The notes below the pieces were generated by a model that saw nothing but the letters and a program-made list of their open reading frames with translations, had not been told where the DNA came from and did no database searches. Shown here piece by piece: positions 1 through 64,000 of a stretch of DNA of 64,000 nucleotides (positions are counted from its first letter, which is position 1; each line of letters opens with the position of its first letter). Origin of the DNA: Nitrospirota bacterium (lineage in GTDB: Bacteria > Nitrospirota > Thermodesulfovibrionia > Thermodesulfovibrionales > Dissulfurispiraceae). The position numbers and the translations under genes were made by a program. Location of the stretch: NCBI GenBank assembly GCA_009773415.1, contig WSNO01000008.1, positions 9,600 to 73,599 on the forward strand, written 5' to 3'.

Positions 1-1
1 C

Positions 2-649
2 ATTTACTCCTCGGAGCGCTTCCGGCAGTGGGATCTCTTTGTGCTTGATCTCAAGACCATGCGGGAAAAACATATCCGCACAGCCCGCGGCCTCACTATT
101 GCCGGCAACTTCTTTCCCGACAGCCGCCGCTTCGTCTTTTCGATATCGCATGACGGCAGTTCAGGCATATACACGGGCGACAGCGTTAGCGGTCAGGTGC
201 AGAAAATTGCGTCTTCGCCGTGGATTGATGTATCGCCCGCAGTTTCTCCGGACGGGAAAAGCATTGCTTTTGTCTCTAACCGATCAGGCGGGCCGCAGGT
301 TTTTCTTTCTGACGCTTCAGGCTATTCTGTCCGCCGCGTGACCTATCAGGGAGGGTACAACACCGCCCCCGCGTGGTCGCCTGCCGGAGACCTCATTGCC
401 TATTCCGGACTTGCCGGAGGAGGGCACCAGATTTTCGTGATGAAAACTGACGGTTCGGGAGTGACACAGCTCACCGACCGCGGCAATAATGAAGAGCCTT
501 CTTTTTCTCCTGACGGCAGATACATTGCTTTCATGTCTGACCGTGACGGTGCCAAAGGGATTTATCTGATGCGCTTCAATGGTGAGGGGCAGATGAGAAT
601 TACTCCCCGCGGCATCAAGGCAACCAGCCCGAGCTGGTCGCCGAACTAA
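2..649 (+). CDS. tolB: TolB C-terminal beta-propeller domain (5' partial, continues upstream of window)
   Basis: The frame is open from nt 2. It shows repeated TolB-type blades (SPDGKSIAFVSNRSG, AWSPAGD, PSFSPDGRYIAFMSDRDG, PSWSPN). Confidence 0.85.
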   Translation: MYSSERFRQWDLFVLDLKTMREKHIRTARGLTIAGNFFPDSRRFVFSISHDGSSGIYTGDSVSGQVQKIASSPWIDVSPAVSPDGKSIAFVSNRSGGPQVFLSDASGYSVRRVTYQGGYNTAPAWSPAGDLIAYSGLAGGGHQIFVMKTDGSGVTQLTDRGNNEEPSFSPDGRYIAFMSDRDGAKGIYLMRFNGEGQMRITPRGIKATSPSWSPN

Positions 650-661
650 TTTCGTATCTAC

Positions 662-695
662 AAAAAGAAGCAGGGCGCGGATTTCTCCGCGCCCC
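662..695. terminator. GC-rich hairpin between convergent tolB and the rhodanese gene
   Basis: GGGCGCGGA-TTTC-TCCGCGCCC forms a 9-bp stem at 673..694. On the minus strand it is followed by TGCTTCTTTTTGT. Confidence 0.55.
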
Positions 696-742
696 GTCTG
701 TGCTGCTGAAACTCTGCTCTCTGCTTCCTGAAGCCTGTTTTG

Positions 743-2101
743 CTACTCCTTGCTGATTTCGTACCGGCCGTGCGGATCGATCTTGATATTGGCGTTCAGG
801 AATGACGCATCGTATCCGGCATTTTTCAACGCATGGTATGCGAGCTCCGCGCGCACGCCGGTCAGGCAATGCACCACGATTTTCTTGTCTTTCGGAATCT
901 CGGCCAGCCGCTTCGGCACATCCTGCGTCGCGATGTTCTTCGCCCCAATCAGCATGCCGTTCTCAGCCTCTTCCGAATCACGGACGTCCAGTATCAGGAC
1001 ATTCTTCGGCTGAGTTTCGGCAATTTTCTTGAACTCCTCAACCGCGATTTCGCCCGGCCGCGGTTTCGGTTCATAGACGATTTTTGTCGGCATATCGCCG
1101 GAAGCTATCGTGTACCCGGCCTTCTTCCACTCCTTGAATCCTCCGTCAAGAACAACGATGTTTGTGAATCCGCCCCAGAAGCTGATCACTTCAAAAGCCT
1201 GAACGGCCGACTGCGTATCATACGAATAGAGAACTATCGGAGCTTTTTTGTCTTTCGGGAACTTGTCCACCGCATGACTCACGTGGGTGAGAGGAATCGA
1301 TATTGCCCCGGGAATATGCGCGGCTTTTGCTTCACTCGCCGGTCTCAAATCGACAATGATGGTGGGGATGTTGAACTTGACACGCTCCGTCAGGCACGGA
1401 ACGCACGCAATGGAAAGCTGCCCGGCCTGTTTCCACGCCGGTAAACCGTCAACATAGACCTTTACATTGGTATAACCGAGTTTCTCCGCCTTCCTGGCAG
1501 AGGATGGGCTCAGTCTTCAGGTGGGGCCGGCGCAGTAAAAGACAAGAGTTTTGTTCTTGTCGGCCGGCAGTTTGTCGATATGTTTGTCGAAGTCTGCGTC
1601 ATAAATATTGATGGCTCCCGGTATAGCACCTTCATAAAAACGGGATGCCGGTCGGGAATCTACAATCAGAGCGCTTCCTTTCTGCACAAGATCGATCATT
1701 TGCGACGTTGATACAAGCTTGTCGGGCGGAACGACTGCGGGCTGTTTGACCGACACCGCTTTTGCATACAGCTCCCCGTTCTTCTCAACATAGGTGACTG
1801 CGATTTCCTTTTCCTTCGGCATCTTGGCAAGCGGCTGGGCCCAACCGCTCAGTTTCGTGTCATCGTCGAATTTCACCGTCCAGATTGCGCCGGTGTTCAC
1901 GGCGAATGTCTCCGCTTTGCCGGAAATACTCCCGATCATCCCGCGCAGCACCTTGTCTGCCGCCGGATGGCACTGAGAGCAGGGCTTCAGAAGCGTCGGC
2001 TTCTGCGGCACCGGTTGCTGGGCAAACGCGGGCGCCGCAAAAAGCACTGCGCCTGCTGTAAACGCCAAAAGCCCCTTGAGAAATACGGAAGGTCTTTTCA
2101 T
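743..2101 (-). CDS. Secreted CXXCH (heme c motif) plus three-rhodanese-domain sulfurtransferase-like protein, read through an in-frame TGA (1517..1519) as candidate selenocysteine
   Basis: Track ORFs 1517..2185 and 743..1348 share one frame and are separated by a single TGA; the downstream ORF only begins at a TTG. The ATG at 2101 has a GGAGGA RBS. Other marks are a signal peptide (AFA|QQ), CSQCH at 1967..1981, and FYCAGPT-TGA-RLSPSSARKAEKLGYTNVKVYVDGLPAWKQAG. The third domain carries HCLTGVR. Confidence 0.6.
1476..1513 (-). promoter_or_regulatory. Candidate bacterial SECIS-like hairpin just 3' of the in-frame TGA
   Basis: The mRNA reads UGA-AGA-CUGAG-CCCAUC-CUCUGCC-AGGAA-GGCGGAG-AAA-CUCGG. 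This gives a 5-bp lower stem, an internal loop, a 7-bp upper stem and a G-containing apical loop 22-26 nt after the UGA. Confidence 0.45.
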
Positions 2102-2180
2102 AGGCTTAAATCCTCCTTTTTTGCATTGTGCATAGATAATATCTATATTTATAGCACATTTCAAAATTAATAAATGTATA

Positions 2181-2196
2181 AGCAATTCTTATGCCG
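2181..2196 (-). promoter_or_regulatory. Sigma-54 (-24/-12) promoter for the rhodanese gene
   Basis: The minus strand reads CGGCAT-AAGAA-TTGCT with GG-N10-GC spacing, about 80 nt upstream of the ATG at 2101. It is divergent from a sigma-54 activator gene. Confidence 0.6.
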
Positions 2197-2232
2197 AACA
2201 TAATGTGGCATCGAAGTTGATTACATAACCGG

Positions 2233-3702
2233 ATGAACAAGGAAATATCAGTGAGAAAACAGAACATGTTCATAACAGGGAGCGTTAAAATGTTAACTGA
2301 TGTGTTAATATTTGGCATGAAGCAGTTAACGGTGAACAATGCGCCCGATCTCTTCAACAACGCCGGTTTTTTGAACAGCGTCATCGAAGCAATGTCCGAC
2401 GGACTCATGATTATCGACACTGACAGCACCATTCTTTTTTTCAACCGCGCCGCTGAAAACATCACGGGCTTTCGTCGTGAGGACGTTATCGGTCAAAAAT
2501 GCACGATGATCGACAGCGCCGTATGCAGCAAAAAAGTGAATTCCGGCAATCAGACAAAGTGCACGCTTTTTGAAAGCGGCAGCATTACTAAAATGCGCTG
2601 TCAGCTTCGGGCCGGTGACGGGCGCGAAATACAGCTCCTGAAGAACGCCGTGCTCCTGAAAAACTCCGACGGAGAAGTCATCGGTGCGGTCGAAGTAATG
2701 ACTGACGTTACATCTGTTTACGAGAAAGATCGCGAAATCGAACAGCTCAAGAGTGAACTGATGCAGGAATACGGGTTTATGGGACTTATCGGCACCAGCC
2801 TGCCCATGCAGCGCATGTTTGAGCAGATTCGCAATGCCGCGGCGAGCGAGGCTCCCATCGTAATCACGGGCGAGAGCGGTACCGGCAAAGAACTGGTGGC
2901 TCGCGCCGTGCATCGTCTCAGCCGTCGGCAGACGGGTCCGTTTGTGACGATCAACTGTGCCGCGCTGAATGAATTTCTTCTGGAGAGCGAGCTTTTTGGT
3001 CATGTCAAAGGCGCTTTTACCGGCGCAGTGCGCGACAGGCAGGGACGGTTCGAAGCGGCGCTGCACGGCAGCTTGTTCCTTGATGAAGTGGGCGACATGC
3101 CGCTCTCCATGCAGGTAAAGCTGCTTCGCGTGCTGCAGGAGCGGGAGATTGAGCGGGTCGGCGATCAGCGGACTATAAAGGTCGATGTCCGTTTGATGAG
3201 TGCAACGAACAGAAACATGGAAGAGTTGCTCGGTGCAGGAAAATTCCGCGAAGATCTCTTCTACCGCATCAATGTTATTCCGATTCATGTTCCGCCGCTC
3301 CGTGAACGCATCGAAGACGTTCCGCTCCTGATAAATCACCACCTGGAGCGGATCAATCAAATCAACAGGAAAGTCATTCATCATGTCAGTCCGAAGGCGC
3401 TTGAGTCGATAGAATCCTATTCATGGCCCGGCAATGTTCGCCAGTTGATCAACATGATCGAATATGCGACCATGACTGCAAAAGGAGACTCCATCGAACT
3501 GAGCGACCTCCCGGAATACCTCTTCAGACAAAAAGGGCCGGAGGCATCTCCTGCTCAAGCCGGAAGAGAACGCATCAGCAAAGCCAGGCTCGTCGCAGCC
3601 CTTGAACGTTTCGGGGGGAGCCGCACCCTGACAGCCCGGCATCTTGGCATCAGTCGCGTTACTCTGTGGAAGCTCATTAAAGAATTGAAAGTTGCGGTAT
3701 AA
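2233..3702 (+). CDS. PAS-domain sigma-54-dependent transcriptional activator (bEBP; start codon uncertain, 2251 or 2290 also possible)
   Basis: It has a PAS domain ([26 protein letters not shown]), an AAA+ sigma-54 interaction domain ([21 protein letters not shown]) and a C-terminal Fis-type HTH. Confidence 0.9.
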
Positions 3703-3713
3703 GCTGAACTGTT

Positions 3714-3737
3714 GCGGGGAGGGCAAGCCCTCCCCGC
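3714..3737. terminator. Hairpin between the convergent activator and beta-barrel genes
   Basis: GCGGGGAGGG-CAAG-CCCTCCCCGC forms a 10-bp GC stem. There is no clear U-tract. Confidence 0.5.
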
Positions 3738-3747
3738 AGGTTACTTC

Positions 3748-5334
3748 TCAGAACTGCACGTCAAAGGTAGCGTAAATATTCTGGGCTTTCTTCAGCGGCT
3801 GGAACATCTGCGGAGCGTACATGGTGGTGGTGAGGTCCGTAATCTTTACAGGCGCCCCCACCCAGTTGTTGCTGCCGGTGTAGTCAAAATCATAGTACTG
3901 GTAGCCTACCCGGAAGAATGCCTTGCCGAGCTTCGATACCGGCTTCTTCAGCAGTTCCTGGATGGCATAAATCTCGTATACACTGCCGCGGGTTCCGAGC
4001 TTGCTGGTCCACATGTCGTCAGATGCAGGGGTGAATGTGATCCAGTTTTTGGAGCCATGATTGTACTCAACGCCAATCTTGGTGCCGGTTGACGGAATAT
4101 CATACCGCGCGCCGGCATACAGGGCATATCCGGTTCTGGAGTTTCTTCCGGCCACGTTGTCCCACATCAGCCCATACTCAAGCATGCCGGGGAACCCGAT
4201 GATATTGGAATTCGGATGCGTTTTGCTCATGGCGGACGACATAAAGAGATTCAGGTTGCCGGGGCCAAGGTTGTCGATCTTCCCGGAAACAACCGCGCCG
4301 AACTGATCGATGTCGCCAAGGTTCGTGTTGCTGAGCGTGCCGAAGCCCGGGAACGTCATTGCAGAGAATTCCGGGAATGCAAAAATATCAAACCCTCTGC
4401 TGTACTGAACCTCTACCCGGAAGTTGTCGGTTTCGTAAGGAACAACATTGAAGCCAAGAAAATTGACATCCTTCATGCTATTTGCAGAACTCCTGAAGCC
4501 GCTGTCAAAACCCTTGCCGTAACACAGCTTCGCATAGAAGCCCGGCAGTGCATCAATGTCGGGGGCGACACCGAACGTAGCACCATCGAAGGCATAGTCG
4601 ATCAGAAGCCCCGGCACTCCTGCCGAGCCTGTCTTCTGGTTGTTCAGCCGAAGATTCGTCGGCACCCCGCCGGTCGACGGACGGCGTCCCACCGAGAACC
4701 AGATCGGCTGGTCTGCAATGTTGCTCCACGTCGCATATGCCTGATCTACCCGCAAGGCATTGTCGGACGGCGTGTGGGCTACGTTGCCGTCAAAGATACT
4801 CTGCTTGTCCGCAAAAAACGAATTTGCCCCCGACACAGGGCCACCGGTTTCATGTCCCCAGACCTTGTACATGAGCAGGCGTGTCTTCACCTGAATGTCC
4901 TCGGTCGCCTTGAACTTCATGTTCAGCCCGAGCCGGTTCGTCAAAAGCGCCTCGTTCTTGAACTTCTCTGATGGAACAAGAACAGGGGGAAGACCAAAGG
5001 GATTGACCGGGTTCGGTGTGAAGAAATCTGCTGATGTGCCGCTCATGTAGTCAAACCGTGTCCGGAAGTCTCCCCCAATCTCAAACCATGCAGGCCATCC
5101 CCCTGCCGACTCCTCTGTTTTCTTTTCCACTGCTGCGGTTTTCTTCTCGACGTTTCCAATCCGCTCTTCTTTTACGGTTTCTTTCTTCTGCAGCTCTCCC
5201 ATCTGCTGCTTTAACTGCTGCAGCTGCTGGGAAAGTTCTTCGATCTTCTTCATCAGGTCCGCCTGGTCCGCTGCCCACGTCGTGGCAGGTGCCAGGAGGA
5301 ACAGAGAAAGAAGCATCGCCATAGCTTTGCTCAT
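3748..5334 (-). CDS. Outer-membrane beta-barrel/porin-like protein with N-terminal coiled coil (resembles DUF3373-type proteins, from memory)
   Basis: It has a signal peptide (TTWA|AD) and a Q/K/E coiled coil. Alternating aromatic beta-strand patterns and a C-terminal ...YATFDVQF are typical of OMP barrels. A GGAGGTG RBS precedes the start. Confidence 0.7.
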   Translation of the reverse strand: MSKAMAMLLSLFLLAPATTWAADQADLMKKIEELSQQLQQLKQQMGELQKKETVKEERIGNVEKKTAAVEKKTEESAGGWPAWFEIGGDFRTRFDYMSGTSADFFTPNPVNPFGLPPVLVPSEKFKNEALLTNRLGLNMKFKATEDIQVKTRLLMYKVWGHETGGPVSGANSFFADKQSIFDGNVAHTPSDNALRVDQAYATWSNIADQPIWFSVGRRPSTGGVPTNLRLNNQKTGSAGVPGLLIDYAFDGATFGVAPDIDALPGFYAKLCYGKGFDSGFRSSANSMKDVNFLGFNVVPYETDNFRVEVQYSRGFDIFAFPEFSAMTFPGFGTLSNTNLGDIDQFGAVVSGKIDNLGPGNLNLFMSSAMSKTHPNSNIIGFPGMLEYGLMWDNVAGRNSRTGYALYAGARYDIPSTGTKIGVEYNHGSKNWITFTPASDDMWTSKLGTRGSVYEIYAIQELLKKPVSKLGKAFFRVGYQYYDFDYTGSNNWVGAPVKITDLTTTMYAPQMFQPLKKAQNIYATFDVQF

Positions 5335-5397
5335 ACCGCACCTCCATACAAGAATCCACCCGCAAAATGCAGGGTTGTATAATTTAAGGCATAGTAT

Positions 5398-5413
5398 AGC
5401 AAGTGCTGTGCCT
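5398..5413 (-). promoter_or_regulatory. Sigma-54 (-24/-12) promoter for the beta-barrel gene
   Basis: The minus strand reads AGGCAC-AGCAC-TTGCT with GG-N10-GC spacing, about 65 nt upstream of the ATG at 5334. Confidence 0.65.
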
Positions 5414-5597
5414 TGGAAAATGCATTTCTGCCAGAGGCTTGTTGCATTGATTCATAAGCGAAATTGCTATCATCAACAAGGCTGAGCAGAGCAGAATTGT
5501 TAACTGCTTAACATTAATTAACTGTGTCCGCTATAAGCAAAGCTCCGCATCCGCAGTTTCCGCCTGAATAACTGCATGTGGTATTATTTTGGGCAGT

Positions 5598-7325
5598 ATG
5601 GGAAAGAAGACTGTCCGGCACCACCTGCCGGTAAAGACACTCCGGGATATCCTTACGCCGCATGTCATTACTCTTGCGCCCGACGCCTGCGCGGATGAAG
5701 CAATTACTATCATGCGCAAACGACGGATCAGCTGCATTGTCGTCACGGAGCAGCAGCAGCCCGTCGGCATCTTCACGGAGCGAAACCTGGTCGATGCAGC
5801 ACACCGTGCGGTCGACTTCGCCGGCACGAATATGCGGGCGCTCATGAGTTCGCCGGTTGTTACTGCGCCCAGTTCGACAACTATTTACGACGCGTTCAAT
5901 CTTTTTTCACTGAAAAAGATCCGTCACCTGGTCGTCGTCAATGCGCAGGGGCATATTTCCGGCGTTATTACGCAGTCTGATCTCATTGCGCATCTCGGCA
6001 TCGAGTATTTTGTCGAAGCAAAAAAAGTCGGCAAAATCATGAACCGTACTGTGCAGAGCATTCCTGCGGGCAGCCTTGTTCGTGACGCGCTTGCGCGGAT
6101 GCATGCCGGCAAAATGAGCTGCGTCTTCATTGCTGAAAAGAATATTCCGTTCGGCATCCTCACGGAACGGGACATGACCCGTCTCATTTATGAAAAACAT
6201 GATTTGAACAAGACAGTGGTTGAGGAGGTCATGAGCAGCCCGATAAGGACTGTTGCAAGCGATGCGCCCCTGCACGAAGCCATTCAGGCGATGAAGCAGC
6301 ACAGGATTCGCCGACTGGGAGTTACTGCCGGCGACGGCATGCTGACCGGAGTGATTACGCAATCCGACATCGTCAGGGGTATGGAAGGGCGTTATACTGA
6401 GTCGCTGCGGGAGATTGTCCGGGAAAAAGAAGAGCAGCTTCAGGCTGCGCTCAGCAGCTTCCGCGAGAAGTCCGCCTACCTTGACAGTATCATGCGATCA
6501 TCAACTGACAGCGCCATCATTGCTACCGACATCAAAATGACCGTTAAGTACTGCAATCCGGCGGCCGAACAGATGCTCGAAATCAGGGCAAATGACATGA
6601 TTGGAGAGAGAATCCAGAACATCGCGCAAAAGGGCATCGACCATAATTGCCTCGTCCTGGCGTTTGATGCGGTGAAGCGGAATGAAGAGTATCAATTTTC
6701 GATTCAGCACTCAGCCAACGCTCGCTCCCGCTCGCTGGAGTGCCGGGTTTCGGGCATCAGGACGCCTGAGCACGTTCTGGCCGGATATGTCCTCATCCTG
6801 CGTGACGTTACCGAACGCCGGCAGCTCGAGGAGCAGCTCACGATGGCGGCAACAATAGACAAGCTGACCGGCGCTTTCAATCGCCACACATTCGAGGATC
6901 TGCTCGACCGGGAACGCTCCCGCGCGCAACGCCATAAATCAGCCCTCTCGCTGATTATGGCCGACATCGATCATTTCAAAAAAATCAACGATACCCATGG
7001 GCATCAGACCGGAGACAAGGTGCTGCAATCAGTTGCGGACATCATCAGGCAAAGCATTCGGCGCTCCGACATGCTTGGCCGATGGGGCGGCGAAGAGTTC
7101 ATGATTCTTGCGCCGGAAACTACGGCCGTCAATGCAACCGCACTGGCCGAAAAGCTCCGCCGGAATGCTGAGGACTGCGAGTTTCCGCTTTTTAACCGCG
7201 TAACGATCAGCATGGGCGTCACAGCGCTTCAGCATGACGATTCCGTTGAAACCCTGATTGCCCGTGTTGATGCTGCGCTGTATGATGCCAAACACAACGG
7301 TCGCAACCGTGTTGAGGCAAGATAG
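5598..7325 (+). CDS. CBS-pair x2 / PAS / GGDEF diguanylate cyclase
   Basis: It has four CBS repeats, a PAS domain, an intact GGEEF motif and an RRSD I-site 5 residues upstream (RRSDMLGRWGGEEF). The track ORF starts at TTG 5589; the first ATG is at 5598. Confidence 0.88.
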   Translation: MGKKTVRHHLPVKTLRDILTPHVITLAPDACADEAITIMRKRRISCIVVTEQQQPVGIFTERNLVDAAHRAVDFAGTNMRALMSSPVVTAPSSTTIYDAFNLFSLKKIRHLVVVNAQGHISGVITQSDLIAHLGIEYFVEAKKVGKIMNRTVQSIPAGSLVRDALARMHAGKMSCVFIAEKNIPFGILTERDMTRLIYEKHDLNKTVVEEVMSSPIRTVASDAPLHEAIQAMKQHRIRRLGVTAGDGMLTGVITQSDIVRGMEGRYTESLREIVREKEEQLQAALSSFREKSAYLDSIMRSSTDSAIIATDIKMTVKYCNPAAEQMLEIRANDMIGERIQNIAQKGIDHNCLVLAFDAVKRNEEYQFSIQHSANARSRSLECRVSGIRTPEHVLAGYVLILRDVTERRQLEEQLTMAATIDKLTGAFNRHTFEDLLDRERSRAQRHKSALSLIMADIDHFKKINDTHGHQTGDKVLQSVADIIRQSIRRSDMLGRWGGEEFMILAPETTAVNATALAEKLRRNAEDCEFPLFNRVTISMGVTALQHDDSVETLIARVDAALYDAKHNGRNRVEAR

Positions 7326-7419
7326 CGACTTGACGCATATTCAACCGTGGCCGGCCATTGCTGTTCTGGTGCTATCTGTTCTGGTGCTATAATGTAGCAG
7401 TGATTCAGGGAGAAGAACC

Positions 7420-9933
7420 GTGACAATCCGCTCCGTCAAAACATGGCTGACGCATATAGCAATAACGCTCTTCGCGATCACGATTTGCCTCTGCATTGCA
7501 GCACTCCTGATTCTGAACAGTCCCACCGTGCTGAATGCGGTCGCCGGCATATTCGGTTATGAAGTGCATGCCGAGAGCGCCTCTTTTTCACCGCTGTTCT
7601 CAGGAGAAATCAAAAACCTCTCGGTAAAAAAAGCGGGCGGCGATGAATTCACGCTTCTTTGCGAGAATGTGAATGTAAAAAATGCGCTCGATCTTATGCT
7701 CAAAGGAAATATTGATGCGCTGATTCTCGAAAAACCGAAACTCTCCTTCCGTATCGGCAAGAAAAAAAGCGACTTCTCTTTTCTGAACAAGCTGCCGGAT
7801 ATTCGCCTTCTTGATATCCGGAATGCCGAGGCAGTGCTCACATTTGAAGGCAATGAGCAGAAAGTGACGCTGAACTCCTTCAGCTTCACGCTCAAAAACT
7901 TTTCGCCGAAGCGCGGCGGAGAACTTGCGCTTGATTCAGCATTCTCTTTTGCCGACAGCCCGAGAAAAGAGCTTTCCGCTTCGGGGCAACTCAAAGCCGC
8001 CTTCAAGCTTGCCGGAGCATTCCCCCCGTACGGAACGGGAACGGCTGACCTCATGATTGACAATGCGTCGTATATGCTCGATGGAAAAAAATCGGCGGTA
8101 AGCGCACTGAAACTGACCGCCGACATGACATTTGATCGGAAAACCGAAACATTCACGCTTCGTTCGCTGAAAGGAACAAGCAGGCAGTTCGGCACTATTG
8201 GGGGAACAGCGCACGCGGTTCTGCGAGGCGACAACCCGTGGTCGGCTGCGCTCGCTGTTACGTCCATAGATTTTTCCCAGGCCTTCGCCGTCGCCTCACC
8301 GGTGCTGCCGGAGGAATACCGAACATGGACCATGCAGGGCAAGGGCGCTGTCGAGACAAGCCTAAGCGGCACCTATGCAAAGGAGCAGCTTGCAATGCAG
8401 GGAACGCTCACCTTTAATTTCAATGAAGCCGGCTTCAGTTCGCCCGATGCGGCAAAGGCTGCCCAGGGGGTCAGCGGCAAAGTCGTACTGAAACTGCAGT
8501 ACGGTCCGCAGGAGCAGAAAATTGCTTTTTCCGGCCAGGCTGAGCTTGCAGGGGGAGAATACCTCTGGGGGAAATTTTACAGCAATCTCGCAGGAAGAAG
8601 AGCAGGTCTGACCGCGGAGGGCTCTTTTTTTTTGAGCGAAAAACGACTCCAATTCTCTTCGACTGCAGATTTTTTCGGGATAGCAACCGCCGCACTTTCC
8701 TTTGACGGCACCGCTTCCGGCTGGAAAGCAGAGATAACCAATGCGGCAATTCGCAACGACCTCGCCGTCAGCCTTCTGCTGAAGGATTTTCTGGAAACTG
8801 CCAGCCCAACTTTGAAGGGTCTTTCTGTGGCAGGCGCAGCAACCATTTCTGCACAGATTGAGCGATCAACCGCCGGCACCTCCGTCAGAGGGATGCTGAA
8901 TATGCGAGACGCGTCGGTTCTGGTCCCCGGACGCGAGTTGTCGGTTGAGAAGGTTTCGATGCATCTGCCGCTCTGGCTGCTCCTGACCCCTGACGGCAAA
9001 ACGGTTCAGCACCCCGGTGAAAGCGAAAAGGGAACCGTCGAGATTTCCGGATTTCAGAAGGGAAAACTGAAGATAGCTAACATCACGGTTCCCCTGACCA
9101 TCAGCCGGAATTATATTCGCATTGCAGAACCGGTTTCTGTGCCGCTCTTTGGAGGCTCCTTCGTACTGTATCGCCTGGGGGTTGACGATATTCCGCATCC
9201 TTCCGTCGGCTTCCGCCTTGGCGTCCGGATTGAGAGTGTTGATCTGGGGCAGCTTACGTCAGAACTTTTCGACAACGAGTATGCCGGAACTATTTTTGCG
9301 GACACCGGCATTCTCCGCTATCGCAACGAACGGCTGGAAGGGGACGGTCAGTTTCTTGTCCGCGTATTCGGAGGAGAAATTTCATTTGAGGACTTCTTTT
9401 TCGATAAAATGTTTTCCTCCGGGCGCAGCTATGGAGGAACCGTTGTATTCTCTGCCATCAGCCTTGAGCAGGTGACACAGAAAATTCCGGTGGGACATAT
9501 GACCGGGATCATTCAGGGCTCGCTCAGAAATTTTGTGATGGAGTACGGCCAGCCGGCAAGTTTTGATCTTGATGTCCGGTCGGTTGATACAAGAGGCGTA
9601 AAGCAGAGGATCAGCATGGATGCTATAGAGAGCATCACCGTGCTCGGCACCGGCGTCAGGACCTCCGTGAAGGGAGGGCTGACATCTCTTTTCCGGGACT
9701 TTCCGTACAGCAAAATCGGGCTGAAGTGTTCACTTCGCAACGACGTGTTCATCATAAGGGGAACGGTTCAGTCCGGGGGAAAGGAATATATTGTCAAACG
9801 CGGATGGCTGCGCGGCGTCGACGTCATCAACCAGAACCCGGACAACAGAATCAGCTTTCAGGACATGCAGGAGCGTCTTGAGCGCATCATGAAGTCAGAA
9901 GGAGTCTCTCCGGGCATTCCCGAGGTGAAATGA
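7420..9933 (+). CDS. Large membrane-anchored AsmA-like / YdbH-like protein (putative intermembrane lipid transport)
   Basis: 837 aa with a single N-terminal TM helix and a long beta-rich body. It lies immediately upstream of a clear YdbL homolog, as in the E. coli ydbH-ynbE-ydbL operon. GTG start with a GGGAGAAG RBS. Confidence 0.6.
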   Translation: MTIRSVKTWLTHIAITLFAITICLCIAALLILNSPTVLNAVAGIFGYEVHAESASFSPLFSGEIKNLSVKKAGGDEFTLLCENVNVKNALDLMLKGNIDALILEKPKLSFRIGKKKSDFSFLNKLPDIRLLDIRNAEAVLTFEGNEQKVTLNSFSFTLKNFSPKRGGELALDSAFSFADSPRKELSASGQLKAAFKLAGAFPPYGTGTADLMIDNASYMLDGKKSAVSALKLTADMTFDRKTETFTLRSLKGTSRQFGTIGGTAHAVLRGDNPWSAALAVTSIDFSQAFAVASPVLPEEYRTWTMQGKGAVETSLSGTYAKEQLAMQGTLTFNFNEAGFSSPDAAKAAQGVSGKVVLKLQYGPQEQKIAFSGQAELAGGEYLWGKFYSNLAGRRAGLTAEGSFFLSEKRLQFSSTADFFGIATAALSFDGTASGWKAEITNAAIRNDLAVSLLLKDFLETASPTLKGLSVAGAATISAQIERSTAGTSVRGMLNMRDASVLVPGRELSVEKVSMHLPLWLLLTPDGKTVQHPGESEKGTVEISGFQKGKLKIANITVPLTISRNYIRIAEPVSVPLFGGSFVLYRLGVDDIPHPSVGFRLGVRIESVDLGQLTSELFDNEYAGTIFADTGILRYRNERLEGDGQFLVRVFGGEISFEDFFFDKMFSSGRSYGGTVVFSAISLEQVTQKIPVGHMTGIIQGSLRNFVMEYGQPASFDLDVRSVDTRGVKQRISMDAIESITVLGTGVRTSVKGGLTSLFRDFPYSKIGLKCSLRNDVFIIRGTVQSGGKEYIVKRGWLRGVDVINQNPDNRISFQDMQERLERIMKSEGVSPGIPEVK

Positions 9934-10124
9934 TTCTTGAGCTTCCGGCCGTTCTTTTTCCGGCACGCCCACCCTCTGCAAAATGCACCGGAAAAGGGTA
10001 AAATAGACGGCAGTACAGAAGCAATAAAAAGCGGAACTTCTGAACTATTGCGCGAAGTATAGTCAGCCTCAAATGGTTTCGAGATGCGCTTTTGGGTTTT
10101 ACATCTTTTATCAAGGAGGATTCC

Positions 10125-10712
10125 ATGACAAAAAAAGCAGTACTTGCAGCAGGGCTTCTTGTGCTCTTTCTGGTTTCATGCGTTACCGTCAACCTCTATT
10201 TCCCTGCATCAGAGATGAGAAAAGCTGCGGACAGGATGGTTGACGAGGAATTGAAGGGAAAACCTGCAGATCAGCAGCCGAAGAGCCAGCAGGGCAGCAG
10301 CGTGCGCGAACATATGAATCTCTTCAGCTTCGGCCCGGCAGCGGCGCACGCGGCTGAAGTCGACGTCAACGTCTCAACCCCGACCATTCGGGCACTCAGA
10401 GAATCACTGATTAACCGCTTCCAGGAACTGCGTCCCTATTTCGACAAAGGGGCTTTGGGCAGCACCAATAACGGGTATATCGCTATTCGCGACGCCTCCT
10501 CGCTGACGCTCCGCGAGCGGGCTGAGGTCAACACGCTTATTGATGCCCAGAACAAGGATCGCAAAGCACTGTATGAAGAAATTGTCGCAGCAAACCGGCT
10601 CGGGCGCGATGCGGTTCCCCGTGTTGAAAAGACATTTGCCGCGAGTTGGCGGGATCGTGCGCGGCCGGGATGGTGGGTGCAGCAGGACGACGGCCAGTGG
10701 ATGAGGAAGTAG
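10125..10712 (+). CDS. ydbL: Lipoprotein with C-terminal YdbL (DUF1318) domain
   Basis: It has an AAGGAGGA RBS and an LVSC lipobox. The C-terminus ...NKDRKALYEEIVAANRL...PGWWVQQDDGQWMRK matches E. coli YdbL (...GEYVQGINGKWVRK). Confidence 0.8.
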   Translation: MTKKAVLAAGLLVLFLVSCVTVNLYFPASEMRKAADRMVDEELKGKPADQQPKSQQGSSVREHMNLFSFGPAAAHAAEVDVNVSTPTIRALRESLINRFQELRPYFDKGALGSTNNGYIAIRDASSLTLRERAEVNTLIDAQNKDRKALYEEIVAANRLGRDAVPRVEKTFAASWRDRARPGWWVQQDDGQWMRK

Positions 10713-10716
10713 CCCC

Positions 10717-11541
10717 ATGAAAATCCAGATCGGCTCTCTCTCTGCTGAAACGGACACACTTCCGCTGATTATTGCCGGCCCATGTGTTATTGAAGACGAA
10801 GACACGGTATTTGAAACAGCGCATCAGTTGAAGGAGATGACCGTTGAGCTCGGGTTGCCGTTTGTTTTCAAAAGTTCTTTTGACAAGGCGAACCGCTCCT
10901 CCGTGACATCCTTCCGGGGACCCGGCAGAGAGAAAGGTCTCCGCATTCTTTCCGATGTGCGAAGCCGGTTCGGCATGCCGGTCATTTCCGATATTCATTC
11001 GGTTGAGGATGTGGCTCCCGCAGCCGAAGTGCTTGATATGTTGCAGCTCCCGGCATTCCTCTGCCGTCAGACCGATCTGATCGTAGCCGCGGCGCAAACG
11101 GGCAAACCGGTCAATATCAAAAAAGGCCAGTTCCTGGCGCCGTGGGACGTCAAGAACATCATCGACAAATTCAAATCGACCGGCAATGCAAACCTTTTTC
11201 TGACTGAACGGGGAACGCTCTTCGGCTACAACAATCTGGTTGTCGACTTCCGTTCGTTTCCGATTATGCGCTCCTTCGGCGTGCCGGCGATATTCGATGT
11301 CACCCATAGTCTCCAGTTGCCGGGAGGCCAGGGCGAATGCTCCGGAGGTCAGCGGGAATTCGCGCTCCCGCTCGCGAAAGCGGCGGCAGCGGCGGGCGTC
11401 GACGGGCTTTTCATGGAAGTGCATCCCGACCCTGACAAGTCAAAGTGCGATGGTCCGAACATGATTCCGCTCAGCGCGGTCCGTTCATTGCTCAAGGCGG
11501 TTGCCGCGATTCACTCACTTACGCGGGAGCCGTTTGCATAA
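10717..11541 (+). CDS. kdsA: 2-dehydro-3-deoxyphosphooctonate aldolase (Kdo-8-P synthase)
   Basis: Motifs FKSSFDKANRSS, LQLPAFLCRQTDL, FDVTHSLQ and HPDPDKSKCDGPNMIPL align along E. coli KdsA. Confidence 0.95.
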   Translation: MKIQIGSLSAETDTLPLIIAGPCVIEDEDTVFETAHQLKEMTVELGLPFVFKSSFDKANRSSVTSFRGPGREKGLRILSDVRSRFGMPVISDIHSVEDVAPAAEVLDMLQLPAFLCRQTDLIVAAAQTGKPVNIKKGQFLAPWDVKNIIDKFKSTGNANLFLTERGTLFGYNNLVVDFRSFPIMRSFGVPAIFDVTHSLQLPGGQGECSGGQREFALPLAKAAAAAGVDGLFMEVHPDPDKSKCDGPNMIPLSAVRSLLKAVAAIHSLTREPFA

Positions 11542-12521
11542 TGCCGGATACCCCGCAGGATCTTGTCGACATAGCCCGGCGCGTTTTGCGTATTGAGTCG
11601 GAAGCGGTTGCCGCGCTCTCCGGCAAGCTGACGGAAAGTTTTGCTGAAGCCGTAAATGTGATTGCAATGGCTCCGGGACGCGTTGTGGTGACCGGCATGG
11701 GCAAGTCGGGGCTCGTTGGCAAAAAGATTGCCGCCACGCTTGCATCAACCGGCACGCCGTCGTTCTTTGTTCATTCTGCCGAGGCAAGCCACGGCGACCT
11801 CGGCATGATTACCGGACGCGATGTAATCATCGCGCTGTCCAACAGCGGAGAAACAGAGGAACTCGTAAATCTCATCCCGTTTTTCAAGCGCTTTGCCGTG
11901 CGGCTGATCGCTTTGACCGGCAATCCCAAATCGACGCTTGCGCGGGCTGCCGACGTTCATCTCGATGTCGGAGTTCGTGAAGAAGCCTGTCCGCTCGGGA
12001 TTGTGCCGACAGCCTCCACAACCGCAGCGCTCGCCATGGGAGATGCCCTTGCCGTCGCCCTGCTCAGCAAAAATGGTTTTCTGGAAGAGGATTTCGCGCG
12101 ATATCATCCCGGAGGCAGCCTCGGGAAAAAGCTGTTCATCACGGTGAAGGATCTTATGCACACGGCTGATTCGGTTCCTGTTGTCGGGCCGGAGACGCCC
12201 ATGATGCGGGCGGTCGTCGAGATATCCTCAAAGCGTCTCGGCCTTGCTGTCGTCGCGGATGCAGAGCGGAAAATACTCGGCGTAGTCACTGACGGAGATA
12301 TCCGGCGCGGCATCGAGAAGTGGGGGAAGTCATTTTTCGACATGACTGCGGGCGAGGTGATGACGAGAAATCCCAGATGCATCGAACCCGGCGACCTTGC
12401 CGCACGAGCGCTCGCCATCATGGAGGAAAAACAGATTACGGCTCTTGTCGTTCCTGATGCTGCCGGAGCTGTGCTCGGCATCGTCCATTTTCACGACATC
12501 CTAAAGAAAGGCATCATATAG
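11541..12521 (+). CDS. kdsD: Arabinose-5-phosphate isomerase (SIS + 2 CBS)
   Basis: It has GMGKSGLVGKKIAATLASTGTPSFFVH and a C-terminal CBS pair. The ATG overlaps the kdsA stop (TAATG). Confidence 0.9.
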   Translation: MPDTPQDLVDIARRVLRIESEAVAALSGKLTESFAEAVNVIAMAPGRVVVTGMGKSGLVGKKIAATLASTGTPSFFVHSAEASHGDLGMITGRDVIIALSNSGETEELVNLIPFFKRFAVRLIALTGNPKSTLARAADVHLDVGVREEACPLGIVPTASTTAALAMGDALAVALLSKNGFLEEDFARYHPGGSLGKKLFITVKDLMHTADSVPVVGPETPMMRAVVEISSKRLGLAVVADAERKILGVVTDGDIRRGIEKWGKSFFDMTAGEVMTRNPRCIEPGDLAARALAIMEEKQITALVVPDAAGAVLGIVHFHDILKKGII

Positions 12522-12529
12522 GTATCCCC

Positions 12530-13063
12530 ATGAATGAGCCGCACCTTTCCGAGCGGGCGAAACATGTTCGCCTGCTGATTCTCGATGTTGACGGGGTCAT
12601 GACGGACGGCAGCATTACCCTCGACAACAACGGCAACGAATTGAAGTCGTTTCACGTCCGTGACGGCCACGGAATTAAAATGCTCCAGAAGGCCGGCATC
12701 GAGATCGCAATTATTACCGGCAGAACCTCTGAGGTGGTCGGGCGTCGTGCGGCTGAACTCGGCATTCAATATGTTTATCAGGGAGCTCTGAAAAAAGCGG
12801 TCGCCTATGAAGAGTTGCGCGTGAAGACGGGCATACCTGCCAATGAAATAGCATGCATCGGAGATGATATTGTCGACATCCCGATTCTTCGCCGCGTTGC
12901 GCTGCCTGTCGCTGTTGCCGATGCGACCGAGGAGACAAAAGCTGCCGCCGTTTACGTTACGCACGCGCGCGGCGGGCGCGGCGCGGTGCGCGAGGTGTGC
13001 GAGATAATTCTGAAGGCAAACGGAAAGTGGGAAGATCTCTTCGATGCGTACCGCCACGGTTAA
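12530..13063 (+). CDS. kdsC: Kdo-8-phosphate phosphatase (HAD)
   Basis: LLILDVDGVMTDGSI and CIGDDIVDIPIL are HAD motifs, and the gene follows kdsA-kdsD. Confidence 0.9.
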   Translation: MNEPHLSERAKHVRLLILDVDGVMTDGSITLDNNGNELKSFHVRDGHGIKMLQKAGIEIAIITGRTSEVVGRRAAELGIQYVYQGALKKAVAYEELRVKTGIPANEIACIGDDIVDIPILRRVALPVAVADATEETKAAAVYVTHARGGRGAVREVCEIILKANGKWEDLFDAYRHG

Positions 13064-13577
13064 TATTCCGACGGTGCTGACCGTCGGCAGAATTGCTCTC
13101 ATCCCGGTTTTTGTGCTCTTCACGCCGGAAAAGCCTTTATTGGGGGTCGCTCTTTTTCTGGTTGCGGCGGTCACTGATTTTTTCGACGGATATCTTGCCC
13201 GACGCACAGGTCAGGTAACCAAGCTCGGCATCATTCTCGATCCGATTGCGGACAAGCTGCTCGTCATCGCTGCCCTGGTGCTCCTGGTTGATATGGTCCG
13301 GATTTCATCGTGGGTGGCAATAGTCATCATCCTGCGCGAATTTCTTGTCACCACGTTTCGCTTCGTCGCACTTTCCAAGGGGATCGTCATGCCTGCAGAG
13401 CAGAGCGGAAAGACAAAAACAGTGCTGCAAATGATTGCTGTTGTCCTGCTTCTTCTGCCCGGCGGCTTTGCCGGTCTCGATTTTTATGATGCGGGGCTTG
13501 TAACGATCTATCTTGCAGCGATACTTGCAGTTGTCTCAGGAATCAAATATACCATTTCTTTCTGGAGGCAAATATAG
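13044..13577 (+). CDS. pgsA: CDP-diacylglycerol--glycerol-3-phosphate 3-phosphatidyltransferase
   Basis: It carries the CDP-alcohol phosphatidyltransferase motif DFFDGYLARRTGQVTKLGIILDPIADK and multiple TM helices. Confidence 0.9.
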   Translation: MRTATVNIPTVLTVGRIALIPVFVLFTPEKPLLGVALFLVAAVTDFFDGYLARRTGQVTKLGIILDPIADKLLVIAALVLLVDMVRISSWVAIVIILREFLVTTFRFVALSKGIVMPAEQSGKTKTVLQMIAVVLLLLPGGFAGLDFYDAGLVTIYLAAILAVVSGIKYTISFWRQI

Positions 13578-14233
13578 TGTTTGACAATGCAACAGTCCTA
13601 GGACTCTTCTGGTGCGCCGCCTTTCTGCTTGGCTCCATCCCCCCCGGTCTCGTTATCGCACGATTGAGGGGCGTCGATATCAGGAATGTTGGAAGCCGCA
13701 ACATCGGGACGACCAACGTCCTCCGCAGTGTCGGCAAAACCGAAGCAGCTCTTACTCTTGCATTCGATATAGCAAAGGGACTGCTGCCGGTGCTGCTGGT
13801 CGGCCCGCTCTTCCGGTGGCTCGAGTTGCCGATACCGGTGCTGAGCATTTTTGTTGACTACACCTCCAATACGCTGCTTGTCGCGCAGGGCCTCATTGGA
13901 CTGGCAGCTATTCTTGGCCATAACTTCTCTGTCTTTCTTGCATTCAAGGGAGGCAAGGGAGTTGCGACAAGTATCGGTGTAGTCTTCGGACTTGCGCCGT
14001 ATGTCGGCCTGATGATTGTTACGCTCTGGATGTTTACTTTCTCAAAGACCAGAATCTCGTCAATGGGTGCGCTTGTGGCATTCGGATTGTTGCCGATTAT
14101 TATGTACTTTTATGATACGTCGATCGAAAAGACTGCTATCGCAGGCGTCATATCTCTCCTGCTGTATATCCGGCACATCCCCAACATCAAGCGCCTTATT
14201 CAGGGCACTGAAGGCAAGTTTCTCAAGAAATGA
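13577..14233 (+). CDS. plsY: Glycerol-3-phosphate acyltransferase PlsY
   Basis: It matches [32 protein letters not shown] and [17 protein letters not shown]. Confidence 0.9.
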
Positions 14234-15078
14234 AAAAGGGGCTTGTTCTGCTGAGCGGCGGTGTCGACTCCGCCACAACGATGGCGATTGCCCGGTCCGG
14301 GGGATACAGCGTATATGCCCTGAGCTTCAACTACGGACAGCGTCATGCGATAGAACTCGAAGCGGCAAAACGCGTTGCCCGGCAACTCGGCGCAGCACAG
14401 CATCTGGTCATTGATTTTAATCTGCGTGAGATTGGCGGCTCCGCACTGACCAGTTCCATTGACGTTCCGAAAGATACGATCCGGAATGCAGAACCCGGAA
14501 CACAGAACCCGGAATTTTCGACCGACCAGTCTGTAATCTGCAATCAAAATTCAGCAATTCCTGTCACATATGTTCCAGCCCGCAACACCATCTTTCTTTC
14601 CTTTGCACTCGGCTGGGCCGAAGTGCTGAAGGCCGCCGACATTTTCATCGGTGCCAATGCCGTTGATTACAGCGGCTACCCTGATTGCCGGCCCGAATAT
14701 CTGAAAGCATTTGAAGACATGGCCAATCTTGCAACAAAAGTTGCCGTCGAGGGCTCAGTAAGATTCAGCATCAAGGCTCCTCTCTTGCAGATGACCAAGG
14801 GAGAGATTATCCGCAGGGGGATTTCCCTCGGACTGGATTACGGACTGACCTGGAGCTGCTATGATCCGCAGGAGAACAGCGCAAAAGAGCAGAAGAGCGA
14901 CAGTCCGGAAGCTGATAATAAAGCACCAGACCGGCAGACCCTTTCTTGCGAAGCCTTGCAGGCTTCCGAGCTTCATGCCTTCCGCGCCCGGTATCGTCCA
15001 TGCGGCCGCTGTGACAGCTGCATTTTCCGGAAAAAAGGTTTTGCGGAAGCGGGGATACATGACCCCGCTCTGCAGTAG
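14230..15078 (+). CDS. queC: 7-cyano-7-deazaguanine synthase with two insertions
   Basis: It has the SGGVDS PP-loop, [15 protein letters not shown] and a C-terminal CGRCDSC. At 282 aa it is longer than the roughly 220-230 aa usual for QueC. Confidence 0.9.
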
Positions 15079-15087
15079 GAGGATTTT

Positions 15088-15414
15088 ATGCGCAGCCGGA
15101 AACCGTTTCGGTCATCATCACCAGCCAAACAGACAACCGAGTCAGCCGCAGATATTGCCCGGCGGCTGCGCGGTGAAAACGCGCCGGCCGCGAACAGCTA
15201 TCGCGAACAGTCGCTCAGAATTCATGGTCTTATTTGCGCCAAGTGCGCCCGTGAGTTCGACGAAAAGAATCGTCATCTGCTCACGGTACACCACAAGGAC
15301 AGCAACTCCCGCAACAATCCGCCCGACGGCTCCAACTGGGAGAATCTCTGCATTTACTGCCACGAGGACGAGCACAGCAGAGGACTGCTCGGAGATTATT
15401 TTACGAAGAAATAG
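15088..15414 (+). CDS. yajD: YajD-type HNH nuclease family protein
   Basis: YREQSLRIHGLICAKCAREF...LTVHHKD...NNPPDGSNWENLCIYCHEDEH parallels E. coli YajD. Confidence 0.8.
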   Translation: MRSRKPFRSSSPAKQTTESAADIARRLRGENAPAANSYREQSLRIHGLICAKCAREFDEKNRHLLTVHHKDSNSRNNPPDGSNWENLCIYCHEDEHSRGLLGDYFTKK

Positions 15415-15584
15415 AACAGCATCGAGGTCTTGTCAATAAGTGTGTAAAAAGCTGTCCTGCGCAGCAAAAGCGTTTACAGGAGGACTTCCGGTTAAGAGAA
15501 CTAAGTATCAGGTTACTGAAAAATTCTTCAAAGGATGAAGCTCAATGCAGAATATTTATGCATTGGGAGCATCCCGCCTCCCCA

Positions 15585-16166
15585 CTATCGGAAATAATAG
15601 TGCCAGACAAGAAAGAGAAGAAACAGCGCAAGGCTGAATGCCTCTCCGAGCAAAATAAAAATAGTGATGCGGCGGCCAAAAGGACTCATTCTGAGCCACA
15701 AGCGGTCTACAAAATATTTCCAGAGCCGGCTGCGCAGCGTCCGGCGGCTTGTCACCACAAGATAGTTGCCGACACTCCTGAGCCACAGGTTAATCTCGGT
15801 CTTGTCGTCATCAGACAGCGCGGATTCTGATTCTTCCTCATAGAGAAGTTTTGTTGCAGAACCTTGCGGCTGAACGGCAATGCTGAACTTTCGATTCTGC
15901 GTTCCCTCAAGCGCCAGCGCGAGGCGCTCTCCTTCGACGAGGTCCGTGATGCTGACCTGATACGCAACCTGTTCCTCACTGCGGTCGTACCTGACCGTCA
16001 CGGCAAAGGTGCTGCCCTGCGTGAAAACATACTTCCCGAAGGATTCGACGTCCCACTGGGGATTGAGACGAAACCATCGTTCCAGATCAGAAAAAAAGGC
16101 AAACACCCTTTGGGGAGGAAGTGCCAAAACGAGAGAATACGAGTAGTTCATGCCTTTATCGGACAA
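15585..16166 (-). CDS. SRPBCC (START/polyketide-cyclase-like) domain protein with C-terminal TM helix
   Basis: The N-terminal pattern (LPPQRVFAFFSDLERWFRLNPQW) is SRPBCC-like, and the C-terminal tail is hydrophobic. The start overlaps the upstream USP stop. Confidence 0.55.
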   Translation of the reverse strand: MSDKGMNYSYSLVLALPPQRVFAFFSDLERWFRLNPQWDVESFGKYVFTQGSTFAVTVRYDRSEEQVAYQVSITDLVEGERLALALEGTQNRKFSIAVQPQGSATKLLYEEESESALSDDDKTEINLWLRSVGNYLVVTSRRTLRSRLWKYFVDRLWLRMSPFGRRITIFILLGEAFSLALFLLFLVWHYYFR

Positions 16167-16605
16167 CCAGCAGGGGGATCGGGCACTTCCTGAAGACTTT
16201 CTCGGAAAGCTTGAACGATTCGAAGCGCTCTTTCCATCCTTTCAGAACCTTCGATCCCATGACAACCATATCATAGGAATTATCATCAAGCTCTTTCAGA
16301 ATTTCCTCAGTCGGGTCGCCATAGCGCAGCAGAACGGATACAGGAAGCCCGGTTTCTGCTGCGCGTGCCGCAAATGCTGCAACAGCAGCTTCCCCCTCGG
16401 CCTGAAGACTTTTATCCAGATGTTCGCGGCACTCATCACGATTGACGGCGTATATTTCATTGGTGAATTTCTTCAGAAAAGGGTCAACAACGTGGAGCGC
16501 CGTTACGGAAGCTCCGATGCCGAGGCTGATAGTCAGCGCATATTCTTCAGCTTTTTTTGTCTGCTCCTCGCCGTCCGTGCACAGCAGAATTTTTTTCATT
16601 TCCAT
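16156..16605 (-). CDS. Universal stress protein (UspA family)
   Basis: KKILLCTDGEE...ALHVVD...MVVMGSK... is a USP fold pattern. An AGGAG RBS lies 6 nt upstream. Confidence 0.85.
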   Translation of the reverse strand: MEMKKILLCTDGEEQTKKAEEYALTISLGIGASVTALHVVDPFLKKFTNEIYAVNRDECREHLDKSLQAEGEAAVAAFAARAAETGLPVSVLLRYGDPTEEILKELDDNSYDMVVMGSKVLKGWKERFESFKLSEKVFRKCPIPLLVVR

Positions 16606-16675
16606 TCATCGCTCCTAAAAAACGGGACATATCCCATTATACGGGATATGTCCCAAAACCCAGAAGGAGGGTGGG

Positions 16676-18001
16676 TTACTGCTTTACCTGAAACACTTCA
16701 GTGCCGAGCAGAATGACCGCAACTGCCGCAAGCACCGCTTTTGCCGTTGCCGCGGTAAAGCCGATGACGAATGCCTTGCCGCCGGCCTTGCGCAGGTCTT
16801 CAAACGCAATGTTTAAACCGACGCCGGCAAACCCGATTGCAAAGAACACCTTCAGAAGCTCTCTGCCGAGAATGTTTTTCTGTTCAGTAGAGAACACGCC
16901 CATTTCGTTAAGCGTAACCATCACAAAGAACCCGAGAATAAAGACCGGGAACTTGTCCTTGATAACCTGCCATGCGTTCAGTTTCTGTCCGGCTGCTTTA
17001 CCTGCTGCAGTTGCAGGCTTGATAACGTAGAAGTAAATTGCCCAAATAACGACGAGCGGAATGAACCCGACGCGCACAATGTTGATGATATTGGCGGTCA
17101 GCAGCGCTTCATGCCCGTACCACGATGCCGCGGCGACAAGCTGCGCGGTATTCAGAATAGCCGTCCCGACCCATGCGCCGAAGACCGGCTGCGACATGCC
17201 GAGCGCCTGCCCGATATACGGAAAGGTAAACAGACAGAGCGTGCCGAAGAGAAGAATCGTGCCTATTGCGTAAAAAAAGTCACGCGGCTTGGCATTGACG
17301 ACCGGGGCCGCCGCCACCGCTGCAGACACTCCGCAAACGCCGACGCCTGCACCCATAACACCTGCCAACCCATCATCGATATTCGACTTTCGCCCCCAGT
17401 ACGAAATGAGGATCTGGGTTCCCATGACAAACGCGATAACCAGAGCAAGCCCAAAGGCTCCGACCTTCAGAACATCGGACCACAAGTAAAATGCCCCGAG
17501 AATAACGATGCCGGGTTTAATGATTGGCCGCGCCGCAATGGTTCCTGCCTGGAAGATTTTCGGCAATCCGATGGTATTCCGTACAAACATGCCGCCGAGC
17601 AGAAGCACGGCAACGTAGGTCAGCTGAAACTGCAGCACCCGTTCGCCAACAGTGTATTTGAAGGGCATTTCCTTGGTCAGGGCAAGCTGTTCATAGTCCT
17701 CTTTCGGAAGAACCGTTGAGCGGCGGGGCTTCTGCTTCGCCTTGCCCTCTTCGAATTCCTTCATTTTTGCCTTGAAGCTCTCATCCTTTTTTGCCATGTA
17801 TTCTGCAAAAGGCAGAATGGGTTTCCCTTCTTTTTCCGCCTTTAGTATTACCGCTGCCTCTTTCTGGTTGCTTGCCCAGACACTGGTCATCTCATCCCAC
17901 TGAAGTGCCAGCCAGCCGAGCATAACGCACAGCAACAGACCGGGCAACATCTTGGGAAGCGACTTGAGACTGAAATCTACGCCAATACCTCCGCCTGCCA
18001 T
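16676..18001 (-). CDS. YeiH/UPF0324-family membrane transporter (putative sulfate-exporter family) with an extra hydrophilic loop after TM1
   Basis: GAGVGVCGVSAAVAAAPVVNA, LNTAQLVAAA and GLNIAFEDLRKAGGKAF align with E. coli YeiH (GAGSSICGAAAVLATEPVVKA, HEVAQVVAAG, GLTTHVSALKKAGAKP). Confidence 0.8.
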   Translation of the reverse strand: MAGGGIGVDFSLKSLPKMLPGLLLCVMLGWLALQWDEMTSVWASNQKEAAVILKAEKEGKPILPFAEYMAKKDESFKAKMKEFEEGKAKQKPRRSTVLPKEDYEQLALTKEMPFKYTVGERVLQFQLTYVAVLLLGGMFVRNTIGLPKIFQAGTIAARPIIKPGIVILGAFYLWSDVLKVGAFGLALVIAFVMGTQILISYWGRKSNIDDGLAGVMGAGVGVCGVSAAVAAAPVVNAKPRDFFYAIGTILLFGTLCLFTFPYIGQALGMSQPVFGAWVGTAILNTAQLVAAASWYGHEALLTANIINIVRVGFIPLVVIWAIYFYVIKPATAAGKAAGQKLNAWQVIKDKFPVFILGFFVMVTLNEMGVFSTEQKNILGRELLKVFFAIGFAGVGLNIAFEDLRKAGGKAFVIGFTAATAKAVLAAVAVILLGTEVFQVKQ

Positions 18002-18023
18002 TGTATTCCTCCTCTTCTATATT

Positions 18024-18182
18024 TTAAATAAACAGTGATTTATAGAATTTCGGGCCGATGATCCCGGCAACCACCAGCAGTACGGTAATGGTTGAAATGA
18101 TCAGGACGACAAAATCTTCCTTCCGTTCTGCCGAAAAGGTGCTTGCCGCCTTGTCTTTCCACTCCTGGTTCTGATCGGACAT
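18024..18182 (-). CDS. Small (52 aa) single-TM membrane protein, below the ORF-track cutoff
   Basis: The ATG at 18182 has a GGAGGAAAGAAT RBS. The product is MSDQNQEWKDKAASTFSAERKEDFVVLIISTITVLLVVAGIIGPKFYKSLFI, and the gene fills the gap between the USP and YeiH-like genes. Confidence 0.45.
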   Translation of the reverse strand: MSDQNQEWKDKAASTFSAERKEDFVVLIISTITVLLVVAGIIGPKFYKSLFI

Positions 18183-18206
18183 ATTCTTTCCTCCATCTTT
18201 CTTTCG

Positions 18207-18626
18207 TTATTTGACAACCGTTACCGGACAGGGCGCCCACTCAACGAGTCGGGCAGACACGCTTCCCATTGCAAGTTTCTTTACACCGTGCTTGCCATGC
18301 GAGGCAACGATGATTTCATCGGCCTTTTCCTGCCTGGCAACCTCGATAATTGCCTCAGCCGGACTTCCTTTTTCAATGATGCCGCGGGCCGCCACCCCTG
18401 CGGCTGCCGTTTTCGCGAGAGCGGCCTTCATGATCCCCTCTGCCTCCTTCATGACAAGCGTCGAGATGGTATCACAATCGACCTCAGCGAGCCCTATAGG
18501 GCACCACTCTTCAGCAATGCTCACAACAATGATTTCGGCTGGACCTGCCTTTGCTGCTTCTATTGCCCGGTCAAGCGACTTCCCTGCTTCCTGCGACCCG
18601 TCCGTTGCAACAAGGATTTTTTTCAT
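18207..18626 (-). CDS. Universal stress protein (UspA family)
   Basis: MKKILVATDGSQEAGKSLDRAIE...IIVASHGKHGVKKLAMGSVSARLV. The ATG at 18626 has a GAGGAGG RBS. The longer track ORF (to 18941) would run over the promoter and into the regulator gene. Confidence 0.85.
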   Translation of the reverse strand: MKKILVATDGSQEAGKSLDRAIEAAKAGPAEIIVVSIAEEWCPIGLAEVDCDTISTLVMKEAEGIMKAALAKTAAAGVAARGIIEKGSPAEAIIEVARQEKADEIIVASHGKHGVKKLAMGSVSARLVEWAPCPVTVVK

Positions 18627-18694
18627 GACTGCGCCTCCTCTGGTTGGACATGCATTTCGGCACGCCAGCTGATTTACAGCTGTATGGAGCAGAA

Positions 18695-18710
18695 TGCAAA
18701 TCAGGTGCCA
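18695..18710 (-). promoter_or_regulatory. Sigma-54 (-24/-12) promoter, perfect consensus
   Basis: The minus strand reads TGGCAC-CTGAT-TTGCA, 70 nt upstream of the USP ATG. It sits directly downstream of a sigma-54 response-regulator gene. Confidence 0.8.
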
Positions 18711-18766
18711 GGGAATTAACCAGTTGATTATTGAAGGTAATTTAAAAAAAGCGCGGGAGATCTGAG

Positions 18767-18811
18767 CCCGATCGGGAACGGTGGAAAGGATTACTGTTCC
18801 CGATCGGGAAC
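18767..18811. promoter_or_regulatory. Two copies of a CCCGATCGGGAAC palindrome (candidate enhancer/UAS; could alternatively fold as a terminator hairpin)
   Basis: The copies are CCCGATCGGGAAC at 18767..18779 and GTTCCCGATCGGGAAC at 18796..18811. Their centres are 32 bp apart, at about -88 and -120 from the predicted start of the sigma-54 promoter. Confidence 0.4.
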
Positions 18812-20167
18812 ATCCTCTATTCCGTAATCTTTCATTTTTTTCCAGAGCACCTTGCGGCTGATACCGAGAAGTTCCGCTGCCTCTTGCTTTTTTCCGGACG
18901 TGTCCTGCAGGGCTTTCAGGATACGCCTCTTTTCGAAACACCGGACGCTCTCCTCAAGCGAAAGGGGCGCTGAACCGCATGCCGACTCCTGCGCTCCCTG
19001 CAGCATTTCATCAGGAAGAACACGCACATCGACAACCCCGTCTTTTGCGAAAATTACGGCGCGCTCGAGGGCATGTTTCAGCTCGCGGACATTTCCGGGG
19101 TAACGATACGACAACAGCATGTCATATGCCTGCGGCGTAACCGCAAGGCTTCCCTTGTTGAACTGCTTTGAAAAGACCCGGACGAAATGGTCGATAAAAT
19201 AAGGGATATCCTCCGGACGTTCGCGCAGCGGCGGAAGCTTGATAGGAACGACATTGATGCGATAAAACAGATCGCTTCGAAAGGTTCCGGCAGCCACGCA
19301 CTCTTTAAGGTTCTTGCCCGAAGCGCAAATAGTACGAACATCGACCGGAATAGGCACATTGCTTCCAAGCCGGGTTACCGTTTTTTCTTCCAGCACGCGC
19401 AGCAGCTTCGGCTGAAGCGCCGGCGGAATATCGGCAATCTCATCGAAAAAAATCGACCCGCCATGTGCAAATTCGAACCTGCCTTTTCTCATTTCATGGG
19501 CCCCGGTAAACGCTCCTTTTTCCGCGCCGAAAAGCTCCGACTCAAACAGATTCTCCGGCATGGCAGCACAATTGATTTTTATAAACGGCTTATCGCTCCG
19601 GCCGCTCAGACCGTGGACAGCATTTGCGACCAGCTCTTTTCCGGTGCCGCTCTCTCCCTGAATCAGAACCGGAACATCAGTTGCTGCAACGGCCGCTGTC
19701 CGGTCGAACACATCCATCATTGCCGGACTTGCCCCGATAAAATCGGCAAACCCTCGCCTCTCTTTCAGGCTTTCACGGAGGCGAAAGACCTCATCTTCCA
19801 GCTTCCGGTATTTCAGATACCGTTCTACCGCGACAATCAGCTCGTCATTTGAAAACGGTTTCGCGATGTAGTCGAATGCGCCTTCCTTGATGGCCTTAAC
19901 CGCATCCCTTACCTCTGCATATGCGGTAATTATGATGACACCAGCATTCGGGGCTTTTTCGCGCGCGACCTCAAGGATTTCAAATCCGCTGCGCCGGGGC
20001 AATTTCAGATCGGTAATAATGAGATCAAAGCGCTCCCGGAGGATCGCATCAATGCCGTGATCCCCGTCCGCGCAGGGAGAAACGGCAAACCCTTGAGAAG
20101 TCAGGAAATGCTGCATGCCGAGCCGCATGGAAGGCTCATCCTCGATAAGCAGTATCTTTATTTTCAT
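18791..20167 (-). CDS. Sigma-54-dependent response regulator (REC-AAA+-HTH, NtrC family)
   Basis: It has a REC domain (LIITDLKLP), [20 protein letters not shown] and a C-terminal Fis-type HTH. Confidence 0.92.
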   Translation of the reverse strand: MKIKILLIEDEPSMRLGMQHFLTSQGFAVSPCADGDHGIDAILRERFDLIITDLKLPRRSGFEILEVAREKAPNAGVIIITAYAEVRDAVKAIKEGAFDYIAKPFSNDELIVAVERYLKYRKLEDEVFRLRESLKERRGFADFIGASPAMMDVFDRTAAVAATDVPVLIQGESGTGKELVANAVHGLSGRSDKPFIKINCAAMPENLFESELFGAEKGAFTGAHEMRKGRFEFAHGGSIFFDEIADIPPALQPKLLRVLEEKTVTRLGSNVPIPVDVRTICASGKNLKECVAAGTFRSDLFYRINVVPIKLPPLRERPEDIPYFIDHFVRVFSKQFNKGSLAVTPQAYDMLLSYRYPGNVRELKHALERAVIFAKDGVVDVRVLPDEMLQGAQESACGSAPLSLEESVRCFEKRRILKALQDTSGKKQEAAELLGISRKVLWKKMKDYGIEDVPDREQ

Positions 20168-21765
20168 GGAGCTGTCGGGAATTTCACCAGAAAAACCGTG
20201 CCTTCCGATGATGTTTTTACTTCAATAGTCCCGCGATGCTGTTCAATGATAGCCTTGCTGACCGTGAGGCCGATTCCCGTTCCCTCCCCGACATCTTTAG
20301 TGGTAAAAAAGGGATCGAAAATGTGTTCCAGGATATCGGGCCGGATGCCTGGACCGGTGTCGGCGACGCTCACGACGCAAAAAGATCCCTCCTGCAGCGA
20401 AGCAACCGTAATGCTCCCCCTTGGCGGCACTGCGTGGATTGCGTTGAGAATAAGATTCAGAAAGACCTGCTCCAGCTTGTTTGCATCTGCCCGAATGCCG
20501 GGAAGATCTTCGGCAAGCTCAGCTTTTAAATGGATCCCCTTTTTCTCAATAATGAAATCAGTGAGCTGCAGAACGTTCTGCACAATCTCTTTCAGTGAAA
20601 CGTTCTGCATCAATAGCGGTGAGTTTTTTGAATAATCAAGCAACTGCCGCACAATTGTCTGGATGCGGTCCAGCCCGTCGTTCACCAATCGAATGTGCTC
20701 CTCGCGCGTCTGCTCATCCATCGGCGTCTTGAGCAGATTATTGAAGCACAGCTTGATACCGCCGAGCGGGTTGTTGATTTCGTGAGCCACTCCTGCCGAC
20801 AGCTGCCCAAGTGCGGCCAGCTTCTCGGTCTGCATCATCTGTTTTTCAAGGGCTGCGGCGGCCCGCACTTTTTCCTGCGCATCATGGAGGTGCTGGGCAA
20901 GCATGTTGAATGACGCTGTGAGGTTGCCTATCTCGTCAGGCCGGTCCGCGGGACGCTCCGCACGCAAAGGCTCCTTCCCGTCGGCAATATTTCTGAAGGT
21001 GCGAGAAAGTTTGTACAGCGGCTTGCTGACCAGCAGACGAAATGTGACATACAGACCTGAAAACAGCGCCGTAAGCGCCAGAAGTCCGAACAAAAACGTA
21101 TCGAAAGCAAATTTCCTTACCTGGGCGAACGCAACGTCGAGAGGGATTGCGACCGACTCGACGCCGACGACCGCATCAGCTTTCCAGCCGAACATTGAGC
21201 CGTCTCCGTAGAGCTTCCGCACGGTCTTCGGGATAGTGGCTGAACTGCCGTGGCACCAGAGACAGCTGACATCGGATATGACGGGGCGAACCGACATGAG
21301 CATGTCCCGGCCGCCTGCCGTTTCGATTCCCTGCCACAGGAGAATCTTGGGGTTCTCGTTGAAATGCCGGATCATCCTGCTTTCAAAATCGTTTGCCTTG
21401 TTGGCAGGGTTCAGCGGAGAGTCCGAGGTGCGGCGAAACTGATATTCGGGAAGATCCTTGTTAAAGCGCCGCATTACCTGCTGGGTAACATGCGTGGTGG
21501 ACATCGCTTCGATGACGAATTCCTCTTCAGATTTCGACTCGCGGAGAAGTTGATACATTTTCGGACGCAGGGTATCCCGAACGTACCCCCCGAGAGCTTT
21601 CGTGTGAGACATGATTATCTGGGTTTTGTCCTTGGCGTCCTGAACTGCCTGCTGCTTGAGATAGAAATAGAGCGAAATCGAAAGCACGGCACAAACCACG
21701 AACAGCAATCCGCCCATTGCAAGACTGAACTTGAAACCGAGGCTGTACCCCAGGCGCTTTAACAT
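20164..21765 (-). CDS. Sensor histidine kinase with periplasmic CXXCH heme-type sensor domain (DUF3365-like), HAMP, HisKA, HATPase
   Basis: TM1 is followed by a ~180-aa loop containing CLWCH (21250..21264), then TM2, HAMP, the H-box (SAGVAHEINNPL) and the N/G boxes. A 4-nt ATGA overlap links it to the regulator gene. Confidence 0.9.
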   Translation of the reverse strand: MLKRLGYSLGFKFSLAMGGLLFVVCAVLSISLYFYLKQQAVQDAKDKTQIIMSHTKALGGYVRDTLRPKMYQLLRESKSEEEFVIEAMSTTHVTQQVMRRFNKDLPEYQFRRTSDSPLNPANKANDFESRMIRHFNENPKILLWQGIETAGGRDMLMSVRPVISDVSCLWCHGSSATIPKTVRKLYGDGSMFGWKADAVVGVESVAIPLDVAFAQVRKFAFDTFLFGLLALTALFSGLYVTFRLLVSKPLYKLSRTFRNIADGKEPLRAERPADRPDEIGNLTASFNMLAQHLHDAQEKVRAAAALEKQMMQTEKLAALGQLSAGVAHEINNPLGGIKLCFNNLLKTPMDEQTREEHIRLVNDGLDRIQTIVRQLLDYSKNSPLLMQNVSLKEIVQNVLQLTDFIIEKKGIHLKAELAEDLPGIRADANKLEQVFLNLILNAIHAVPPRGSITVASLQEGSFCVVSVADTGPGIRPDILEHIFDPFFTTKDVGEGTGIGLTVSKAIIEQHRGTIEVKTSSEGTVFLVKFPTAP

Positions 21766-22017
21766 AGTGCAATTTTACCACAGCCGCTCAGTTCCGAACC
21801 TCTGACGTACCAAAAGCGGGGAAAAGGTCTCCGGAAAGATCAGCGTTATCAGGTCAGCACGAACCGTTTTATTGATTAAATTTATTATTTAACAATGAGT
21901 TATAATTTACCCTCCCCTAGCCTGTCAGTTGAATTTCGACCCATGACATGCTAAGATAATCAGGTATCTCTTGAGAGCTATGTTGACCAAACCACAGGAA
22001 GAGAGACGCTCACACTC

Positions 22018-23274
22018 ATGGCACTAATCATTCCCTTCAGAGGGGTCCTCTTTAATTCCAAAATAGTAGCCGGAAACGACGTAGTAGCGCCGCCGTACGA
22101 CATTATTTCTCCTGCCCAGAAAGATCGACTGTACGAGAAGAGCGCCTGCAATATTGTCCGCATCGACTTCGGGAAAGACTTGCCGGAAGATTCCGCCGCT
22201 GACAATAAATACACGCGCGCCCGCTCCGCCTTTGATGAGTGGCTGGAGGCTGGAATTCTGGTTCAGGACGCCGCTCCCGCCTTTTATGGCTACGAAATCA
22301 GCTACCCGCTCTTCGGCGAAAGGCTTGTATTGCGAGGGATGCTCGGCCTGCTGAAGCTCGAGGAGCTCGGCACAGGGGTGTTCCCGCATGAAGAGACCAG
22401 GCCGAAGGCGAAGGCAGATCGCCTGAATCTCATGTACGCGACCCGCTCCAACACGAGCCCTATTTTCGGTCTGTACAACAGCCCGGCAAATGTAAGCAAC
22501 AAGCTCATCAGCGGTATCACCGAAGCCCCGTATCTTTCCGCTGCAGACCAGGATGGAGCTGAACACCGCCTTCATAAAATCGCCGGAGCAGAAGAGATGC
22601 GCCTGATACAGGCCGACCTGTCGGGCAAGCCGATATTCATCGCAGACGGCCACCACCGGTATGAAGTAGCGCTGGCATTCAAAAAAGAGATGGATCAGAA
22701 GGCCGGTCGCTCCGCTGATGATTCTGCCCCGCGCCCGTGGGACTATGTGCTCATGTTCTTTGCGAACATGGCTGATGAGGGGTTGACGATTCTCCCGACT
22801 CATCGCCTTGTAAAAGGCATACCATCGCCGCAGGCGGTTCTCGACAAGCTCACGCCTGACTTTGAGATTGTCGCTATGCCGGAGAGCGCCGACATCAGCT
22901 CAACCCTGCGTTCCGAGGGAAAGCACTCGTTCGGTCTGTATATGCGCAGCCAGAAAGGGTGGAACCTGCTCCGCTATCGTGGCGGCAAGCTGATGGATGT
23001 GCATGCCGCACTCGGCGACCTGGATGTTGTCATTATGCACGAACTCATCATCAATCGCGACCTTATGGTGAGTGAAATAGCCTATGAGATGAGCGTAACG
23101 GAGTCGGTCAGCCGTGTGAACAGCGGTGAATTTAACGCTGCTTTTTTCCTGAATGCAACAGGAGTTGACGACTTGGAACGTGTCGCCGGTGCAGGCCTCA
23201 GAATGCCCGCCAAGTCGACCTATTTTTACCCGAAACTGCTCACCGGCCTTGTCATAAACAGATTCGGCGAGTAA
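22018..23274 (+). CDS. DUF1015 family protein
   Basis: The N-terminus IIPFRGVLFN...VVAPPYDIISPAQKDRLYE, IADGHHRYE and LPTHRLV are hallmarks of DUF1015. Confidence 0.85.
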   Translation: MALIIPFRGVLFNSKIVAGNDVVAPPYDIISPAQKDRLYEKSACNIVRIDFGKDLPEDSAADNKYTRARSAFDEWLEAGILVQDAAPAFYGYEISYPLFGERLVLRGMLGLLKLEELGTGVFPHEETRPKAKADRLNLMYATRSNTSPIFGLYNSPANVSNKLISGITEAPYLSAADQDGAEHRLHKIAGAEEMRLIQADLSGKPIFIADGHHRYEVALAFKKEMDQKAGRSADDSAPRPWDYVLMFFANMADEGLTILPTHRLVKGIPSPQAVLDKLTPDFEIVAMPESADISSTLRSEGKHSFGLYMRSQKGWNLLRYRGGKLMDVHAALGDLDVVIMHELIINRDLMVSEIAYEMSVTESVSRVNSGEFNAAFFLNATGVDDLERVAGAGLRMPAKSTYFYPKLLTGLVINRFGE

Positions 23275-23282
23275 CCGTATAA

Positions 23283-24356
<1,074 letters not shown>

Positions 24357-24358
24357 CC

Positions 24359-25597
24359 ATGGCACGCGGCAGCGGAGTGCCTGCGGAGATCAAGGATATT
24401 CTGAACAAGCTCACCATTGAAGAACTGCCCATCCAAGGCAAGCGGGTCTTTATTCGTGCCGACTTCAACGTGCCGATTGACGGCAACATGATGATCACCG
24501 ACGACCGCCGCATCCGCTCTACGCTTCCGACAATTAATTATGCAATCGATGAAGGGGCGAAGGTCATACTCGCTTCTCACCTCGGACGGCCGAAGGGGAA
24601 ACCAGACCCCCGGTATTCGCTCGCACCGGTCGCAAAGCGTCTTCAGCGCCTCCTGAACAAGGAGGTTGTCTTCGCTTCCGACTGCATCGGTCCGCAGGTT
24701 GAGAACCTTGTCGAAAAAATGAAGCCAGGTGATGTCCTAGTGCTCGAAAATCTCCGCTATCATGCCGGAGAAGAGAAAAACGACGAAATATTTGCCAAAG
24801 CGCTCGCCAGGCTGGCTGACTTTTATGTCAACGACGCCTTCGGGGCGGCGCATCGCCTGCACGCCTCAACCGGCGGCATAACAAAATTTCTTCCTTCTGC
24901 TGCCGGATTCCTCATGAAAAAGGAGATCGAGTATCTGAAGGGCGCGGTTGAAACCCCCGTCCGCCCCTTTGTCGCAATACTCGGCGGATCGAAGGTTTCG
25001 GGCAAAATTGGCGTTCTTGAGCATCTGGCCGACAAGGTCGACAAGGTCATAGTCGGCGGCGGCATGGCGTTCACGTTTATCAAGGCGATGGGATACGAGG
25101 TCGGCGATTCGCTCTGCGAGACCGATATGCTTGAACTTGCCGGCAACATCGTCACGAAACTTCGCCAGAACAATGTAAAGTTCTACCTGCCGGTCGACTG
25201 TGTCATCGCGCAGACTGTTGAGGCGGGCGCGGAGACAAAAATCGTGACCACTCAGGAAATACCGAAGGGATGGAGGGCGCTTGATATCGGCCCTGCTTCA
25301 GTAAAGCTCTTTTCTGCTGCGCTTCAGGATGCCAAGACGATTATCTGGAACGGGCCGATGGGTGTGTTCGAGATCGATGCGTTTTCACGCGGCACCTATG
25401 CGATTGCACATTCTGTTGCCGATGCGTATGCAATGACGATTATCGGGGGCGGAGACACTGATTTTGCGGTGCATAAGGCCGGCGTCACCGATGCCATGTC
25501 GTTCATTTCCACCGGCGGCGGCGCATCTCTGCAGCTGTTGGAAGGAAAGGATCTGCCGGGAATTGCCGCATTGACAGATCGGGATACGCAGGCGTAA
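24359..25597 (+). CDS. pgk: Phosphoglycerate kinase
   Basis: It has [26 protein letters not shown] and STGGGASL. Confidence 0.95.
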
Positions 25598-25612
25598 CTA
25601 CACAGAAGCGCA

Positions 25613-25658
25613 TAAAAAACGAGGGATGAGGCTTATTAGCCTCATCCCTCGTTTCATT
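25613..25658. terminator. Bidirectional rho-independent terminator between pgk and speH
   Basis: AAAAAACGAGGGATGAGGCT-TATT-AGCCTCATCCCTCGTTT forms a 15-bp perfect stem flanked by an A-run and a T-run. Confidence 0.85.
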
Positions 25659-25672
25659 CTCAAAAACCTTCG

Positions 25673-26212
25673 TCAGGAAACCAGCTGCAGTTTGCTCTCA
25701 GCCCCGCTGTCACATGCTTTGAACGGCAACTTTTCGGTCAACGAAAGAATACCGCGCTTCATCTCAACTATCGACGGCTGCTTGCATTGGAACTGCTCGA
25801 TGATGAACTGAGCCGCATCCTCAGGCTTGATGACATCTCCGCAGGTAAATATGTCGACTGCTGCATAACCATATTCAGGCCAGGTGTGGATAGAGAGGTG
25901 TGATTCAGCGATAACGACCATGCCACTGATGCCGAACGGGCTGAACTCATGGAAGGATACATCGATGATTGTTGCCTTGGCGTACTTTGCGGCAGAGACC
26001 ATAGCCTCTTTTACCTTGCCAAGGTCTTTGAGAATCTCGTGATTGCAGTCCTTCAACTCCACTAAAAGATGGGTACCTAAAGCATACAATTCCTTGCCCT
26101 CCTTAACGCAGTCTAGGCAGGGGATAATCCCCTCCTGAGCTTTGTATATTACGGCACCCCGCGTTTTCTTGTCAAGAAAAACGCCGAACCGCCTCCCGAT
26201 TGCAAAAAACAT
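25673..26212 (-). CDS. speH: S-adenosylmethionine decarboxylase proenzyme (SpeH type); N-terminal ~40 aa extension / start uncertain
   Basis: GISGMVVIAESHLSIHTWPEYGYAAVDIFTCGD is the self-processing ES site and core motif. Confidence 0.85.
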   Translation of the reverse strand: MFFAIGRRFGVFLDKKTRGAVIYKAQEGIIPCLDCVKEGKELYALGTHLLVELKDCNHEILKDLGKVKEAMVSAAKYAKATIIDVSFHEFSPFGISGMVVIAESHLSIHTWPEYGYAAVDIFTCGDVIKPEDAAQFIIEQFQCKQPSIVEMKRGILSLTEKLPFKACDSGAESKLQLVS

Positions 26213-26262
26213 GCTATCCCCTTATTATGTAGGGATTATATTACGCCCATAAGGAGAGGTGC

Positions 26263-27471
26263 ATGCAGCAGATTATCAACTCATTGATCCAGAAAAACAG
26301 CTCAAAAATCGTCCTTGTTGTCCTGGATGGCTTGGGAGGTCTCCCGGTCAATGGAAAAACGGAACTCGAAGCTGCCGACACCCCGAATCTTGACGCGCTT
26401 GCACGCACCTCGGCATGTGGGCTCCATATTCCCGTGGCGCCCGGCATAACGCCCGGCAGCGGGCCTGGGCATCTCGCGCTCTTTGGCTATGACCCGGTAG
26501 CGTGTCCTATCGGCCGCGGCATTCTCGAAGCGCTCGGCCTCGGCATGGAGATTCGGAAAACCGACGTTGCCGTGCGCTGCAATTACTCGACTATCAGGGA
26601 CGGCGCCATTCAGGACCGCCGGGCCGGACGTATTCCGACAGAACAGAACAGACTGTTAACTGCAAAACTGCAAAAGGCCGTCACCAAAATTGATGATGTC
26701 AATGTGATGATTTCCGCAGGCATGGAACACCGGTTCGCTGTCCGTTTCCGGTTTCCTGAAGCATTGCCGCCTGATTCAGCCCTGATAGCCGATACTGACC
26801 CGCAAAAAGAAGGTCTTATGCCGCTGCCGCCGAAAGCTGCCACCGGAAATGCCGGGCGGGTTGCCGCTGTCGCAGAAAAATTCATAGAACAAGCTTCTTC
26901 AGTGCTCAAAAACGAGGAAAAAGCCAATTTTCTTCTCATGCGCGGATTTTCTACTATGCCCGACATCCCCATGTTCGGGGAAGCATACGGCATGAAGGCT
27001 CTTGCGATTGCCACCTATCCGATGTACCGGGGACTGGCGCGCCTGATAGAAATGGATGCCCCCATTGTCGAGGGCGGGGTTGCGGATGAAATCAACTTTC
27101 TGAAAAAAAATTACGACAAATACGACTTTTTCTTTCTTCATGTGAAAAAAATCGATTCTTATGGCGAAGACGGCAATTTCGAAGGCAAAAAAGAACGCAT
27201 TGAGGAGTTCGATGCCCTGCTTCCGGATATCCTTGCGATCAAGCCGGACGTTCTGATTATCACCGGCGACCACTCAACTCCGGTTGCAATGAGCGGCCAC
27301 AGCTGGCATCCGGTGCCAATCATACTGAAAGGGCCTTATGTATATGGGGGATTCTGCGAAAAGTTCTCTGAACGTGAATGCCACAGGGGTGAACTTGGCA
27401 TATTCCCGTCTGTACATATCATGCCGCTAGCCATGGCGAATGCGATGAGGCTCAAGAAGTTCGGAGCATAA
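26263..27471 (+). CDS. apgM: Cofactor-independent phosphoglycerate mutase, archaeal/ApgM type
   Basis: The ~400-aa length and the motifs VLDGLGGLP, DTPNLD, LHVKKIDSYGEDG and ITGDHSTP match the ApgM type. Confidence 0.88.
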   Translation: MQQIINSLIQKNSSKIVLVVLDGLGGLPVNGKTELEAADTPNLDALARTSACGLHIPVAPGITPGSGPGHLALFGYDPVACPIGRGILEALGLGMEIRKTDVAVRCNYSTIRDGAIQDRRAGRIPTEQNRLLTAKLQKAVTKIDDVNVMISAGMEHRFAVRFRFPEALPPDSALIADTDPQKEGLMPLPPKAATGNAGRVAAVAEKFIEQASSVLKNEEKANFLLMRGFSTMPDIPMFGEAYGMKALAIATYPMYRGLARLIEMDAPIVEGGVADEINFLKKNYDKYDFFFLHVKKIDSYGEDGNFEGKKERIEEFDALLPDILAIKPDVLIITGDHSTPVAMSGHSWHPVPIILKGPYVYGGFCEKFSERECHRGELGIFPSVHIMPLAMANAMRLKKFGA

Positions 27472-27511
27472 TGACCATCAAATACTGACAGCATGCAAAA
27501 ATCGCGCTGCA

Positions 27512-28033
27512 TCAGAAGCCTGTTTGCTCCTGAATTCCCTGAATGATGCTGCGGCAGACCTCTTCCTGCGTTACGCCGATGCAGTTCACCGTCACATCGG
27601 CATATTTCCGGTACAAGATGAGCCGCTCTTCAAACAGTTCCGCGAAGGTCTGGTCAGGGCGTTTTGCGAGACCGCGCACTTCATAATCATTTACTCTGGC
27701 TCTGAGCGTTTCTATGTCAACATCCAGGAAAACGCAGATTCCGCTGGTTTTGAGATGGTTCATGGCAGTGTCGCTATAGACTGCGCTTCCGCCGGTTGAA
27801 ATAATGCAGTTGTCGCATGCAAGCCCCAAAAGCACCAGCTCTTCGATTTCGCGCAAAACCAGATACCCGTCGTTATCGACAATATCCTGCAGAACGCGGC
27901 CCTGTGACACCTGAATAAGAACGTCTGTGTCCACAAAGTCCTTGGAAAGCTGCTTTGCCAGAATAATGCCGACCGTGCTTTTGCCGGCACCCGGCATGCC
28001 GATGAGAATGATGGTGGACTTCTGCGGAGTCAT
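27512..28033 (-). CDS. aroK: Shikimate kinase
   Basis: It has a Walker A motif (GMPGAGKSTVG), DTD and GGSAV. Confidence 0.9.
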   Translation of the reverse strand: MTPQKSTIILIGMPGAGKSTVGIILAKQLSKDFVDTDVLIQVSQGRVLQDIVDNDGYLVLREIEELVLLGLACDNCIISTGGSAVYSDTAMNHLKTSGICVFLDVDIETLRARVNDYEVRGLAKRPDQTFAELFEERLILYRKYADVTVNCIGVTQEEVCRSIIQGIQEQTGF

Positions 28034-28410
28034 GCTCGTTTCCAGTCCTTCCGCCTTTTACCCTTCATATAAAGAATTCCGTATATCGCCGCATTTATGA
28101 GGACAACGCTGACGCCGAGAAGAATCTGAATGCTTCTTGTCAGCCCGGAAGGATAGATGATCGGCATGAGGTAATGCTCAATAAACCCGGTGGAATAGCC
28201 ACCGCCGCCGGCATGCCGCAGCGCGTTTTCAAGAGACGTGAGCGGACAGAACCAGCCGGCAAGCTCTACCATGGCACCCCACACAGCTGCAGGCAGATGA
28301 ATCCAGGCAAGCATCTTCCACCTGAGCACCAGCAGCCCGCCAAAGATGACGAACAGGATAAATGCAAAATGGAGCAGGACCACCATATCGGCAAGCAGCG
28401 TTTTCAGCAT
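28030..28410 (-). CDS. DUF2784 family membrane protein
   Basis: The pattern LLHFAFILFVIFGGLLVLRWKMLAWIHLPAAVWGAMVELAGWFCPLTSLEN matches DUF2784. Confidence 0.75.
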   Translation of the reverse strand: MLKTLLADMVVLLHFAFILFVIFGGLLVLRWKMLAWIHLPAAVWGAMVELAGWFCPLTSLENALRHAGGGGYSTGFIEHYLMPIIYPSGLTRSIQILLGVSVVLINAAIYGILYMKGKRRKDWKRA

Positions 28411-28608
28411 GCAGTCGTGTCTCCCTTTAAAAAGTTTCTATGCTCTGCCGCTTCATGAGAAGTCCGGAATAGAAAAATGAGAGGACTCTGACGTTTTCAC
28501 GAACAGGTGAATGGATGCAGGTGATGAATAATACTGCCGGGGAAGCCTGGCTTCACGATCATTTTCGCCGAGCCCCGTTTCTGAGTGCACGAAGTCCGCA
28601 TACACAAA

Positions 28609-30750
28609 TTAATCCGCGGGAATCACAAAACCGCTGCGCTTGCCCGCTGAAGAGTCTTGCCGGAGTGGGGATGAATCAATTCCCGCATCAGGGCTCTGCC
28701 AGAGGACAACCCTGTCGCATCCCTCGCTCACCGCCTGATACATGGCCTTGTCAGCTGCGCGAACAAGCGCGGTTGCTGATTCATTGCACACCGGATATGT
28801 TGCCACCCCGATACTCATGGTCACATACTTTATGCTATCAACAGATGGCGGAGAAATCTGCCGGATGTCGGTCCGCACGCGCTCCATAACAGCCAGCGCC
28901 TGACCCATGCCGGCCTGAGGCATGATCAGTGCAAACTCATCTTCGCCGAACCTTACCAGCACATCATTTATGCGAACAGCATTCTTCAAAGACATGGCAG
29001 CCTGCCGCAAAACATCAAGAGTGCGTGCATGCGCCGCTCGTCCGCCGGTCATCTGCCTGACGCCGTCCAGTCGCATGAGCGCAAGCGAAAAAGAGAGTGT
29101 GTGGCGCTTGGACCGTTTGAACTCCTCCTCAATCCTGACCTCAAAATATCGTCGGTTAAAGAGTTCCGTAACGGGATCTACAAATGCAGCATCCTTCATT
29201 TTCCTCACCTGTTCATGCTGCGCGGCAAGCTTCAGAAGAATATACATCTGGGACAGAAAGTATCCGAGAACGGTAACATCATCATTGGTAAAAGTCTTGC
29301 CCCCGACCTTGTCTGCCATGTTGAGAACGCCAATGATATCGTCCCCGCAGGCAATAGGCAGGCTGAGGCATGACGGGGTTTTAAACGATGGTTTGCCCCC
29401 ACCCGCAAAATGCTTCAATTCATCGTCGGTATTTATCAGGATGTGCTTTCCTGACTGATATGCCTTACCGGCAATGCCCTCGCCGGCACGGACAAAAACA
29501 TCCGTCATGAGCTCTTTCATGGTACCCCGCACTGCGGCAACAGACAATGAAAGGCCGTCGTCTGTCGGAAGCATAAGCGAGCACTTTTCCACCCTGATGA
29601 CACGGGCTGCCTCATCTACGATATGCTCATACAGTTCTTCGGGCGTCGAACAGTGCTGCACCATATGAGCGGTCTTCTCAAAGATGTTTTTCACCATTTC
29701 ATATCGTGCGTAATAGCCATAGGTTGCCGATCTGCTCTCAAAAACATTCGCAAGCAGCCTGCAGAGGTCAGCAATAGAATCGAAAGCATATTTTTCAAGG
29801 AGCGTATTGAACACTCCGATGATTCCGAAAAACGACTTGTCCGTGCATATCGGAAAGAGATACATCGACAGTATCTCATCATCAAAGCCTGCATGCAATA
29901 ATTCATGCGCATCCATAACCGAGAGCGGTTCTTTGGAACTCAGCACCCTGGCAACAAGCTGGTTGTCGGTCTTCAGCTGCAATTCGTCGACAAAAGCGTG
30001 TTTGCGGCCGCTCGTGCTCTCCACCGGGAAAGAGTCCTCTTTCTTGATGAATACCGCGGCACTCTCAATGGCAAATACAAATGTTGCTGCTTCAATGATG
30101 CGCTTGTACAGATCCTTCAACGGCATGTCATACCGCACTCCCGCGACGAGCCCGCTTATGACCCTCATCCAGTGCGATTGCCGCTTGAGCTCATTCTTTT
30201 CATGTCCGGTGGCAAGCATGCCGTCCAGCAGAGGACGAACGTTGTTGACGATTTCCTGCACCCGAGGAAGGGGGAGAACACGCACTCGCATGAGGTGCTC
30301 GGCAACGCTCTCATAGGAGATGCCGAAGTGAACCCCTTTTTTTACAAAAAAATCGATATAATCTTTATCGGCAATGTAAAACGCATCGGCGACAACAACA
30401 GCGTTTATGCCTTTGGAGCGGATAGGAATAAAAACGTGATACTGATCTGAAGGCCCTTGCTCAACTAGGGTCTCGTTCGTGGCCAACACCTTGGCAAGCA
30501 TCCGGGACAGAAAACTGCTCAGCAGTTGAGAACCCTTCGAATGGCTGCGAACTGCCTCAAGAACGACGTCTTCACGCGATGGCGGGATAAGCAAGCTCTG
30601 GCGGTCGTCATACAGAGAAAAACTGAGACCGGTCATCTCAGACAATGAATCAAATGCCCTTGCAAGCATTTCTGCATCGATCACATAGTTTCCCATATGT
30701 GTTATTCTCCCGTAACAGATTGTCATCGCGTCCGGACGTCTCTGCAACAT
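28609..30750 (-). CDS. Multi-sensor (GAF-containing) GGDEF-domain protein with degenerate GEDEF active site
   Basis: The C-terminal GGDEF fold (DPVTELFNRRYF...) has RIND-VLVRF-GEDEF at 28933..28947. GAF-like modules lie upstream. The start codon is uncertain. Confidence 0.85.
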   Translation of the reverse strand: MLQRRPDAMTICYGRITHMGNYVIDAEMLARAFDSLSEMTGLSFSLYDDRQSLLIPPSREDVVLEAVRSHSKGSQLLSSFLSRMLAKVLATNETLVEQGPSDQYHVFIPIRSKGINAVVVADAFYIADKDYIDFFVKKGVHFGISYESVAEHLMRVRVLPLPRVQEIVNNVRPLLDGMLATGHEKNELKRQSHWMRVISGLVAGVRYDMPLKDLYKRIIEAATFVFAIESAAVFIKKEDSFPVESTSGRKHAFVDELQLKTDNQLVARVLSSKEPLSVMDAHELLHAGFDDEILSMYLFPICTDKSFFGIIGVFNTLLEKYAFDSIADLCRLLANVFESRSATYGYYARYEMVKNIFEKTAHMVQHCSTPEELYEHIVDEAARVIRVEKCSLMLPTDDGLSLSVAAVRGTMKELMTDVFVRAGEGIAGKAYQSGKHILINTDDELKHFAGGGKPSFKTPSCLSLPIACGDDIIGVLNMADKVGGKTFTNDDVTVLGYFLSQMYILLKLAAQHEQVRKMKDAAFVDPVTELFNRRYFEVRIEEEFKRSKRHTLSFSLALMRLDGVRQMTGGRAAHARTLDVLRQAAMSLKNAVRINDVLVRFGEDEFALIMPQAGMGQALAVMERVRTDIRQISPPSVDSIKYVTMSIGVATYPVCNESATALVRAADKAMYQAVSEGCDRVVLWQSPDAGIDSSPLRQDSSAGKRSGFVIPAD

Positions 30751-30865
30751 TTTACCATTATTTCCCAGCGAATCGTACAGATTTTCCCGTTATTCGCCGA
30801 CATTTCACAGAAAATGAATGCTCCCTTCATTAACATAAGCATAATAAATAAGGTACGATAGAAGC

Positions 30866-32221
30866 ATGATAGATTCGCACTGCCATCTCGAAATGAAGCA
30901 ATTTGATGCCGATCTCCAGGCGGTTATCGACCGCGCCCGGGCAGCCGGCATCGACTACATGATTACCATTGCCTCCGACCTCAAAGGATGCGAACGTGCT
31001 GTCCGGCTTGCGGAACAACACGATTGTATTTTTGCCGCCGTCGGCCTGCATCCCCATGACGCAAAAGACTTCAGTGATGCGACCTTTGAGAGAATCAGGG
31101 CACTGTCCCGTTCCCCCAAAGTTGTAGCAATCGGGGAGATAGGCCTTGATTATTACTATGATTATTCTACCCGCGAAATACAGCGCGCAGTTTTTGCAGA
31201 TCAGCTCGCCTTTGCAAAAGAGCAGGCTCTTCCCGCTATTGTCCATAGCCGCGATGCTCAGGAAGACACGCTCCGCATCGTGGAGGTATCGGGGGTGAGA
31301 AAAGGAGTCATGCACTGCTTTTCGGGCGATGTTGCCATGGCAAAGCGTGCACTTGCCCTCGGGTTTCACATCTCCATCGCCGGGCCGGTAACGTTCCGCA
31401 ATGCCGTTGCACTCAAAGAAGTTGCAAAGATGGTTCCCGATGATTTACTGCTCATTGAAACCGATGCTCCATACCTCTCTCCGGAGCCGCTGCGCGGCAA
31501 GCGGAATGAACCGGCCTGCCTGGTGCATACTGCAAAGCATATTGCTGAACTGCGCGGCATTACCATTGAAGACCTTGATCGCCTTACGACACTGAACGCA
31601 CAACGACTCTTCGGTATCGGCAAGCTGCCCGAAGCAAAATTCACCTATGCGATTCGCGATTCGCTCTATCTGAATGTCACGAATCGCTGCACGAGCGCCT
31701 GCACCTTCTGCGTCCGCTTTCACAGCGACTTTGTCAAGGGACACAATCTCATGCTCGACAGGGAGCCGACTGCTGAAGAACTGATTGAGCAGATTGAGGA
31801 TCCCTCGAAGTATCGTGAAATCGTCTTTTGCGGCTACGGCGAGCCGTTGCTTCGACTCGATGTCGTGAAAAAGGTTGCCTCATGGGTCAAACAGAATGGA
31901 GGTTATGTGCGCATCAACACCAACGGCCAGGGCAGCCTCATCCATAAGCGCAACGTCCTGCCTGAACTTCGCGGTCTTGTCGACGTTGTGTCAGTAAGCT
32001 TGAACGCGCATGATGCTGAAACCTATGAACGCGTCAGCAGGCCGTCATTCCTCGATGCTTATGCAGGGGTTCTCGATTTCATTCGCGAGGCAAAAAACCA
32101 TATTCCTGATGTGCGGGTTACTGTTGTCACCGCTGAAGGAGTTGACATCGCTCAGTGCCAGCAGATAGCCTATGAACTAGGAGTTGCGCTGCGCGTCCGC
32201 GAGTTGGATGTGGTGGGATAG
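30866..32221 (+). CDS. TatD-family metal-dependent hydrolase fused to a small radical-SAM domain
   Basis: The N-terminal part has TatD motifs (DSHCHL, EIGLDYYY, HSRDA, HCFSG, ETDAPYL). The C-terminal ~190 aa carry CTSACTFC (CxxxCxxC, 31688..31711) and GYGEPLL. Confidence 0.85.
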   Translation: MIDSHCHLEMKQFDADLQAVIDRARAAGIDYMITIASDLKGCERAVRLAEQHDCIFAAVGLHPHDAKDFSDATFERIRALSRSPKVVAIGEIGLDYYYDYSTREIQRAVFADQLAFAKEQALPAIVHSRDAQEDTLRIVEVSGVRKGVMHCFSGDVAMAKRALALGFHISIAGPVTFRNAVALKEVAKMVPDDLLLIETDAPYLSPEPLRGKRNEPACLVHTAKHIAELRGITIEDLDRLTTLNAQRLFGIGKLPEAKFTYAIRDSLYLNVTNRCTSACTFCVRFHSDFVKGHNLMLDREPTAEELIEQIEDPSKYREIVFCGYGEPLLRLDVVKKVASWVKQNGGYVRINTNGQGSLIHKRNVLPELRGLVDVVSVSLNAHDAETYERVSRPSFLDAYAGVLDFIREAKNHIPDVRVTVVTAEGVDIAQCQQIAYELGVALRVRELDVVG

Positions 32222-32293
32222 ATTCGTCGGAGGCTTCCCGCCTGACTCGTGAGAGGGTGTCTGAACAGTTGCTTTTTGCTGAAGGAGGAAACC

Positions 32294-32592
32294 ATGAAAA
32301 AAAATCTGTTTCTTGCTCTGGCCTTTTTCGTTGCGCTGTTGCTGCTCATGGTTGCCGGATGCCAGAAAGCCGCGGAAAAAGCGGCCGAAGTGAAAGACAA
32401 GGTAATGGAGAAAGCTGACGAGACAAGCTGGCTGATGAAAAGATGAAAGGCGCCGCGGAAAAAGCGGCCGAAGTGAAAGACAAGGTAATGGAGAAAGCTG
32501 ACGAGACAAAAAAGCTGGCTGATGAAAAGATGAAAGGCGCTGCGGAAAAGGCTGGAATAGCTCCAAAGAAAAAAGCAGCAGAAGGCTGCTGA
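32294..32592 (+). pseudogene. Repeat-containing K/A/E-rich lipoprotein, apparently frameshifted (ORF1 32294..32446, ORF2 32443..32592)
   Basis: It has a GAAGGAGGA RBS and a signal peptide with a VAGC lipobox. The reading frame breaks inside the first copy of an 87-nt repeat, which has AA (32425..32426) where the second copy has AAAAAA (32508..32513). Confidence 0.6.
32369..32552 (+). repeat. Tandem repeat, period 87 nt (29 codons), about 2.2 copies; first copy is 83 nt
   Basis: GCCGCGGAAAAAGCGGCCGAAGTGAAAGACAAGGTAATGGAGAAAGCTGACGAGACAA... starts at 32369 and again at 32452, with a partial third copy from 32539. Confidence 0.85.
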
Positions 32593-32631
32593 CAAATACC
32601 GGTTCCTCACGGGCTTGTGCTGGAGCCGAAC

Positions 32632-33264
32632 TTAAATCATGCCGAGTAGCGCAAGCCCGTCTTTCAGGAACAGCGCTGCGAAAACCAGAAGCATGATGCC
32701 CATGACTCTCAGCGCATATATGTATGTTTTACTTGTCATGAAAGTCTTGAAATGCTCGACAATAACTGCCAGCAACATCTTTATCACCACAAGAAAGAAA
32801 AAGAACGTGCCGATAAATCCGGCCGCGGCAAGCCAGCTGACGGCATATCCGTTCAGCACCGTCGGTCCGCCGACCGTTGCCCAGAACAGGTAGGGATTCG
32901 GGTTCAGAAAATTTGTTATGATGCCTTTCCTGAGCGAATCCGGCTTCACGGACTGAATATTCAGCTCAACTCCCTTTATCGAAAGCATTCCACAGGCAAG
33001 CCGCACCAGAAAAAGCGCTCCCAGCAGAGAAATGAAGCCGAGCACTATCGTGAGCTCCGATATTTTCGCGAGCACGAAGAGAACGCCGAGAATGATAGGC
33101 ACATCCGTAATTATCGGCACCGCGGCGACAATGGCGCCCTGCCGCTTGTTATGCTGAAGCGTTTCGGTTATGACAAGGGTTGTGAGCGGGCTCGGCATAA
33201 AACCGGCGATTACTCCCAGAAAAAAGCCTGAAGTCACATACGGCAGGGCTTCAGTCAAGAGCAT
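32632..33264 (-). CDS. LysE/RhtB-family amino-acid exporter
   Basis: It is ~210 aa with 6 TM helices, a G..LG...GP N-terminal pattern and NPNPYLFW. Confidence 0.8.
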   Translation of the reverse strand: MLLTEALPYVTSGFFLGVIAGFMPSPLTTLVITETLQHNKRQGAIVAAVPIITDVPIILGVLFVLAKISELTIVLGFISLLGALFLVRLACGMLSIKGVELNIQSVKPDSLRKGIITNFLNPNPYLFWATVGGPTVLNGYAVSWLAAAGFIGTFFFFLVVIKMLLAVIVEHFKTFMTSKTYIYALRVMGIMLLVFAALFLKDGLALLGMI

Positions 33265-33271
33265 GTATTTT

Positions 33272-34402
33272 CTACGCCTGCTCGACTGCCCTGAGCATGC
33301 GGACTTCGCGCGGCAGAATGTCGAGCACGTAATCGATATCCTCTTCGGTCACCTGCTTGCCGAGCGAGAGCCGGAGAGAACCGGAAATCGCGTCAAGAAC
33401 ATGAGAAGGACCGGTATTGGAAGCGCTGCAGGCGGAGCCGGTCGAACAGCCTATTCCTGCAGCGTTTAAACCGCGCAGCAACCGCTCACCCTGCACATTG
33501 CGGAATGACAGGTTGACGTTGCCCGGCAGCCGCTCTGTCGGATGGCCATTCAGCTGGGCACGCCTGATCTTGCCAAGCACTCCGTCAATCACCTTTGTGC
33601 GCAACCTCGTCAGGTGCTGCATTTCTGCCGCTTCCCCGCGCTCGGCAATCTCCACAGCCTTGGCGAAGCCGACGATGCCCGGAACATTATGCGTCGACGC
33701 CCGCCGGTTTTTCTCCTGCGATCCGCCATGCATGAAGCGGCCTATCTTCGATCCCTTCCGGATATACAGCAAGCCTGCACCCTTGGGACCGTAAAACTTG
33801 TGGGCTGAGGCGCTGAGGAGATCTACCATGAGGTCGTCGGCATTGACCGGGATATGACCGAAGGTCTGCACCGCATCGGTATGAAAGAGAACGCCTCGTT
33901 CCCGGGCAATACCGCCAATCTCGGCAATCGGCAGAATAGTGCCTATCTCGTTATTGGCGTGCATGACAGATATGAGAATTGTCTGCGGCGTAATTGCCTT
34001 CCTCACCGCATCGGGATCGACCATGCCGCTTCCGTCAACCGGCAGGCGGGTAACGGAAAAACCCTGCCGCTCCAGAAAGACGCAGGGGCTGAGAATGGCA
34101 CGATGCTCAATGGTCGTTGTGATAATGTGATTGCCGCGACCTCTGGCGGCAAATGCAGCCCCCTTTATTGCCGCATTGTTGCTTTCGGTGCCGCCGCTCG
34201 TAAAGACGATCTCGTCCGGCTTCGCACCCAGAAAACGGGCAACTGTATCACGGGCGCCATCCACTGCCGTTGCTGCCGACCTTCCGAAATCATGCACACT
34301 GAGTGGATTTGCAAACACATAGGTAAAATACGGCAGCATCGACTGCACGACCTCAGGGTCAGCGGGCGTCGTGGCAGCATAGTCGAGATAAACCTTTCTC
34401 AT
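33272..34402 (-). CDS. nifS: Cysteine desulfurase (NifS/IscS family, class V aminotransferase)
   Basis: It has YLDYAATTP, the PLP lysine in SASAHKFYGPKG and the catalytic loop STGSACSA. Confidence 0.9.
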   Translation of the reverse strand: MRKVYLDYAATTPADPEVVQSMLPYFTYVFANPLSVHDFGRSAATAVDGARDTVARFLGAKPDEIVFTSGGTESNNAAIKGAAFAARGRGNHIITTTIEHRAILSPCVFLERQGFSVTRLPVDGSGMVDPDAVRKAITPQTILISVMHANNEIGTILPIAEIGGIARERGVLFHTDAVQTFGHIPVNADDLMVDLLSASAHKFYGPKGAGLLYIRKGSKIGRFMHGGSQEKNRRASTHNVPGIVGFAKAVEIAERGEAAEMQHLTRLRTKVIDGVLGKIRRAQLNGHPTERLPGNVNLSFRNVQGERLLRGLNAAGIGCSTGSACSASNTGPSHVLDAISGSLRLSLGKQVTEEDIDYVLDILPREVRMLRAVEQA

Positions 34403-34403
34403 G

Positions 34404-36086
34404 CTACCTTGTCAGGTGCCGGTATTTGATGCGGTGAGGCTGATCAGCCGCAGCGCCGAGACGGGTCTTTCTGTCAGCCTCATATTCTGTATAGTTGCCG
34501 TCAAACCAGCAGACCTTGCTGTCGCCTTCGAAAGCGAGGATGTGCGTGGCAATGCGATCGAGAAACCAGCGGTCATGGCTGATAACAACCGCGCAGCCCG
34601 CAAAATTTTCGAGCGCCTCTTCCAGCGCGCGCATGGTGTTTACATCAAGATCGTTTGTCGGTTCGTCCAGCAGCAGCACGTTGGCGCCTTCCTTCAGCAT
34701 CCGCGCAAGATGCACGCGATTGCGTTCTCCGCCGGAAATCATGCTGACTTTCTTCTGCTGATCCGACCCCGAGAAGTTGAATCGGGCGACATAGGCGCGG
34801 GACTGCACCTCGCGCCTGCCGAGGAAAATCATGTCTTCACCGCCTGAGATAGTCTCCCAGACAGTCTTCTCCGGGTCAAGAACATTGCGGCTTTGATCAA
34901 CATAGGCCAGCTTCACCGTCTCGCCGGTTTTGAACGTGCCGGAATCCGGAGTTTCCTGTCCGGTAATCAGACGGAAGAGCGTGGTCTTGCCCGCGCCGTT
35001 CGGTCCGATAACCCCGACAATGCCACCCGGAGGAAGTGAAAAGGTCAGCTCTTCAAATAGAACAAGATCGCCATACGACTTTGACACGCCGTTTGCTTCG
35101 ATAACAACGTTTCCGAGTCGCGGCCCCGGCGGGATATAGATTTCGAGATCCTGAGCCCTGCGCTCGCTTTCCTGACTGACCATCTGCTCATATGCCTTGA
35201 TGCGCGCCTTTGATTTTGCATGGCGGGCTTTTGGCGACATGCTGATCCACTCAAGCTCACGCTGCAGCGTCTTCTGCCGGTCGCTCTCGGTCTTCTCTTC
35301 CTGCGCAAGCCGGTTCTTCTTCTGCTCAAGCCAGGAGGAATAATTCCCCTTCCACGGAATCCCCTGCCCCCGGTCAAGCTCAAGGATCCAGCCCGCTACA
35401 TTATCGAGGAAGTAACGGTCGTGGGTTACGGCGATGATGGTTCCGGGGTAGCTCTGCAGGTGATGCTCAAGCCATGCGACCGATTCAGCATCAAGATGAT
35501 TGGTCGGTTCGTCCAGCAGCAGAATATCAGGCTTCTGCAGCAGCAGCCTGCACAGCGCAACACGGCGACACTCGCCGCCAGAGAGCACCTTGACCGGCGT
35601 ATCACCGGCCGGACAGCGGAGCGCATCCATCGCCATTTCGAGCCGGGAATCGAGCGTCCACGCATCAAGCGCTTCGAGCTTCTCCTGCACGACACCCTGC
35701 CGCTCAATAAGTCTGTTCATTTCATCGTCCGACATCGGCTCGGCAAATTTCTCATTAATTTTGTTGTATTCGTTCAGGGCATCGACAACCTCCTGAACCC
35801 CCTGCTCGACAATTTCCCGAACTGTTTTGGTATCGTCAAGCCGCGGCTCCTGCTCGAGAAGCCCGACAGTATGCCCCGGCGAAAGCACCGTTTCACCCAC
35901 AAAGTCTTTGTCCACACCTGCAAGAATTCGCAGCAGCGAGCTCTTGCCCGATCCGTTCAGGCCGAGGACGCCAATCTTCGCGCCATAGAAGTAAGACAGG
36001 TAGATATCCTTCAGCACCGGCTTTTTGTCGTAGTATTTCGACACGCCTATCATGGAATAGATAATCTTGTTCAGCTCATTGCTCAT
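34404..36086 (-). CDS. ettA: Energy-dependent translational throttle protein EttA (ABC-F)
   Basis: It has two ABC cassettes ([23 protein letters not shown] signatures), and the N-terminus [21 protein letters not shown] is typical of EttA. Confidence 0.92.
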
Positions 36087-36319
36087 CTTGAAACACTCCC
36101 TCTGTTCATATATTCAGATACATCCCAGATAATTCTTGTTGAGCTGCAGGCCGACGTGTCCGAAAGCACTTCCCCTGCACTCATTAACCCGCCATGGAGC
36201 ACGTGCAGAAACAACCCTGAAGAAACAGAGAAACACCGCTCCATGTCATCACGATGATTCTGCTTGAGAAAGGGCTTGGAGAGCTGAGGGTTTGCAGCTT
36301 CCCGCGTCCGGAAAAGCTT

Positions 36320-37570
36320 TCATTCGGATTGAAAAAAAGACACAACATCTGCTGCTGCAACTTCTCCCTGTTCGCTCTTCTTAAGATCCTTCCACTGTAG
36401 TTTGCCGGACCTGAGCTCATTCTCCCCGATGATAAGGGCAAATTCGGAGCTGAGACGGTCGGCGCGGCGGAGCTGACTCTTCAGCGAAGCGCTGCCGTAG
36501 CTCTGCTCTGCCCAGACGCCCTGCGCACGAAGCGTTTCAACGATCCTGAATCCTTCCAGTTCAGCTTCCTTGCCGAGCGTAGCGACAAAAACCTTCGGCG
36601 CACGCTGCTTTATTTCGCTCCGCTCCTTCAGCAGCGTGACGATGCGTTCCATTCCCATTGCAAAGCCGATTGCCGGCGTTGCCGGTCCGCCGAAGTCTTC
36701 AACAAGTTTGTCGTAGCGACCACCAGCTGCAACAGCCTTCTGAGCGCCGAGATGCTCGCTCGTGACTTCAAAGGTCGTTTTGGTGTAATAATCAAGCCCT
36801 CGCACAAGATTCGGATTCAGCGTATGGGGAATCCTGAACGAATTGAGAATCGCGAGCACTTCATCAAAGTGAGTCCTGCAGTCTTCGCAGAGATACCCCG
36901 CGACTGTCGGGGCGCCCTGCCTGAGCTGCCCGCACTGCGGCACCTTACAATCGAGGATACGCAGCGGATTCGTCTCATATCTTCGCTGACAGTCCGGGCA
37001 ATACTCAGAACGCCTGTCACCGAAAAAATCCAGCAGAGCACTGCGGTATGCGGGGCGGCACGCAGCGCACCCGATTGAATTGATCTCGAAATTAAGATCG
37101 CTCAGGCCGATTGCTTCGAGCAGGTTCTTGAGCATGATGATCAGCTCGGCATCCATCGAAGCAGCAGCAATCCCGAATGCTTCAGCCCCAATCTGGTAGA
37201 ACTGCCGGAAACGGCCCTTCTGCGGACGTTCGTACCGGAACATTGGTCCTGAATAGAAGTACTTCTGCGGAGACGGCATGGTGTGGAGATTCTTCTCGAC
37301 ATAACTGCGGACAACAGGAGCCGTGCCTTCCGGCCTCATGCTGACACTGCGGTTGCCCTTATCCATAAACGTGTACATCTCTTTTTCAACGATATCGGTC
37401 GCTTCGCCGATTCCGCGAATAAAAATGTCTGTCGACTCCAGAATCGGAACCCGAATCTCCTGAAAACCGTAGCGACCGAAGATTTCCCGCGCCGATGATT
37501 CCACCGACTGCCAGACAGCGATATCAGGCGGCAGGATATCCTCCATGCCCTTTAGGCCGTTATGCTTCAT
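36320..37570 (-). CDS. hisS: Histidine--tRNA ligase
   Basis: GMEDILP..WQ, FRYERPQKGRFRQFYQ and GGRYD are class II motifs. The start is chosen at MKHNGLKGMEDILP; the track ORF extends to 37600. Confidence 0.92.
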   Translation of the reverse strand: MKHNGLKGMEDILPPDIAVWQSVESSAREIFGRYGFQEIRVPILESTDIFIRGIGEATDIVEKEMYTFMDKGNRSVSMRPEGTAPVVRSYVEKNLHTMPSPQKYFYSGPMFRYERPQKGRFRQFYQIGAEAFGIAAASMDAELIIMLKNLLEAIGLSDLNFEINSIGCAACRPAYRSALLDFFGDRRSEYCPDCQRRYETNPLRILDCKVPQCGQLRQGAPTVAGYLCEDCRTHFDEVLAILNSFRIPHTLNPNLVRGLDYYTKTTFEVTSEHLGAQKAVAAGGRYDKLVEDFGGPATPAIGFAMGMERIVTLLKERSEIKQRAPKVFVATLGKEAELEGFRIVETLRAQGVWAEQSYGSASLKSQLRRADRLSSEFALIIGENELRSGKLQWKDLKKSEQGEVAAADVVSFFQSE

Positions 37571-38033
37571 TGGCGCCTGCGCCCTCCCGCTCCTTGTCAA
37601 ATTCGAGCATGCTCAGGTGGCTTTCTATCAACCGGCGCACTTCTTCCTTGAAATGGCGGCGAATGCCTTTCAGCTCGACAATGTCTTCATGAACCTTGAC
37701 GACTCTTTCCTGCGCTTCCTTTATGGTAGTATCAGCCTTCAGTTCGGCTTCGCGAATGATAAGCTCTGCCTCTTTCCGCGAGTTGCTCTTGTATTCGTCA
37801 ACCATTTGCTGTGCGGTCAGAAGCGTCTCGCGAAGCGTAACCTCCATGTTGCGGTACTCCTGCAGCTGGGCGTCTGCCCTGTTCAGCTGCTCCTTGTACG
37901 ATGCGTTTTCCCGCAGCAGTTCCTCAAGTTCCTCGCGGACAACTTCAAGAAAAGAATAAACTTCATCGACACCAAACCCGCGAAACTTGACCGGGAACTG
38001 TTTTGACTGAATATCCAGCGGAGTAATTCTCAT
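37560..38033 (-). CDS. divIVA: DivIVA-domain protein
   Basis: It has MRITPLDIQSKQFPVKFRGFGVDEVYSFL followed by a coiled coil. Confidence 0.85.
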   Translation of the reverse strand: MRITPLDIQSKQFPVKFRGFGVDEVYSFLEVVREELEELLRENASYKEQLNRADAQLQEYRNMEVTLRETLLTAQQMVDEYKSNSRKEAELIIREAELKADTTIKEAQERVVKVHEDIVELKGIRRHFKEEVRRLIESHLSMLEFDKEREGAGANEA

Positions 38034-38034
38034 A

Positions 38035-38337
38035 CTAATCCCCTCCTTTTAGCCTGTATCCGAATTCAATTAGTGATCGTACGAAGAACCTCTGAAGAAA
38101 AAAGATTGCAAAAATGACGAGCAGCGGTGAAATATCGATCGGACCCAGGCGACCTCCGACCATGCGGCGGACCGGATTGAGCACCGGCGCCGTCACCCTG
38201 CCGAGGAAACGAACTAGCGGGTTGTACGGGTCCGGATTCACCCAGCTGATAATGGCCGCAATAATGATGACCCATGTGTATATCTCAAGAACAATATTCA
38301 ACACTTCCGCGGCTGCGATAATAAGATTGCCGGCCAT
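38035..38337 (-). CDS. yggT: YggT family membrane protein
   Basis: It is ~100 aa with 2 TM helices and the pattern WV.PDPYNP...FL...T.P.L.P.R. Confidence 0.85.
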   Translation of the reverse strand: MAGNLIIAAAEVLNIVLEIYTWVIIIAAIISWVNPDPYNPLVRFLGRVTAPVLNPVRRMVGGRLGPIDISPLLVIFAIFFLQRFFVRSLIEFGYRLKGGD

Positions 38338-39125
38338 TAGTTATTCCTCCCCAGTTCTTCGGCGCGCCGGTGTGCGGACTGAAGCGCATTCATGGTAATT
38401 TCCTTTAATCCCTTTTCTTGAAATGCCGCCAATCCGGCAGCAGTCGTGCCGCCGGGCGATGTCACCATCTCGCGCAGCTTTTCCGGCGACATGCCCTCGC
38501 CTATCTGTTTCGCGGTGCCGATCAGCGTCTGAACTGCAAGCTCACGAGCACTGTCTGAGCTCAGCCCAAGCTGTTCGCCTGCCGCTATCATGCTCTCAAT
38601 AAAAAGCGCAATAAACGCAGGGCCGCTGCCGGACAAGGCAGTAACCGCATTGATCTGCTTTTCGGGGAGCGTGGTCACCTTGCCTATCGACATGAATATC
38701 TGACGCACCGGTGCAATAACCGGTTCGGGCAGGCAGGAGCAGATCGAAAGCACCGACATGCCCTCCAGCACTAAAGCGGGCGTGTTCGGCATAACCCGCA
38801 CGAGACGGGATGTCTTCAGTTTCGACTGCAGATACGCAAGCGTAATGCCAGCCGCAATTGACACAACCGTCTTGTTTTCATCAACGCTGCCCGCTATTTC
38901 ATCGAGAACCTGTCCCATATTCTGGGGTTTTACTGCAAGGATGATAATGGTCGAAGCCTCAACGACCTCCGGATTCGACGCCGTCGTGCGCACGTGGTAC
39001 GTGCTTTGGAGATAGTGCCGCCGATCCTCTTTCGGCTCTGAAACGATAATATCCCTCATTCCTTCAATGCGCATACCCTTGATTAATGCCTCGGCCATAT
39101 TGCCGCCGCCGATAAATCCGATCAT
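38337..39125 (-). CDS. proC: Pyrroline-5-carboxylate reductase
   Basis: It has IGFIGGGNMAEAL, RVMPNTPA and SPGGTT. The ATG at 39125 has a GGAGGGAGGAG RBS. Confidence 0.9.
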   Translation of the reverse strand: MIGFIGGGNMAEALIKGMRIEGMRDIIVSEPKEDRRHYLQSTYHVRTTASNPEVVEASTIIILAVKPQNMGQVLDEIAGSVDENKTVVSIAAGITLAYLQSKLKTSRLVRVMPNTPALVLEGMSVLSICSCLPEPVIAPVRQIFMSIGKVTTLPEKQINAVTALSGSGPAFIALFIESMIAAGEQLGLSSDSARELAVQTLIGTAKQIGEGMSPEKLREMVTSPGGTTAAGLAAFQEKGLKEITMNALQSAHRRAEELGRNN

Positions 39126-39126
39126 G

Positions 39127-39819
39127 CTAACTCCTCCCTCCAAAAATCGCCGTGCCGACGCGCACCATCGTTGCGCCTTCTTCGATGGCAACTCCGAAAT
39201 CGTGCGACATGCCCATCGAAAGCTCCGGCAGAACAGCACCCCTCTTTTCTGCCTGTGCGCGAAGCTCCCTCAGCCGATGGAAATACGGGCGCGCCTTTTC
39301 CGGGTCCGGATCATAGGGGGGCATGGTCATCAGCCCTTCCAGTTTCAGATTGCTGCACTGCCGGATGTGCGCAATCAGTGCGTCGAGGTCGCTTTCCGCA
39401 ACCCCCTGTTTTGTATCTTCTCCCGAGAGTTTCACCTCAACCAGCACTCTCTGGACCTTTCCGTCGTTTGCCGCTTGCCGGTTCAGTTCATCGGCAAGCG
39501 CAACAGAGTCGACAGAATGAATCAGATCAAACAGCCGGATTGCCTGCTTTGCCTTGTTCTTCTGTAAATGGCCGATCAGATGCCACTGAACGCCGGAAAA
39601 CCCATGAGAGGGCTCTCGCAATAGAGCAATCTTGGCGCGCGCTTCCTGCACGCGGCTTTCGCCGAATATGCGCAGCCCGGCCTCCATAGCTTCACGGATA
39701 CGCTCTGCCGGAACGGTCTTGCTCACCGCTATCAACCTGACGGCATCCGGCTCCCTGCCCGCGCGCATGGCGGCATGGCTCATTTTCCTGAGAATTTCAG
39801 AGGCGTTGGTCAGAATCAT
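39127..39819 (-). CDS. yggS: YggS-family pyridoxal-phosphate homeostasis protein
   Basis: It has the PLP lysine in LIAVSKT, WHLIGHLQKNK and SMGMSHDF. Confidence 0.9.
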   Translation of the reverse strand: MILTNASEILRKMSHAAMRAGREPDAVRLIAVSKTVPAERIREAMEAGLRIFGESRVQEARAKIALLREPSHGFSGVQWHLIGHLQKNKAKQAIRLFDLIHSVDSVALADELNRQAANDGKVQRVLVEVKLSGEDTKQGVAESDLDALIAHIRQCSNLKLEGLMTMPPYDPDPEKARPYFHRLRELRAQAEKRGAVLPELSMGMSHDFGVAIEEGATMVRVGTAIFGGRS

Positions 39820-39912
39820 TGCTGTTTATAGTAGTATCAATTATAAACAAAAGCAAGGAAAGAGAGCCACGTTTCACTGTCCGCTCCAAATGACCTGTGG
39901 TATAGTGTATTA

Positions 39913-41358
39913 ATGTCTGACCGCCAGACCTTCACTCTTTCTCTGAACATGAAGCTCATCATGATTATGCTGGGCCTCAGTTGTGCGCTCATCCTCATTT
40001 TGCTCTTCTTTTATACCCGGTTTGAAAAGAAGTTGTATCAGGAGCTTGAAGCGCAGGCCCGCGAACTGACCAAGGCTATCCAAATCGGCGTCGAAGAGGT
40101 GACCGGCCGGGGTGAAACCGATGAGGCCAGGCTCGAAAAATACCTGAAAAGCCTTGATGCAAAGGGGGTCAAGGAAATTTCCATTATCAGCAACGCCGAC
40201 GAAATCATCGCCAGCAGCGACCGTGCGAAGATAGGACCGATTACCCACCGGCGCAAGGAACTCATCATCAAGGCTGAGCTTGGCGAACCGGTCGTCGAGG
40301 AAGGGAAAGCCTATAACGTGATCATTCCCGTAGTTGCGGGAGACACGCAATATGGCTATATTCACCTGAAGATCAACCGCGATGACTTTTCCGAGCTGAT
40401 ACGAATAACGGCGATTCAGCGCATGCTTGCAACCCTTGTCGTTTTTTGTTTCGGCATAGTGGCGATTTTCTTCCTTGCCCGCCGGTATACGCGCCCTATC
40501 AACACGGTCGTTGATGCGGCGATTCGCGTTGCCGCGGGCGACCTGAACCAGCACATCCCGATTACGTCGCGGGACGAGATCGGCAAGCTCTCGGAAAGCT
40601 TCAATTACATGGTCGACAAGTTGCGCGAAAGCAGAACCCTGGAAGAAAAGCTCCGCGCTGCCGAACATCTCTCCGGCCTCGGCGAACTTTCCCGCAGCAT
40701 TGCTCATGAGATCCGGAATCCGCTGAATTTTATCAACCTCAGCATAGACCACCTTGGCGGCAAGTTCCGTCCGGCTGATGAGGAGCAGCAGAAGGCATAT
40801 TTGAACATCCTTCAGGGCATCAAGCAGGAAGTGCATCGCCTGAATAAACTGGTAAACGACTTTCTCATGTTCAGCCGGCCGATGAAGCTGAGCCGCCGGA
40901 CGCTTGCAGCGACGGCTCTCCTTGAGGATGTCATGGCGCTCATCTGGGCAAAAGCCGAAGCAGACGGCATTGCCATCATCAAGAACTATGCCGCTGACCA
41001 AGAGATTTCGGTTGACCCGGACCTATTTAAATCCTGTCTCATGAATGTGATCAGCAATGCGTTCCATGCGATGAACGCCTGCGGCAAGGACGGCATTCTG
41101 AAGGTCATGACCGAGTTTCATGACAACCTCTTTTCGGTCACGATAACCGACAACGGAGAAGGCGTTTCGGCCGATCAGATGGACAGAATCTTCGAGCCCT
41201 TTTTTTCGTCAAAACAATACGGGCTTGGCCTTGGCCTGCCGATGACCCGGAAAGTTATGGAAGAGCATGGGGGCGGAGTCGAGTTCAGGAGTGTCCCCGG
41301 CCAGGGAAGCGAAGTTCGGCTCTATCTGCCTGTTTCATTCAAGGGAACCCTTGAGTAG
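39913..41358 (+). CDS. Sensor histidine kinase (2 TM, periplasmic loop, HAMP, HisKA, HATPase)
   Basis: It has the H-box SIAHEIRNPLN, the N-box NAFHAM and the G-boxes DNGEG and GLGLGL. The start is uncertain (39913 or 39949). Confidence 0.88.
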   Translation: MSDRQTFTLSLNMKLIMIMLGLSCALILILLFFYTRFEKKLYQELEAQARELTKAIQIGVEEVTGRGETDEARLEKYLKSLDAKGVKEISIISNADEIIASSDRAKIGPITHRRKELIIKAELGEPVVEEGKAYNVIIPVVAGDTQYGYIHLKINRDDFSELIRITAIQRMLATLVVFCFGIVAIFFLARRYTRPINTVVDAAIRVAAGDLNQHIPITSRDEIGKLSESFNYMVDKLRESRTLEEKLRAAEHLSGLGELSRSIAHEIRNPLNFINLSIDHLGGKFRPADEEQQKAYLNILQGIKQEVHRLNKLVNDFLMFSRPMKLSRRTLAATALLEDVMALIWAKAEADGIAIIKNYAADQEISVDPDLFKSCLMNVISNAFHAMNACGKDGILKVMTEFHDNLFSVTITDNGEGVSADQMDRIFEPFFSSKQYGLGLGLPMTRKVMEEHGGGVEFRSVPGQGSEVRLYLPVSFKGTLE

Positions 41359-41373
41359 CGAAGGAGATATTCT

Positions 41374-42765
41374 ATGGCAGTAGTAGTGGTAGTGGATGAT
41401 GAACAGCGTCAGCGCGATATCCTGAAGGCTATTCTTGAAGATGAAGGGCATGAAGTCCATACTGCTCCGTCCGCCGAGGACGGACTTGGTGCCATTTGCA
41501 GACTGCAACCTGATGTGGTATTAAGCGATCTGAAAATGGGGGGGATGAGCGGCGTTGAGCTGCTGGGGAAGTTGCCCGATGACACGATACGCCCCGCTTT
41601 CATCCTGATGACCGCATTCGGAACCATCTCTTCAGCCGTTGAAGCCATGAAAAAAGGCGCCCTCGACTACCTTACTAAGCCGCTCGAAAAAGATGAAATA
41701 ATTCTTGCGGTGCGCAAGGCTGCCGAAAGGATTGAACTTCTAAAGGAAAATCTGCGGCTTCGCGATGAACTCTACGGAAAATTCAAGATTGAAGGCATTG
41801 TCGGCAAATCGCCGAAGATGCTCGAGATCATGGATGTTATCAGAAAAGTTGCATCTGCACCGGTAACCGTGCTCATACACGGAGAAAGCGGTACCGGGAA
41901 AGAGCTCGTTGCGCGGGCAATCCACTATAACAGCACACGGAAGAGCAGTCCCTTCACCGCCATAAACTGCGCGGCCATCCCGGAAAGTCTTATCGAAAGC
42001 GAATTGTTCGGCTATGAGGCGGGAGCCTTTACCGGCGCAACACACCGGAAAATCGGCCTCTTTGAAGCGTCCAACAAGGGCACTCTTTTTCTTGATGAGA
42101 TCGGCGACTTGCCCCCGCTCATGCAGACAAAGATTCTTCGCGTGCTGCAGGACAAAGAGGTGCGGCGCGTCGGCGGCAAGGACAGCCTGAAAGTCGATGT
42201 GCGCATTGTCACAGCGACCAATCGGGACCTCGAAAAAGATGTTCCTGCCGGCAGATTTCGCGAAGACCTTTATTACCGTCTGCGCGTGGTGACACTTGCC
42301 CTTCCGCCGCTGCGGGACCGCAAGGAAGACATTCCGGCGCTTGCCGTATTCTTTGTTGACAAGTACAACAGGGAATTCGGCAAGCGCATAAAAGGGGTTG
42401 CTGACAGCGCTCTGAAGGCACTGCTCGACTACCATTGGCCGGGGAACATCAGGCAGCTCGAAGCAATTATCGAACGCGCAGTATTGATGACAGACTCCGA
42501 TACCATTCAGCTGAAAGACATCAAGGATGAATTGCGCGTCAGGAGCGAAAAGAGCCTGCTCGATATGGATCTGCCTGATGAAGGAATCAATTTCGAGGAG
42601 ATGGAGCGGGAACTCCTGAAAAAGGCCATGGTGAAATCCAACAATGTAGCGGCTAAGGCCGCGCGGCTCCTCGGCATGAGCTACAAGACATTCTGGTACC
42701 GTCTCGAAAAATTCGGAATCAATACAGACTCCTCAAAAGAGGATAAACATCCCGAAAAAAGGTAG
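41374..42765 (+). CDS. Sigma-54-dependent response regulator (REC-AAA+-HTH)
   Basis: It has a REC domain (VVLSDLKMGG), [21 protein letters not shown] and a C-terminal HTH. Confidence 0.92.
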   Translation: MAVVVVVDDEQRQRDILKAILEDEGHEVHTAPSAEDGLGAICRLQPDVVLSDLKMGGMSGVELLGKLPDDTIRPAFILMTAFGTISSAVEAMKKGALDYLTKPLEKDEIILAVRKAAERIELLKENLRLRDELYGKFKIEGIVGKSPKMLEIMDVIRKVASAPVTVLIHGESGTGKELVARAIHYNSTRKSSPFTAINCAAIPESLIESELFGYEAGAFTGATHRKIGLFEASNKGTLFLDEIGDLPPLMQTKILRVLQDKEVRRVGGKDSLKVDVRIVTATNRDLEKDVPAGRFREDLYYRLRVVTLALPPLRDRKEDIPALAVFFVDKYNREFGKRIKGVADSALKALLDYHWPGNIRQLEAIIERAVLMTDSDTIQLKDIKDELRVRSEKSLLDMDLPDEGINFEEMERELLKKAMVKSNNVAAKAARLLGMSYKTFWYRLEKFGINTDSSKEDKHPEKR

Positions 42766-42831
42766 GACTCCCGCTATGCGCCGGCATGCCGTTTATATGC
42801 TAACTGTATGATTTTAGTCAATTGTTAAAAA

Positions 42832-42848
42832 TGGCATGAAGTTTGCAT
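42832..42848 (+). promoter_or_regulatory. Sigma-54 (-24/-12) promoter
   Basis: TGGCAT-GAAGT-TTGCAT with GG-N10-GC spacing lies 65 nt upstream of the ATG at 42913. It is directly downstream of the sigma-54 regulator gene. Confidence 0.75.
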
Positions 42849-42912
42849 AATTCAACCGTGCTAATATTTTGGGGCAAGCATACATTCCAAAAATAAAGGA
42901 GGTGAATACCAA

Positions 42913-43221
42913 ATGAAAAAGATTATCGCTCTGTTCGTGGCAGTGCTTTTTGCTCTCTCCGTTACCGCAGCTTTCGCAGCTGACGCGGCAAAACCGGCAA
43001 CTCCGGCAACTCCGGCAAAGGCTGACGAGAAGAAGGCCGAGCCGAAGAAGGACATGAAGGCCGACGAGAAGAAGGCTGAGAAAAAAGCCAAGGCCGACAA
43101 AAAGAAGGCTGAGAAAAAGGCCAAGAAGGACGCAAAAAAGGCTGAGGAGAAGAAGGACGCTCCGAAGGCTGAACCGAAGAAGGCCGAACCGGCAAAGCCT
43201 GCTGAACCGGCAAAGAAGTAA
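42913..43221 (+). CDS. Secreted low-complexity Lys/Ala/Glu-rich protein
   Basis: It has an AAGGAGGTG RBS, a signal peptide (AAFA|AD) and then (KKAE/KKAK)n repeats. Confidence 0.65.
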   Translation: MKKIIALFVAVLFALSVTAAFAADAAKPATPATPAKADEKKAEPKKDMKADEKKAEKKAKADKKKAEKKAKKDAKKAEEKKDAPKAEPKKAEPAKPAEPAKK

Positions 43222-43246
43222 TAATTCTTTTCTGCTTGATGTTTCC

Positions 43247-43276
43247 GAGAGGGCAGATGTAACCATCTGCCCTCTC
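43247..43276 (+). terminator. Hairpin after the K/A/E-rich gene (possible attenuating terminator)
   Basis: GAGAGGGCAGATG-TAAC-CATCTGCCCTCTC forms a 13-bp stem, followed by TTCATATGAATTTTT. Confidence 0.55.
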
Positions 43277-43307
43277 TTCATATGAATTTTTCGTACGGAG
43301 GAATCTG

Positions 43308-43637
43308 ATGAAGACTATAGTTCTGCTCGCATGTTCCCTCTTCATCGCCTTGACCATGACAGCCGGTGCCTATGCGAAGGAGAAACCGAAGGTCATACAG
43401 AGGACAGGCGAAGTGGTTACCATAGACGTTGCCGCAAAGTCGATGACTGTGAAGCATAAGACCGATACGATAATCATTACGCTTACCGACACAACGCTTG
43501 TAAAGATGAATCGGGATCGCAAGGCAGCAAGCGACATCAGGATCGGAGACCGTGTCAGCGTATGGTTCTTTGAAAAAGACAAAACCGCCCGGAGCATCGA
43601 TATCAAACCGGCCGTTGTCGCGCCCGCACAAAAATAA
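43308..43637 (+). CDS. Small secreted protein, unknown function
   Basis: It has a GGAGGAA RBS, a signal peptide (GAYA|KE) and a beta-rich ~85-aa mature part. Confidence 0.6.
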   Translation: MKTIVLLACSLFIALTMTAGAYAKEKPKVIQRTGEVVTIDVAAKSMTVKHKTDTIIITLTDTTLVKMNRDRKAASDIRIGDRVSVWFFEKDKTARSIDIKPAVVAPAQK

Positions 43638-43681
43638 ATCTGTTGCATCCGGAGCGCTCCTGGCATGACCTGCAGCGCTTT

Positions 43682-43711
43682 TTGACCAACCGGCTCACTA
43701 TGCGTTAAAAT
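43682..43711 (+). promoter_or_regulatory. Possible sigma-70-type promoter for dapL
   Basis: TTGACC-N18-TAAAAT lies about 70 nt upstream of the ATG at 43780. Confidence 0.3.
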
Positions 43712-43779
43712 AACATTTAATTTTCAACCTCTTGAAAGAATATGCCATTCAGAATCCAGATTAAAGAAGGGGATGCTCA

Positions 43780-44946
43780 ATGATAGATGTACAGCTCGCT
43801 GATCGTGTAAAAAATCTTCCGCCGTATCTTTTTGCGGCAATCGACAAAATGAAAGATGAATCACTTGCCAAAGGCGTTGACCTCATCAATTTAAGCATCG
43901 GCGACCCCGACGTGCCGACTCCGAAGCATATTGTGGAGGCAATGCAGGCAGCGGTAACCAGGGCAGAGCACCATCAGTACCCGTCGTATGAAGGGATGCC
44001 GGCCTATCGGGCTGCGGTTGCTGACTGGTATAAAGTCCGCTTTCATGTCACCGTTGACCCAAAGTCAGAAGTGCTCTCGCTTATCGGCTCCAAGGAAGGA
44101 ATCGGCCACGTTCCGCTCGCCTTCGTAAACCCCGGCGATGTTGTGCTCGTTCCGTCACCAGGGTATCCGGTCTATCCGGTCGGAACGCTTTTTGCCGGCG
44201 GTGAAGTCCATCTTATGCCGCTTCTGGAAGAAAACAGCTACCTGCCGAACTTCAGGGCAATTCCGGCGGATGTTTTGAAGCGCGCAAAGCTCATGTTTCT
44301 CAACTATCCGAACAATCCCACTTCGGCAGGAGCGCCGAAGTCGTTCTATGAAGAGGCAATCGTACTCGCAAAGAAGCACAATATCATTATCTGCCACGAT
44401 GCAGCGTATTCAGAAGTCTATTTCGACGGCGAAAAGCCGATGAGCTTTCTTGAAGTCGAGGGGGCCATGGACGTCGGCATAGAGTTTCACTCACTGTCAA
44501 AAACATACAACATGACCGGCTGGAGAATCGGGTTTGCAGTTGGCAACGCGAATGTGCTTGCCGGACTGGGCAAAATCAAGTCGAACCTTGACTCCGGGGT
44601 ATTCCAGGCAATTCAGGAAGCCTCGATAGCCGCACTGAAGACAGATGATGCGGTTTTGGCGGATCTCAGAAATATTTTCCAGGAACGCCGGGATGTCATG
44701 TACGAGGGGCTGGTCAGCCTCGGCCTGAAGGTGCAGAAGCCGAAAGCAACGTTCTACCTGTGGGCAAAGGTGCCGCAGGAATACAGCTCTTCCAGCTTTG
44801 TATCTCACCTGCTGAATAATGCCGGAGTGCTCGGCACCCCCGGCGTCGGCTTCGGAGCCCCGGGAGAAGGATATATTCGCTTCGCCCTGACCAAACCGAC
44901 GGAGCGCATCAAAGAGGCTGTAGATCGCATCAAGAAAATTCTGTAA
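43780..44946 (+). CDS. dapL: LL-diaminopimelate aminotransferase (class I/II aminotransferase)
   Basis: The motifs NLPPYLFAAIDK, SIGDPDVPTP, HQYPSYEG, NYPNNPT and SLSKTYNMTGWRIGFAVGN follow the pattern of the DapL family as I recall it. Confidence 0.8.
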   Translation: MIDVQLADRVKNLPPYLFAAIDKMKDESLAKGVDLINLSIGDPDVPTPKHIVEAMQAAVTRAEHHQYPSYEGMPAYRAAVADWYKVRFHVTVDPKSEVLSLIGSKEGIGHVPLAFVNPGDVVLVPSPGYPVYPVGTLFAGGEVHLMPLLEENSYLPNFRAIPADVLKRAKLMFLNYPNNPTSAGAPKSFYEEAIVLAKKHNIIICHDAAYSEVYFDGEKPMSFLEVEGAMDVGIEFHSLSKTYNMTGWRIGFAVGNANVLAGLGKIKSNLDSGVFQAIQEASIAALKTDDAVLADLRNIFQERRDVMYEGLVSLGLKVQKPKATFYLWAKVPQEYSSSSFVSHLLNNAGVLGTPGVGFGAPGEGYIRFALTKPTERIKEAVDRIKKIL

Positions 44947-45402
44947 ATGGCGATGACCTGCATCGGCATCGGCTCCAATCTCGGCGACCGTGAGGGGCAC
45001 TGCCGGGAAGCAATCGCCCGCATGGAACAAGCTGACTGCAGAATACTGAAAGTATCAACCTTTTTTGAAACCAACCCGTGGGGGCTGAGCGATCAGCCTC
45101 TCTTTTTAAACGGCGCTCTCACCATGGCAACCAGCATGCCCCCTGCAGCATTGTTCTCGCTGCTGAAAGCTATCGAAAAAGCTATGGGAAGGCAGGAAAC
45201 GGTCCGATGGGGACCCCGCGTCATTGACCTCGATATTCTTCTCTATGATGACCTCATTCTGCATTCGGCGTTATTGACCATTCCCCATCCATGCCTTCAT
45301 GAACGACGTTTTGCACTGCAGCCCCTTGCAGAGATAGCGCCGGATGCACGCCATCCTGTCTTCGATAAAACAGTTCGCGAGTTATTGGAGGGAGTGCAAT
45401 GA
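44947..45402 (+). CDS. folK: 6-hydroxymethyl-7,8-dihydropterin pyrophosphokinase
   Basis: It has IGIGSNLGDR, RWGPRVIDLDILLY and IPHPCLHERRFAL. Confidence 0.9.
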   Translation: MAMTCIGIGSNLGDREGHCREAIARMEQADCRILKVSTFFETNPWGLSDQPLFLNGALTMATSMPPAALFSLLKAIEKAMGRQETVRWGPRVIDLDILLYDDLILHSALLTIPHPCLHERRFALQPLAEIAPDARHPVFDKTVRELLEGVQ

Positions 45403-45800
45403 GTATGACGTCCTTCACGGTAAAGAGCAGACTCCGCAATGAAATGATCGACATCACCCATGAAGTTGCTCAGGCAGTAAGTCAGGCAGGAGTGCAGTCG
45501 GGGGTCTGTTACCTCCATGTTCCCCACACGACCGCCGCAATAACGATAAATGAAAATGCGGATCCTGATGTTCGGCGGGACATTCTGTCTGCGCTTGCGC
45601 GCGCTTTTCCACAACACGGGGATTACCGCCACAGCGAAGGCAACTCCGATGCGCATATCAAGACGTCGCTGGTCGGAAGTTCTGTCATGGTCCTGATCGA
45701 AAGCGGCCGCCTTGTTCTCGGAACCTGGCAGTCCATTTTTTTCTGCGAATTTGACGGTCCGAGGACCAGAAAAGTCCACTGCAAAGTCATGCACTCATAA
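45399..45800 (+). CDS. yjbQ: YjbQ/UPF0047 family protein (secondary thiamine-phosphate synthase)
   Basis: It has HTTAAITINENADPDV, GNSDAHIK and LGTWQSIFFCEFDGPRTR. Confidence 0.85.
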   Translation: MSMTSFTVKSRLRNEMIDITHEVAQAVSQAGVQSGVCYLHVPHTTAAITINENADPDVRRDILSALARAFPQHGDYRHSEGNSDAHIKTSLVGSSVMVLIESGRLVLGTWQSIFFCEFDGPRTRKVHCKVMHS

Positions 45801-45884
45801 CATCCCGCAGACCGCAGTTGTTTCAAATGCAGTAAATCCTTTAAACTTACTCAATTATGATGTATCGCCTCAGGAGGCCCGCTA

Positions 45885-46655
45885 ATGCAGAGCATGAAGC
45901 ACGTCGAGCCGGTCAGGCTCACCGCACAGTCCCGATTCAAGTTCCGCTGCTATAAAGGCATCGCCTGTTTCACCAAGTGCTGCAATAACATCGATATCAT
46001 GCTGACGCCGTACGACATCATCCGCATGAAAAAACGCCTCGGCATCTCGTCCGGAGAATTCCTGAACGATTACACCTATATAGAAATTGAGGAGAAATCC
46101 ACCTATCCGTTTGTCTATCTCCGCATGAAAGAAGAACCCGGTATGCCGTGCCGGTTTGTCTCGCCTGACGGCTGCACCATCTATGACGATCGCCCCGCAA
46201 ACTGCCGCTATTATGCAGTGGGGCAGGCATCGCTCCGCAAGCAGGATGATAAAGACTCCCCGCCCTATACAGAAGAATTCTATTTTCTCATTAAAGAGCC
46301 GCACTGCCTTGGCCATGAGGAAGAACGCGCACTCACTATCGCTGAATGGCGGGAAGAGCAGGGTGTCGATCTGTTTGATGATATGAACCGGGGATGGAAG
46401 GATCTGCTCTTCCGTCGCAACGCTCCCGGGGCAAAACTGGACGACAAAAAGCAGAAGCTTTTCTATATGGCGTGTTACGATGTTGACCGCTTCCGTCGCT
46501 TTGTATTTGAGAGCGGCTTCCTCGACCTTTTTGAAGTCGCGCCGGCAAAGCTGGATCGCATGAAGACTGACGATATCGAGATGATGCAGTTCGGCTGTGA
46601 CTACATAAAGTTCAATCTCGGCATGGAAGAGACCCTGAAGCCGAGGCAAAAGTAA
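45885..46655 (+). CDS. YkgJ-family Cys-cluster (putative Fe-S/Zn) protein
   Basis: It has an N-terminal FRCYKGIACFTKCC cluster, followed by CRFVSPDGCTIYDDRPANCRYY. Confidence 0.7.
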   Translation: MQSMKHVEPVRLTAQSRFKFRCYKGIACFTKCCNNIDIMLTPYDIIRMKKRLGISSGEFLNDYTYIEIEEKSTYPFVYLRMKEEPGMPCRFVSPDGCTIYDDRPANCRYYAVGQASLRKQDDKDSPPYTEEFYFLIKEPHCLGHEEERALTIAEWREEQGVDLFDDMNRGWKDLLFRRNAPGAKLDDKKQKLFYMACYDVDRFRRFVFESGFLDLFEVAPAKLDRMKTDDIEMMQFGCDYIKFNLGMEETLKPRQK

Positions 46656-46664
46656 CGGGAAAAA

Positions 46665-47252
46665 ATGTCTACCGTGCTTGTCGTCAGGAAGAACGGTCTT
46701 GTTGCGATAGCTGCAGACACGCTCACCAAGTCCGGCAGTTCGCGCGAGTCAGCCAGCTATGTGGTCAATCATGAGAAGATAGTGCGGACTCGCCATGGTT
46801 TTATTGCACTGGCCGGACCGACTGCTCTGAAGCTTATCCTGAAAAATTACTTTGCAACCACAAAAAATACAATCCGGCTGGACAGCGTTGATACTATTCT
46901 GGCGACGTGGCTTCAAATGCACGAAGTTCTAAAGAGCCAATACTATATGAATGCCGCCGATGACGCAACCGACTCCTTTGAGACATCCCAGGCCGATGCC
47001 ATTATAGCAAACAAGCACGGCATATTCGGCGTCAGCTCCCATCGGGTAGTGCAGGAGTTCTCAAAATTTTACTCCTATGGGCAAGGCAGTGAGTACGCCA
47101 TGGGGGCCATGTTTGCGGTCTATGACGATCCGGCCAAGACTGCTGAAGACATTGCCCGCGTGGGCATTGCAGCTGCAGCGGAGTTCGATGTCAGCACCGG
47201 TCTGCCGATGACAGTGATTACCATCCGACAGGCAAAACACTCATCACGTTGA
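46665..47252 (+). CDS. Orphan HslV/proteasome-beta-like Ntn hydrolase homolog
   Basis: MSTVLVVRKNGLVAIAADT...EKIVRT...IALAG...YGQGS parallels HslV (MTTIVSVRRNGHVVIAGDG...KKVRRL...AGFAGG...IGSGG). Ser sits at the Thr1 position. Confidence 0.5.
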   Translation: MSTVLVVRKNGLVAIAADTLTKSGSSRESASYVVNHEKIVRTRHGFIALAGPTALKLILKNYFATTKNTIRLDSVDTILATWLQMHEVLKSQYYMNAADDATDSFETSQADAIIANKHGIFGVSSHRVVQEFSKFYSYGQGSEYAMGAMFAVYDDPAKTAEDIARVGIAAAAEFDVSTGLPMTVITIRQAKHSSR

Positions 47253-47635
47253 CCGCCACACCAGCCAGAAATGATCTGAAGCTCATGCTTCGTTGCGCCG
47301 CTTTCTGCTATGTCCGCTGAGGCGGTGCTCCTTCCATCCGTCTTCTTTTTGCCGCGTTCGTCAACCCTGTCGAAGACAAACCCGCATCCGGCAGGTTGCG
47401 CTTCAGCACCATTCAACATCAGCACACTCCGTTACTTTTCCGAAAAAAGTATCGTCTTGAGCACAGCCCTCGTTGCTGCTCATCACCATTTTCTTTGCCG
47501 ATGACAGATCCGGATTACGACGATTCGGGAACTATGCGAACGCATCGCGTTTAAAAAATGTTACAAAACCCACTTTCGATCATTAAACTAACTTATTCTC
47601 ATTATTAACGAGAATAATGAAAAGGGGAGGTTTGT

Positions 47636-48635
47636 ATGATGAAGAGGCTGTTGGTATCACTGTCGTGTCTTGTTTTTTATCTTCACCCTGACCGGCTTGG
47701 CTGAGGCGAAAAAAACTCATATCAAGTGGGGCGCGACCAGCGTCCGCTCGGGCCTTTATGCAAACACCGTCCAGATGGCAAGCATCGTCAACAAGGCGTA
47801 TCCGGGCGAAATCGAGGTTACGGTCGTTGAAACCGGCGGCTTTCTCGAAAACCTGACGCGCGTCGGCAAGAGAACAATTCAGGTCGGCCCTGCGGACGCT
47901 TCTGCCGCATATGCGAATTACGAGGGAATCATTGACTACAAGGGCAAAGCGAACAAAGACCTTCGCGCCCTCTGGGGCGGATATGTGACGCCCATACATA
48001 TCGTCACGACAAAAAAGAGCGGGGCCGACTCGCTCCAGAAACTGAACGGCCTTCCGTTCGCGATGAATCCCGGCACGACCTCCGGTCGCGCGATCGAGCT
48101 TTTTTTCGATGCCAACGGGATTAAGCCGGAATATAAAATGATGGGCATCGGCGCGAGCGTCGATGCGCTGAAGTCCGGTGTCGCGCAGGGCTGGTTCAAG
48201 GCGGGCTTTAAAGACTCTGCTATTCTTGACCTTGAATCCGCAATGGAGGTGAATATCCTTCCCGTCACGCAGAAAATGGTGGATGCCGCGAATCAGAAAT
48301 ATCCGGGACAGGCAAAGAGCATGATGATTCCGTCCGGTCTTTTCAAGGCTGTCAAGAAAGACGAGTTAAGTTTTGCATACGTTGTTTCGGATTTCATCCA
48401 CAAAGACGTTTCTGAAGACGTCGCATACAAGATTGTAAAGGCTGTGTATGAAAAGCGGAAAGATCTCGTCGGCAACCTTGCCACGCTGCGCGAGGGCAAC
48501 TTCGATGACATGTATGGCAACGCGGTGAAGCATCTGAACGTACCGCTTCATCCAGGCGCAGTGAAGTTTTACCGGGAAGTGCTGAAGGTCAAGGTTCCCG
48601 ATCACCTCTTGCCGCCCGAAATGAAGAAACGCTAA
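47636..48635 (+). CDS. TAXI-family TRAP transporter solute-binding protein; signal peptide split by an apparent 1-nt frameshift in a T6 run (intact ORF 47670..48635)
   Basis: GGGGAGG RBS plus ATG at 47636 gives MMKRLLVSLSCLVF, then the frame changes at 47673..47678 to FIFTLTGLAEAKK.... The mature part resembles TAXI receptors (TTSGRAIE, HPGAVKFYRE). Confidence 0.7.
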
Positions 48636-48648
48636 TTGGAGGGTTATC

Positions 48649-49011
48649 ATGAAACGTCTTGTCTGTCTTGTTTTTGCCATTATCCTTTCTTCCGGTTTTA
48701 TTGCCTGGGCTGATGCGCCTGCCGTGACTGTGACGCCGCCTTCAGGTCAACCGGGGGCTGAACTGAAGATAACCGGAAAGGGCTTCAAAGCGGGTGAGGA
48801 GGTAGATATCATCCTGACACTCGACCCGGACACCAGAGTGGGATTGGGAACCGAAAAGGTGGACATGGTCACAGCGGATGCAACGGGAGCTTTCGACGCG
48901 AAGTCCGCATTCCCCGCCTTCGCGAAGCCGGGGAAATATCAGGTTGTCGTGCACGGCGCAAAGGGATCGCGCGTCGAGACATCCATCGAAGTGCTGCCAA
49001 AACAGAAATAA
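48649..49011 (+). CDS. Small secreted beta-sandwich (Ig/IPT-like) protein
   Basis: It has a signal peptide (AWA|DA). The mature sequence VTPPSGQPGAELKITGKGFKAGEEVDI is reminiscent of IPT/TIG repeats. Confidence 0.55.
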   Translation: MKRLVCLVFAIILSSGFIAWADAPAVTVTPPSGQPGAELKITGKGFKAGEEVDIILTLDPDTRVGLGTEKVDMVTADATGAFDAKSAFPAFAKPGKYQVVVHGAKGSRVETSIEVLPKQK

Positions 49012-49026
49012 CGAAAGGAACCCTTA

Positions 49027-51002
49027 ATGCATTATGAGGCTAGTTTAAAGGCTTTTGGTACGCTGTCAGCGGTGTTCTAGCGGCAGCGTGGGGTATTTTT
49101 CTTGTGTACACCGCCCTGACGGTAGCGCTTCATCCGCTCCTTCAGGGCGGCATTTCGCTCAGCTTCGGGTTGGCGCTCGTTTTTCTGGCATATCCGATGA
49201 CAAAAAAAACCTTGAGCGGAGAGCATCCTCGGCACGGAGCCGTTTCGGCGTTCCTCTTGTTCGGGTCCAAACATTCCCCTTCGCTTCTGGATTTCCTGAT
49301 GATTGCGCTGAGCCTCGCTCCCTGTTTCTATATCATGATTTATTGGGAACAGATCGTCCGCAATCCCGGCGAGTTTGAAACGTACCAGCTTGCTCTCGGA
49401 GCCATACTGGTCTTCGGTCTTCTTGAAGGCACTCGACGCTCGCTCGGCATCATGATACCGCTTGTCGTCGCGCTGTTCGTCGCTTACGCGTATCTCGGCC
49501 CACAGATTCCGGGGAGATTTAGCCACGGCGGGTTCGGCACCGAGGAGCTGCTCTATCAGCTCTATCTCATGACCGAGGGAATCTGGGGACTTCTGACCGA
49601 CATGACGAGCCGGATAATTGCCCCGTTTGTCATCTTCGGGCCGGTGCTCTTCGCAACCGGCGTCGGCAAGGTATTCATGGATATTGCTCAGGCGTGGGGC
49701 GGGCGCATGCGCGGCGGCGCCGGCCATGTCGCGGTCATCTCAAGTTCGTTTTTTGGCATGCTGTCGGGATCTTCGGTCGCCAACGTCGCCACGACCGGTT
49801 CTTTCACGATTCCCACGATGAAGAGGCTCGGCTTCCCCAGGGAGCTTGCGGCGGGCGTCGAGGCTTCAGCGTCGTCCGGAGGCCAGATCATGCCGCCCAT
49901 CATGGGCGCCGGCTGTTTCATCATGGCGGAATTCCTGAACATCCCCTATACAGACATCATGATTGCGGGAATTATCCCGGCAATCGTTTATTTCGTCGGC
50001 ATCTCGGCCGGGGTCTGGATAGAGGCGGGGCGCTACGGCATGGGCAAGCTTCCGAAAGAACTCATCCCATCGCTCCGGAAGACATTAAGCCCCCGGGCGC
50101 TCCTGAACTTTATTTTTCCGATCGGAACGCTCACTGCGCTTCTGTTTGCTTTTTTCCCGCCGCAGGTCTGTGCCTCGTGGTCGCTGCTCATCTCAATTGT
50201 GACATTTCTCCTTATCGGCGGACCACTTGATCGCCGTTCGATTATTGAGCTCGCGAAAGCGATCTGGAAGGGCTATTTATCAGGCATTATGACTGCGCTT
50301 GCATGGCTTATGGTAATGATGAGCTGCGTTCAGGTAGCAGTAACAGTCATCTCACTGACCGGCTTCGGCGTAAAGGTATCTGAGATGATCGTCAGCCTTG
50401 CCGGCCAGAGTGTCTGGCTTGCCTTGATTGCCGCGATGCTTACGTCCATCATTCTCGGCATGGGCATGACGACGACCGCGGCGTATGTTATCGCTGCTGC
50501 GGTGCTCGTGCCGGCAATGCAGGGCATGGGCTTTGACCCGCTCGCCAGCCATCTCTTCATATTCTATTTCGCTATCAAATCCGGACTCACGCCTCCGGTC
50601 TGCATTGCGGTATTCACCGCCTCTGCGATTGCCGGCGGCAGCTGGCTCCGGGCCGCGTGGGACTCGATGCGGCTCGGCATCGGCGGCTACATCATCCCGT
50701 TTTATTTCTTGTTTTCACCGCAGTTTCTCATGAAGGGCGGTTTTTTCGAGATCGCGTTTCTGATTGTCGGAGCAGTCGCTGCAATGTTCGCAATCGAAGC
50801 AGGCGTCATGGGGTTCTTCAAAAAGCCGTCTACTCCGATCGAACGCATCCTCTATTTGATCGGCGGACTCGTGATGATGCTGCCGGGTTACTATACGTTC
50901 ATCGGGCTTGGCATTTTCGGCCTCGGCCTGCTTTGTGAACGCTATAGTCCTCCTATTCCGATTCTCGGACGGAGACCTGCGCTCATTGTACATAAAAAGT
51001 GA
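49027..51002 (+). CDS. TRAP transporter fused permease (TAXI-type); apparent frameshift within the first ~10 codons (intact ORF from GTG 49104)
   Basis: It is a large polytopic DctM-like protein. The frame-0 sequence upstream of the GTG (FKGFWYAVSGVLAAAWGIFL) still looks like TM1, but it is closed by a TAG at 49041. The ATG at 49027 with an AAAGGAA RBS is in another frame. Confidence 0.8.
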
Positions 51003-51006
51003 GTCA

Positions 51007-51043
51007 ACGGCCTGCCGTGAGGGTAAAGCCTTCGGCAGGCCGT
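51007..51043 (+). terminator. Hairpin after the TRAP permease
   Basis: ACGGCCTGCCG-N15-CGGCAGGCCGT forms an 11-bp stem, followed by TTCAGCCTTTC. Confidence 0.5.
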
Positions 51044-51164
51044 TTCAGCCTTTCGGTCTTTGCCATTCTTCGCCGCCCAACCAGTTAAGCATCTCCTCAT
51101 GTTTTGAACTGAAGCATTCGGGCGATAAAGCGCACAGGCAAAACGTTTCCTCAGAAAAGAGCGC

Positions 51165-52187
51165 TTACCCCCTGGCTGCCTTCAACTGACCACAAGCCGC
51201 AAGGACATCCTGGCCTTTGCTCTTTCTGACCAGCACAGTCATATATTTGCCGGCAAGCCGCTCCTGAAATGCCAGCACCCGATGTTCTTCTGGTCGCCCA
51301 AACGGGGCTCCGGGAAATGGGTTGAAGGGGATCAGATTGACCTTTGCCGGTATGCCGCGGAGCAGTTCATCCAGCCTTTTCGCATCTTCTGGCGTATCAT
51401 TTACGTCTTTCAGCAGCACATATTCAAAAGTTATCCTCCTGCGCGGCGGGAGCGGGAAAGCGCGACATGCGGCGAGGAGATCTTTCAACGGATACGTCCT
51501 GTTAATCGGCATCACCCGGTCTCGCACACTGTTCGTCGTAGCGTTCAATGATATGGCGAGGTTCACTATCGGCGCGCGCTTTGTCAGTTCAAGAATTTTT
51601 GGCACTATGCCGGCAGTTGAAAGAGTAATCCGGCGGGGAGATATGTGCATCCAGTCGGTCATGCTCCAGAGCGCTTCAACAACATTGTCGAAGTTCATCA
51701 GCGGCTCACCCATGCCCATGAGAACGATGTTGGTGATTGTTTTCGGCGCGACAAGGCGGGCAGCGGAGATGACCTGGTCGGCGATTTCATGAGATTCAAG
51801 GTTCCGCTTCAATCCAAGGGTGCCGGTCAGGCAGAAAGCGCACTTGAGCGCACAGCCGACCTGCGATGAAATGCAGAGAGTGAGACGGTCATCATCCCGG
51901 ATAAGAACGCTCTCTATCGTTTCTCCGTCCTGGAGCTCCCAGAGATACTTCTCGGTGCCATCGACCGAGACAAGGCGATCAAGCATCTTCAGATTGCTGA
52001 TATATGCCTGTTCCGCAAGCCGGTCCCGCAGCTCCCTGGAATATTCCGATAACTCGACAATGTCTTCTGCCCGGCGCTCGTAAATCCAGTGAGCAAGCTG
52101 CTTTGCCCGGAATGCGGGAAGCCCCAGTGATTTTATGTAGGCGGGAAGCGCTTCCCGCGAGAGTGCCTTCAGATTGATTTTCGTCAT
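51165..52187 (-). CDS. rlmN: 23S rRNA/tRNA (adenine-C2)-methyltransferase, radical SAM
   Basis: It has CALKCAFC (CxxxCxxC), MGMGEPL and the C-terminal GQDVLAACGQL. The ATG at 52187 is chosen because the track start at 52223 is a TTG. Confidence 0.9.
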   Translation of the reverse strand: MTKINLKALSREALPAYIKSLGLPAFRAKQLAHWIYERRAEDIVELSEYSRELRDRLAEQAYISNLKMLDRLVSVDGTEKYLWELQDGETIESVLIRDDDRLTLCISSQVGCALKCAFCLTGTLGLKRNLESHEIADQVISAARLVAPKTITNIVLMGMGEPLMNFDNVVEALWSMTDWMHISPRRITLSTAGIVPKILELTKRAPIVNLAISLNATTNSVRDRVMPINRTYPLKDLLAACRAFPLPPRRRITFEYVLLKDVNDTPEDAKRLDELLRGIPAKVNLIPFNPFPGAPFGRPEEHRVLAFQERLAGKYMTVLVRKSKGQDVLAACGQLKAARG

Positions 52188-52432
52188 AGGATAGTGTATC
52201 TCATCCGCTGGAATAAACCCCAAATTGTCATTAGCAGGCTGCTGAAAAAGTCCCTCTCCGGCTCAGCAGGGTCAATTTCTGGGGATGTTCTGACATGGAT
52301 TGCCCCGAGTTTTTCGATTCTTGAGCCTCTGAGAGAGTCGTTTTTAGCAGTGCATTTTGCAGCAAGAGTTTTTCAATACTGCTCCAGATGAAAGTTCATG
52401 AACTATGCGGACCAGGACAATTTTTCGATAAA

Positions 52433-52465
52433 ACAGGGGCAACCCATTTACTCGGTCGCCCCTGT
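52433..52465 (-). terminator. Rho-independent terminator downstream of speE
   Basis: The minus strand reads ACAGGGGC-N17-GCCCCTGT followed by TTTATCGAAAAA. Confidence 0.55.
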
Positions 52466-52506
52466 TCCGTTACTTTCCGCTTCTTATTTCCCGTTTGCCT
52501 CTATCG

Positions 52507-53346
52507 TTACCATTTCAGCTCTTTTTTCATCAGCTTCTCGTACATCCTTGGCGGCATGAAGCACTGGTTATGAATTTCGTCGCTGTAATAGGTTGTTTCA
52601 ATTGCATATTCACGACGCATTTCGCGGGGACTCAGCTTCCTGGAACCGACAGAAAATGTCCACCAGTTGCCCGCATAGGTTGCAATCGGAGCGGTATAGA
52701 GATCGACGACCGGAAAGATCTTCTTCATCTCCTCCTGGACCTCGATTACCATCTCCTTGTGGAAGTGGAGCGACTCCGAGAGGCTTACGAACAGACCGTC
52801 TTCAGCAAGGCACTCCTTGCAGGTCTTGAAAAATTCGACCGTGAAAAGACTCTTTGCGAACCCGATAATGTCGGTCGAATCGACCAGTATTGCGTCAATA
52901 TCACCCTTTCTGGACTTTACGAACTCAGCGCCGTCCATGCATTTAATCTCAACTCGCGGGTCATCGACACCACAGGCAACGCCGGGGAAGAATGTGCGGG
53001 AGACATTGATGACCTCTTCGTCTATCTCGATAAAATGAACTTTCTCGACTGTTTTATGTTTTAGGACTTCGCGCACAATGCCGCCGTCGCCGCCGCCTAT
53101 TACCACGACCTGCTTCGGATTCGGATGGGCATGCAGAACGACATGGGTCAGCATTTCATGATAAAAAAGCTCGTCTCGCTCGGTAATCTGGACCACGCCG
53201 TCAAGAATCAGCATCTTGCCGAAGTGCGGATTCTCGATAACCATAATCTCCTGGAATGCGCTCTTGCTCTGATGAAGGATATTGCTCACTTCATACACAT
53301 ACTGAATAGGCGAATACGGGTCTTTCTCAAAAAATTTAATCATCAT
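52507..53346 (-). CDS. speE: Spermidine synthase
   Basis: It has LDGVVQITERDE.FYHEML, VIGGGDGG and ILVDSTD. Confidence 0.92.
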   Translation of the reverse strand: MMIKFFEKDPYSPIQYVYEVSNILHQSKSAFQEIMVIENPHFGKMLILDGVVQITERDELFYHEMLTHVVLHAHPNPKQVVVIGGGDGGIVREVLKHKTVEKVHFIEIDEEVINVSRTFFPGVACGVDDPRVEIKCMDGAEFVKSRKGDIDAILVDSTDIIGFAKSLFTVEFFKTCKECLAEDGLFVSLSESLHFHKEMVIEVQEEMKKIFPVVDLYTAPIATYAGNWWTFSVGSRKLSPREMRREYAIETTYYSDEIHNQCFMPPRMYEKLMKKELKW

Positions 53347-53451
53347 CTCCTCCTTATTCTTCAGGGGTCAGGAGCCGGCATTCCGAATCAACGATGATGA
53401 TCGCTCATTCCGCATTCATTCGCTTGGCTGCTGACTTCTGAGTCTGACTTC

Positions 53452-54585
53452 TTATATCAAAATCGCCTTCGGTATCGAAAAACCATTAAACTCCGAGGCA
53501 TACGAAATCGTATAGGCCCCGGCGGAAGGAATGAGAATGCGGTTGCCGACCTCCGGCTCCGGAAACTCCGCCTCTTTGTCGATAACATCCATACTGTCGC
53601 AGCTCGGGCCGCATACCGTCCACGTCTTTGCCTCACCGCGGCTGCCGACAATGTAATTGTATTTGATGCCGCCGACGCTTTCCATAAGTCCGTTGAATAC
53701 GCCGACATCGATGTAAAGCCAGTCTTCATCGCCACGCTTCGCCTTGCCGATAACCGTGCCGACGAACACCCCCGAATCACCGACCACTGAGCGCCCAGGC
53801 TCGATAAATATCTCGACATCCTCGGGAAAGCACCGGCGCAATGCCTTGTCTATTTTCTTTTCTATCGCTTCAATCTCAAAGACATTTTTTGTGTAGCGAA
53901 TCGGATAGCCGCCGCCGATATTCAGCATTCTGAGCCTGATTCCCTGCGCCTCAGCCGTTTCCCACAACTCGCGGGCCTTGTCCACTGCAGACTGCCAGTT
54001 GTAGGGATTGTTGCACTGCGAACCGACATGGAAGGTAATGCCGACCGGATTCAGCCCCTTGTCTTTGGCATAGATCAACAACTGCGCGGCTTCTTCAATC
54101 TCGACGCCGAATTTCTTGCTGAGCGGCCACTCGCTGCCTTCATTTGGCACCACCAGCCTGACATACACGTTTGCACCCGGCGAATAGCGGGCCATCTTGT
54201 CCACCTCGGCCTTCGAGTCATACGCAAAATAGTTCACCCCGTACGCAACTGCCTCTGCCATGAAACGAAAGGTCTTAATCGGATTGCTGGTGATGATGCG
54301 CTCGGGAGCCACTCCCAACTCGGTAAGAATGCGAAGCTCCCCTTCAGACGCTATCTCAAAGCCAATTCCCATCTCAGCGACAAAACGGCAGACTTCAATG
54401 TCAGGGTTTGCCTTGACTGCGTAAAAAACCTTTGCGTTCCGAATTGTCCTGCCGATCTGGCACACTTTCTCGCGGATGATGTCCTTATCCATCAGCAGAT
54501 ACGGCAGCGGCTCATCGCTCATCGCGATGTAGTCGAGCGCCTTGTTCCACGTCGATTTCTTGATTCCTTCTGGAATTATTTCCAT
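53452..54585 (-). CDS. Group IV PLP-dependent decarboxylase (ornithine/lysine/arginine decarboxylase-like)
   Basis: It has the PLP lysine in FYAVKANP, HVGSQ, EPGR and CGPSCDS. Substrate specificity cannot be told from the sequence alone. Confidence 0.8.
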   Translation of the reverse strand: MEIIPEGIKKSTWNKALDYIAMSDEPLPYLLMDKDIIREKVCQIGRTIRNAKVFYAVKANPDIEVCRFVAEMGIGFEIASEGELRILTELGVAPERIITSNPIKTFRFMAEAVAYGVNYFAYDSKAEVDKMARYSPGANVYVRLVVPNEGSEWPLSKKFGVEIEEAAQLLIYAKDKGLNPVGITFHVGSQCNNPYNWQSAVDKARELWETAEAQGIRLRMLNIGGGYPIRYTKNVFEIEAIEKKIDKALRRCFPEDVEIFIEPGRSVVGDSGVFVGTVIGKAKRGDEDWLYIDVGVFNGLMESVGGIKYNYIVGSRGEAKTWTVCGPSCDSMDVIDKEAEFPEPEVGNRILIPSAGAYTISYASEFNGFSIPKAILI

Positions 54586-54636
54586 GCCGACTCCTCAAAA
54601 ATAATAGAGGATTATTATAGCGCACTGCTGAATGAA

Positions 54637-55377
54637 TTATACAGAAGAATCAAAGAGAAAATACCCCAGATACTCCACGTTTCCCTTCTGTCCGAGAATG
54701 GGGGATGCCATAACACCGACGGTCCGAAGGCCGAGCGACTCAAGCACCTGCCGCACTCGCTCGACAGCAGCCTTCCGCTTTTCTTCGTCTTTCACGATGC
54801 CGCCTTTGCCGACCTCTCCTTTGCCGACTTCAAACTGCGGCTTGATGAGAGCGATCAGTTCGCCGCCGGCTTTCAGGAACTGAAGGACAGCGGGAACAAC
54901 TTTTTCGAGAGAGATAAATGAAACATCAATGACAACGATATCGATTCTGTCAGGGATAGCGGAGTGTTCGAGATGGCGGATATTGGTGCGGTCCATAAGC
55001 ACCACACGTTCGTCCTGCTGAAGCTTCCATGCCAGCTGCCCGTAGCCGACATCGATGCAGTATGACTTCCTGAGGCCGTTCTGGAGCATGCAGTCGGTGA
55101 ATCCGCCGGTCGAGGCGCCGACATCCATCGCAACCTTGCCGGCGAAGTCGATGGTGAATTCCCTGAGCGCTGCTTCTAGCTTGAGCCCGCCGCGGCTGAC
55201 GTACGGGATGTCGTCACCCTTGACGTCAATAAGTGCATCATGCTGAACGAGCGTTCCCGCCTTTCCCTGCGGCATGCCGCTTACAAAGACCTTGCCCTCG
55301 AGAATGAGGGCCTGCGCCCGTTCACGGCTCTGCACCAGTCCCCGCTCTACAAGTACTTTATCAAGTCTGTCTTTCAT
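54637..55377 (-). CDS. tlyA: TlyA-family rRNA 2'-O-methyltransferase
   Basis: It has an S4 domain (RLDKVLVERGLVQSRERAQALI) and an FtsJ-type SAM fold (DVGASTGGFTDC). The ATG is at 55377. Confidence 0.88.
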   Translation of the reverse strand: MKDRLDKVLVERGLVQSRERAQALILEGKVFVSGMPQGKAGTLVQHDALIDVKGDDIPYVSRGGLKLEAALREFTIDFAGKVAMDVGASTGGFTDCMLQNGLRKSYCIDVGYGQLAWKLQQDERVVLMDRTNIRHLEHSAIPDRIDIVVIDVSFISLEKVVPAVLQFLKAGGELIALIKPQFEVGKGEVGKGGIVKDEEKRKAAVERVRQVLESLGLRTVGVMASPILGQKGNVEYLGYFLFDSSV

Positions 55378-55432
55378 GGGTTGCCGAATCCTCCGGCGTG
55401 TCGAAAAGATTCTGATTGCCCGGTCGCGGTTC

Positions 55433-57358
55433 CTACTGACTGCTGCTTGCCATCCTGGTTCTTGATTCAGCAATCAATGCCATTGCCGCCTGATAGATAC
55501 CGCTTTCGTCAAGCCCGTTCATCTCGCGCAGGCGCTTCTGCGAACCGTGAGGAATGAATGCATCAGGCACGCCGAGACATTTGACAGAAACGCTCTGCAA
55601 TTCCGCCTGAGCAAGCGTTTCCAGGACAGCAGCGCCAAATCCGCCCGCAAGCGCATTCTCCTCGACCGTCAGAATGCGCTTCGCAGTCTGCCCGAGCGAC
55701 ACGATTAACCCCGCATCGAGCGGCTTTACGAAGCGGGCATTCACAACCGTCGCATGCACGCCATTGCGCCGCAGTTCCTCGGCGGCCTTCAGTGCGGGCG
55801 GCACCGAGTGGCCGACTGCAATAATCGCAAGATCGTCACCCTCGGCAAGCACTTCCGCCTTGCCCGTTTTCAGATCGAATTCGTGAAAAAGGTGGCACAG
55901 ATCAATTCCGGCCCTTCCTCGCGGATAACGAATCGCAGCAGGCCCCTCGTGCTTCAGCGCAAAAGCGAGCATGCGCTTCAGTTCCTGCAGATCTTTCGGC
56001 GCCATGACCAGCAGGTTCGGCACACAGCGCAGGAACGAAATATCGAACAGCCCATGGTGCGTGGGGCCGTCTTCCCCGACAATGCCGGCGCGGTCGATAG
56101 CGAAGACCACCGGAAGGTTCTGGAGGCAGACATCGTGAATTATCTGGTCGTAAGCGCGCTGCAGAAAGGTAGAATAGACCGCAACGACAGGACGAAGCCC
56201 GGAGGCTGCAAGCCCTGCGGCGAAGGTGACTGCGTGCTGTTCCGCAATGCCCACATCGAAGAGGCGCTTCGGATACTTTTCTGCAAACGGTGCAAGTCCG
56301 GTTCCTTCGGTCATGGCAGCTGTAATCGCCACGATTCTGTCATCGGAAGCCGCCAGTTCAGTAAGCGCAAGCCCGAACGCCTCGCAATAGGTTTGCTGAC
56401 AAACCGCCGGCTGATCCGCAGGTTTTGAAGCAGGCTGCTGCTCGCCTGTCTCTACTGCAAACGGCCCCACCCCGTGAAAAACACAGGGGTCTTCCTCGGA
56501 GTATTTGTATCCCTTTCCCTTCCGGGTCACGATGTGAAGAATAATGGGCTCCCTGATATCCTTGATGTTCCGGAGCGTCTCGATGAGCAGCGCCGTATCA
56601 TGCCCGTCAATAGGCCCAAGGTACTCAAAACCGAGGTCCACAAACAGGCCGCCCGGCAGGAAAAAACCTTTCAGACTGCCTTCGGCCCGATGGGCGATTT
56701 TTGCGACCGACTCGCCTATCTTCGGAATTCCCTCAAGAATCGCCTTTGTCTCCTTCCGGACTCTCGAGAAGAACGAACCGGTCAGCACACGATGGAGATA
56801 GGCGGACATGGCGCCGACATTCGGTGATATCGACATCTCGTTGTCGTTCAGAATGACAATCATGTCTTTCTTTCGGTGTCCGGCCTGATTCAACCCTTCA
56901 AAGGCGAGGCCGCCAGTCAGTGCACCGTCTCCGATGACGGCAACAACCTTGAACTCTTCCCCCCTGAGATCGCGCGCCTCGGCCATGCCGAGCGCAGCTG
57001 AAATTGAGGTGGCGCTGTGGCCTGTCCCGAAGGCGTCGTGCTCACTTTCGCTCCGCTTCGGGAAGCCCGAGAGACCGCCAAATCTGCGGAGCGTGTCAAA
57101 TGCATCGGCTCTGCCGGTCAGAAGCTTGTGAGCGTAGCTCTGATGCCCGACATCCCACACAATCTTGTCCTGCGGGGATGAGAAGACATAATGCAGCGCA
57201 ATCGTAAGTTCGATAACGCCGAGATTGGACGCAAGGTGTCCGCCGCCTTTTGAGACCTGTTCGAGAATTCTCGAGCGCAACTCCTCGGCCAATTGCTGAA
57301 GCTCGCCAATCGAGAGTTTTTTGAGGTCCGCGGGTGATTTGACTCGTTCGAGATGCAT
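55433..57358 (-). CDS. dxs: 1-deoxy-D-xylulose-5-phosphate synthase
   Basis: It has GGHLASNLG, GHQSYAHK, the TPP motif GDGALTGG...NDN and DRAGIVGEDGPTHHG. Confidence 0.95.
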   Translation of the reverse strand: MHLERVKSPADLKKLSIGELQQLAEELRSRILEQVSKGGGHLASNLGVIELTIALHYVFSSPQDKIVWDVGHQSYAHKLLTGRADAFDTLRRFGGLSGFPKRSESEHDAFGTGHSATSISAALGMAEARDLRGEEFKVVAVIGDGALTGGLAFEGLNQAGHRKKDMIVILNDNEMSISPNVGAMSAYLHRVLTGSFFSRVRKETKAILEGIPKIGESVAKIAHRAEGSLKGFFLPGGLFVDLGFEYLGPIDGHDTALLIETLRNIKDIREPIILHIVTRKGKGYKYSEEDPCVFHGVGPFAVETGEQQPASKPADQPAVCQQTYCEAFGLALTELAASDDRIVAITAAMTEGTGLAPFAEKYPKRLFDVGIAEQHAVTFAAGLAASGLRPVVAVYSTFLQRAYDQIIHDVCLQNLPVVFAIDRAGIVGEDGPTHHGLFDISFLRCVPNLLVMAPKDLQELKRMLAFALKHEGPAAIRYPRGRAGIDLCHLFHEFDLKTGKAEVLAEGDDLAIIAVGHSVPPALKAAEELRRNGVHATVVNARFVKPLDAGLIVSLGQTAKRILTVEENALAGGFGAAVLETLAQAELQSVSVKCLGVPDAFIPHGSQKRLREMNGLDESGIYQAAMALIAESRTRMASSSQ

Positions 57359-57371
57359 GGGCAGCGGAGAC

Positions 57372-58262
57372 TTAACTGGTCCTTTTCGCAAGATAGCGCG
57401 CGAGTGCTCGCAAAGGCTCGGCCTTTTCATCAAAAGAACTGAGCGCATCGATTGCAGCCGCAATCAGCTCTTCAGCCTTCTGCTTTGACTGCTCCACTCC
57501 ATAGAGCTTCGGATAGGTCATCTTCTTTTTCTTCTCGTCAGAGCCGGCAGTTTTGCCGATCACCCCGGTTTCGCCGACAACGTCCAGGATATCGTCAACA
57601 ACCTGAAATGCAATGCCGATATTCTGACCATAGCTTCTCAGCAGGTCGAGCTGATCCGCATCAGCGCCGGCGAGGATGCCGCCGGAAACAACAGATGCCC
57701 GCAGCAAGGCAGCGGTCTTGTGCGCGTGGATAAACGACAGCGTTTTCGCATCGGGCTCGGCATTCTCCGAAAGCAGATCCTGTGCCTGTCCGGCGACCAT
57801 GCCTTCCTCGCCGGCAGCAAAGCTGATTTCATTCACCACCCGCAGCACCTGGCCGTCCGTCATCGCAGCCGTCCTGAAGCGCGGATCGGAAAGCAGCACG
57901 AACGCCTCGGTCAGAAGCGCATCCCCCGCAAGAATTGCCATTCCTTCGCCAAACGCAACATGGTTGGTCGGCTTGCCGCGGCGGAGATCATCGTCGTCCA
58001 TTGCGGGAAGATCATCATGAATCAGCGAATAGGTATGAATCAGCTCAAGCGCTGTAGCATACGGCACAACATCGTCCGCACTGCCGCCGCATGCCTCAAA
58101 TGCTGCGATGCAGAGCACCGGGCGGATGCGTTTGCCGCCTGCGGAAAGCGAATAGATCACCGACTCATGGAGTTTTTTCGGCTGAAACGGCACCGAGAAG
58201 TAGGATTGCAGAAACACATCCACCAGCTGTTTCCTGCTGCCGATGTACGCCTTGATGTCCAT
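57372..58262 (-). CDS. ispA: (2E,6E)-farnesyl/geranyl diphosphate synthase
   Basis: It has FARM (LIHDDLPAMDDDDLRRG) and SARM (QVVDDILD). The ATG at 58262 has an AAGGGAG RBS. Confidence 0.9.
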   Translation of the reverse strand: MDIKAYIGSRKQLVDVFLQSYFSVPFQPKKLHESVIYSLSAGGKRIRPVLCIAAFEACGGSADDVVPYATALELIHTYSLIHDDLPAMDDDDLRRGKPTNHVAFGEGMAILAGDALLTEAFVLLSDPRFRTAAMTDGQVLRVVNEISFAAGEEGMVAGQAQDLLSENAEPDAKTLSFIHAHKTAALLRASVVSGGILAGADADQLDLLRSYGQNIGIAFQVVDDILDVVGETGVIGKTAGSDEKKKKMTYPKLYGVEQSKQKAEELIAAAIDALSSFDEKAEPLRALARYLAKRTS

Positions 58263-58334
58263 GCCGCTCCCTTTCAGAGACAAGAACCGGGAGAGCTGTC
58301 GCGCCTCCCGGCTTTCATTGTACTCAGCTTGCCG

Positions 58335-59876
58335 CTATTCCCATTCAATGGTTCCGGGCGGCTTGGAAGTAATGTCGTACACCACCCGGTTGATGCCCTT
58401 GATCTCGTTAATGATGCGGCTCGAAATTTTACCCATCACGTCATGCGGCATATGCGCCCAATCGGCAGTCATGCCGTCGAGGCTCGTCACAGCACGGACC
58501 GCCGCAACATTCTCATAGGTCCGCTCATCGCCCATGACGCCGACGCTCTTGATCGGCAGTATAACCGCAAATGCCTGCCAGATTTCACGATAAAGCCCTG
58601 CCGCCTTGATTTCTTCAAGCACGATTGCGTCGGCTTCGCGCAGCAATTCAAGCTTTTGCGCAGTAATCTCTCCGATGCAGCGAATCGCAAGGCCCGGGCC
58701 GGGGAATGGATGGCGCCAGCAGATCTCCTCCGGCAGCCCGAGTTCCTGACCAAGCACGCGCACCTCATCCTTGAACAGTTCGCGCAGCGGCTCGATAAGC
58801 TTCAGTTTCATTTTCTCCGGCAGCCCGCCGACGTTATGATGGCTCTTGATGACCGCCGACGGCCCCTTGAAGGATACCGATTCAATGACATCGGGATACA
58901 GAGTGCCCTGCGCAAGAAATTCTGCATCCGCAAACTTCTTCGCCTCTTCTTCAAAAATGGCGATGAATTCGTAACCGATTATCTTGCGCTTCTGTTCCGG
59001 ATCCGTCACGTTTTTCAGTTTTTCGAGGAACCGCGCCCGTGCATCGACGAAATCGAGGTTCATATGGAAGTGGTCGCGAAAGGTCTTCTTCACCTTTTCG
59101 GCCTCACCCTTGCGAAGCAGGCCGTTGTCGACAAAGATGCAGGCAAGGTTGTCGCCGATTGCCTTATGCAGCAAGAGTGCAACGACCGACGAGTCTACTC
59201 CGCCGCTCAGCGCACAGATGACTTTCTTGCCGGCTGACTGCTCCCGAATAACGGCAATCTGCCACTCGATAAACGACGTCATTTCCCACGTCGGTTTGCA
59301 GCCGCATGTCCCGAACACAAAGTTCTGGAGAATGCGTGTTCCCTCATCGGTATGTGCAACTTCCGGGTGGAACTGGAGCGCAAAAAATCTGCGCGTTTTA
59401 TCGGCCATCGCCGCAATCGGCGAATTATCGGTGTGGCCGACAATCCGGAAACCATCGGGCATCTGCTCGATGCGGTCGCCGTGGCTCATCCAGACACGCG
59501 ACTTCTGCGTGATTCCCCAAAGCACATCGCCGTCGTCGTCGACATGGAGCATCGCCTTGCCGAACTCGCGCTTCGTCGCGCGAGCCACTTCGCCCCCGAG
59601 CATGCGCGCCATGAGCTGCATGCCGTAACAGATGCCGAGCGCCGGCAGGCCGAGTTCAAACACTTCCTTCGCCACAATCGGCGCGCCTTCATCGTAAACA
59701 CTCGACGGACCTCCCGAAAGAATGATGCCTTTCGGCCGGAACGCCTTTATTTTCTCAAGCGGTGCATTGAACGGGAATATCTCCGAATAAACCTTCTGCT
59801 CGCGGATGCGCCGCGCGATCAGCTGGGTGTACTGCGACCCGAAATCAAGAATCAGCACTTTGTCAGAAATATTCAT
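58335..59876 (-). CDS. guaA: GMP synthase (glutamine-hydrolysing)
   Basis: It has a GATase domain (LGICYGMQ), the SGGVDSS PP-loop and a C-terminal ...KPPGTIEWE. Confidence 0.95.
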
Positions 59877-59920
59877 AGCACCTCTATGCTCTGTTTCACA
59901 GAATCTCTCGTTACGGCCTT

Positions 59921-61393
59921 CTATTCCACCCGGTAATTCGGGGCTTCCCTCGTGATGACAACATCATGCACATGACTTTCCTTCCAGCCCGCGTTCGTGA
60001 TCTGGATGAACCGCGCATTCTGCCGGAGATCCGTCAAATTCTGGCAACCGCAATAGCCCAGTCCCGAACGGAGTCCGCCGACCAGCTGGTGCATGCTCAT
60101 CGCGAGCGGCCCTTTCAGCGGCACACGGCCTTCCACGCCTTCCGGAACGAGTTTTTCTTTCTCAACGCCCTCCTGACCGTACCGGTCCTTCGCCCCATGC
60201 TGCATCGCGCCGAGAGAACCCATGCCCCGGTAAGTTTTATAACTCCTGCCCTGATACAGAATGGTTTCACCGGGCGATTCCTCGGTGCCGGCGAAAAGAC
60301 TTCCGATCATCACGCAGTGAGCGCCCGCGGCAAGTGCTTTCGTTATATCGCCTGAATACTTGATGCCGCCGTCGGAAATGACCGGAATATTGCGCCTGGA
60401 AGCAACATTGTAGCAGGATTTGATTGCCGTAAGCTGCGGCACGCCTGCGCCGGCAACGATGCGGGTCGTGCAGATTGATCCGGGTCCGATACCGACCTTG
60501 ATCGCATCAGCTCCTGCTTCAATCAGGTCTGCCGCGCCTTCAGCGGTAGCTACGTTGCCGGCAATAACCTCCACATCAGGAAACTTTCGCTTCAGCTCCT
60601 TCAGCGTAAGAATAACCGCTCTGGAATGACCATGGGCAGTGTCGATCGCAATGACATCCACGCCCGCCCTGATAAGAAGCTCGGCCCGATAGAGTGCGCT
60701 TTCCCCTACCCCGATTGCCGCGCCGACGCGCAGGCGTCCATGGCTGTCCTTGCAGGCGTTCGGATACTTTTTGCGCTTCTCGATGTCCTTGATGGTGATA
60801 AGCCCGCGAAGATTGAAGCTGTCGTCAACGATCGGGAGCTTTTCGATTTTATACTTGTTCAGGGTCTGCTTGGCATCATCAAGTGTTGTCCCGATTGATG
60901 CTGTGATTATGTTCGAACTCGTCATGGCGTCCGAAACAAGCCGTTTGCCGTCCGGCTCGAATCGCAGATCGCGGTTTGTAAGAATGCCGACCAGCCTGCC
61001 GCCGACTTCGCCGTTCTCGGTAACCGGAACGCCAGAAATCTTGTACCGTGCCATCAGCTCGAGCGCCTTCGAAATCGGCGCGTTCGGAGAGACGGTAATC
61101 GGATCAATAATCATTCCGCTCTCTGATTTCTTGACCTTGTCGACCTCGAGCGCCTGTTTCTGCGGGGACAGCGCACGGTGAAGAATACCGAGGCCGCCTT
61201 CGCGGGCCAACGCAATAGCCAAGTTTGCTTCAGTTACTGTATCCATGGCTGCACTGACGATCGGGATATTCAGCCTGATATTTTTCGTCATGTTTGTACT
61301 GACATCAACTTCTGTCGGCAGGACATCCGACATGGCAGGAAGCAGCAGAACATCATCAAATGTGAGGCCAATCTGGAGATCATCTTGCAACAT
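59921..61393 (-). CDS. guaB: IMP dehydrogenase
   Basis: It has GLTFDDVLL, a CBS pair, the catalytic loop [11 protein letters not shown] and GGIKYSGD. Confidence 0.95.
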
Positions 61394-61887
61394 GCGGCTA
61401 ACCCTCTTGATTTTTTTAGATTTAATTATAGCACGAACAGCCCTGCATTAAGGAATGCACCTATTGCTTACCTATATTATCCAACGAGTTGACTGATGAG
61501 GCCGGACTGCCCGAGCCGGAAAAAATCAGCTTCTATTCCCTCGCCGCTCGCGAAGCAGAAAAAGCACGCCCGAGAATCGGTCGGAGAGCCAGCGAAGAGA
61601 AGAGCGTGCACGCTCATTCCTGCTCCCGACGCGAACTCGTAATTGCGGAAACAGCAGATATCGCTCTGTCGCAATGCGACCCCGCGAACGGCGGCGCTTC
61701 GGCAAATCATCAAACACTGATGCAGCACCTCCCGAACAAGCACGTTCAATGCAATAAGGCAGATATTAGCATAAAAAGCAGTTCAGATCGGCCCGCTAAT
61801 AGGGGGTATAAAAAATCAATATTTCACGACCTGCATATACTTTCTATCTACCCCTGCCGATGCGACCGATCCAATGCCCTATTCCGG

Positions 61888-63264
61888 CTAACCGACCAGA
61901 ACCAGCGACGGGAAAATGCCGAGCAGCAGAACAAAGAAGGCGGTCAGTATAACGGCAAAGAGAAGGGTTTTTGATGCTGAGCACGAGACACTATCCTCCG
62001 ACTCCCGCATGAACATGGTGCCCACGAGCCTGAGATAATAGAACGCTGAGACGACGCTGAAGATTACCGCAACAACGACGAGTACCGTCTGCCCGGCGTC
62101 AACCGCTGCGAGAAACACCTGAAGCTTCCCGACAAAGCCCCCTGCCGGCGGAATGCCGGTCAGAGAGAACAGGAAAATAAGCATTGCGCCCGCAAGCAGC
62201 GGTTGCCGCTTGGCAAGTCCGGCATACGCCGAACGTTCTTCGCCGTTCTCCAGCATCAGCATAACCGTAAAGACGCCCATGTTCATGAATGCATAGATAG
62301 CCAGATAGGTCATCACCGCCTGCATGCCGGCGATGGTTCCCGCAAGCACGCCGAGCAGCATGTATCCGGCATGTGCAACGGATGAATATGCAAACATTCG
62401 CTTAACATTGTCCTGCCTGAGCGCCAGCAGATTGCCGCCGGCAACTGTCAGCACCACCAGGATGGTCACTGCAGGAGCCCATTCTGCCCATGCCGCTCCG
62501 AACCCTTCCACCAACACTCTGCCGAACGCTGCAAAGGCTGCTGCCTTGGGTCCGACCGACATGAAGGCGGTCACCGGTGTCGGCGCGCCCTGATAGGCGT
62601 CAGGCGCCCACATATGGAAAGGGACTGCCGCAATCTTGAACCCGAAAGCTATGATGATCGCCAGCAATGCAATCCCCAGCACCGGGTCTGTATTGCCGCC
62701 CGTCATCACATACAGGGCAACCGCTGCAATGCTCGTCGAGCCGGTCAGCACATACACCATTGCGATGCCGAACAGCAGGATAGCGGTCGCAAAGGTGCCG
62801 AGCAGGAGATACTTCATGGCGGCCTCGTTCGACCATCGGCTCTCGCGCTGGAATCCGGTCAGAACATAGACGCTGAGCGACATCAGCTCAAGGCCGACAT
62901 ACAGGATGATCAGATCATTTGCGGACGCCATGAACATCATGCCGATGGAAGCGAGCATCAGCAGGCAATAGTATTCCGTCGCATATTCCTCCCGGATGGT
63001 GCGGGACCCGATAGCAAGCAGCACCGCAAGAAACAGCGTCAGCATGAACAGCAGCTTGAAAAAACTGCTGTATGCGTCAGCAACAAACATTCCTTCAAAT
63101 GCAGTCCCCGAAGCAGACGGAACAAGATATGCCGTTACTCCCGCGGCCGCAATCGTCATAAGCCCAAGCATACCCTTGCTGCGGATCGCCAAGCCGGAAA
63201 GAAAAATACCGAGCATGCAGACCGTCAGAACTATCTCGGGGGTCAGCAGACGGAGCTCGCTCAT
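61888..63264 (-). CDS. nuoN: NADH-quinone oxidoreductase subunit N
   Basis: It is a ~14-TM antiporter-like subunit with FHMWAPDAYQGAPTPVTAF, located immediately downstream of nuoM. Confidence 0.9.
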   Translation of the reverse strand: MSELRLLTPEIVLTVCMLGIFLSGLAIRSKGMLGLMTIAAAGVTAYLVPSASGTAFEGMFVADAYSSFFKLLFMLTLFLAVLLAIGSRTIREEYATEYYCLLMLASIGMMFMASANDLIILYVGLELMSLSVYVLTGFQRESRWSNEAAMKYLLLGTFATAILLFGIAMVYVLTGSTSIAAVALYVMTGGNTDPVLGIALLAIIIAFGFKIAAVPFHMWAPDAYQGAPTPVTAFMSVGPKAAAFAAFGRVLVEGFGAAWAEWAPAVTILVVLTVAGGNLLALRQDNVKRMFAYSSVAHAGYMLLGVLAGTIAGMQAVMTYLAIYAFMNMGVFTVMLMLENGEERSAYAGLAKRQPLLAGAMLIFLFSLTGIPPAGGFVGKLQVFLAAVDAGQTVLVVVAVIFSVVSAFYYLRLVGTMFMRESEDSVSCSASKTLLFAVILTAFFVLLLGIFPSLVLVG

Positions 63265-64000
63265 CGAGCCACCCCCGAAGCACTGATAACGGCGTCGGCT
63301 GTCTGCATCATGTTCACAAGCTGATCCACTGATGAGCGCATGAAATCCAGCAGGATGCCGGGCTGCACACCCACCACCACAATAACAATCAGCAGCGGTG
63401 CAAGACAGACGACTTCCCGAAGTGTAAGATCGCTGAAGCTTGGCGGATAGGGAGTTGCCGGTTTGAACAGAATCAGCCGGTAGCAGGCCCAGGACATATA
63501 GGCCACGCCAAGCACGACGCCGAATATGGCGAATGCGCCAATGACATAATGGCCCTGAAACACCCCGCTTAAAATGAGGAATTCACCGATAAACGCGCTC
63601 AGCCCCGGAAAGCCGGTCGCTGCAAGAGCAAGGACGGTAAAAACGACTGCGGAAACCGGGGCCGCAGTGCTCAGGCCGCCGAAGTCAGCCAGCATCCGCG
63701 TCTTCAGACGTTCTTCCATGGCGGCGATCCAGAGGAACAGTCCGCCGGTAATAACTCCGTGGCTCACCATCTGGATGATGCTGCCGTCGATGCCGACCTT
63801 CGTAAGTGTTGCCATGCCAAGAAGGATGAAGCCCATGTGGCTCAGGCTCGAGTAGGCTATAAGCCGTTTCAGGTCCTGCTGCGCAAGCGCGCAATAAGCA
63901 CCATACAGAACTGTTATAACTGAAAGTATCAGCATGGGTTCAAGGAAGGTCCATGCAGCATCCGGGAAAAACGGAAACAGTATGCGGATGAATCCGTAGG
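63261..64000 (-). CDS. nuoM: NADH-quinone oxidoreductase subunit M (3' part; continues beyond window end)
   Basis: The frame stays open to nt 64000 (...YGFIRILFPFFPDAAWTFLEPM...), and the motif QQDLKRLIAYSSLSHMGF is present. Confidence 0.9.
   Translation of the reverse strand, partial: YGFIRILFPFFPDAAWTFLEPMLILSVITVLYGAYCALAQQDLKRLIAYSSLSHMGFILLGMATLTKVGIDGSIIQMVSHGVITGGLFLWIAAMEERLKTRMLADFGGLSTAAPVSAVVFTVLALAATGFPGLSAFIGEFLILSGVFQGHYVIGAFAIFGVVLGVAYMSWACYRLILFKPATPYPPSFSDLTLREVVCLAPLLIVIVVVGVQPGILLDFMRSSVDQLVNMMQTADAVISASGVAR

Follow-up and report, generated by a model that had tools for sequence, protein, structure and literature searches.

We conclude that positions 2101..743 on the minus strand of the 64-kb stretch of DNA analysed here (the window) very likely form one gene for an exported selenoprotein of 452 residues, in which UGA codon 195 specifies selenocysteine (Sec). 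The core of the original prediction, a secreted protein combining a CXXCH motif with three rhodanese domains and a UGA-encoded Sec, is upheld by the recurrence of the TGA, by Cys-containing homologues and by a SECIS-like hairpin, and it is almost certain that the in-frame TGA encodes selenocysteine. The gene (743..2101, minus strand) is complete, with 452 codons including UGA195. It starts with an ATG at 2101..2099, behind a ribosome-binding site, AGGAGG, read from the minus-strand sequence at about 2116..2111, and stops with a TAG at 745..743. Beyond the TAG lies an intrinsic terminator (661..696, minus strand) with an 11-bp GC-rich stem and a T tract. This is the sole strong terminator, and none comparable to it follows the TGA. 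The single in-frame TGA at 1519..1517 is located where the original prediction had placed it, although it is codon 195 of 452 and not 196 as was implied there. The sequence confirmed that this TGA stands alone and that the frame is open beyond it, with no in-frame ATG, GTG or TTG before the TTG at 1348, a distance of 56 codons. Reading through gives ...KTLVFYCAGPT-U-RLSPSSARKAEKLGYTNV..., matching the product first proposed, and full-length Cys homologues of about 450 residues exist in the databases.

The reading of UGA195 (1517..1519, minus strand) as Sec draws on the conservation of the TGA column. Of 30 orthologous loci (33-95% identity), 24 have a TGA in this column, and the TGA-bearing loci belong to at least two phyla, with Nitrospirota, Desulfobulbales and others represented. 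Cys takes its place in five loci (L010, L020, L022, L025 and L030) and in all of the approximately 70 full-length database homologues, which gave a positive answer to the check for Cys suggested with the original prediction. The reading frame is conserved on both sides of UGA195, and the Cys forms are continuous. We found the identical TGA sequence in two further assemblies, ENA ERZ27284380 and Logan SRR8438314; these are independent, which excludes an assembly error as the origin of the TGA. At least 107 protein clusters in the databases break off exactly at UGA195, their last residues being ...C-x-G-x-T, and matching C-terminal fragments of 252-258 residues are also deposited. The exact N-terminal fragment of this gene is already in GenBank, as KAF0183153.1, under the name 'sulfur transferase selenocysteine-containing protein'. 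Elsewhere in the window TGA serves as the ordinary stop of 5 of 33 long ORFs, and a search of the same 64 kb for other TGA-bridged ORFs returned no second convincing case. The recurrent UGA, the Cys alternates and a covarying hairpin together form the pattern by which bacterial selenoprotein genes are usually recognised.

The SECIS-like hairpin spans 1474..1515 (minus strand) and was identified through folding and cross-species pairing. Its lower stem pairs 1515..1509 with 1480..1474 (GACUGAG/CUCGGUU), and the 7-bp apical stem pairs 1502..1496 with 1490..1484 (CUCUGCC/GGCGGAG) around an AGGAA loop at 1495..1491; folding reproduced the stems and loop originally described. As the criterion for a SECIS element we took a conserved structure with an apical-loop G approximately 16-37 nt downstream of the UGA. 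In this gene the apical stem begins at a distance of 17 nt from the UGA, and the G residues of its loop sit at +25 and +26 from the U of that codon. The single-sequence fold of -19.8 kcal/mol (z = -1.4) is not significant alone, so the case for the hairpin rests on the cross-species data. Across 25 TGA forms the apical stem is 93.7% paired, compared with 32-45% in slid controls, while the lower stem is only 80% paired. Three apical-stem pairs show compensatory changes and the covariation score is higher than in all 500 shuffles, which is the result that the original prediction had asked of a genuine element. RNAalifold recovered the same stem, and synonymous third-codon positions maintain it. 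As the hairpin lies within a conserved coding stretch, part of this conservation is owed to the protein. In the Cys forms the stem decays, to between 0 and -2.8 kcal/mol in three of four compared with -6 to -13 kcal/mol in the Sec forms, and the Cys form L030 retains a partial hairpin of -7.4 kcal/mol. Rfam gave nothing at the gathering threshold in the window and only chance matches around the hairpin; a general family for bacterial SECIS elements is lacking in Rfam, and the result is therefore uninformative either way. The Desulfobulbales forms carry the loop GGUCU, which resembles that of the E. coli fdhF SECIS.

Were the TGA a real stop, the locus would encode a 194-residue protein made of the CXXCH region and half a rhodanese, together with a separate downstream double-rhodanese protein. 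All automated annotations divide the gene in this way, and TGA does terminate other ORFs in the window. However, termination here would cut a rhodanese domain and leave the second protein with neither a start codon nor a ribosome-binding site for 56 codons, and it sits poorly with a frame and TGA column conserved over 24 loci, continuous Cys forms and a covarying hairpin just past the TGA. We therefore consider a real stop highly improbable. It is hardly conceivable that the gene is a pseudogene or that faulty sequencing or assembly created the TGA. One base change would turn TGC or TGT into TGA, yet three assemblies agree on the TGA, 24 species have it, the protein is strongly conserved on either side of it, and the 107 or more database clusters stop at the same column.

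It is also very unlikely that a full-length but Sec-free protein arises by read-through of the UGA, whether through near-cognate insertion of Cys or Trp or through stop reassignment. Cys substitution at UGA occurs under selenium limitation, which lends this explanation some credit, as does the window, where no Sec machinery came to light. Scanning about half of the window's ORFs gave no selA, selB or selD, and ARAGORN returned zero tRNAs, and hence no tRNA-Sec, over the 64 kb; ORFs of the size expected for SelA, SelB or SelD proved to be a TRAP permease, NtrC-type regulators, NuoN, TatD/rSAM, RlmN, GAPDH and others. Against Sec-free read-through, TGA terminates other genes in the window, the hairpin geometry is SECIS-like and is lost exactly where Cys replaces TGA, and the alternation of Sec and Cys is a selenoprotein hallmark. 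Thermodesulfovibrionia are moreover reported to encode other Sec proteins (PMC13510729), and with no such machinery seen among the ORFs scanned it is from such relatives that we infer Sec decoding in this organism.

Read as a selenoprotein, the 452-residue product matches the Pfam rhodanese family (PF00581) over three stretches with 165.8 bits. Domain 1 (1427..1705, minus strand; Pfam residues 133-225) carries the loop C190-x4-U195-x2-S198. The TGA falls inside this Pfam stretch and a stop there would split the domain, as had been argued from the outset. The Sec had also been assigned to a rhodanese catalytic Cys position, which is imprecise. The canonical residue is Cys190 (FYC; codon TGC, 1532..1534, minus strand), which aligns with the Cys of 6mxv and with HC412 in domain 3. 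Sec195 comes five residues after Cys190 in that loop, so that the motif is C-x4-U-x2-S, and corresponds to the second Cys of CxGPxC loops such as that of BH2092 (PDB 3o3w/3nhv). Among the 72 homologues aligned C190, G192, C195 and S198 are nearly invariant, and the U-x-x-S motif reads U-R-L-S here and U-A-M-S or U-G-M-S in relatives. In the structure model, an AF2 prediction for the Cys homologue P0001 (54% identity to this protein), both loop residues lie in a 7-residue loop between strand and helix, with a pLDDT of 91. Domain 2 (1097..1363, minus strand; profile matches and alignment) has VLYSYDT without an active-site Cys and is presumably non-catalytic. Domain 3 (782..1048, minus strand; profile matches) contains an H-C412-x-T-G-x-R loop, with the Cys codon at 868..866, and H411, C412, T414, G415 and R417 are conserved in the homologue alignment. 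Profiles and alignment agree with the predicted order of a Sec-rhodanese, a Cys-less rhodanese and a canonical rhodanese. A Foldseek search with the whole protein returned generic multi-rhodanese proteins only.

The amino-terminus is a predicted Sec-type signal peptide, MKRPSVFLKGLLAFTAGAVLFAAPAFA|QQ (2021..2101, minus strand), read from the sequence and indicating periplasmic export of the product. A hydrophobic N-terminus is conserved in the orthologues, and the Desulfobulbales forms have a lipobox-like one. The N-terminal domain that follows (1727..2020, minus strand) consists of a CXXCH motif and then an OB-fold beta-barrel, as judged from the motif and an AF2 model with a pLDDT of 89.7. 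The motif, C41-S-Q-C44-H45 at 1981..1967, has C41, C44 and H45 invariant in 72 homologues; a few homologues have a CX4CH variant, and the motif is absent from the Desulfobulbales forms. The best PDB matches to this domain are CusF/SilF, which speaks for an OB barrel and not a cytochrome c fold, and the homologue alignment showed no Met or His conserved in it as a distal haem ligand. The haem-c motif of the original prediction stands as an invariant CSQCH sequence, although on a CusF-like OB fold and not a cytochrome fold. Haem attachment at the CXXCH is plausible at the level of the motif.

Sec-rhodaneses are a known class, catalogued in five forms (PMC13188914). The identity of this selenoprotein is solid but not surprising for that reason, and the novelty first claimed for it was overstated, KAF0183153.1 having also been labelled selenocysteine-containing already. 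The form 1 (UxxS) reference is WP_010941598.1 from Geobacter sulfurreducens (Zhang & Gladyshev 2005, as cited in PMC13188914 and PMC9312934). It resembles the present protein in having a PF00581 domain and one Sec followed by x-x-S, here U195-R-L-S198, and the two may belong to the same family, likened by motif alone. Of the Sec-specific HMMs, the one closest to domain 1 is TsoB (NF045694; E = 2.8e-19, residues 118-227), a rhodanese/DsbD fusion-like selenoprotein with a UxxxxU motif (Haft & Tolstoy 2025, as cited in PMC13188914). The loop spacing is equal, U-x4-U in TsoB and C-x4-U here, which suggests the same two-chalcogen active-site loop. We did not assign the protein to TsoB, as the match scores 68.6 bits against a cut-off of 805 and covers the rhodanese part only. 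The present protein lacks the DsbD-like membrane domain, has Cys and not Sec at the first loop position, and contains two extra rhodanese domains as well as the CXXCH/OB domain.

No NCBIfam model matched the selenoprotein above its cut-off. The model NF041203, rhodanese_LYCAU, a 'rhodanese-related (seleno)protein' of form 3 (CxU), gave E = 1.3e-25 and 89.5 bits against a cut-off of 115, and membership was rejected; it is small and has its Sec near the canonical Cys, but it is single-domain with C-A-U (spacing 1), in contrast to C-A-G-P-T-U (spacing 4) here. The all-Cys structural counterpart of domain 1 is BH2092 (YCWGPAC versus FYCAGPTU), a single-domain Bacillus protein of unknown function without Sec, which has Gly-Ala-Thr past the motif where the present protein has L-S-P. 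A wider parallel, drawn from sequence and gene context, is with the Sud/ExtH-type periplasmic sulfurtransferases and the Geobacter Ext cluster with its Sec-haem polysulfide reductase MccSep (PMC13510729, PMC6148476). Shared features are a periplasmic rhodanese accompanied by an outer-membrane channel and Psr/Phs-like molybdoenzymes, an ExtM-like cytochrome in some genomes, and selenium in sulfur-compound respiration. The match to the ExtH HMM itself is negligible (E = 0.003), and ExtH membership was dismissed.

The rhodanese gene is probably regulated by sigma-54, as originally proposed. A sigma-54-type -24/-12 element, cGGCATaagaaTTGCt (2181..2196, minus strand), recognised by its motif, lies approximately 95 nt upstream of the ATG. 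The pattern GGCA[TC]-N5-TTGC, which fits the GG-N10-GC form of such elements, keeps its offset in at least seven loci (L001-L005, L011 and L021); L008 has it at another offset, and L014 and L015 have a weaker version. A divergent gene (2233..3702, plus strand) encodes a PAS / sigma-54 AAA+ / HTH activator according to its NCBIfam and Pfam labels, and the same activator is found beside 10 Nitrospirota loci at 56-91% identity. These observations favour the proposal, tempered by a sigma-70-like promoter match that is also present. Further along is a DUF3373 outer-membrane protein (3748..5334, minus strand; Pfam PF11853, E = 1.5e-145). Its gene adjoins the rhodanese gene in close relatives, and in the Geomonas locus L023 it is directly upstream on the same strand; it is possible that the DUF3373 protein is a functional partner of the selenoprotein. 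Its relationship to ExtI was unsupported, with zero NCBIfam matches. Gene neighbourhoods differ between lineages, and genes beside the orthologues include PhsA-like, TtrB/DsrO-like and ExtM-like ones. The carriers include the sulfur-disproportionating lineages Dissulfurispiraceae, Desulfocapsa and Desulfobulbus, which, together with the DUF3373 and these other neighbours, would suggest a sulfur role for the selenoprotein. We also asked whether the gene might be connected with the MOLY/YTD sulfur-disproportionation marker clusters (PMC12998232), and dropped the idea for want of direct support.

Recoding of UGA195 by the standard bacterial route, in which SelB with Sec-tRNA(Sec) binds a SECIS hairpin just 3' of the UGA, is strongly supported. 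The divergent PAS/sigma-54 activator probably drives expression by way of the conserved -24/-12 element. The exported product comprises the predicted signal peptide, the CusF-like OB domain with CXXCH, the Cys190/Sec195 rhodanese, the Cys-less rhodanese and the HCxTGxR rhodanese. Cys190 and Sec195 may constitute a redox-active thiol/selenol pair (selenenylsulfide) that could accept or reduce sulfane sulfur, as polysulfide or thiosulfate, and possibly selenium. Substrate may come in via the neighbouring DUF3373 outer-membrane protein, and the sulfur might be handed on to Cys412 of domain 3 or to periplasmic partner enzymes. The function we infer is periplasmic sulfane-sulfur or polysulfide handling. 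It is unlikely that the CXXCH covalently binds a haem on this unusual OB scaffold, with no conserved distal ligand, and that such a haem works with the Cys190/Sec195 loop of the adjacent rhodanese domain, whether ligated by Cys/Sec or passing electrons into the selenenylsulfide. If it did, the protein would act as a small polysulfide/sulfane-sulfur reductase or transferase combining haem and selenium, a rhodanese-based analogue of the recently described MccSep chemistry in sulfur-disproportionating Nitrospirota and Desulfobulbales.

The consequences are most certain for annotation, less so for biology and least for enzymology. More than 100 database clusters, including PGAP-annotated MAGs, hold this gene as two truncated 'rhodanese-like' fragments, and a curated Sec-aware model would fix the annotation of the family in both Nitrospirota and Desulfobacterota. 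For the most part the carriers belong to lineages that reduce or disproportionate sulfur. The putative sigma-54 regulation, the Sec and the DUF3373, Phs/Psr and ExtM-like neighbours make the protein a concrete candidate for polysulfide, thiosulfate or selenium handling. Finally, the C-x4-U loop in a rhodanese active site, which matches the U-x4-U of TsoB, points to a putative two-chalcogen mechanism.

The minus-strand gene runs from an ATG at 2101..2099, with AGGAGG standing 5' of it, to a TAG at 745..743, and holds one in-frame TGA alone, at 1519..1517, codon 195 of 452. No in-frame ATG, GTG or TTG follows the TGA for 56 codons, the first being a TTG at 1348. Once the TGA is replaced by Cys, three rhodanese domains are recognised by Pfam (165.8 bits), the first of which (residues 133-225) extends across the TGA, confirming the original prediction of a rhodanese frame interrupted by one TGA. 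ENA ERZ27284380 and Logan SRR8438314, two further assemblies, carry the identical TGA and flanks, and the codon is therefore not an assembly artefact. TGA is also the stop codon of 5 of the 33 long ORFs in the window, showing that the genetic code is standard. The 64-kb window contains no tRNA and no second TGA-interrupted gene; neither selA, selB nor selD was among the ORFs scanned in it, which carries little weight at 64 kb. Thermodesulfovibrionia have been reported to encode a Sec-type MccSep (PMC13510729).

In a protein search, about 100 full-length homologues (~450 aa) read YC-x-G-x-T-C-x-[LM]-S, so that Cys fills the TGA column. The search also gave a group of proteins of 252-258 aa, 68-87% identical, whose sequences start just past this column (MSPSSARKAEKLGY...). 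With each species represented by one genome, a scan found 31 loci with a relative of the gene, of which 30 were scored at the TGA column, a C-terminal partial (L031) being left out. A single in-frame TGA stands at exactly the codon-195 column in 24 of the 30, at 33-95% identity, in Dissulfurispiraceae, Thermodesulfovibrionales, other Nitrospirota, Desulfobulbus, Desulfocapsa, Desulfopila and unclassified MAGs. In five loci Cys takes the place of the TGA, as had been anticipated for homologues (L010, L020 Casimicrobiaceae, L022 Geothrix, L025 and L030 Accumulibacter); in the remaining one, Geomonas L023, neither loop cysteine of domain 1 survives. In a search with the 194-aa N-terminal fragment, 107 distinct clusters at 90% identity terminate exactly at [FY]C-x-G-x-T. 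Together with the 24 TGA loci these indicate that the Sec form is widespread and systematically split by gene callers. The window's own 194-aa fragment is, exactly, GenBank KAF0183153.1, 'MAG: sulfur transferase selenocysteine-containing protein [Nitrospirae bacterium]', so at least one annotation had already hinted at Sec, yet its product is truncated. In all other sources the fragments are named 'rhodanese-like domain-containing protein', 'hypothetical' or, once, 'cytochrome c551/c552'. Across public data the gene is wrongly annotated. One relative (L012:6044-7387) carries a second in-frame TGA where all other orthologues have Trp (GMPE*KKAG vs GLPAWKQAG); a sequencing error, a pseudogenising mutation or another cause may account for it.

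The RNA 3' of the TGA folds into the hairpin originally proposed, at -19.8 kcal/mol, a single-sequence energy no better than that of shuffled sequence (z = -1.4). We aligned 25 TGA forms from 3 nt 5' of the TGA to 62 nt past its first base. The apical 7-bp stem (1502..1496 with 1490..1484, loop 1495..1491, minus strand) is 93.7% paired, and compensatory double changes are seen at three of the pairs, C-G having become U-A in six sequences and A-U in two, for instance. Covariation scores 0.271, compared with 0.164 in shuffles, none of 500 reaching the observed value. Pairing drops to 32-45% when the 3' partners are moved by 1-3 columns, and RNAalifold, unaided, gives the same apical stem; pairing in the lower stem is weaker, at 80%. 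The stem rests on synonymous third-codon positions (GCC/GCG Ala codons, the last G of AAG or CTG), and in Cys forms with nearly the same peptide it has decayed (L010 -2.8, L020 -1.4 and L022 0.0 kcal/mol, against -6 to -13 kcal/mol in Sec forms), with a partial stem retained in L030. Counted from the U of UGA, the loop G residues are 25-26 nt away, a distance within the range applied in predicting bacterial SECIS elements, and the Desulfobulbales loop, GGUCU, is similar to that of fdhF. The candidate selenoprotein is thus borne out by the TGA column, its replacement by Cys in homologues and the covarying hairpin, and Sec recoding at UGA195 is very probably genuine and well supported.

Aligned to 6mxv, a canonical rhodanese, and to the protein's own domain 3 (HC412LTGVR), Cys190 (FYC) occupies the classical catalytic position, and Sec195 appears as one extra residue ahead of the canonical Arg position. 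Cys190, position 195, G192 and S198 are nearly invariant. The AF2 model of P0001, a Cys homologue with 54% identity, places C-E-G-T-T-C-R in the loop from the central strand to the next helix (pLDDT 91.4). From this alignment and loop position the domain 1 motif is thus C-x4-U-x2-S, the same CxGPxC loop type as in the solved structure of BH2092. Sec had been predicted at the catalytic position; it does lie in the active-site loop, but the catalytic position is that of Cys190, and the alignment suggests that Sec195 should rather read as a second nucleophile position. The linker past domain 1 contains a CVPC pair (IACVPCLTER, residues 232-237, window 1391-1408 minus), kept as CxxC in close Nitrospirota relatives and absent from distant ones, perhaps an additional redox or metal motif peculiar to that lineage.

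A 2026 review describes five Sec-rhodanese forms: form 1, UxxS (WP_010941598.1, G. sulfurreducens, from Zhang & Gladyshev 2005); forms 2 and 4, UxxG; form 3, CxU (NF041203); and form 5, TsoB, UxxxxU (NF045694) (PMC13188914). The U-x-x-S of domain 1 fits the form 1 motif, and its C-x4-U spacing equals the U-x4-U of TsoB. Domain 1 scores 89.5 bits against NF041203 (cut-off 115) and 68.6 bits against TsoB (cut-off 805), so membership of either was rejected. The gene is a member of an already recognised class, Sec-containing rhodaneses, unsurprising to a selenoprotein specialist, and its value lies in annotation and as a candidate for sulfur-cycle biochemistry. In the literature searched we found no description of the four-domain architecture (CXXCH/OB and three rhodaneses) or of the C-x4-U loop.

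The CSQCH motif (1981..1967, minus) had been read as a heme-c site. Across 72 homologues C41, C44 and H45 do not vary; CX4CH stands in its place in a few relatives, and Desulfobulbales forms keep the domain without the motif. The AF2 model of residues 28-125 (pLDDT 89.7) is an OB-fold barrel, with the periplasmic metallochaperones CusF and SilF as top PDB matches (E = 5e-4, TM 0.57-0.68). The predicted barrel is not a cytochrome fold. No conserved Met or His that could serve as distal ligand was seen in this domain in the homologue alignment. The interchange of CXXCH and CX4CH, with periplasmic export, favours a putative covalently bound haem, and we hypothesise that the domain carries one.

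The gene is monocistronic; it and tolB converge at their 3' ends, and a strong intrinsic terminator lies beyond its stop codon (696..661, minus). Upstream and divergent lies a PAS/sigma-54 AAA+/HTH activator (2233..3702, plus), which holds this upstream place in 10 Nitrospirota loci; at least seven of these loci keep a sigma-54-type element, GGCA[TC]-N5-TTGC, at unchanged offset (2196..2181, minus). A sigma-70-like match, TTGAAA-17-TATTAT (10/12; 2164..2136, minus), sits between this element and the ribosome-binding site; it may be due to chance, as the region is AT-rich and 1.6 such matches are expected per region. The window encodes three sigma-54 enhancer-binding proteins (2233-3702, 18791-20167 and 41374-42765), two being NtrC/AtoC-type response regulators, one with an adjoining histidine kinase (39913..41358). 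A MoaC-like gene (molybdenum-cofactor biosynthesis, ~165 aa), so called from its sequence, adjoins the activator gene on its upstream side in Thermodesulfovibrionales L005, L006, L007 and L021.

A DUF3373 outer-membrane protein gene (3748..5334, E = 1.5e-145) adjoins the activator; it is also adjacent in close relatives, and in Geomonas it immediately precedes the tri-rhodanese gene, both being on one strand. Some loci include a PhsA-like molybdoenzyme and TtrB/DsrO-like FeS subunit (L014, L020, L023) and some an ExtM-like multihaem cytochrome (L014, L015, L023), all three families scoring below curated cut-offs. These neighbours, and the sulfur-disproportionating or -reducing habits of many carriers, lead us to infer a role in periplasmic handling of sulfane sulfur, polysulfide or thiosulfate, possibly selenium, as a hypothesis for the gene's function. 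In Geomonas sp. Red32 (L023:8263-14000), where the domain 1 loop is FYGADSFSFE, DUF3373, tri-rhodanese, PhsA-like, FeS subunit, further genes and the ExtM-like cytochrome form an apparent operon. Elsewhere in the window, an 837-aa ORF (7420-9933, plus) has no NCBIfam match and sub-threshold Pfam matches only; it is conserved at 58-78% identity with synteny in L002, L003 and L011, and is followed by a DUF1318 protein (10092..10712).

In the Desulfobulbales loci L025 and L027, and also L024, a full-length paralogue of the Cys type stands three genes away from one of the Sec type, a natural Sec/Cys pair inside one genome. The intervening genes appear, on reading their sequences, to be Sua5/YwlC-like, PurD-PurE fusion-like and TetR-like.

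Follow-up and report, generated by a model that had tools for sequence, protein, structure and literature searches.

Rhodanese-fold proteins serve as periplasmic carriers of sulfane sulfur to Psr-type molybdoenzymes in Wolinella succinogenes, in which Sud acts with PsrABC, and in Aquifex, in which the carrier is SbdP. Sud is a single-domain homodimer that is not known to carry haem or selenocysteine (Sec), and the Sud-Psr couple is an analogue of rhodanese/reductase pairing further to the Geobacter system considered below. Three rhodanese domains are present in the periplasmic protein YnjE of Escherichia coli. In Geobacter, the rhodanese lipoprotein ExtH and the porin ExtI adjoin the Sec-haem polysulfide reductase MccSep, and the ext cluster has been linked to polysulfide respiration and to selenite/tellurite reduction (PMC5877670, PMC6148476, PMC13510729). 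The cluster of Geobacter sulfurreducens (ExtH-ExtI with ExtJ and ExtKL, the latter being MccSep) pairs a rhodanese-family protein of ~49 kDa with an outer-membrane porin; a c-type cytochrome with Sec and a small ~104-aa periplasmic protein are encoded there as well. MccSep, TsdA, and SoxAX act on polysulfide or thiosulfate by means of a c-type haem and a conserved Cys and/or Sec (PMC13510729). Rhodanese selenoproteins with Sec in the active-site loop have been catalogued as forms 1-5, TsoB ('UxxxxU'), and NF041203 ('CxU') (PMC13188914, PMC9312934), and FisR is a sigma-54-dependent, persulfide-sensing activator of sulfide-oxidation genes (PMC7315123).

Here, we describe a computational analysis of a three-gene island within a 64-kb window, the whole stretch of DNA that was analysed, from a Nitrospirota bacterium. 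The island encodes a haem-c/triple-rhodanese protein, a sigma-54 activator (bacterial enhancer-binding protein, bEBP), and a DUF3373 outer-membrane protein. Its best reading, to which we assign a probability of roughly 0.6, is a co-regulated module that takes up sulfane sulfur and processes it in the periplasm. An earlier, sequence-only reading of this DNA held that no characterised system has this composition, which was too strong in view of the experimentally studied ExtH/ExtI beside MccSep (PMC5877670, PMC6148476, PMC13510729). The likeness to the ext cluster is one of description, with several differences: ExtH is a lipoprotein whereas the window rhodanese has a plain signal peptide, ExtI is placed among the phosphate-selective porins (PF07396, Pfam) unlike DUF3373, and haem, Sec, and rhodanese share one polypeptide here but are divided between ExtH and MccSep in Geobacter. 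The regulator is of the LysR type in the ext cluster (PMC6148476) and a sigma-54 bEBP in the window.

Layout and predicted regulation of the island

The island is confirmed as the sequence-only reading described it; the three genes, two promoters, shared upstream motif, and hairpins were all found, each at the position given there or a few bases away (Table 1). The flanking hairpins, previously placed at 662..695 and 3714..3737, were found again at 671..696 and 3712..3739, and are the two strongest terminator-like sites in positions 1-8000 of the window. The former lies 3' of the rhodanese-cytochrome gene, between this gene and the convergent tolB.

Table 1. Features of the island, with positions in the 64-kb window
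Feature	Position	Strand	Remarks
Three-gene island	671-5522	mixed	within the 64-kb window
Intrinsic-terminator-like hairpin	671..696	-	11 bp, 9 GC, then CTTCTTTTTG
Periplasmic haem-c/triple-rhodanese selenoprotein gene	743..2101	-	452 codons including Sec195; stop 743-745
Rhodanese active-site loop H-C412-L-T-G-V-R417, domain 3	851..871	-	canonical; homologue alignment
Rhodanese domain 1, ~residues 133-225	1427..1705	-	carries the C190-A-G-P-T-U195 (C-x4-Sec) pair
SECIS-like stem-loop	1474..1515	-	-19.8 kcal/mol
In-frame TGA, read as Sec195	1517..1519	-	homologous column TGA or Cys
CSQCH haem-c binding motif, residues 41-45	1967..1981	-	homologue alignment
Signal peptide, residues 1-27 (...AAPAFA/QQ)	2021..2101	-	sequence and family N-termini
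Sigma-54-type promoter, rhodanese-cytochrome gene	2181..2196	-	CGGCATAAGAATTGCT; CGGCAT-N5-TTGCT
Enhancer (UAS) array, TTAAC/GTTAA repeats	2284..2330	.	core 2284-2308
PAS / AAA+ sigma-54 activator / Fis-type HTH protein (bEBP)	2317..3702	+	longest ORF from 2233
Bidirectional terminator-like hairpin	3712..3739	+	12 bp, 9 GC; between convergent bEBP and DUF3373 genes
DUF3373 outer-membrane protein, 528 aa	3748..5334	-	PF11853, E 1.5e-145
Cys271 of DUF3373	4522..4524	-	invariant, usually sole Cys of the mature protein
Sigma-54-type promoter, DUF3373 gene	5398..5413	-	AGGCACAGCACTTGCT; AGGCAC-N5-TTGCT
Second TTAAC/GTTAA enhancer array	5500..5522	.	upstream of the DUF3373 promoter

The bEBP contains PAS, Sigma54_activat (E 3e-71), AAA_lid_14, and HTH_8 domains (Pfam) together with the GAFTGA motif, and none of the NCBIfam regulator models attains its cut-off against it. 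Its translation probably starts at about 2290-2332 rather than at 2233, which would place the enhancer array within the ORF; M29 (2317) is the best fit to the orthologues. Like FisR, which responds to sulfide/persulfide, it is divergently encoded beside a sigma-54 promoter of putative sulfur-metabolism genes (PMC7315123), but its sensory domain is a PAS with four conserved Cys in the spacing C-x7-C-x11-C-x12-C (codons 2500, 2524, 2560, and 2599), a candidate redox, Fe-S, or persulfide sensor.

All regulation of the island is predicted. Across the window, sigma-54-like matches are about as numerous as chance predicts (36 vs 37.7 expected), so the case for the two promoters is one of position and conservation. 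A GG-N10-GC site is present 5' of the rhodanese gene in 8/8 loci that have a PAS-bEBP neighbour and in 2/70 loci that do not; for the TTAAC array, the corresponding counts are 7/8 loci with a neighbour of this PAS-bEBP subfamily and 0/70 without. In the 64 kb, TTAAC-N3-8-TTAAC occurs only at 2284-2308 and 5500-5522, giving four matches where 0.13 are expected, a number reached in 0/100 shuffles, and both arrays lie ~90-110 bp upstream of their GG-N10-GC promoters. The array and promoter are also present 5' of DUF3373 operons at two other loci, L084 and L086, the latter beside a 64%-identical bEBP. The earlier suggestion that the adjacent PAS-bEBP co-induces both structural genes is thus backed, as a prediction, by promoter footprinting and by an enhancer that tracks the bEBP subfamily.

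The triple-rhodanese protein and its selenocysteine

The rhodanese gene (2101..743) is a continuous single frame whose sole interruption is the TGA at 1519-1517, where gene callers break it in two (194 aa and 201-256 aa). Three rhodanese stretches are recognised in the protein (Pfam, E 3.9e-49), and residue conservation was read from an alignment of 103 full-length homologues. C41/C44/H45, C190, U/C195, and the HC412xTGVR loop are each conserved in >=96% of these: C41 in 102, C44 and H45 in all 103, C190 and C412 in 101 each, G415 in 103, and R417 in 102. Domain 2 is Cys-less. The claim of a rhodanese array with a haem-c motif therefore stands, on three rhodanese domains and a CXXCH that is near-invariant in the homologues. 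The signal peptide has no lipobox; across the family, the haem motif follows the signal peptide in 78/80 loci, and lipobox-like matches occur by chance in just three.

Column 195 is Cys in 99/103 homologues; at the codon level it is TGA in 37/81 loci (never TAA or TAG) and Cys in 42/81. In the SECIS-like hairpin, an upper 7-bp stem pairs 1496-1502 with 1484-1490 around the loop AGGAA (1491-1495). This stem is 94% paired, with double changes at three pairs and a score that 0/500 shuffles reached, and its mean pairing is 6.5/7 in Sec-type genes vs 4.2/7 in Cys-type genes. The TGA/Cys column and the Sec-type-specific hairpin identify a selenoprotein with a Sec/Cys pair, which the sequence-only reading had offered in parentheses as a selenorhodanese.

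The best sequence and fold matches are Pseudomonas aeruginosa 1yt8 (E 2e-32), matched in three stretches, and YnjE (E 1e-11), both of which, unlike the window protein, are without an N-terminal CXXCH domain and without Sec or a C-x4-C pair. Both arrange their domains differently from the window protein, which keeps the overall TM-scores low (0.2-0.28). Domain 3 is also matched by Sud (1qxn, E 1.3e-5), but the window protein is set apart from Sud by its three domains, its haem domain, and its C-x4-Sec pair. The N-terminal haem domain gave no recognisable relative or solved structure in searches and lacks a conserved distal Met or His ligand; the structure model used is that of a 51%-identical homologue and not of the window protein itself.

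Like the catalogued rhodanese selenoproteins, the protein has Sec in a rhodanese active-site loop; its T-U-R-L-S fits the form 1 'UxxS' pattern and its C-x4-U spacing is that of the U-x4-U in TsoB, a rhodanese/DsbD fusion, which by analogy may point to a redox pair (PMC13188914, PMC9312934). NCBIfam scores are far under the cut-offs (68.6 vs 805 for TsoB; 89.5 vs 115 for NF041203), and the catalogue entries consulted make no mention of a haem domain or a triple-rhodanese architecture (PMC13188914, PMC9312934). Cys190/Sec195, beside a haem domain, could act as in MccSep, TsdA, and SoxAX, and haem ligation by Cys or Sec would be pure conjecture. No sequence or fold homology of the window rhodanese to these three was detected, and it differs from them in carrying one haem on a beta-rich domain.

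The DUF3373 protein and gene neighbourhoods in other genomes

In an AlphaFold model (pLDDT 71.6, pTM 0.72), the DUF3373 protein has a signal peptide, a helix of ~50 residues (26-76), and a porin-like beta-barrel of ~18 strands with fold matches to OmpF, OmpM, AlgE, and MOMP (E about 1e-12). The model thus agrees with the outer-membrane barrel proposed earlier, and the signal peptides on both structural products agree with their proposed export. Residue 271 is Cys in 141/141 sequences, and 128/141 have exactly one Cys past residue 30. A comparative proteome of Dissulfuribacter lists a DUF3373 protein under the thiosulfate-disproportionation condition (PMC13490349).

The trio is intact in close Dissulfurispiraceae relatives only (L001-L003, L083); more distant relatives retain two of the three genes together, each of the three possible pairs being seen, and most Nitrospirota rhodanese homologues (L010-L033) have neither DUF3373 nor the bEBP nearby. 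In at least 21/80 loci, those of Desulfuromonadales and Geothrix, the rhodanese-cytochrome has DUF3373 within 10 kb, in a conserved order that differs from the arrangement in the window lineage. Desulfuromonadales loci run from DUF3373 through a small Cys-ending protein, the haem-rhodanese, and an OTR-like octahaem cytochrome (1sp3 match, E 6e-23) to a PhsA/PsrABC-like reductase; those of Betaproteobacteria and Geothrix have psrABC-like genes ahead of the haem-rhodanese. PhsA/PsrABC-like molybdoenzyme genes cluster with the family in ~26/80 loci, and clusters with PhsA-like (518 bits), FeS, and NrfD proteins occur in Betaproteobacteria, Desulfuromonadales, Geothrix, and Thermodesulfovibrio. 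Homologues of the window protein thus lie within psrABC/phsABC-like operons, comparable to Sud-PsrABC; the 64-kb window contains no Psr/Phs, OTR-like, or small Cys-terminal partner genes. This PhsA/PsrABC-like and DUF3373 context elsewhere backs the suggested role in sulfur handling. DUF3373 itself also follows dsrLJOPN-like genes (L087) or stands upstream of thioredoxin-like protein genes at some other loci, and as it is found in several other contexts it may be a more general channel.

Proposed mechanism and alternative explanations

In the mechanism that we propose, the adjacent cytoplasmic bEBP would turn on a two-promoter sigma-54 regulon, and the two exported proteins would work in series across the cell envelope. 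DUF3373, envisaged as a porin-like channel that has a single invariant Cys and a coiled-coil stalk in the periplasm, would admit soluble zero-valent/sulfane sulfur (polysulfide, thiosulfate, or tetrathionate, from S0). The rhodanese protein would be soluble and periplasmic, with a covalent haem c, a redox-active Cys190-x4-Sec195, and a persulfide-carrying Cys412; its rhodanese domains would capture the sulfur as a protein persulfide or selenosulfide, which would then be handed on, or reductively released with the haem as electron relay. Recipients may be respiratory or disproportionation enzymes encoded elsewhere in the genome and, in other lineages, the Psr/Phs-type molybdoenzymes and OTR-like octahaem cytochromes of the same cluster. 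The computation shows the gene structure, the Sec/Cys pair with its SECIS, the conserved promoters and enhancer, the folds, and the gene neighbourhoods; that haem is attached, which substrate is used, which way sulfur and electrons flow, and which signal is sensed are the parts of this scheme that we infer.

An improbable alternative is the uptake and reduction or detoxification of selenium or tellurium oxyanions, in which the porin admits selenite, the rhodanese forms perselenide, and the haem reduces it. This resembles the role proposed for Geobacter ExtI/ExtH, where cells deleted for ExtI are impaired in reducing selenite and tellurite, and where ExtH is the rhodanese partner (PMC5877670, PMC6148476). 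MccSep also reduces selenite in vitro, but its physiological role is now assigned to sulfur respiration (PMC13510729). Domain 1 weakly matches selenouridine-synthase rhodanese domains (NCBIfam), but DUF3373 is not homologous to ExtI, and the neighbours examined are PhsA/Psr-like and OTR-like, with no selenium-specific gene recognised among them. Half of the family has Cys instead of Sec; the presence of Sec therefore speaks for one way of catalysis and not for a selenium substrate. Sulfur is the better-supported substrate. Periplasmic thiol, persulfide, or redox homeostasis as an envelope-stress response, with DUF3373 as a general porin and the haem-rhodanese removing or repairing persulfides and disulfides on envelope proteins, is likewise unlikely. 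Two genomes, one of them that of Dissulfurispira thermophila, have a thioredoxin/AhpC-like protein and a Cys-ending lipoprotein after DUF3373, under a sigma-70-like promoter; a DsbD-fusion selenoprotein shares the C-x4-U spacing (PMC13188914), and the close clade has an additional CxxC at residues 233-236. However, the rhodanese-cytochrome family is tightly set in respiratory Psr/Phs-like operons (gaps of 15-160 bp), and a pathway that responds to its substrate is the more typical setting for dedicated control by sigma-54 and an enhancer.

MtrB-type sheaths of outer-membrane electron conduits have 26 strands, and the ~18-strand DUF3373 model is instead like the diffusion porins OmpF, AlgE, and OmpM. 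With a single haem in the window rhodanese protein and three conserved rhodanese domains whose catalytic Cys/Sec are intact and favour sulfur chemistry, it is very doubtful that DUF3373 and cytochromes form a conduit for extracellular electron transfer in which the rhodanese domains are incidental, even though DUF3373 comes first in operons with nine-haem and other multihaem cytochromes (L084, L086) and the ext clusters were originally described as putative conduits (PMC6148476). That the genes are accidental neighbours and the TGA truly ends translation in a split gene or pseudogene, as the split gene calls and the restriction of the trio to close relatives might suggest, is scarcely credible and already contradicted: the TGA is retained across several phyla with a conserved downstream frame, the hairpin is kept only in TGA-type genes while the remaining genes have Cys at that column, the enhancer is shared by the two promoters and unique to them, and other phyla have the pairs in independent recurrences.

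Sulfane-sulfur uptake followed by processing in the periplasm thus remains the best reading of the island. In its host, a sulfur-disproportionating-type Nitrospirota bacterium, the island is probably a small, self-contained gene switch that turns on a pore and a sulfur-transfer protein jointly. Both structural proteins belong to widespread, unstudied families that in other bacteria adjoin sulfur-reducing enzymes.

Gene Arrangement and Predicted Transcriptional Control of the Island

The closest relatives of the window are metagenome-assembled genomes of the Dissulfurispiraceae (Nitrospirota, Thermodesulfovibrionia). One related locus, L003, shares 94-95% protein identity with the window, and an identical DUF3373 protein occurs on contigs from two metagenomes. 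The gene order of the island and its borders are listed in the table. The sequence-only reading had proposed that flanking hairpins delimit a self-contained unit, and this is borne out, as no terminator-like site in the first 8 kb of the window is stronger than the GC-rich hairpins at 671-696 and 3712-3739, which bracket the transcription units. A GGAGG ribosome-binding site stands ahead of each structural gene, haem-rhodanese and DUF3373. Beyond the right border, window 7420-9933 encodes a protein of 837 residues with a membrane anchor at its N-terminus, for which no Pfam family is precomputed. This protein is kept beside the GGDEF gene in the related locus L001, and L083 has, in a comparable place next to DUF3373, a protein of similar size (846 residues) that lacks Pfam hits.

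Positions of the island genes, their neighbors, and the small Cys-terminal proteins of other loci
Feature	Location	Strand or remark
tolB 3' end	window 41-649	left border of island
Haem-rhodanese gene	window 2101..743	minus
bEBP gene	window, ends at 3702	plus
DUF3373 gene	window 5334..3748	minus
CBS-PAS-GGDEF gene	window 5589-7325	right border of island
Small Cys-terminal protein	L043-L081 (e.g., L044 5607-5930)	
Small Cys-terminal protein	L084 8631-8960	
Small Cys-terminal protein	L086 8627-8956	
Small Cys-terminal protein	L087 6553-6867	

The regulator consists of a PAS domain, an AAA+ domain, and a Fis-type HTH, and its matches to PF00158 (E 3e-71) and HTH_8 (E 3e-10), together with GAFTGA in the translation, identify it as a sigma-54 enhancer-binding protein (bEBP). 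No curated regulator model attains its cut-off against this protein. The PAS domain contains four cysteines, C90, C98, C110, and C123 (489-residue numbering), which are kept in all orthologues down to 48% identity.

The definition of a sigma-54 promoter required GG-N10-GC at -24/-12, activator sites about 80-150 bp further upstream, and conservation in orthologous loci. GG-N10-GC sites are present ahead of both structural genes, and such matches occur at chance frequency in the whole window. TTAAC/GTTAA arrays lie about 100 bp upstream of each of these sites and are confined to these two places in the window (4 matches, 0.13 expected). Upstream of the haem-rhodanese gene, the array is present in 7/8 loci and the promoter in 8/8 when a PAS-bEBP is the neighbor, compared with 0/70 and 2/70 without one; these locus counts, like all those given here, are phylogenetically non-independent, with roughly one independent event per phylum. 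Promoter and array also precede DUF3373 in L003, L084, and L086, the last of which has a 64%-identical bEBP adjoining DUF3373. L083 has the array and a weaker GG-N10-GC match, missed by the strict pattern and found by eye. The GG-N10-GC sites, which alone are at chance frequency, thus gain support from the uniqueness of the arrays and from their tracking with the PAS-bEBP across loci. The earlier proposal of two sigma-54 promoters with a shared upstream motif therefore stands, and both structural genes are predicted to be transcribed from sigma-54 promoters with enhancer arrays.

The longest bEBP reading frame (from 2233) overlaps its own enhancer array at the 5' end (window 2233-2332), and the orthologues start immediately beside the array, at the position of M29 (2317), so the true start probably lies at 2290-2332. 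A GGAG is found 7 nt before the ATG at 2290. The amino-acid conservation 'LTDVLIF' in window 2233-2332 probably reflects the DNA motif GTTAA.

Sigma-54-type sites are also present elsewhere in the window. A perfect consensus, TGGCACCTGATTTGCA, lies on the minus strand at 18695-18710, just downstream of a histidine-kinase/sigma-54 response-regulator pair (21765..18791) and upstream of an apparent (by eye) gene for a universal stress protein and of a membrane protein of 441 residues (16676-18001). A sigma-54-like site, TGGCATGAAGTTTGCA, on the plus strand (region 42832-43637) directly follows a second sigma-54 response regulator (41374-42765) and precedes two small secreted proteins, a Lys/Ala-rich one of 102 residues (42913-43221) and one of 109 residues (43308-43637). 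The latter resembles, by eye, a small DUF3373-associated family described below, but without its terminal Cys.

The Haem-Rhodanese and Its Predicted Selenocysteine 195

The haem-rhodanese product has 452 residues in a frame unbroken except for a single TGA at 1517-1519, and gene callers cut the gene into two products. The N-terminus is a cleavable signal peptide, with the predicted cut between …AFA and QQ. The description of this protein as a rhodanese array with a haem-c motif is confirmed by three Rhodanese stretches (PF00581 superfamily, Pfam E 3.9e-49) and by CSQCH at residues 41-45, where C41, C44, and H45 are each conserved in at least 102 of 103 aligned sequences (the window protein and 102 full-length homologues). 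A CXXCH-type motif is present in 78/80 loci, in some as CX4CH. As an exported protein with CXXCH, the product is a predicted c-type cytochrome with covalently attached haem. The haem domain has no conserved Met or His; K119 is invariant in the 103-sequence alignment. Rhodanese domain 1 carries a C190-x4-U195 pair, with C190, five residues before the TGA column, found in 101/103 sequences, while domain 2 is Cys-less. Domain 3 has the canonical loop HC412LTGVR417, of the C-x4-R/T type and kept in at least 101/103, which is the active-site Cys loop of catalytically active rhodaneses; activity is predicted.

The structure was modeled for P0008, a Cys homologue 51% identical to the window protein, for which it stands in. 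In the model (pLDDT 87.7), the CXXCH is followed by a beta-rich domain (about 80 residues) and then by three rhodanese domains. Fold and sequence searches retrieved only multi-rhodanese proteins (1yt8, YnjE, EanB), with Sud matched weakly. The haem domain has no relative in Pfam, and none in the PDB by fold or sequence search. With this domain alone, phmmer against 1.84 billion representatives returned 31 hits, essentially family members and Sec-truncated fragments, and no new architectures. Literature searches found no paper on a haem-rhodanese fusion and none on a DUF3373 function.

Two variations within the family were observed. A CxxC, C233-V-P-C236 (window 1394-1405), occupies the linker between rhodanese domains 1 and 2 in the window protein and several of its closest relatives; the wider family has mostly Ala and Leu at these columns. 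Six proteins of 370-383 residues (P0046, P0052, P0060, P0064, P0073, and P0081), several of them from Dissulfurispiraceae genomes, match the rhodanese part at about 50% identity, and a C-x4-C-R loop is kept in most. Because the CXXCH domain is absent from them, they seem to be a sister form of this family without the haem.

The suggestion that the protein is a selenorhodanese proved well founded. In the alignment, the TGA column is Cys in 99/103 sequences; across 81 loci, codon 195 is TGA in 37 (never TAA or TAG) and a Cys codon in 42. Loci with TGA belong to Nitrospirota, Desulfarculaceae, a cultured Desulfosediminicola, and further lineages. A 7-bp hairpin with G in its apical loop starts 17 nt 3' of the UGA, and its upper stem forms on average 6.5/7 pairs in Sec-type genes versus 4.2/7 at the same codons of Cys-type genes. 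The minimum free energies of the two groups differ with p = 1.4e-5, a value computed on phylogenetically non-independent sequences. The upper helix is 94% paired and has three pairs with double changes; no shuffle attains the observed covariation score, and shifted registers collapse. An Rfam scan of window 1-8000 at E ≤ 5 matched no SECIS and no other RNA family, the sole hit being a chance viral pseudoknot. By the standard Sec/Cys-pair and SECIS argument, Sec195 is established at the level that computation allows.

The 64-kb window contains no tRNA-Sec, nor any other tRNA gene. At L008 (5395-8076), from a related Dissulfurispiraceae genome, an FdhA-like molybdoenzyme in two reading frames flanks the bEBP and is probably split at an in-frame Sec codon, which suggests that the lineage decodes Sec. 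A moaC gene follows the bEBP in L006 and L008 (by Pfam) and in L004 and L005 (by clustering of reading frames).

Rhodanese selenoproteins have already been catalogued, including a 'UxxS' form and TsoB (PMC13188914, PMC9312934). In TsoB, both positions equivalent to C190 and U195 are Sec (PMC13188914, PMC9312934), whereas the window protein has Cys and then Sec. It also scores below the NCBIfam cut-offs, with 89.5 versus 115 bits for NF041203 and 68.6 versus 805 bits for the TsoB model NF045694.

The Predicted DUF3373 Barrel and Gene Neighborhoods in Other Genomes

The 528-residue DUF3373 product matches PF11853 over profile positions 2-409 of 409 (E 1.5e-145). Its AlphaFold2 model (pLDDT 71.6, pTM 0.72) combines an N-terminal helix (about 50 residues) with a barrel of about 18 strands, which Foldseek matches to OmpF, MOMP, AlgE, and OmpM1, a porin with a stalk (E about 1e-12, with TM reaching 0.67). 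This predicted model vindicates the initial call of a porin-like barrel and agrees with the listing of DUF3373 as a putative porin, TCDB 1.B.62 (PMC4827864); an outer-membrane porin fold is assigned with moderate confidence, and channel function is predicted. Cys271 (window 4522-4524), within a conserved K-x-C-x-G-x-G-x3-G motif, is invariant in 141/141 DUF3373 proteins; in 128 of these, no other Cys occurs past residue 30. A comparative proteome of Dissulfuribacter includes a DUF3373 protein under the thiosulfate-disproportionation condition (PMC13490349).

Loci were scanned with a 10-sequence alignment, the 28-sequence family alignment being too diverse. The expectation that the trio would be syntenic across genomes held for close relatives, as the complete trio beside tolB is found in L001-L003 and L083 (whose DUF3373 is 85% identical) only, but further out only pairs persist. 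The haem-rhodanese with a divergent PAS-bEBP is found in Thermodesulfovibrionia (L004-L008) and Desulfarculaceae (L077, L082). DUF3373 lies within 10 kb of the haem-rhodanese in 21/80 loci, or 23 counting hits cut by contig edges. In Desulfuromonadales the order is DUF3373, a small 107-residue periplasmic protein ending …KKTAGC, haem-rhodanese, sometimes an octahaem cytochrome related to Shewanella OTR (1sp3, E 6e-23), a Tat-exported PhsA-like molybdoenzyme (518 bits), NrfD, and FeS. Betaproteobacteria have the order Mo-enzyme, FeS, NrfD, haem-rhodanese, and L056 (annotated as an uncultured delta proteobacterium) has the same order, but FeS was not detected there; the gaps in this group of loci are 15-417 bp. 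In Candidatus Geothrix odensensis (L074), DUF3373, psrABC-like genes, the haem-rhodanese, and a response-regulator bEBP occur together.

The haem-rhodanese thus lies inside a Psr/Phs-like cluster, the Sud-Psr arrangement, in about 26/80 loci. The molybdoenzyme beside the bEBP in L008 had been a candidate Psr-like member; it is FdhA-like and was therefore removed from this count. The window differs from these clusters in having no Mo-enzyme, FeS, or NrfD match within 64 kb, and tblastn with Psr-like, FeS, NrfD, OTR-like, small-protein, and 9-haem cytochrome queries found nothing there.

The small DUF3373-associated proteins have about 105-110 residues, a signal peptide, and a small beta-rich body, and end in …(K/R)xAGC or …RPGC. 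They adjoin DUF3373 in Desulfuromonadales, Nitrospirota, and a gammaproteobacterium. Neither Pfam nor NCBIfam gives a match for this family, whose C-terminal Cys suggests, by analogy, a SoxY-like sulfur carrier. Homology of this protein to the N-terminal haem domain was considered and rejected (hhalign probability 18%). Among window reading frames of at least 60 codons, none ends in Gly-Cys save one spurious hit ending GCG, so the small protein is absent from the window. In L084 and L086, DUF3373 occurs with the small protein and multihaem cytochromes. In L087 (519-8662), a gammaproteobacterial MAG, DUF3373 and the small protein directly follow dsrLJOPN-like genes, where dsrL, dsrJ, dsrO, dsrP, and dsrN are read from Pfam domains and lengths; this arrangement would tie the two families to oxidative sulfur metabolism too. 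In L085 (Dissulfurispira thermophila, 7001-9545) and L088 (7001-9703), the promoter of DUF3373 is sigma-70-like and the TTAAC array is absent; after DUF3373 come a periplasmic thioredoxin/AhpC-like protein and then a lipoprotein likewise ending in Cys (…NLMAC, …NYLEC).

Proposed Sulfane-Sulfur Entry and Alternative Explanations

By the computed evidence, the island encodes two exported proteins that are predicted to be co-regulated, and their families recur in association with one another and with periplasmic enzymes that reduce or oxidize inorganic sulfur. In the simplest scheme, soluble sulfane sulfur would pass through DUF3373, be captured on Cys or Sec of the rhodanese, and be handed over, or released reductively with the assistance of haem, to Psr/Phs-type, OTR-like, or other enzymes. 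By tblastn, such acceptor enzymes are not found within the 64 kb of the window. Haem attachment, selenium incorporation, transcription, substrate, and transport are all predicted for the island products.

Selenium oxyanion handling, envelope thiol homeostasis, and an electron conduit are rival functions for such a pair, and chance adjacency would deny a shared function altogether. The neighborhood data, however, fit none of these four as well as they fit sulfane-sulfur uptake and processing.

By analogy, the nearest experimentally studied system is Geobacter ExtH/ExtI, whose genes neighbor that of MccSep, a pentahaem selenoenzyme of the periplasm that uses a haem-ligating Cys and a Sec to reduce polysulfide (PMC5877670, PMC6148476, PMC13510729). 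As judged from published descriptions of ExtH/ExtI, every component family and the regulation appear to differ. ExtI belongs to the phosphate-selective porin O/P family (PMC5877670, PMC6148476), whereas the window barrel is DUF3373 and has no PF07396 match at E ≤ 0.01; ExtH is a lipoprotein rhodanese (PMC5877670, PMC6148476), whereas the haem-rhodanese lacks a lipobox. Unlike the Geobacter system, the window system fuses haem, Sec, and rhodanese in one polypeptide. The outer-membrane route of polysulfide is stated by the MccSep authors to be not known (PMC13510729).

A bolder joint reading, which we consider improbable, would make the Sec protein with its haem-c and triple-rhodanese domains a new class of haem-dependent sulfane-sulfur oxidoreductase, in which a Cys190-Sec195 selenenylsulfide, possibly haem-ligating or haem-adjacent, is cycled by the covalently bound haem. 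DUF3373 would then be a dedicated polysulfide/S0 channel whose invariant Cys opens a thiol relay from the outer-membrane Cys through the periplasmic Cys-terminal carrier to the rhodanese. In bacteria that disproportionate or respire sulfur, the two together would be the entry step long sought for elemental sulfur, and they would be switched on by the four-Cys PAS sigma-54 activator as a sensor of sulfane sulfur.

Sulfur respiration, oxidation, and especially disproportionation all pose the unsolved problem of how insoluble elemental sulfur or polysulfide becomes activated and gets through the outer membrane; for disproportionation, the first step is called undeciphered (PMC8780430, PMC10045233). 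The hypothesis is open to direct genetics and biochemistry, as carriers are in culture (Geomonas, Geobacter sp. OR-1, Geothrix, and Desulfosediminicola). For sulfur entry, the island gives three widespread and concrete candidates, predicted to be co-regulated: a family of porins in which one cysteine is invariant, a haem-rhodanese that carries a Sec/Cys redox pair and in several phyla is encoded within Psr/Phs operons, and a cysteine-rich PAS sigma-54 putative sensor with a defined DNA motif.

Follow-up and report, generated by a model that had tools for sequence, protein, structure and literature searches.

A conserved heme-sensor kinase, sigma-54 regulator and five-gene permease cassette with a candidate role in sulfur oxyanion transport

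The window analyzed here is a 64-kb stretch of DNA from a member of the Nitrospirota involved in sulfur cycling, and the locus within it comprises seven ORFs, all on the minus strand, at the coordinates given in a preliminary description of the same DNA, each element of which was found again in its place. A sensor kinase gene and a regulator gene precede a five-gene cassette with intergenic spacings, in order, of 24, 22, 70 and -11 nt. The features are:

20164..21765, minus strand, sensor histidine kinase (HK), 533 aa, with TM1, sCache_heme (DUF3365/Tll0287), TM2, HAMP, HisKA and HATPase_c (Pfam)
21142..21657, minus strand, periplasmic sCache_heme domain of the kinase, residues 37–208 (full-length PF11845 match, profile positions 1–144 of 144)
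21250..21264, minus strand, CLWCH c-type heme attachment motif, residues 168–172 (read from the sequence)
18791..20167, minus strand, NtrC-type sigma-54 enhancer-binding response regulator (bEBP), 458 aa, with REC, AAA+ with GAFTGA, and HTH_8 (Pfam, NCBIfam)
18796..18811, minus strand, UAS 1, perfect palindrome GTTCCCGATCGGGAAC across the last codons of the bEBP gene (pattern GTTCCC-N4-GGGAAC)
18764..18779, minus strand, UAS 2, GTTCCCGATCGGGCTC, a half-degenerate second copy 32 nt 3' of UAS 1 (sequence)
18695..18710, minus strand, sigma-54 promoter TGGCAC-N5-TTGCA, TGGCACCTGATTTGCA, 69 nt upstream of the USP1 ATG (consensus match)
18207..18626, minus strand, USP1, universal stress protein, 139 aa (PF00582, 100.5 bits)
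18024..18182, minus strand, 52-aa single-pass membrane protein with TFSAERKED, a TM helix and KSLF[FI] (homologs in loci)
16676..18001, minus strand, PF03601 (Cons_hypoth698/YeiH-like) permease, 441 aa (168 bits, residues 126–413)
16617..16655, minus strand, 15-bp GC-rich hairpin followed by T6, a terminator or attenuator (folding, z = -4.9)
16156..16605, minus strand, USP2, universal stress protein, 149 aa (PF00582, 81 bits)
15585..16166, minus strand, tail-anchored SRPBCC-fold protein, 193 aa (AlphaFold2, Foldseek)

Pfam matches in the kinase comprised a Tll0287-like domain (PF11845, 115.8 bits, residues 37–208), HAMP, HisKA and HATPase_c, with a catalytic core nearest to ZraS/AtoS. TM helices predicted at residues 14–32 and ~224–242 enclose ~190 aa of periplasmic sequence, in agreement with the ~180-aa loop described earlier, and the CLWCH motif lies, as also described, in a c-type-heme-type domain. 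The two cysteines of the CXXCH motif are the only ones in this domain, which has no axial Cys, and heme binding is predicted from the motif. Because cassette-linked sensors in other phyla scored 118–213 bits against the window sensor domain, versus 37 bits for a paralog in the same genome, the cassette-linked sensor domains are, by sequence, one group across phyla. Fused sCache_heme signaling domains without axial Cys were reported to be NO sensors rather than O2 sensors, and signaling-type members formed no stable O2 complex (bioRxiv 10.64898/2026.02.01.703092). Since the window domain shares the lack of an axial Cys with the NO-binding signaling-type protein, NO is a candidate ligand by analogy with this one characterized Pseudomonas protein, and a redox or sulfur species may also be detected; 'redox-sensed', as the preliminary description put it, is thus not the best-supported signal.

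The HK and bEBP genes overlap by 4 nt. The bEBP contains REC, Sigma54_activat and HTH_8 domains (Pfam), and scored below the equivalog cut-offs of all NCBIfam AtoC, NtrC and ZraR models. The sigma-54 promoter noted earlier after the bEBP gene was a perfect match, the only one with zero mismatches in the window, and rpoN was found in the genome. UAS 1 is the sole exact GTTCCC-N4-GGGAAC in the 2.46-Mb genome; among Nitrospirota-type loci, 9 of 10 have the palindrome 5' of the cassette, the 39 other loci all lack it, and divergent type II cassettes in sister genera have it 5' as well. The -24/-12 motif was found in 13 of the 20 loci that carry the two-component system. Palindrome and promoter are thus conserved sequence elements, and the comparative evidence supports conservation of the putative sensor-regulator-promoter link.

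Both proteins described as universal stress proteins around the transporter matched PF00582. USP1 has a near-canonical nucleotide-binding motif, A-x2-G-x9-G-S, read from the sequence; USP2 is without the G-x2-G-x9-G(S/T) motif, and its gene is kept 3' of the permease gene in nearly all loci. The 52-aa ORF has a GGAGG ribosome-binding site and encodes a single TM helix; it matched no Pfam family and only 20 clusters among 1.84 billion representative proteins. An alignable homolog directly 5' of the permease gene was present at 77 of 79 loci, conservation that marks it as a real gene, as had been suspected, and its product is a probable permease subunit with predicted contacts to the permease. 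The 193-aa protein fell below Pfam thresholds for SRPBCC families. Its AlphaFold2 model (pLDDT 94.9) and a Foldseek search of the PDB, in which nearly all of the top 50 hits were SRPBCC, Bet v 1, START, AHSA1 or CoxG proteins (probability 1.0), confirmed at the level of the model the proposed membrane-tethered SRPBCC protein, with an SRPBCC/Bet v 1 fold at residues 1–140, an amphipathic helix at 144–157 and a C-terminal TM helix at 162–192. Its gene, which has an 11-nt overlap with USP2, was conserved in 50 loci.

The Pfam core of the permease begins at residue 126 and is preceded by an extra N-terminal TM1 (residues 15–33) and a loop of 87 aa with 18 K/R and 14 D/E, corresponding to the ~80-aa charged loop of the preliminary description. 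Homologs across phyla are 66–74% identical. PF03601 and TIGR00698 correspond to the TC 2.A.98 'putative sulfate exporter' family. Assignment of the transporter to the YeiH family stood as far as PF03601; a YeiH ortholog was ruled out, since the TIGR00698 score was 74.6 bits against a cut-off of 232.6, and this distance from true YeiH makes substrate transfer by homology weak. The AlphaFold2 model (pLDDT 48.8) was too low in confidence for reading a binding site. The view that the YeiH family is functionally unresolved is outdated, as yeiH drives resistance to sulfite stress in Salmonella (bioRxiv 10.1101/2025.07.27.662810) and the Bordetella pertussis homolog BP2808 is reported to be a sulfite exporter (bioRxiv 10.64898/2026.04.22.720190).

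Of 55 non-redundant loci, 53 have a strong hairpin at this position, between the permease gene and USP2 (median dG -21.4 kcal/mol, median z -4.1), with no Rfam match. In the window the T-run and the ribosome-binding site of USP2 are only ~10 nt apart, and the 3' end of the permease gene contained nothing resembling a sigma-70 promoter. The five closely spaced genes proposed earlier as an operon are conserved as a set, but because the hairpin divides them into three and two, the operon is an interrupted rather than a simple one. Some of the transcripts probably end at the hairpin, which would thereby set the ratio of the two halves.

The cassette, in the order USP, 52-aa membrane protein, divergent PF03601 permease, USP, tail-anchored SRPBCC protein, is rigidly conserved in several phyla and is not known to have been described before. 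Synteny, on which the preliminary description depended, extends to ~60 species of Nitrospirota, Desulfobacterota and Betaproteobacteria. Gene order was the same in all 7 distinct metagenome neighborhoods examined (one without USP1), and almost every one of 64 GTDB species loci carried the cassette, with USP1 sometimes lost and, in one Thermodesulfovibrionales clade (L062, L070, L071, L073, L077), USP2-SRPBCC located upstream of USP1. The suggested co-occurrence with DUF3365-type kinases was borne out in 19 of 39 anaerobe loci, where an orthologous sCache_heme HK and bEBP adjoin the cassette (9 of 23 Nitrospirota and 10 of 16 Desulfobacterota-like loci) in four placements (upstream co-directional, upstream divergent, downstream co-directional, downstream convergent); half of the anaerobe loci had no adjacent two-component system, many of them on short contigs. 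These data support kinase, regulator, promoter and five genes as a real conserved functional unit, as judged from comparative genomics.

Neighboring genes and carriers were related to sulfur in several lineages. Eleven related Nitrospirota-type loci, and type II cassettes as well, encode a secreted Cys/Sec rhodanese within the operon; most Nitrospirota orthologs have it, but the source genus does not, and the window cassette has none. Betaproteobacteria have TtrS/ThsS-like sensors in place of the heme-sensor kinase: in 13 of 26 Beta/Gammaproteobacteria loci a TtrS/ThsS-type kinase (Phosphonate-bd, HisKA, HATPase) and a NarL-type regulator lie beside the cassette, and characterized kinases of this type sense tetrathionate and thiosulfate (PMC5408782). 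ttrBCA-like genes were found in two loci and TauE/SafE permeases in eight, and the carriers include sulfate reducers, sulfur disproportionators and sulfur oxidizers.

The best explanation, held with moderate confidence, is a dedicated signal-to-transport module, in which a heme-sensor/sigma-54 switch would control the cassette and through it sulfur oxyanion transport. A small heme ligand would be detected by the periplasmic c-heme Cache domain of the kinase, which would phosphorylate the NtrC-type regulator; this would bind the two GTTCCC-N4-GGGAAC palindromes and activate sigma-54 RNA polymerase at TGGCAC-N5-TTGCA, giving a transcript for USP1, the 52-aa protein and the permease, with USP2 and the SRPBCC gene following the hairpin. 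Sulfite or a related oxyanion of sulfur (thiosulfate, tetrathionate or sulfate) would most likely be the substrate of the permease, of which the 52-aa protein is probably a subunit; the export proposed earlier is one candidate direction. The two USPs and the SRPBCC protein are probably cytoplasmic or membrane-bound regulators. A sulfur substrate is suggested by sulfite resistance or export by the PF03601 members YeiH and BP2808, by the rhodanese of related loci, by the TtrS/ThsS-type sensors, ttrBCA-like genes and TauE/SafE neighbors, and by the metabolism of the carriers. If the ligand is NO, a further step has to be assumed to connect its detection with a sulfur transporter; sulfite might, for instance, build up because dissimilatory sulfite reductase is inhibited by NO or nitrite.

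A general stress or export module that senses periplasmic redox state or O2, not a ligand, and moves an unrelated substrate (organic anion, bicarbonate or osmolyte), as the preliminary description implied, is unlikely: redox behavior is known for Tll0287 and for a stand-alone Pseudomonas putida protein, the pair of USPs would fit a role in general stress and PF03601 belongs to the CPA/AT superfamily with its very diverse substrates, but the axial Cys that marks redox-type members is missing here, signaling-type members do not form a stable O2 complex, and sulfur-related neighbors appear repeatedly in independent lineages. NO sensing by signaling-type domains would also fit a nitrosative-stress module, in which the permease moves nitrite, nitrate or another NO-stress solute. 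Two betaproteobacterial loci have Crp/Fnr-family regulators beside the cassette, denitrifiers (Rhodocyclaceae or Thiobacillus) are numerous among the carriers, and the Rhodocyclaceae cassette adjoins a set of TauE, kinase, single-domain regulator and PPDK_N proteins that by annotation resembles the Desulfovibrio "nitrate cluster". However, nrf, nor, hcp and nir were not seen adjoining any cassette examined, sulfate reducers and disproportionators have no nitrogen-oxide respiration, and the rhodanese, the TtrS/ThsS-type sensors and the YeiH experiments all favor sulfur, which leaves this reading improbable.

It is likewise quite doubtful that USP1, the small protein and the permease are the sole targets of the two-component system, with the hairpin a full terminator and USP2-SRPBCC expressed independently and adjacent by chance. 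The 15-bp stem with T6, its recurrence across loci and the upstream position of USP2-SRPBCC in the Thermodesulfovibrionales clade agree with such a division, and full termination, if true, would put USP2-SRPBCC outside the regulon; the short distance from T-run to ribosome-binding site and the lack of a sigma-70-like promoter in the permease 3' end speak against it. USP2-SRPBCC also stays with the cassette in almost all loci, even when rearranged, which argues for shared function whatever the transcript structure.

Of known systems, the sensor of the signal-to-transport module favored here is like the Pseudomonas azotoformans Cache_heme-HAMP NO receptor, with a CXXCH periplasmic Cache between two TM helices followed by HAMP, and no axial Cys in either (bioRxiv 10.64898/2026.02.01.703092; 10.64898/2026.05.25.727664). 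That receptor is HAMP-only and docks a Ser/Thr kinase, whereas output in the window is by a HisKA/HATPase kinase and a sigma-54 bEBP; the parts of the preprint text matching the term "sigma" name no target genes for kinase-fused members. Salmonella YeiE-YeiH and B. pertussis BP2808 share with the cassette a PF03601 permease core, and their inducible expression and link to sulfur oxyanions have putative counterparts in the cassette. Unlike YeiH, the window permease is far below the equivalog cut-off, has the extra N-terminal TM helix and an 80–100-aa charged loop, and its type nearly always has as partners a ~50-aa membrane protein, a pair of USPs and an SRPBCC protein with a tail anchor; control would be by two-component systems rather than by the LysR regulator of YeiE-YeiH. 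TtrSR and ThsSR (PMC5408782) are resembled in Betaproteobacteria, where the cassette lies divergent beside a Phosphonate-bd, HisKA, HATPase kinase and a NarL/LuxR regulator and in two loci between ttrBCA-like and ttrSR-like genes; such systems are absent from the window. With ZraSR, AtoSC and NtrBC the locus shares a REC, AAA+ (GAFTGA) and HTH_8 regulator, a kinase core nearest ZraS and AtoS, and tandem palindromic UAS ~60–100 nt 5' of a -24/-12 promoter, but all NCBIfam equivalog scores are below cut-off and both sensor domain and target genes differ. TeaD with the TeaABC TRAP transporter is an example of a USP-regulated transporter, and fusions of USP domains to SulP or TauE permeases were observed among the neighborhoods. 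What the cassette has in common with these systems is the association of nucleotide-binding USPs with anion transporters, through linked genes or through fusion; it differs in having two distinct USPs that stand alone, of which one has the ATP-binding motif and the other lacks it, together with an SRPBCC partner.

All seven ORFs that the preliminary description placed between 21765 and 15585 on the minus strand were present exactly as described: a kinase gene and a regulator gene overlapping by 4 nt, and a cassette of five genes encoding a universal stress protein (USP1), a 52-aa membrane protein, a PF03601 permease, a second universal stress protein (USP2) and a tail-anchored SRPBCC protein. 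The tight spacing of the five cassette genes was borne out at 24, 22, 70 and -11 nt, with the addition of a hairpin and T6 between the permease gene and USP2.

The kinase (20164-21765, 533 aa) matched the sCache_heme family (DUF3365/Tll0287, PF11845) over residues 37-208 at 115.8 bits (Pfam cut-off 24.1, profile positions 1-144 of 144), followed C-terminally by HAMP, HisKA and HATPase_c domains (Pfam), and hydrophobic helices at residues 14-32 and approximately 224-242 were predicted by hydropathy to bracket the periplasmic part, approximately 190 aa long. The CLWCH motif previously assigned to this part was found there, at residues 168-172 (window 21250-21264), and fits the CXXCH pattern for attaching c-type heme. 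On reading of the sequence, its two Cys residues are the only ones in the periplasmic part and an axial Cys is absent, a trait of signalling-type sCache_heme members. Periplasmic domains of cassette-linked kinases from other genomes scored 118-213 bits against the window's domain, versus 37 bits for a second sCache_heme kinase in the same genome (assembly G000, contig C56:64340-64819), which falls outside the cassette clade, and this difference argues that sensor domain and cassette were kept together across phyla. Cassette-linked kinases of Desulfobacterota carry additional PAS or GAF domains.

The regulator (18791-20167, 458 aa) is an NtrC-type bEBP composed of REC, sigma-54 AAA+ and HTH_8 domains (Pfam), with GAFTGA seen within EKGAFTGAHE, and rpoN was found in the genome. 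The promoter and palindromes located in the window were:

18695-18710, minus strand: sigma-54 promoter TGGCACCTGATTTGCA, the window's sole perfect TGGCAC-N5-TTGCW, 69 nt upstream of USP1
18796-18811, minus strand: palindrome GTTCCCGATCGGGAAC, upstream of the sigma-54 promoter, the sole exact GTTCCC-N4-GGGAAC in the 2.46-Mb assembly
18764-18779, minus strand: second, half-degenerate copy of the palindrome, 32 nt beyond the perfect copy

The genome (G000, 2.46 Mb) is also unusually dense in NtrC-type sigma-54 activators, with 20 or more full-length paralogs (tblastn; e.g. on contigs C2, C7, C20, C29 and C56).

Gene order was the same in all seven distinct metagenome neighbourhoods (USP, 49-56-aa ORF, PF03601, USP, ~190-aa protein; one without USP1), where the 49-56-aa ORF and the ~190-aa protein were unannotated. 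A species scan using one genome per GTDB species produced 64 loci, nearly all of which carry the cassette (tblastn). Carriers comprise Dissulfurispiraceae (one locus with this label, 96% identical, places the window), other Thermodesulfovibrionales and Thermodesulfovibrio (including isolate sp. N1), as well as Caldimicrobium, Desulfobacca, Syntrophobacteraceae, Desulfomonile, Desulfobulbia, Desulfobacterales, Rhodocyclaceae, Methyloversatilis, Thiobacillus and Hydrogenophilus. A type II cassette of greater divergence was found in sister genera within the family (loci L026-L031: USP, 530-aa PF03601 protein, USP, secreted rhodanese, SRPBCC-TM); its PF03601 protein is 40-45% identical to the window's permease.

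Co-occurrence of DUF3365-type kinases with the cassette, a check proposed in the preliminary description, was found in two groups of loci: an sCache_heme kinase with a bEBP lies within 7 kb of the cassette in 9/23 Nitrospirota and 10/16 Desulfobacterota-like loci, and adjacent to it in none of 26 Beta/Gammaproteobacteria loci. The pair occupies four types of position (upstream co-directional, upstream divergent, downstream co-directional and downstream convergent), so the sensor-regulator-cassette link, as judged by synteny, is conserved without being fixed. Upstream of the cassette, a -24/-12 motif was found in 13 of the 20 loci carrying the two-component system, and also in three Thermodesulfovibrio loci (L083, L086, L088) in which that system lies outside the fetched stretch; the GTTCCC-N4-GGGAAC palindrome was present upstream of the cassette in 9/10 Nitrospirota-type loci and 0/39 other loci. 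Orthologous kinase and bEBP genes (61-67% identical) precede the type II cassette in L026, L027, L030 and L031, with twin palindromes and TGG(C/T)AT-N5-TTGC[AT] upstream in three of these four; the fourth, L031, has palindromes only in the stretch extracted. The earlier proposal that kinase and sigma-54 regulator are wired to the cassette thus agrees with pair, promoter and palindrome being conserved beside cassettes of other genomes. Pair synteny, the sensor-domain clade, -24/-12 motifs, palindromes and type II loci together support a wiring from kinase to regulator to sigma-54 to cassette as well as comparative genomics allows.

Other sensors adjoin the cassette elsewhere. For 13 of the 26 Beta/Gammaproteobacteria loci, the neighbours are a TtrS-like periplasmic Phosphonate-bd + HisKA + HATPase kinase and a NarL/LuxR regulator, divergent from the cassette in the loci inspected, and in two loci a Crp/Fnr-family gene takes the place of this pair. 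A search for FNR boxes upstream of betaproteobacterial cassettes returned only weak matches apart from a single perfect site, which lies in Hydrogenophilus (L052). Two Thiobacillus-like loci (L032, L103) also contain ttrBCA-like genes, which were not found within 7 kb in the other eleven loci with the TtrS-like kinase. Between the ttrBCA-like genes and the cassette, L032 and L103 encode a stand-alone ATP-synthase epsilon-like protein (PF02823, 142 aa), with a homolog in locus L058. A block of about 50 nt (TTTGTAAATTGAGCATTTCGTGTAGCCGG.TAATCGAAC.GCCAATAGC) is conserved in eight Rhodocyclaceae loci (L056, L059, L063, L067, L068, L080, L084, L102), approximately 60-110 nt upstream of USP1 and found where the TtrS-like/NarL pair is a neighbour; it may be the operator/promoter region for the NarL regulator. 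Rhodocyclaceae loci contain in addition TauE/SafE permeases, some fused to USP domains. In six of them (L060, L067, L080, L104, L106, L107), the cassette stands beside a single-domain response regulator, a dCache_1 kinase, TauE/SafE permeases of which one is fused to tandem USP domains, a 229-aa membrane protein and a PPDK_N/PEP-utilizer protein.

The permease matched PF03601 at 168.1 bits (Pfam cut-off 24.5), the match starting at residue 126; a single TM helix and an 87-aa loop rich in Lys and Glu lie N-terminal to it. The YeiH family had earlier been called functionally unresolved, a statement that no longer holds for PF03601 proteins, which are now linked to sulfite: resistance to sulfite stress in Salmonella depends chiefly on yeiH (bioRxiv 10.1101/2025.07.27.662810), and sulfite export is the function described for BP2808 of B. 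pertussis (bioRxiv 10.64898/2026.04.22.720190). The assignment to YeiH did not stand either, since the permease scored 74.6 bits against the YeiH model TIGR00698, below its cut-off of 232.6, and is therefore filed as a distinct PF03601 subfamily. This subfamily is very tight, with matches at 66-74% identity across phyla (Thermodesulfovibrionales, Acidobacteriota-labelled, Syntrophobacteraceae, Rhodocyclaceae and Gammaproteobacteria bins); it has spread horizontally and occurs mainly in sulfur-cycling bacteria. A PDB sequence search with the permease gave no homolog, the sole hit being a chance match to oxalyl-CoA decarboxylase (E = 0.007), and its AlphaFold2 model (15-sequence alignment) was unusable at pLDDT 48.8.

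The 52-aa protein, previously noted as an unannotated ORF, has a homolog directly 5' of the permease gene in 77/79 loci. Alignment of homologs showed, in order, the motif TFSAERKED (E19, R20, E22 and D23 invariant), a TM helix and a KSLFF tail; no Pfam family was found for it, and among 1.84 billion representative proteins only 20 clusters matched, all of 42-95 aa. Its near-constant presence, its motif and this small number of matching clusters therefore mark the ORF as a genuine and narrowly distributed gene and a constant companion of the permease, of which it is presumably a subunit. It adds a conserved small membrane protein family, and the size of such genes may let gene callers overlook them. 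No separate small ORF was seen in type II loci L026-L030, and the longer N-terminus of the type II permease may replace it; L031 has an extended small-protein-like ORF. On short and weak similarity, two proteins of type II loci may be fusions that join the small protein with PF03601 permeases: a 602-aa PF03601 protein (L026:8085-9893) with N-terminal ISEDW and a TM helix like the small-protein motif, an extra domain and a permease core, and a 132-aa protein (L031:6800-7198) with the motif FKSDRHEDW, a TM helix and a C-terminal extension.

Between permease gene and USP2, the window contains a 15-bp GC-rich hairpin followed by T6 (z = -4.9). A strong hairpin lies between permease stop and USP2 start in 53/55 non-redundant loci (median dG -21.4 kcal/mol, median z against shuffles -4.1, z < -2 in 85%), often with a T-run 3' of it; the stems vary in sequence, many starting with GGG(G/A)CAT, and an Rfam search of the region gave no match. 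We infer partial termination or attenuation here, by which the ratio of the cassette's two halves would be set. In the window (16600-16680, minus strand), CUCCU at the base of the structure pairs with the Shine-Dalgarno AGGAG of USP2, from which the T-run lies only about 10 nt away; the putative terminator could therefore also mask USP2 translation. The same CUCCU/AGGAG arrangement was seen in a same-genus locus (L021).

USP1 and USP2 both matched PF00582 above cut-off (Pfam). By sequence reading, USP1 has A-x2-G-x9-G-S, a near match to the ATP-binding motif G-x2-G-x9-G(S/T), which is absent from USP2. The SRPBCC protein scored just below Pfam thresholds for AHSA1 (20.5 bits, cut-off 22.1) and Polyketide_cyc2 (17.6 bits, cut-off 27.4), and was modelled by AlphaFold2 at pLDDT 94.9 as a helix-grip domain at residues 1-140, in which an antiparallel sheet is predicted to wrap a long C-terminal helix, with an amphipathic helix at 144-157 and a TM helix at 162-192. 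Foldseek searches of this model against the PDB gave 313 matches at E<=1e-3, with target-normalised TM-scores up to 0.77, and almost all of the top 50 were SRPBCC, Bet v 1, START, AHSA1 or CoxG structures. A reading of USP2/SRPBCC as involving an Rv0910-type SRPBCC toxin (type II TA) was rejected, NF047960 scoring 16.8 bits against a cut-off of 100. By analogy with USP domains of other transporters, the two USPs may gate the permease, as may the SRPBCC protein with its ligand-binding fold.

A secreted single-domain rhodanese is encoded between USP1 and the small protein in eleven Nitrospirota-type loci. It is absent from cassettes of the window's genus, and the window's genome has no close copy of it (best match 38% identity over 105 aa). 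For a Thermodesulfovibrionales relative (L023:6535-7014; the locus is also listed as L049), an in-frame TGA occupies the active-site Cys position of the rhodaneses of L022 and L025 (FY-U-NGVQCWRS versus YCNGVLCWRS), with a hairpin about 15 nt downstream, suggesting a selenocysteine enzyme.

We infer the cassette's substrate, its sensor ligand and complex formation as follows. Transport could run in either direction: sulfate reducers and disproportionators must take up sulfite or thiosulfate, and rDsr-type oxidisers must export it. A sulfur oxyanion is our best guess for the permease substrate, a call at or just under even, suggested by the sulfite papers on PF03601 proteins, the rhodanese, sensors of the TtrS/ThsS type, ttrBCA and TauE neighbours and the carriers' sulfur-cycling lifestyle. 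For the sensor, the 2026 sCache_heme preprint reports tight NO binding, and no stable complex with O2, for signalling-fused members without the axial Cys (bioRxiv 10.64898/2026.02.01.703092). The window's domain likewise has no axial Cys, and NO would therefore be the best-supported ligand by analogy, a tentative assignment somewhat short of even; a redox or sulfur ligand is possible. Dissimilatory sulfite reductase is inhibited by NO and nitrite, which would make sulfite export by the permease under NO stress a coherent scenario.

A joint reading, which we consider unlikely, has a single regulated multi-subunit sulfur transporter controlled by heme kinases that sense sulfur species. The 52-aa protein, permease, two USPs and SRPBCC protein would form one complex, which would provide the long-sought inner-membrane path for sulfite or thiosulfate in sulfate reducers, sulfur disproportionators and rDsr-type sulfur oxidisers, and the cassette-specific heme-c Cache kinases would detect sulfite, sulfide or polysulfide at the heme, not NO. 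If true, this would add a new ligand class for Cache_heme sensors, and in function the heme kinases would be the counterparts of the TtrS/ThsS-type sensors found in their place in Betaproteobacteria.

The sCache_heme kinase, NtrC-type bEBP, PF03601 permease, USPs and SRPBCC protein are each of known kind. No description of the cassette was found in the literature on PF03601 and on sulfate exporters in disproportionators, and in the literature searched several features appear undescribed: the fixed five-gene cassette, the small membrane protein dedicated to it, the hairpin conserved inside it, the cassette-specific heme-sensor clade, and the exchange of this sensor in other lineages for regulators of TtrS-like or Crp type. 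Kinases fused to sCache_heme were recognised only in 2026, and the text of that preprint names no target genes for them (bioRxiv 10.64898/2026.02.01.703092). The locus would be the first concrete target regulon for such kinases, with operator, promoter and five target genes, and a defined, conserved regulon makes the physiological role of the sensor testable. To our knowledge, the passage of sulfite and thiosulfate across membranes in dissimilatory sulfur metabolism is largely unknown. The permease is a testable candidate sulfur oxyanion transporter in dissimilatory sulfur bacteria, with its own accessory proteins, and one cassette under three unrelated sensor types (heme-Cache kinase, TtrS-like kinase and Crp/Fnr regulators) constitutes a natural regulation experiment.

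Among known systems, the tetrathionate and thiosulfate sensors TtrS and ThsS, which are defined by the Phosphonate-bd + HisKA + HATPase architecture (PMC5408782), resemble in architecture the kinases neighbouring betaproteobacterial cassettes. The set of genes beside the Rhodocyclaceae cassettes, compared by annotation only, parallels the "nitrate cluster" DVU0245-0251 of Desulfovibrio, whose disruption leads to nitrate resistance (PMC4001038).
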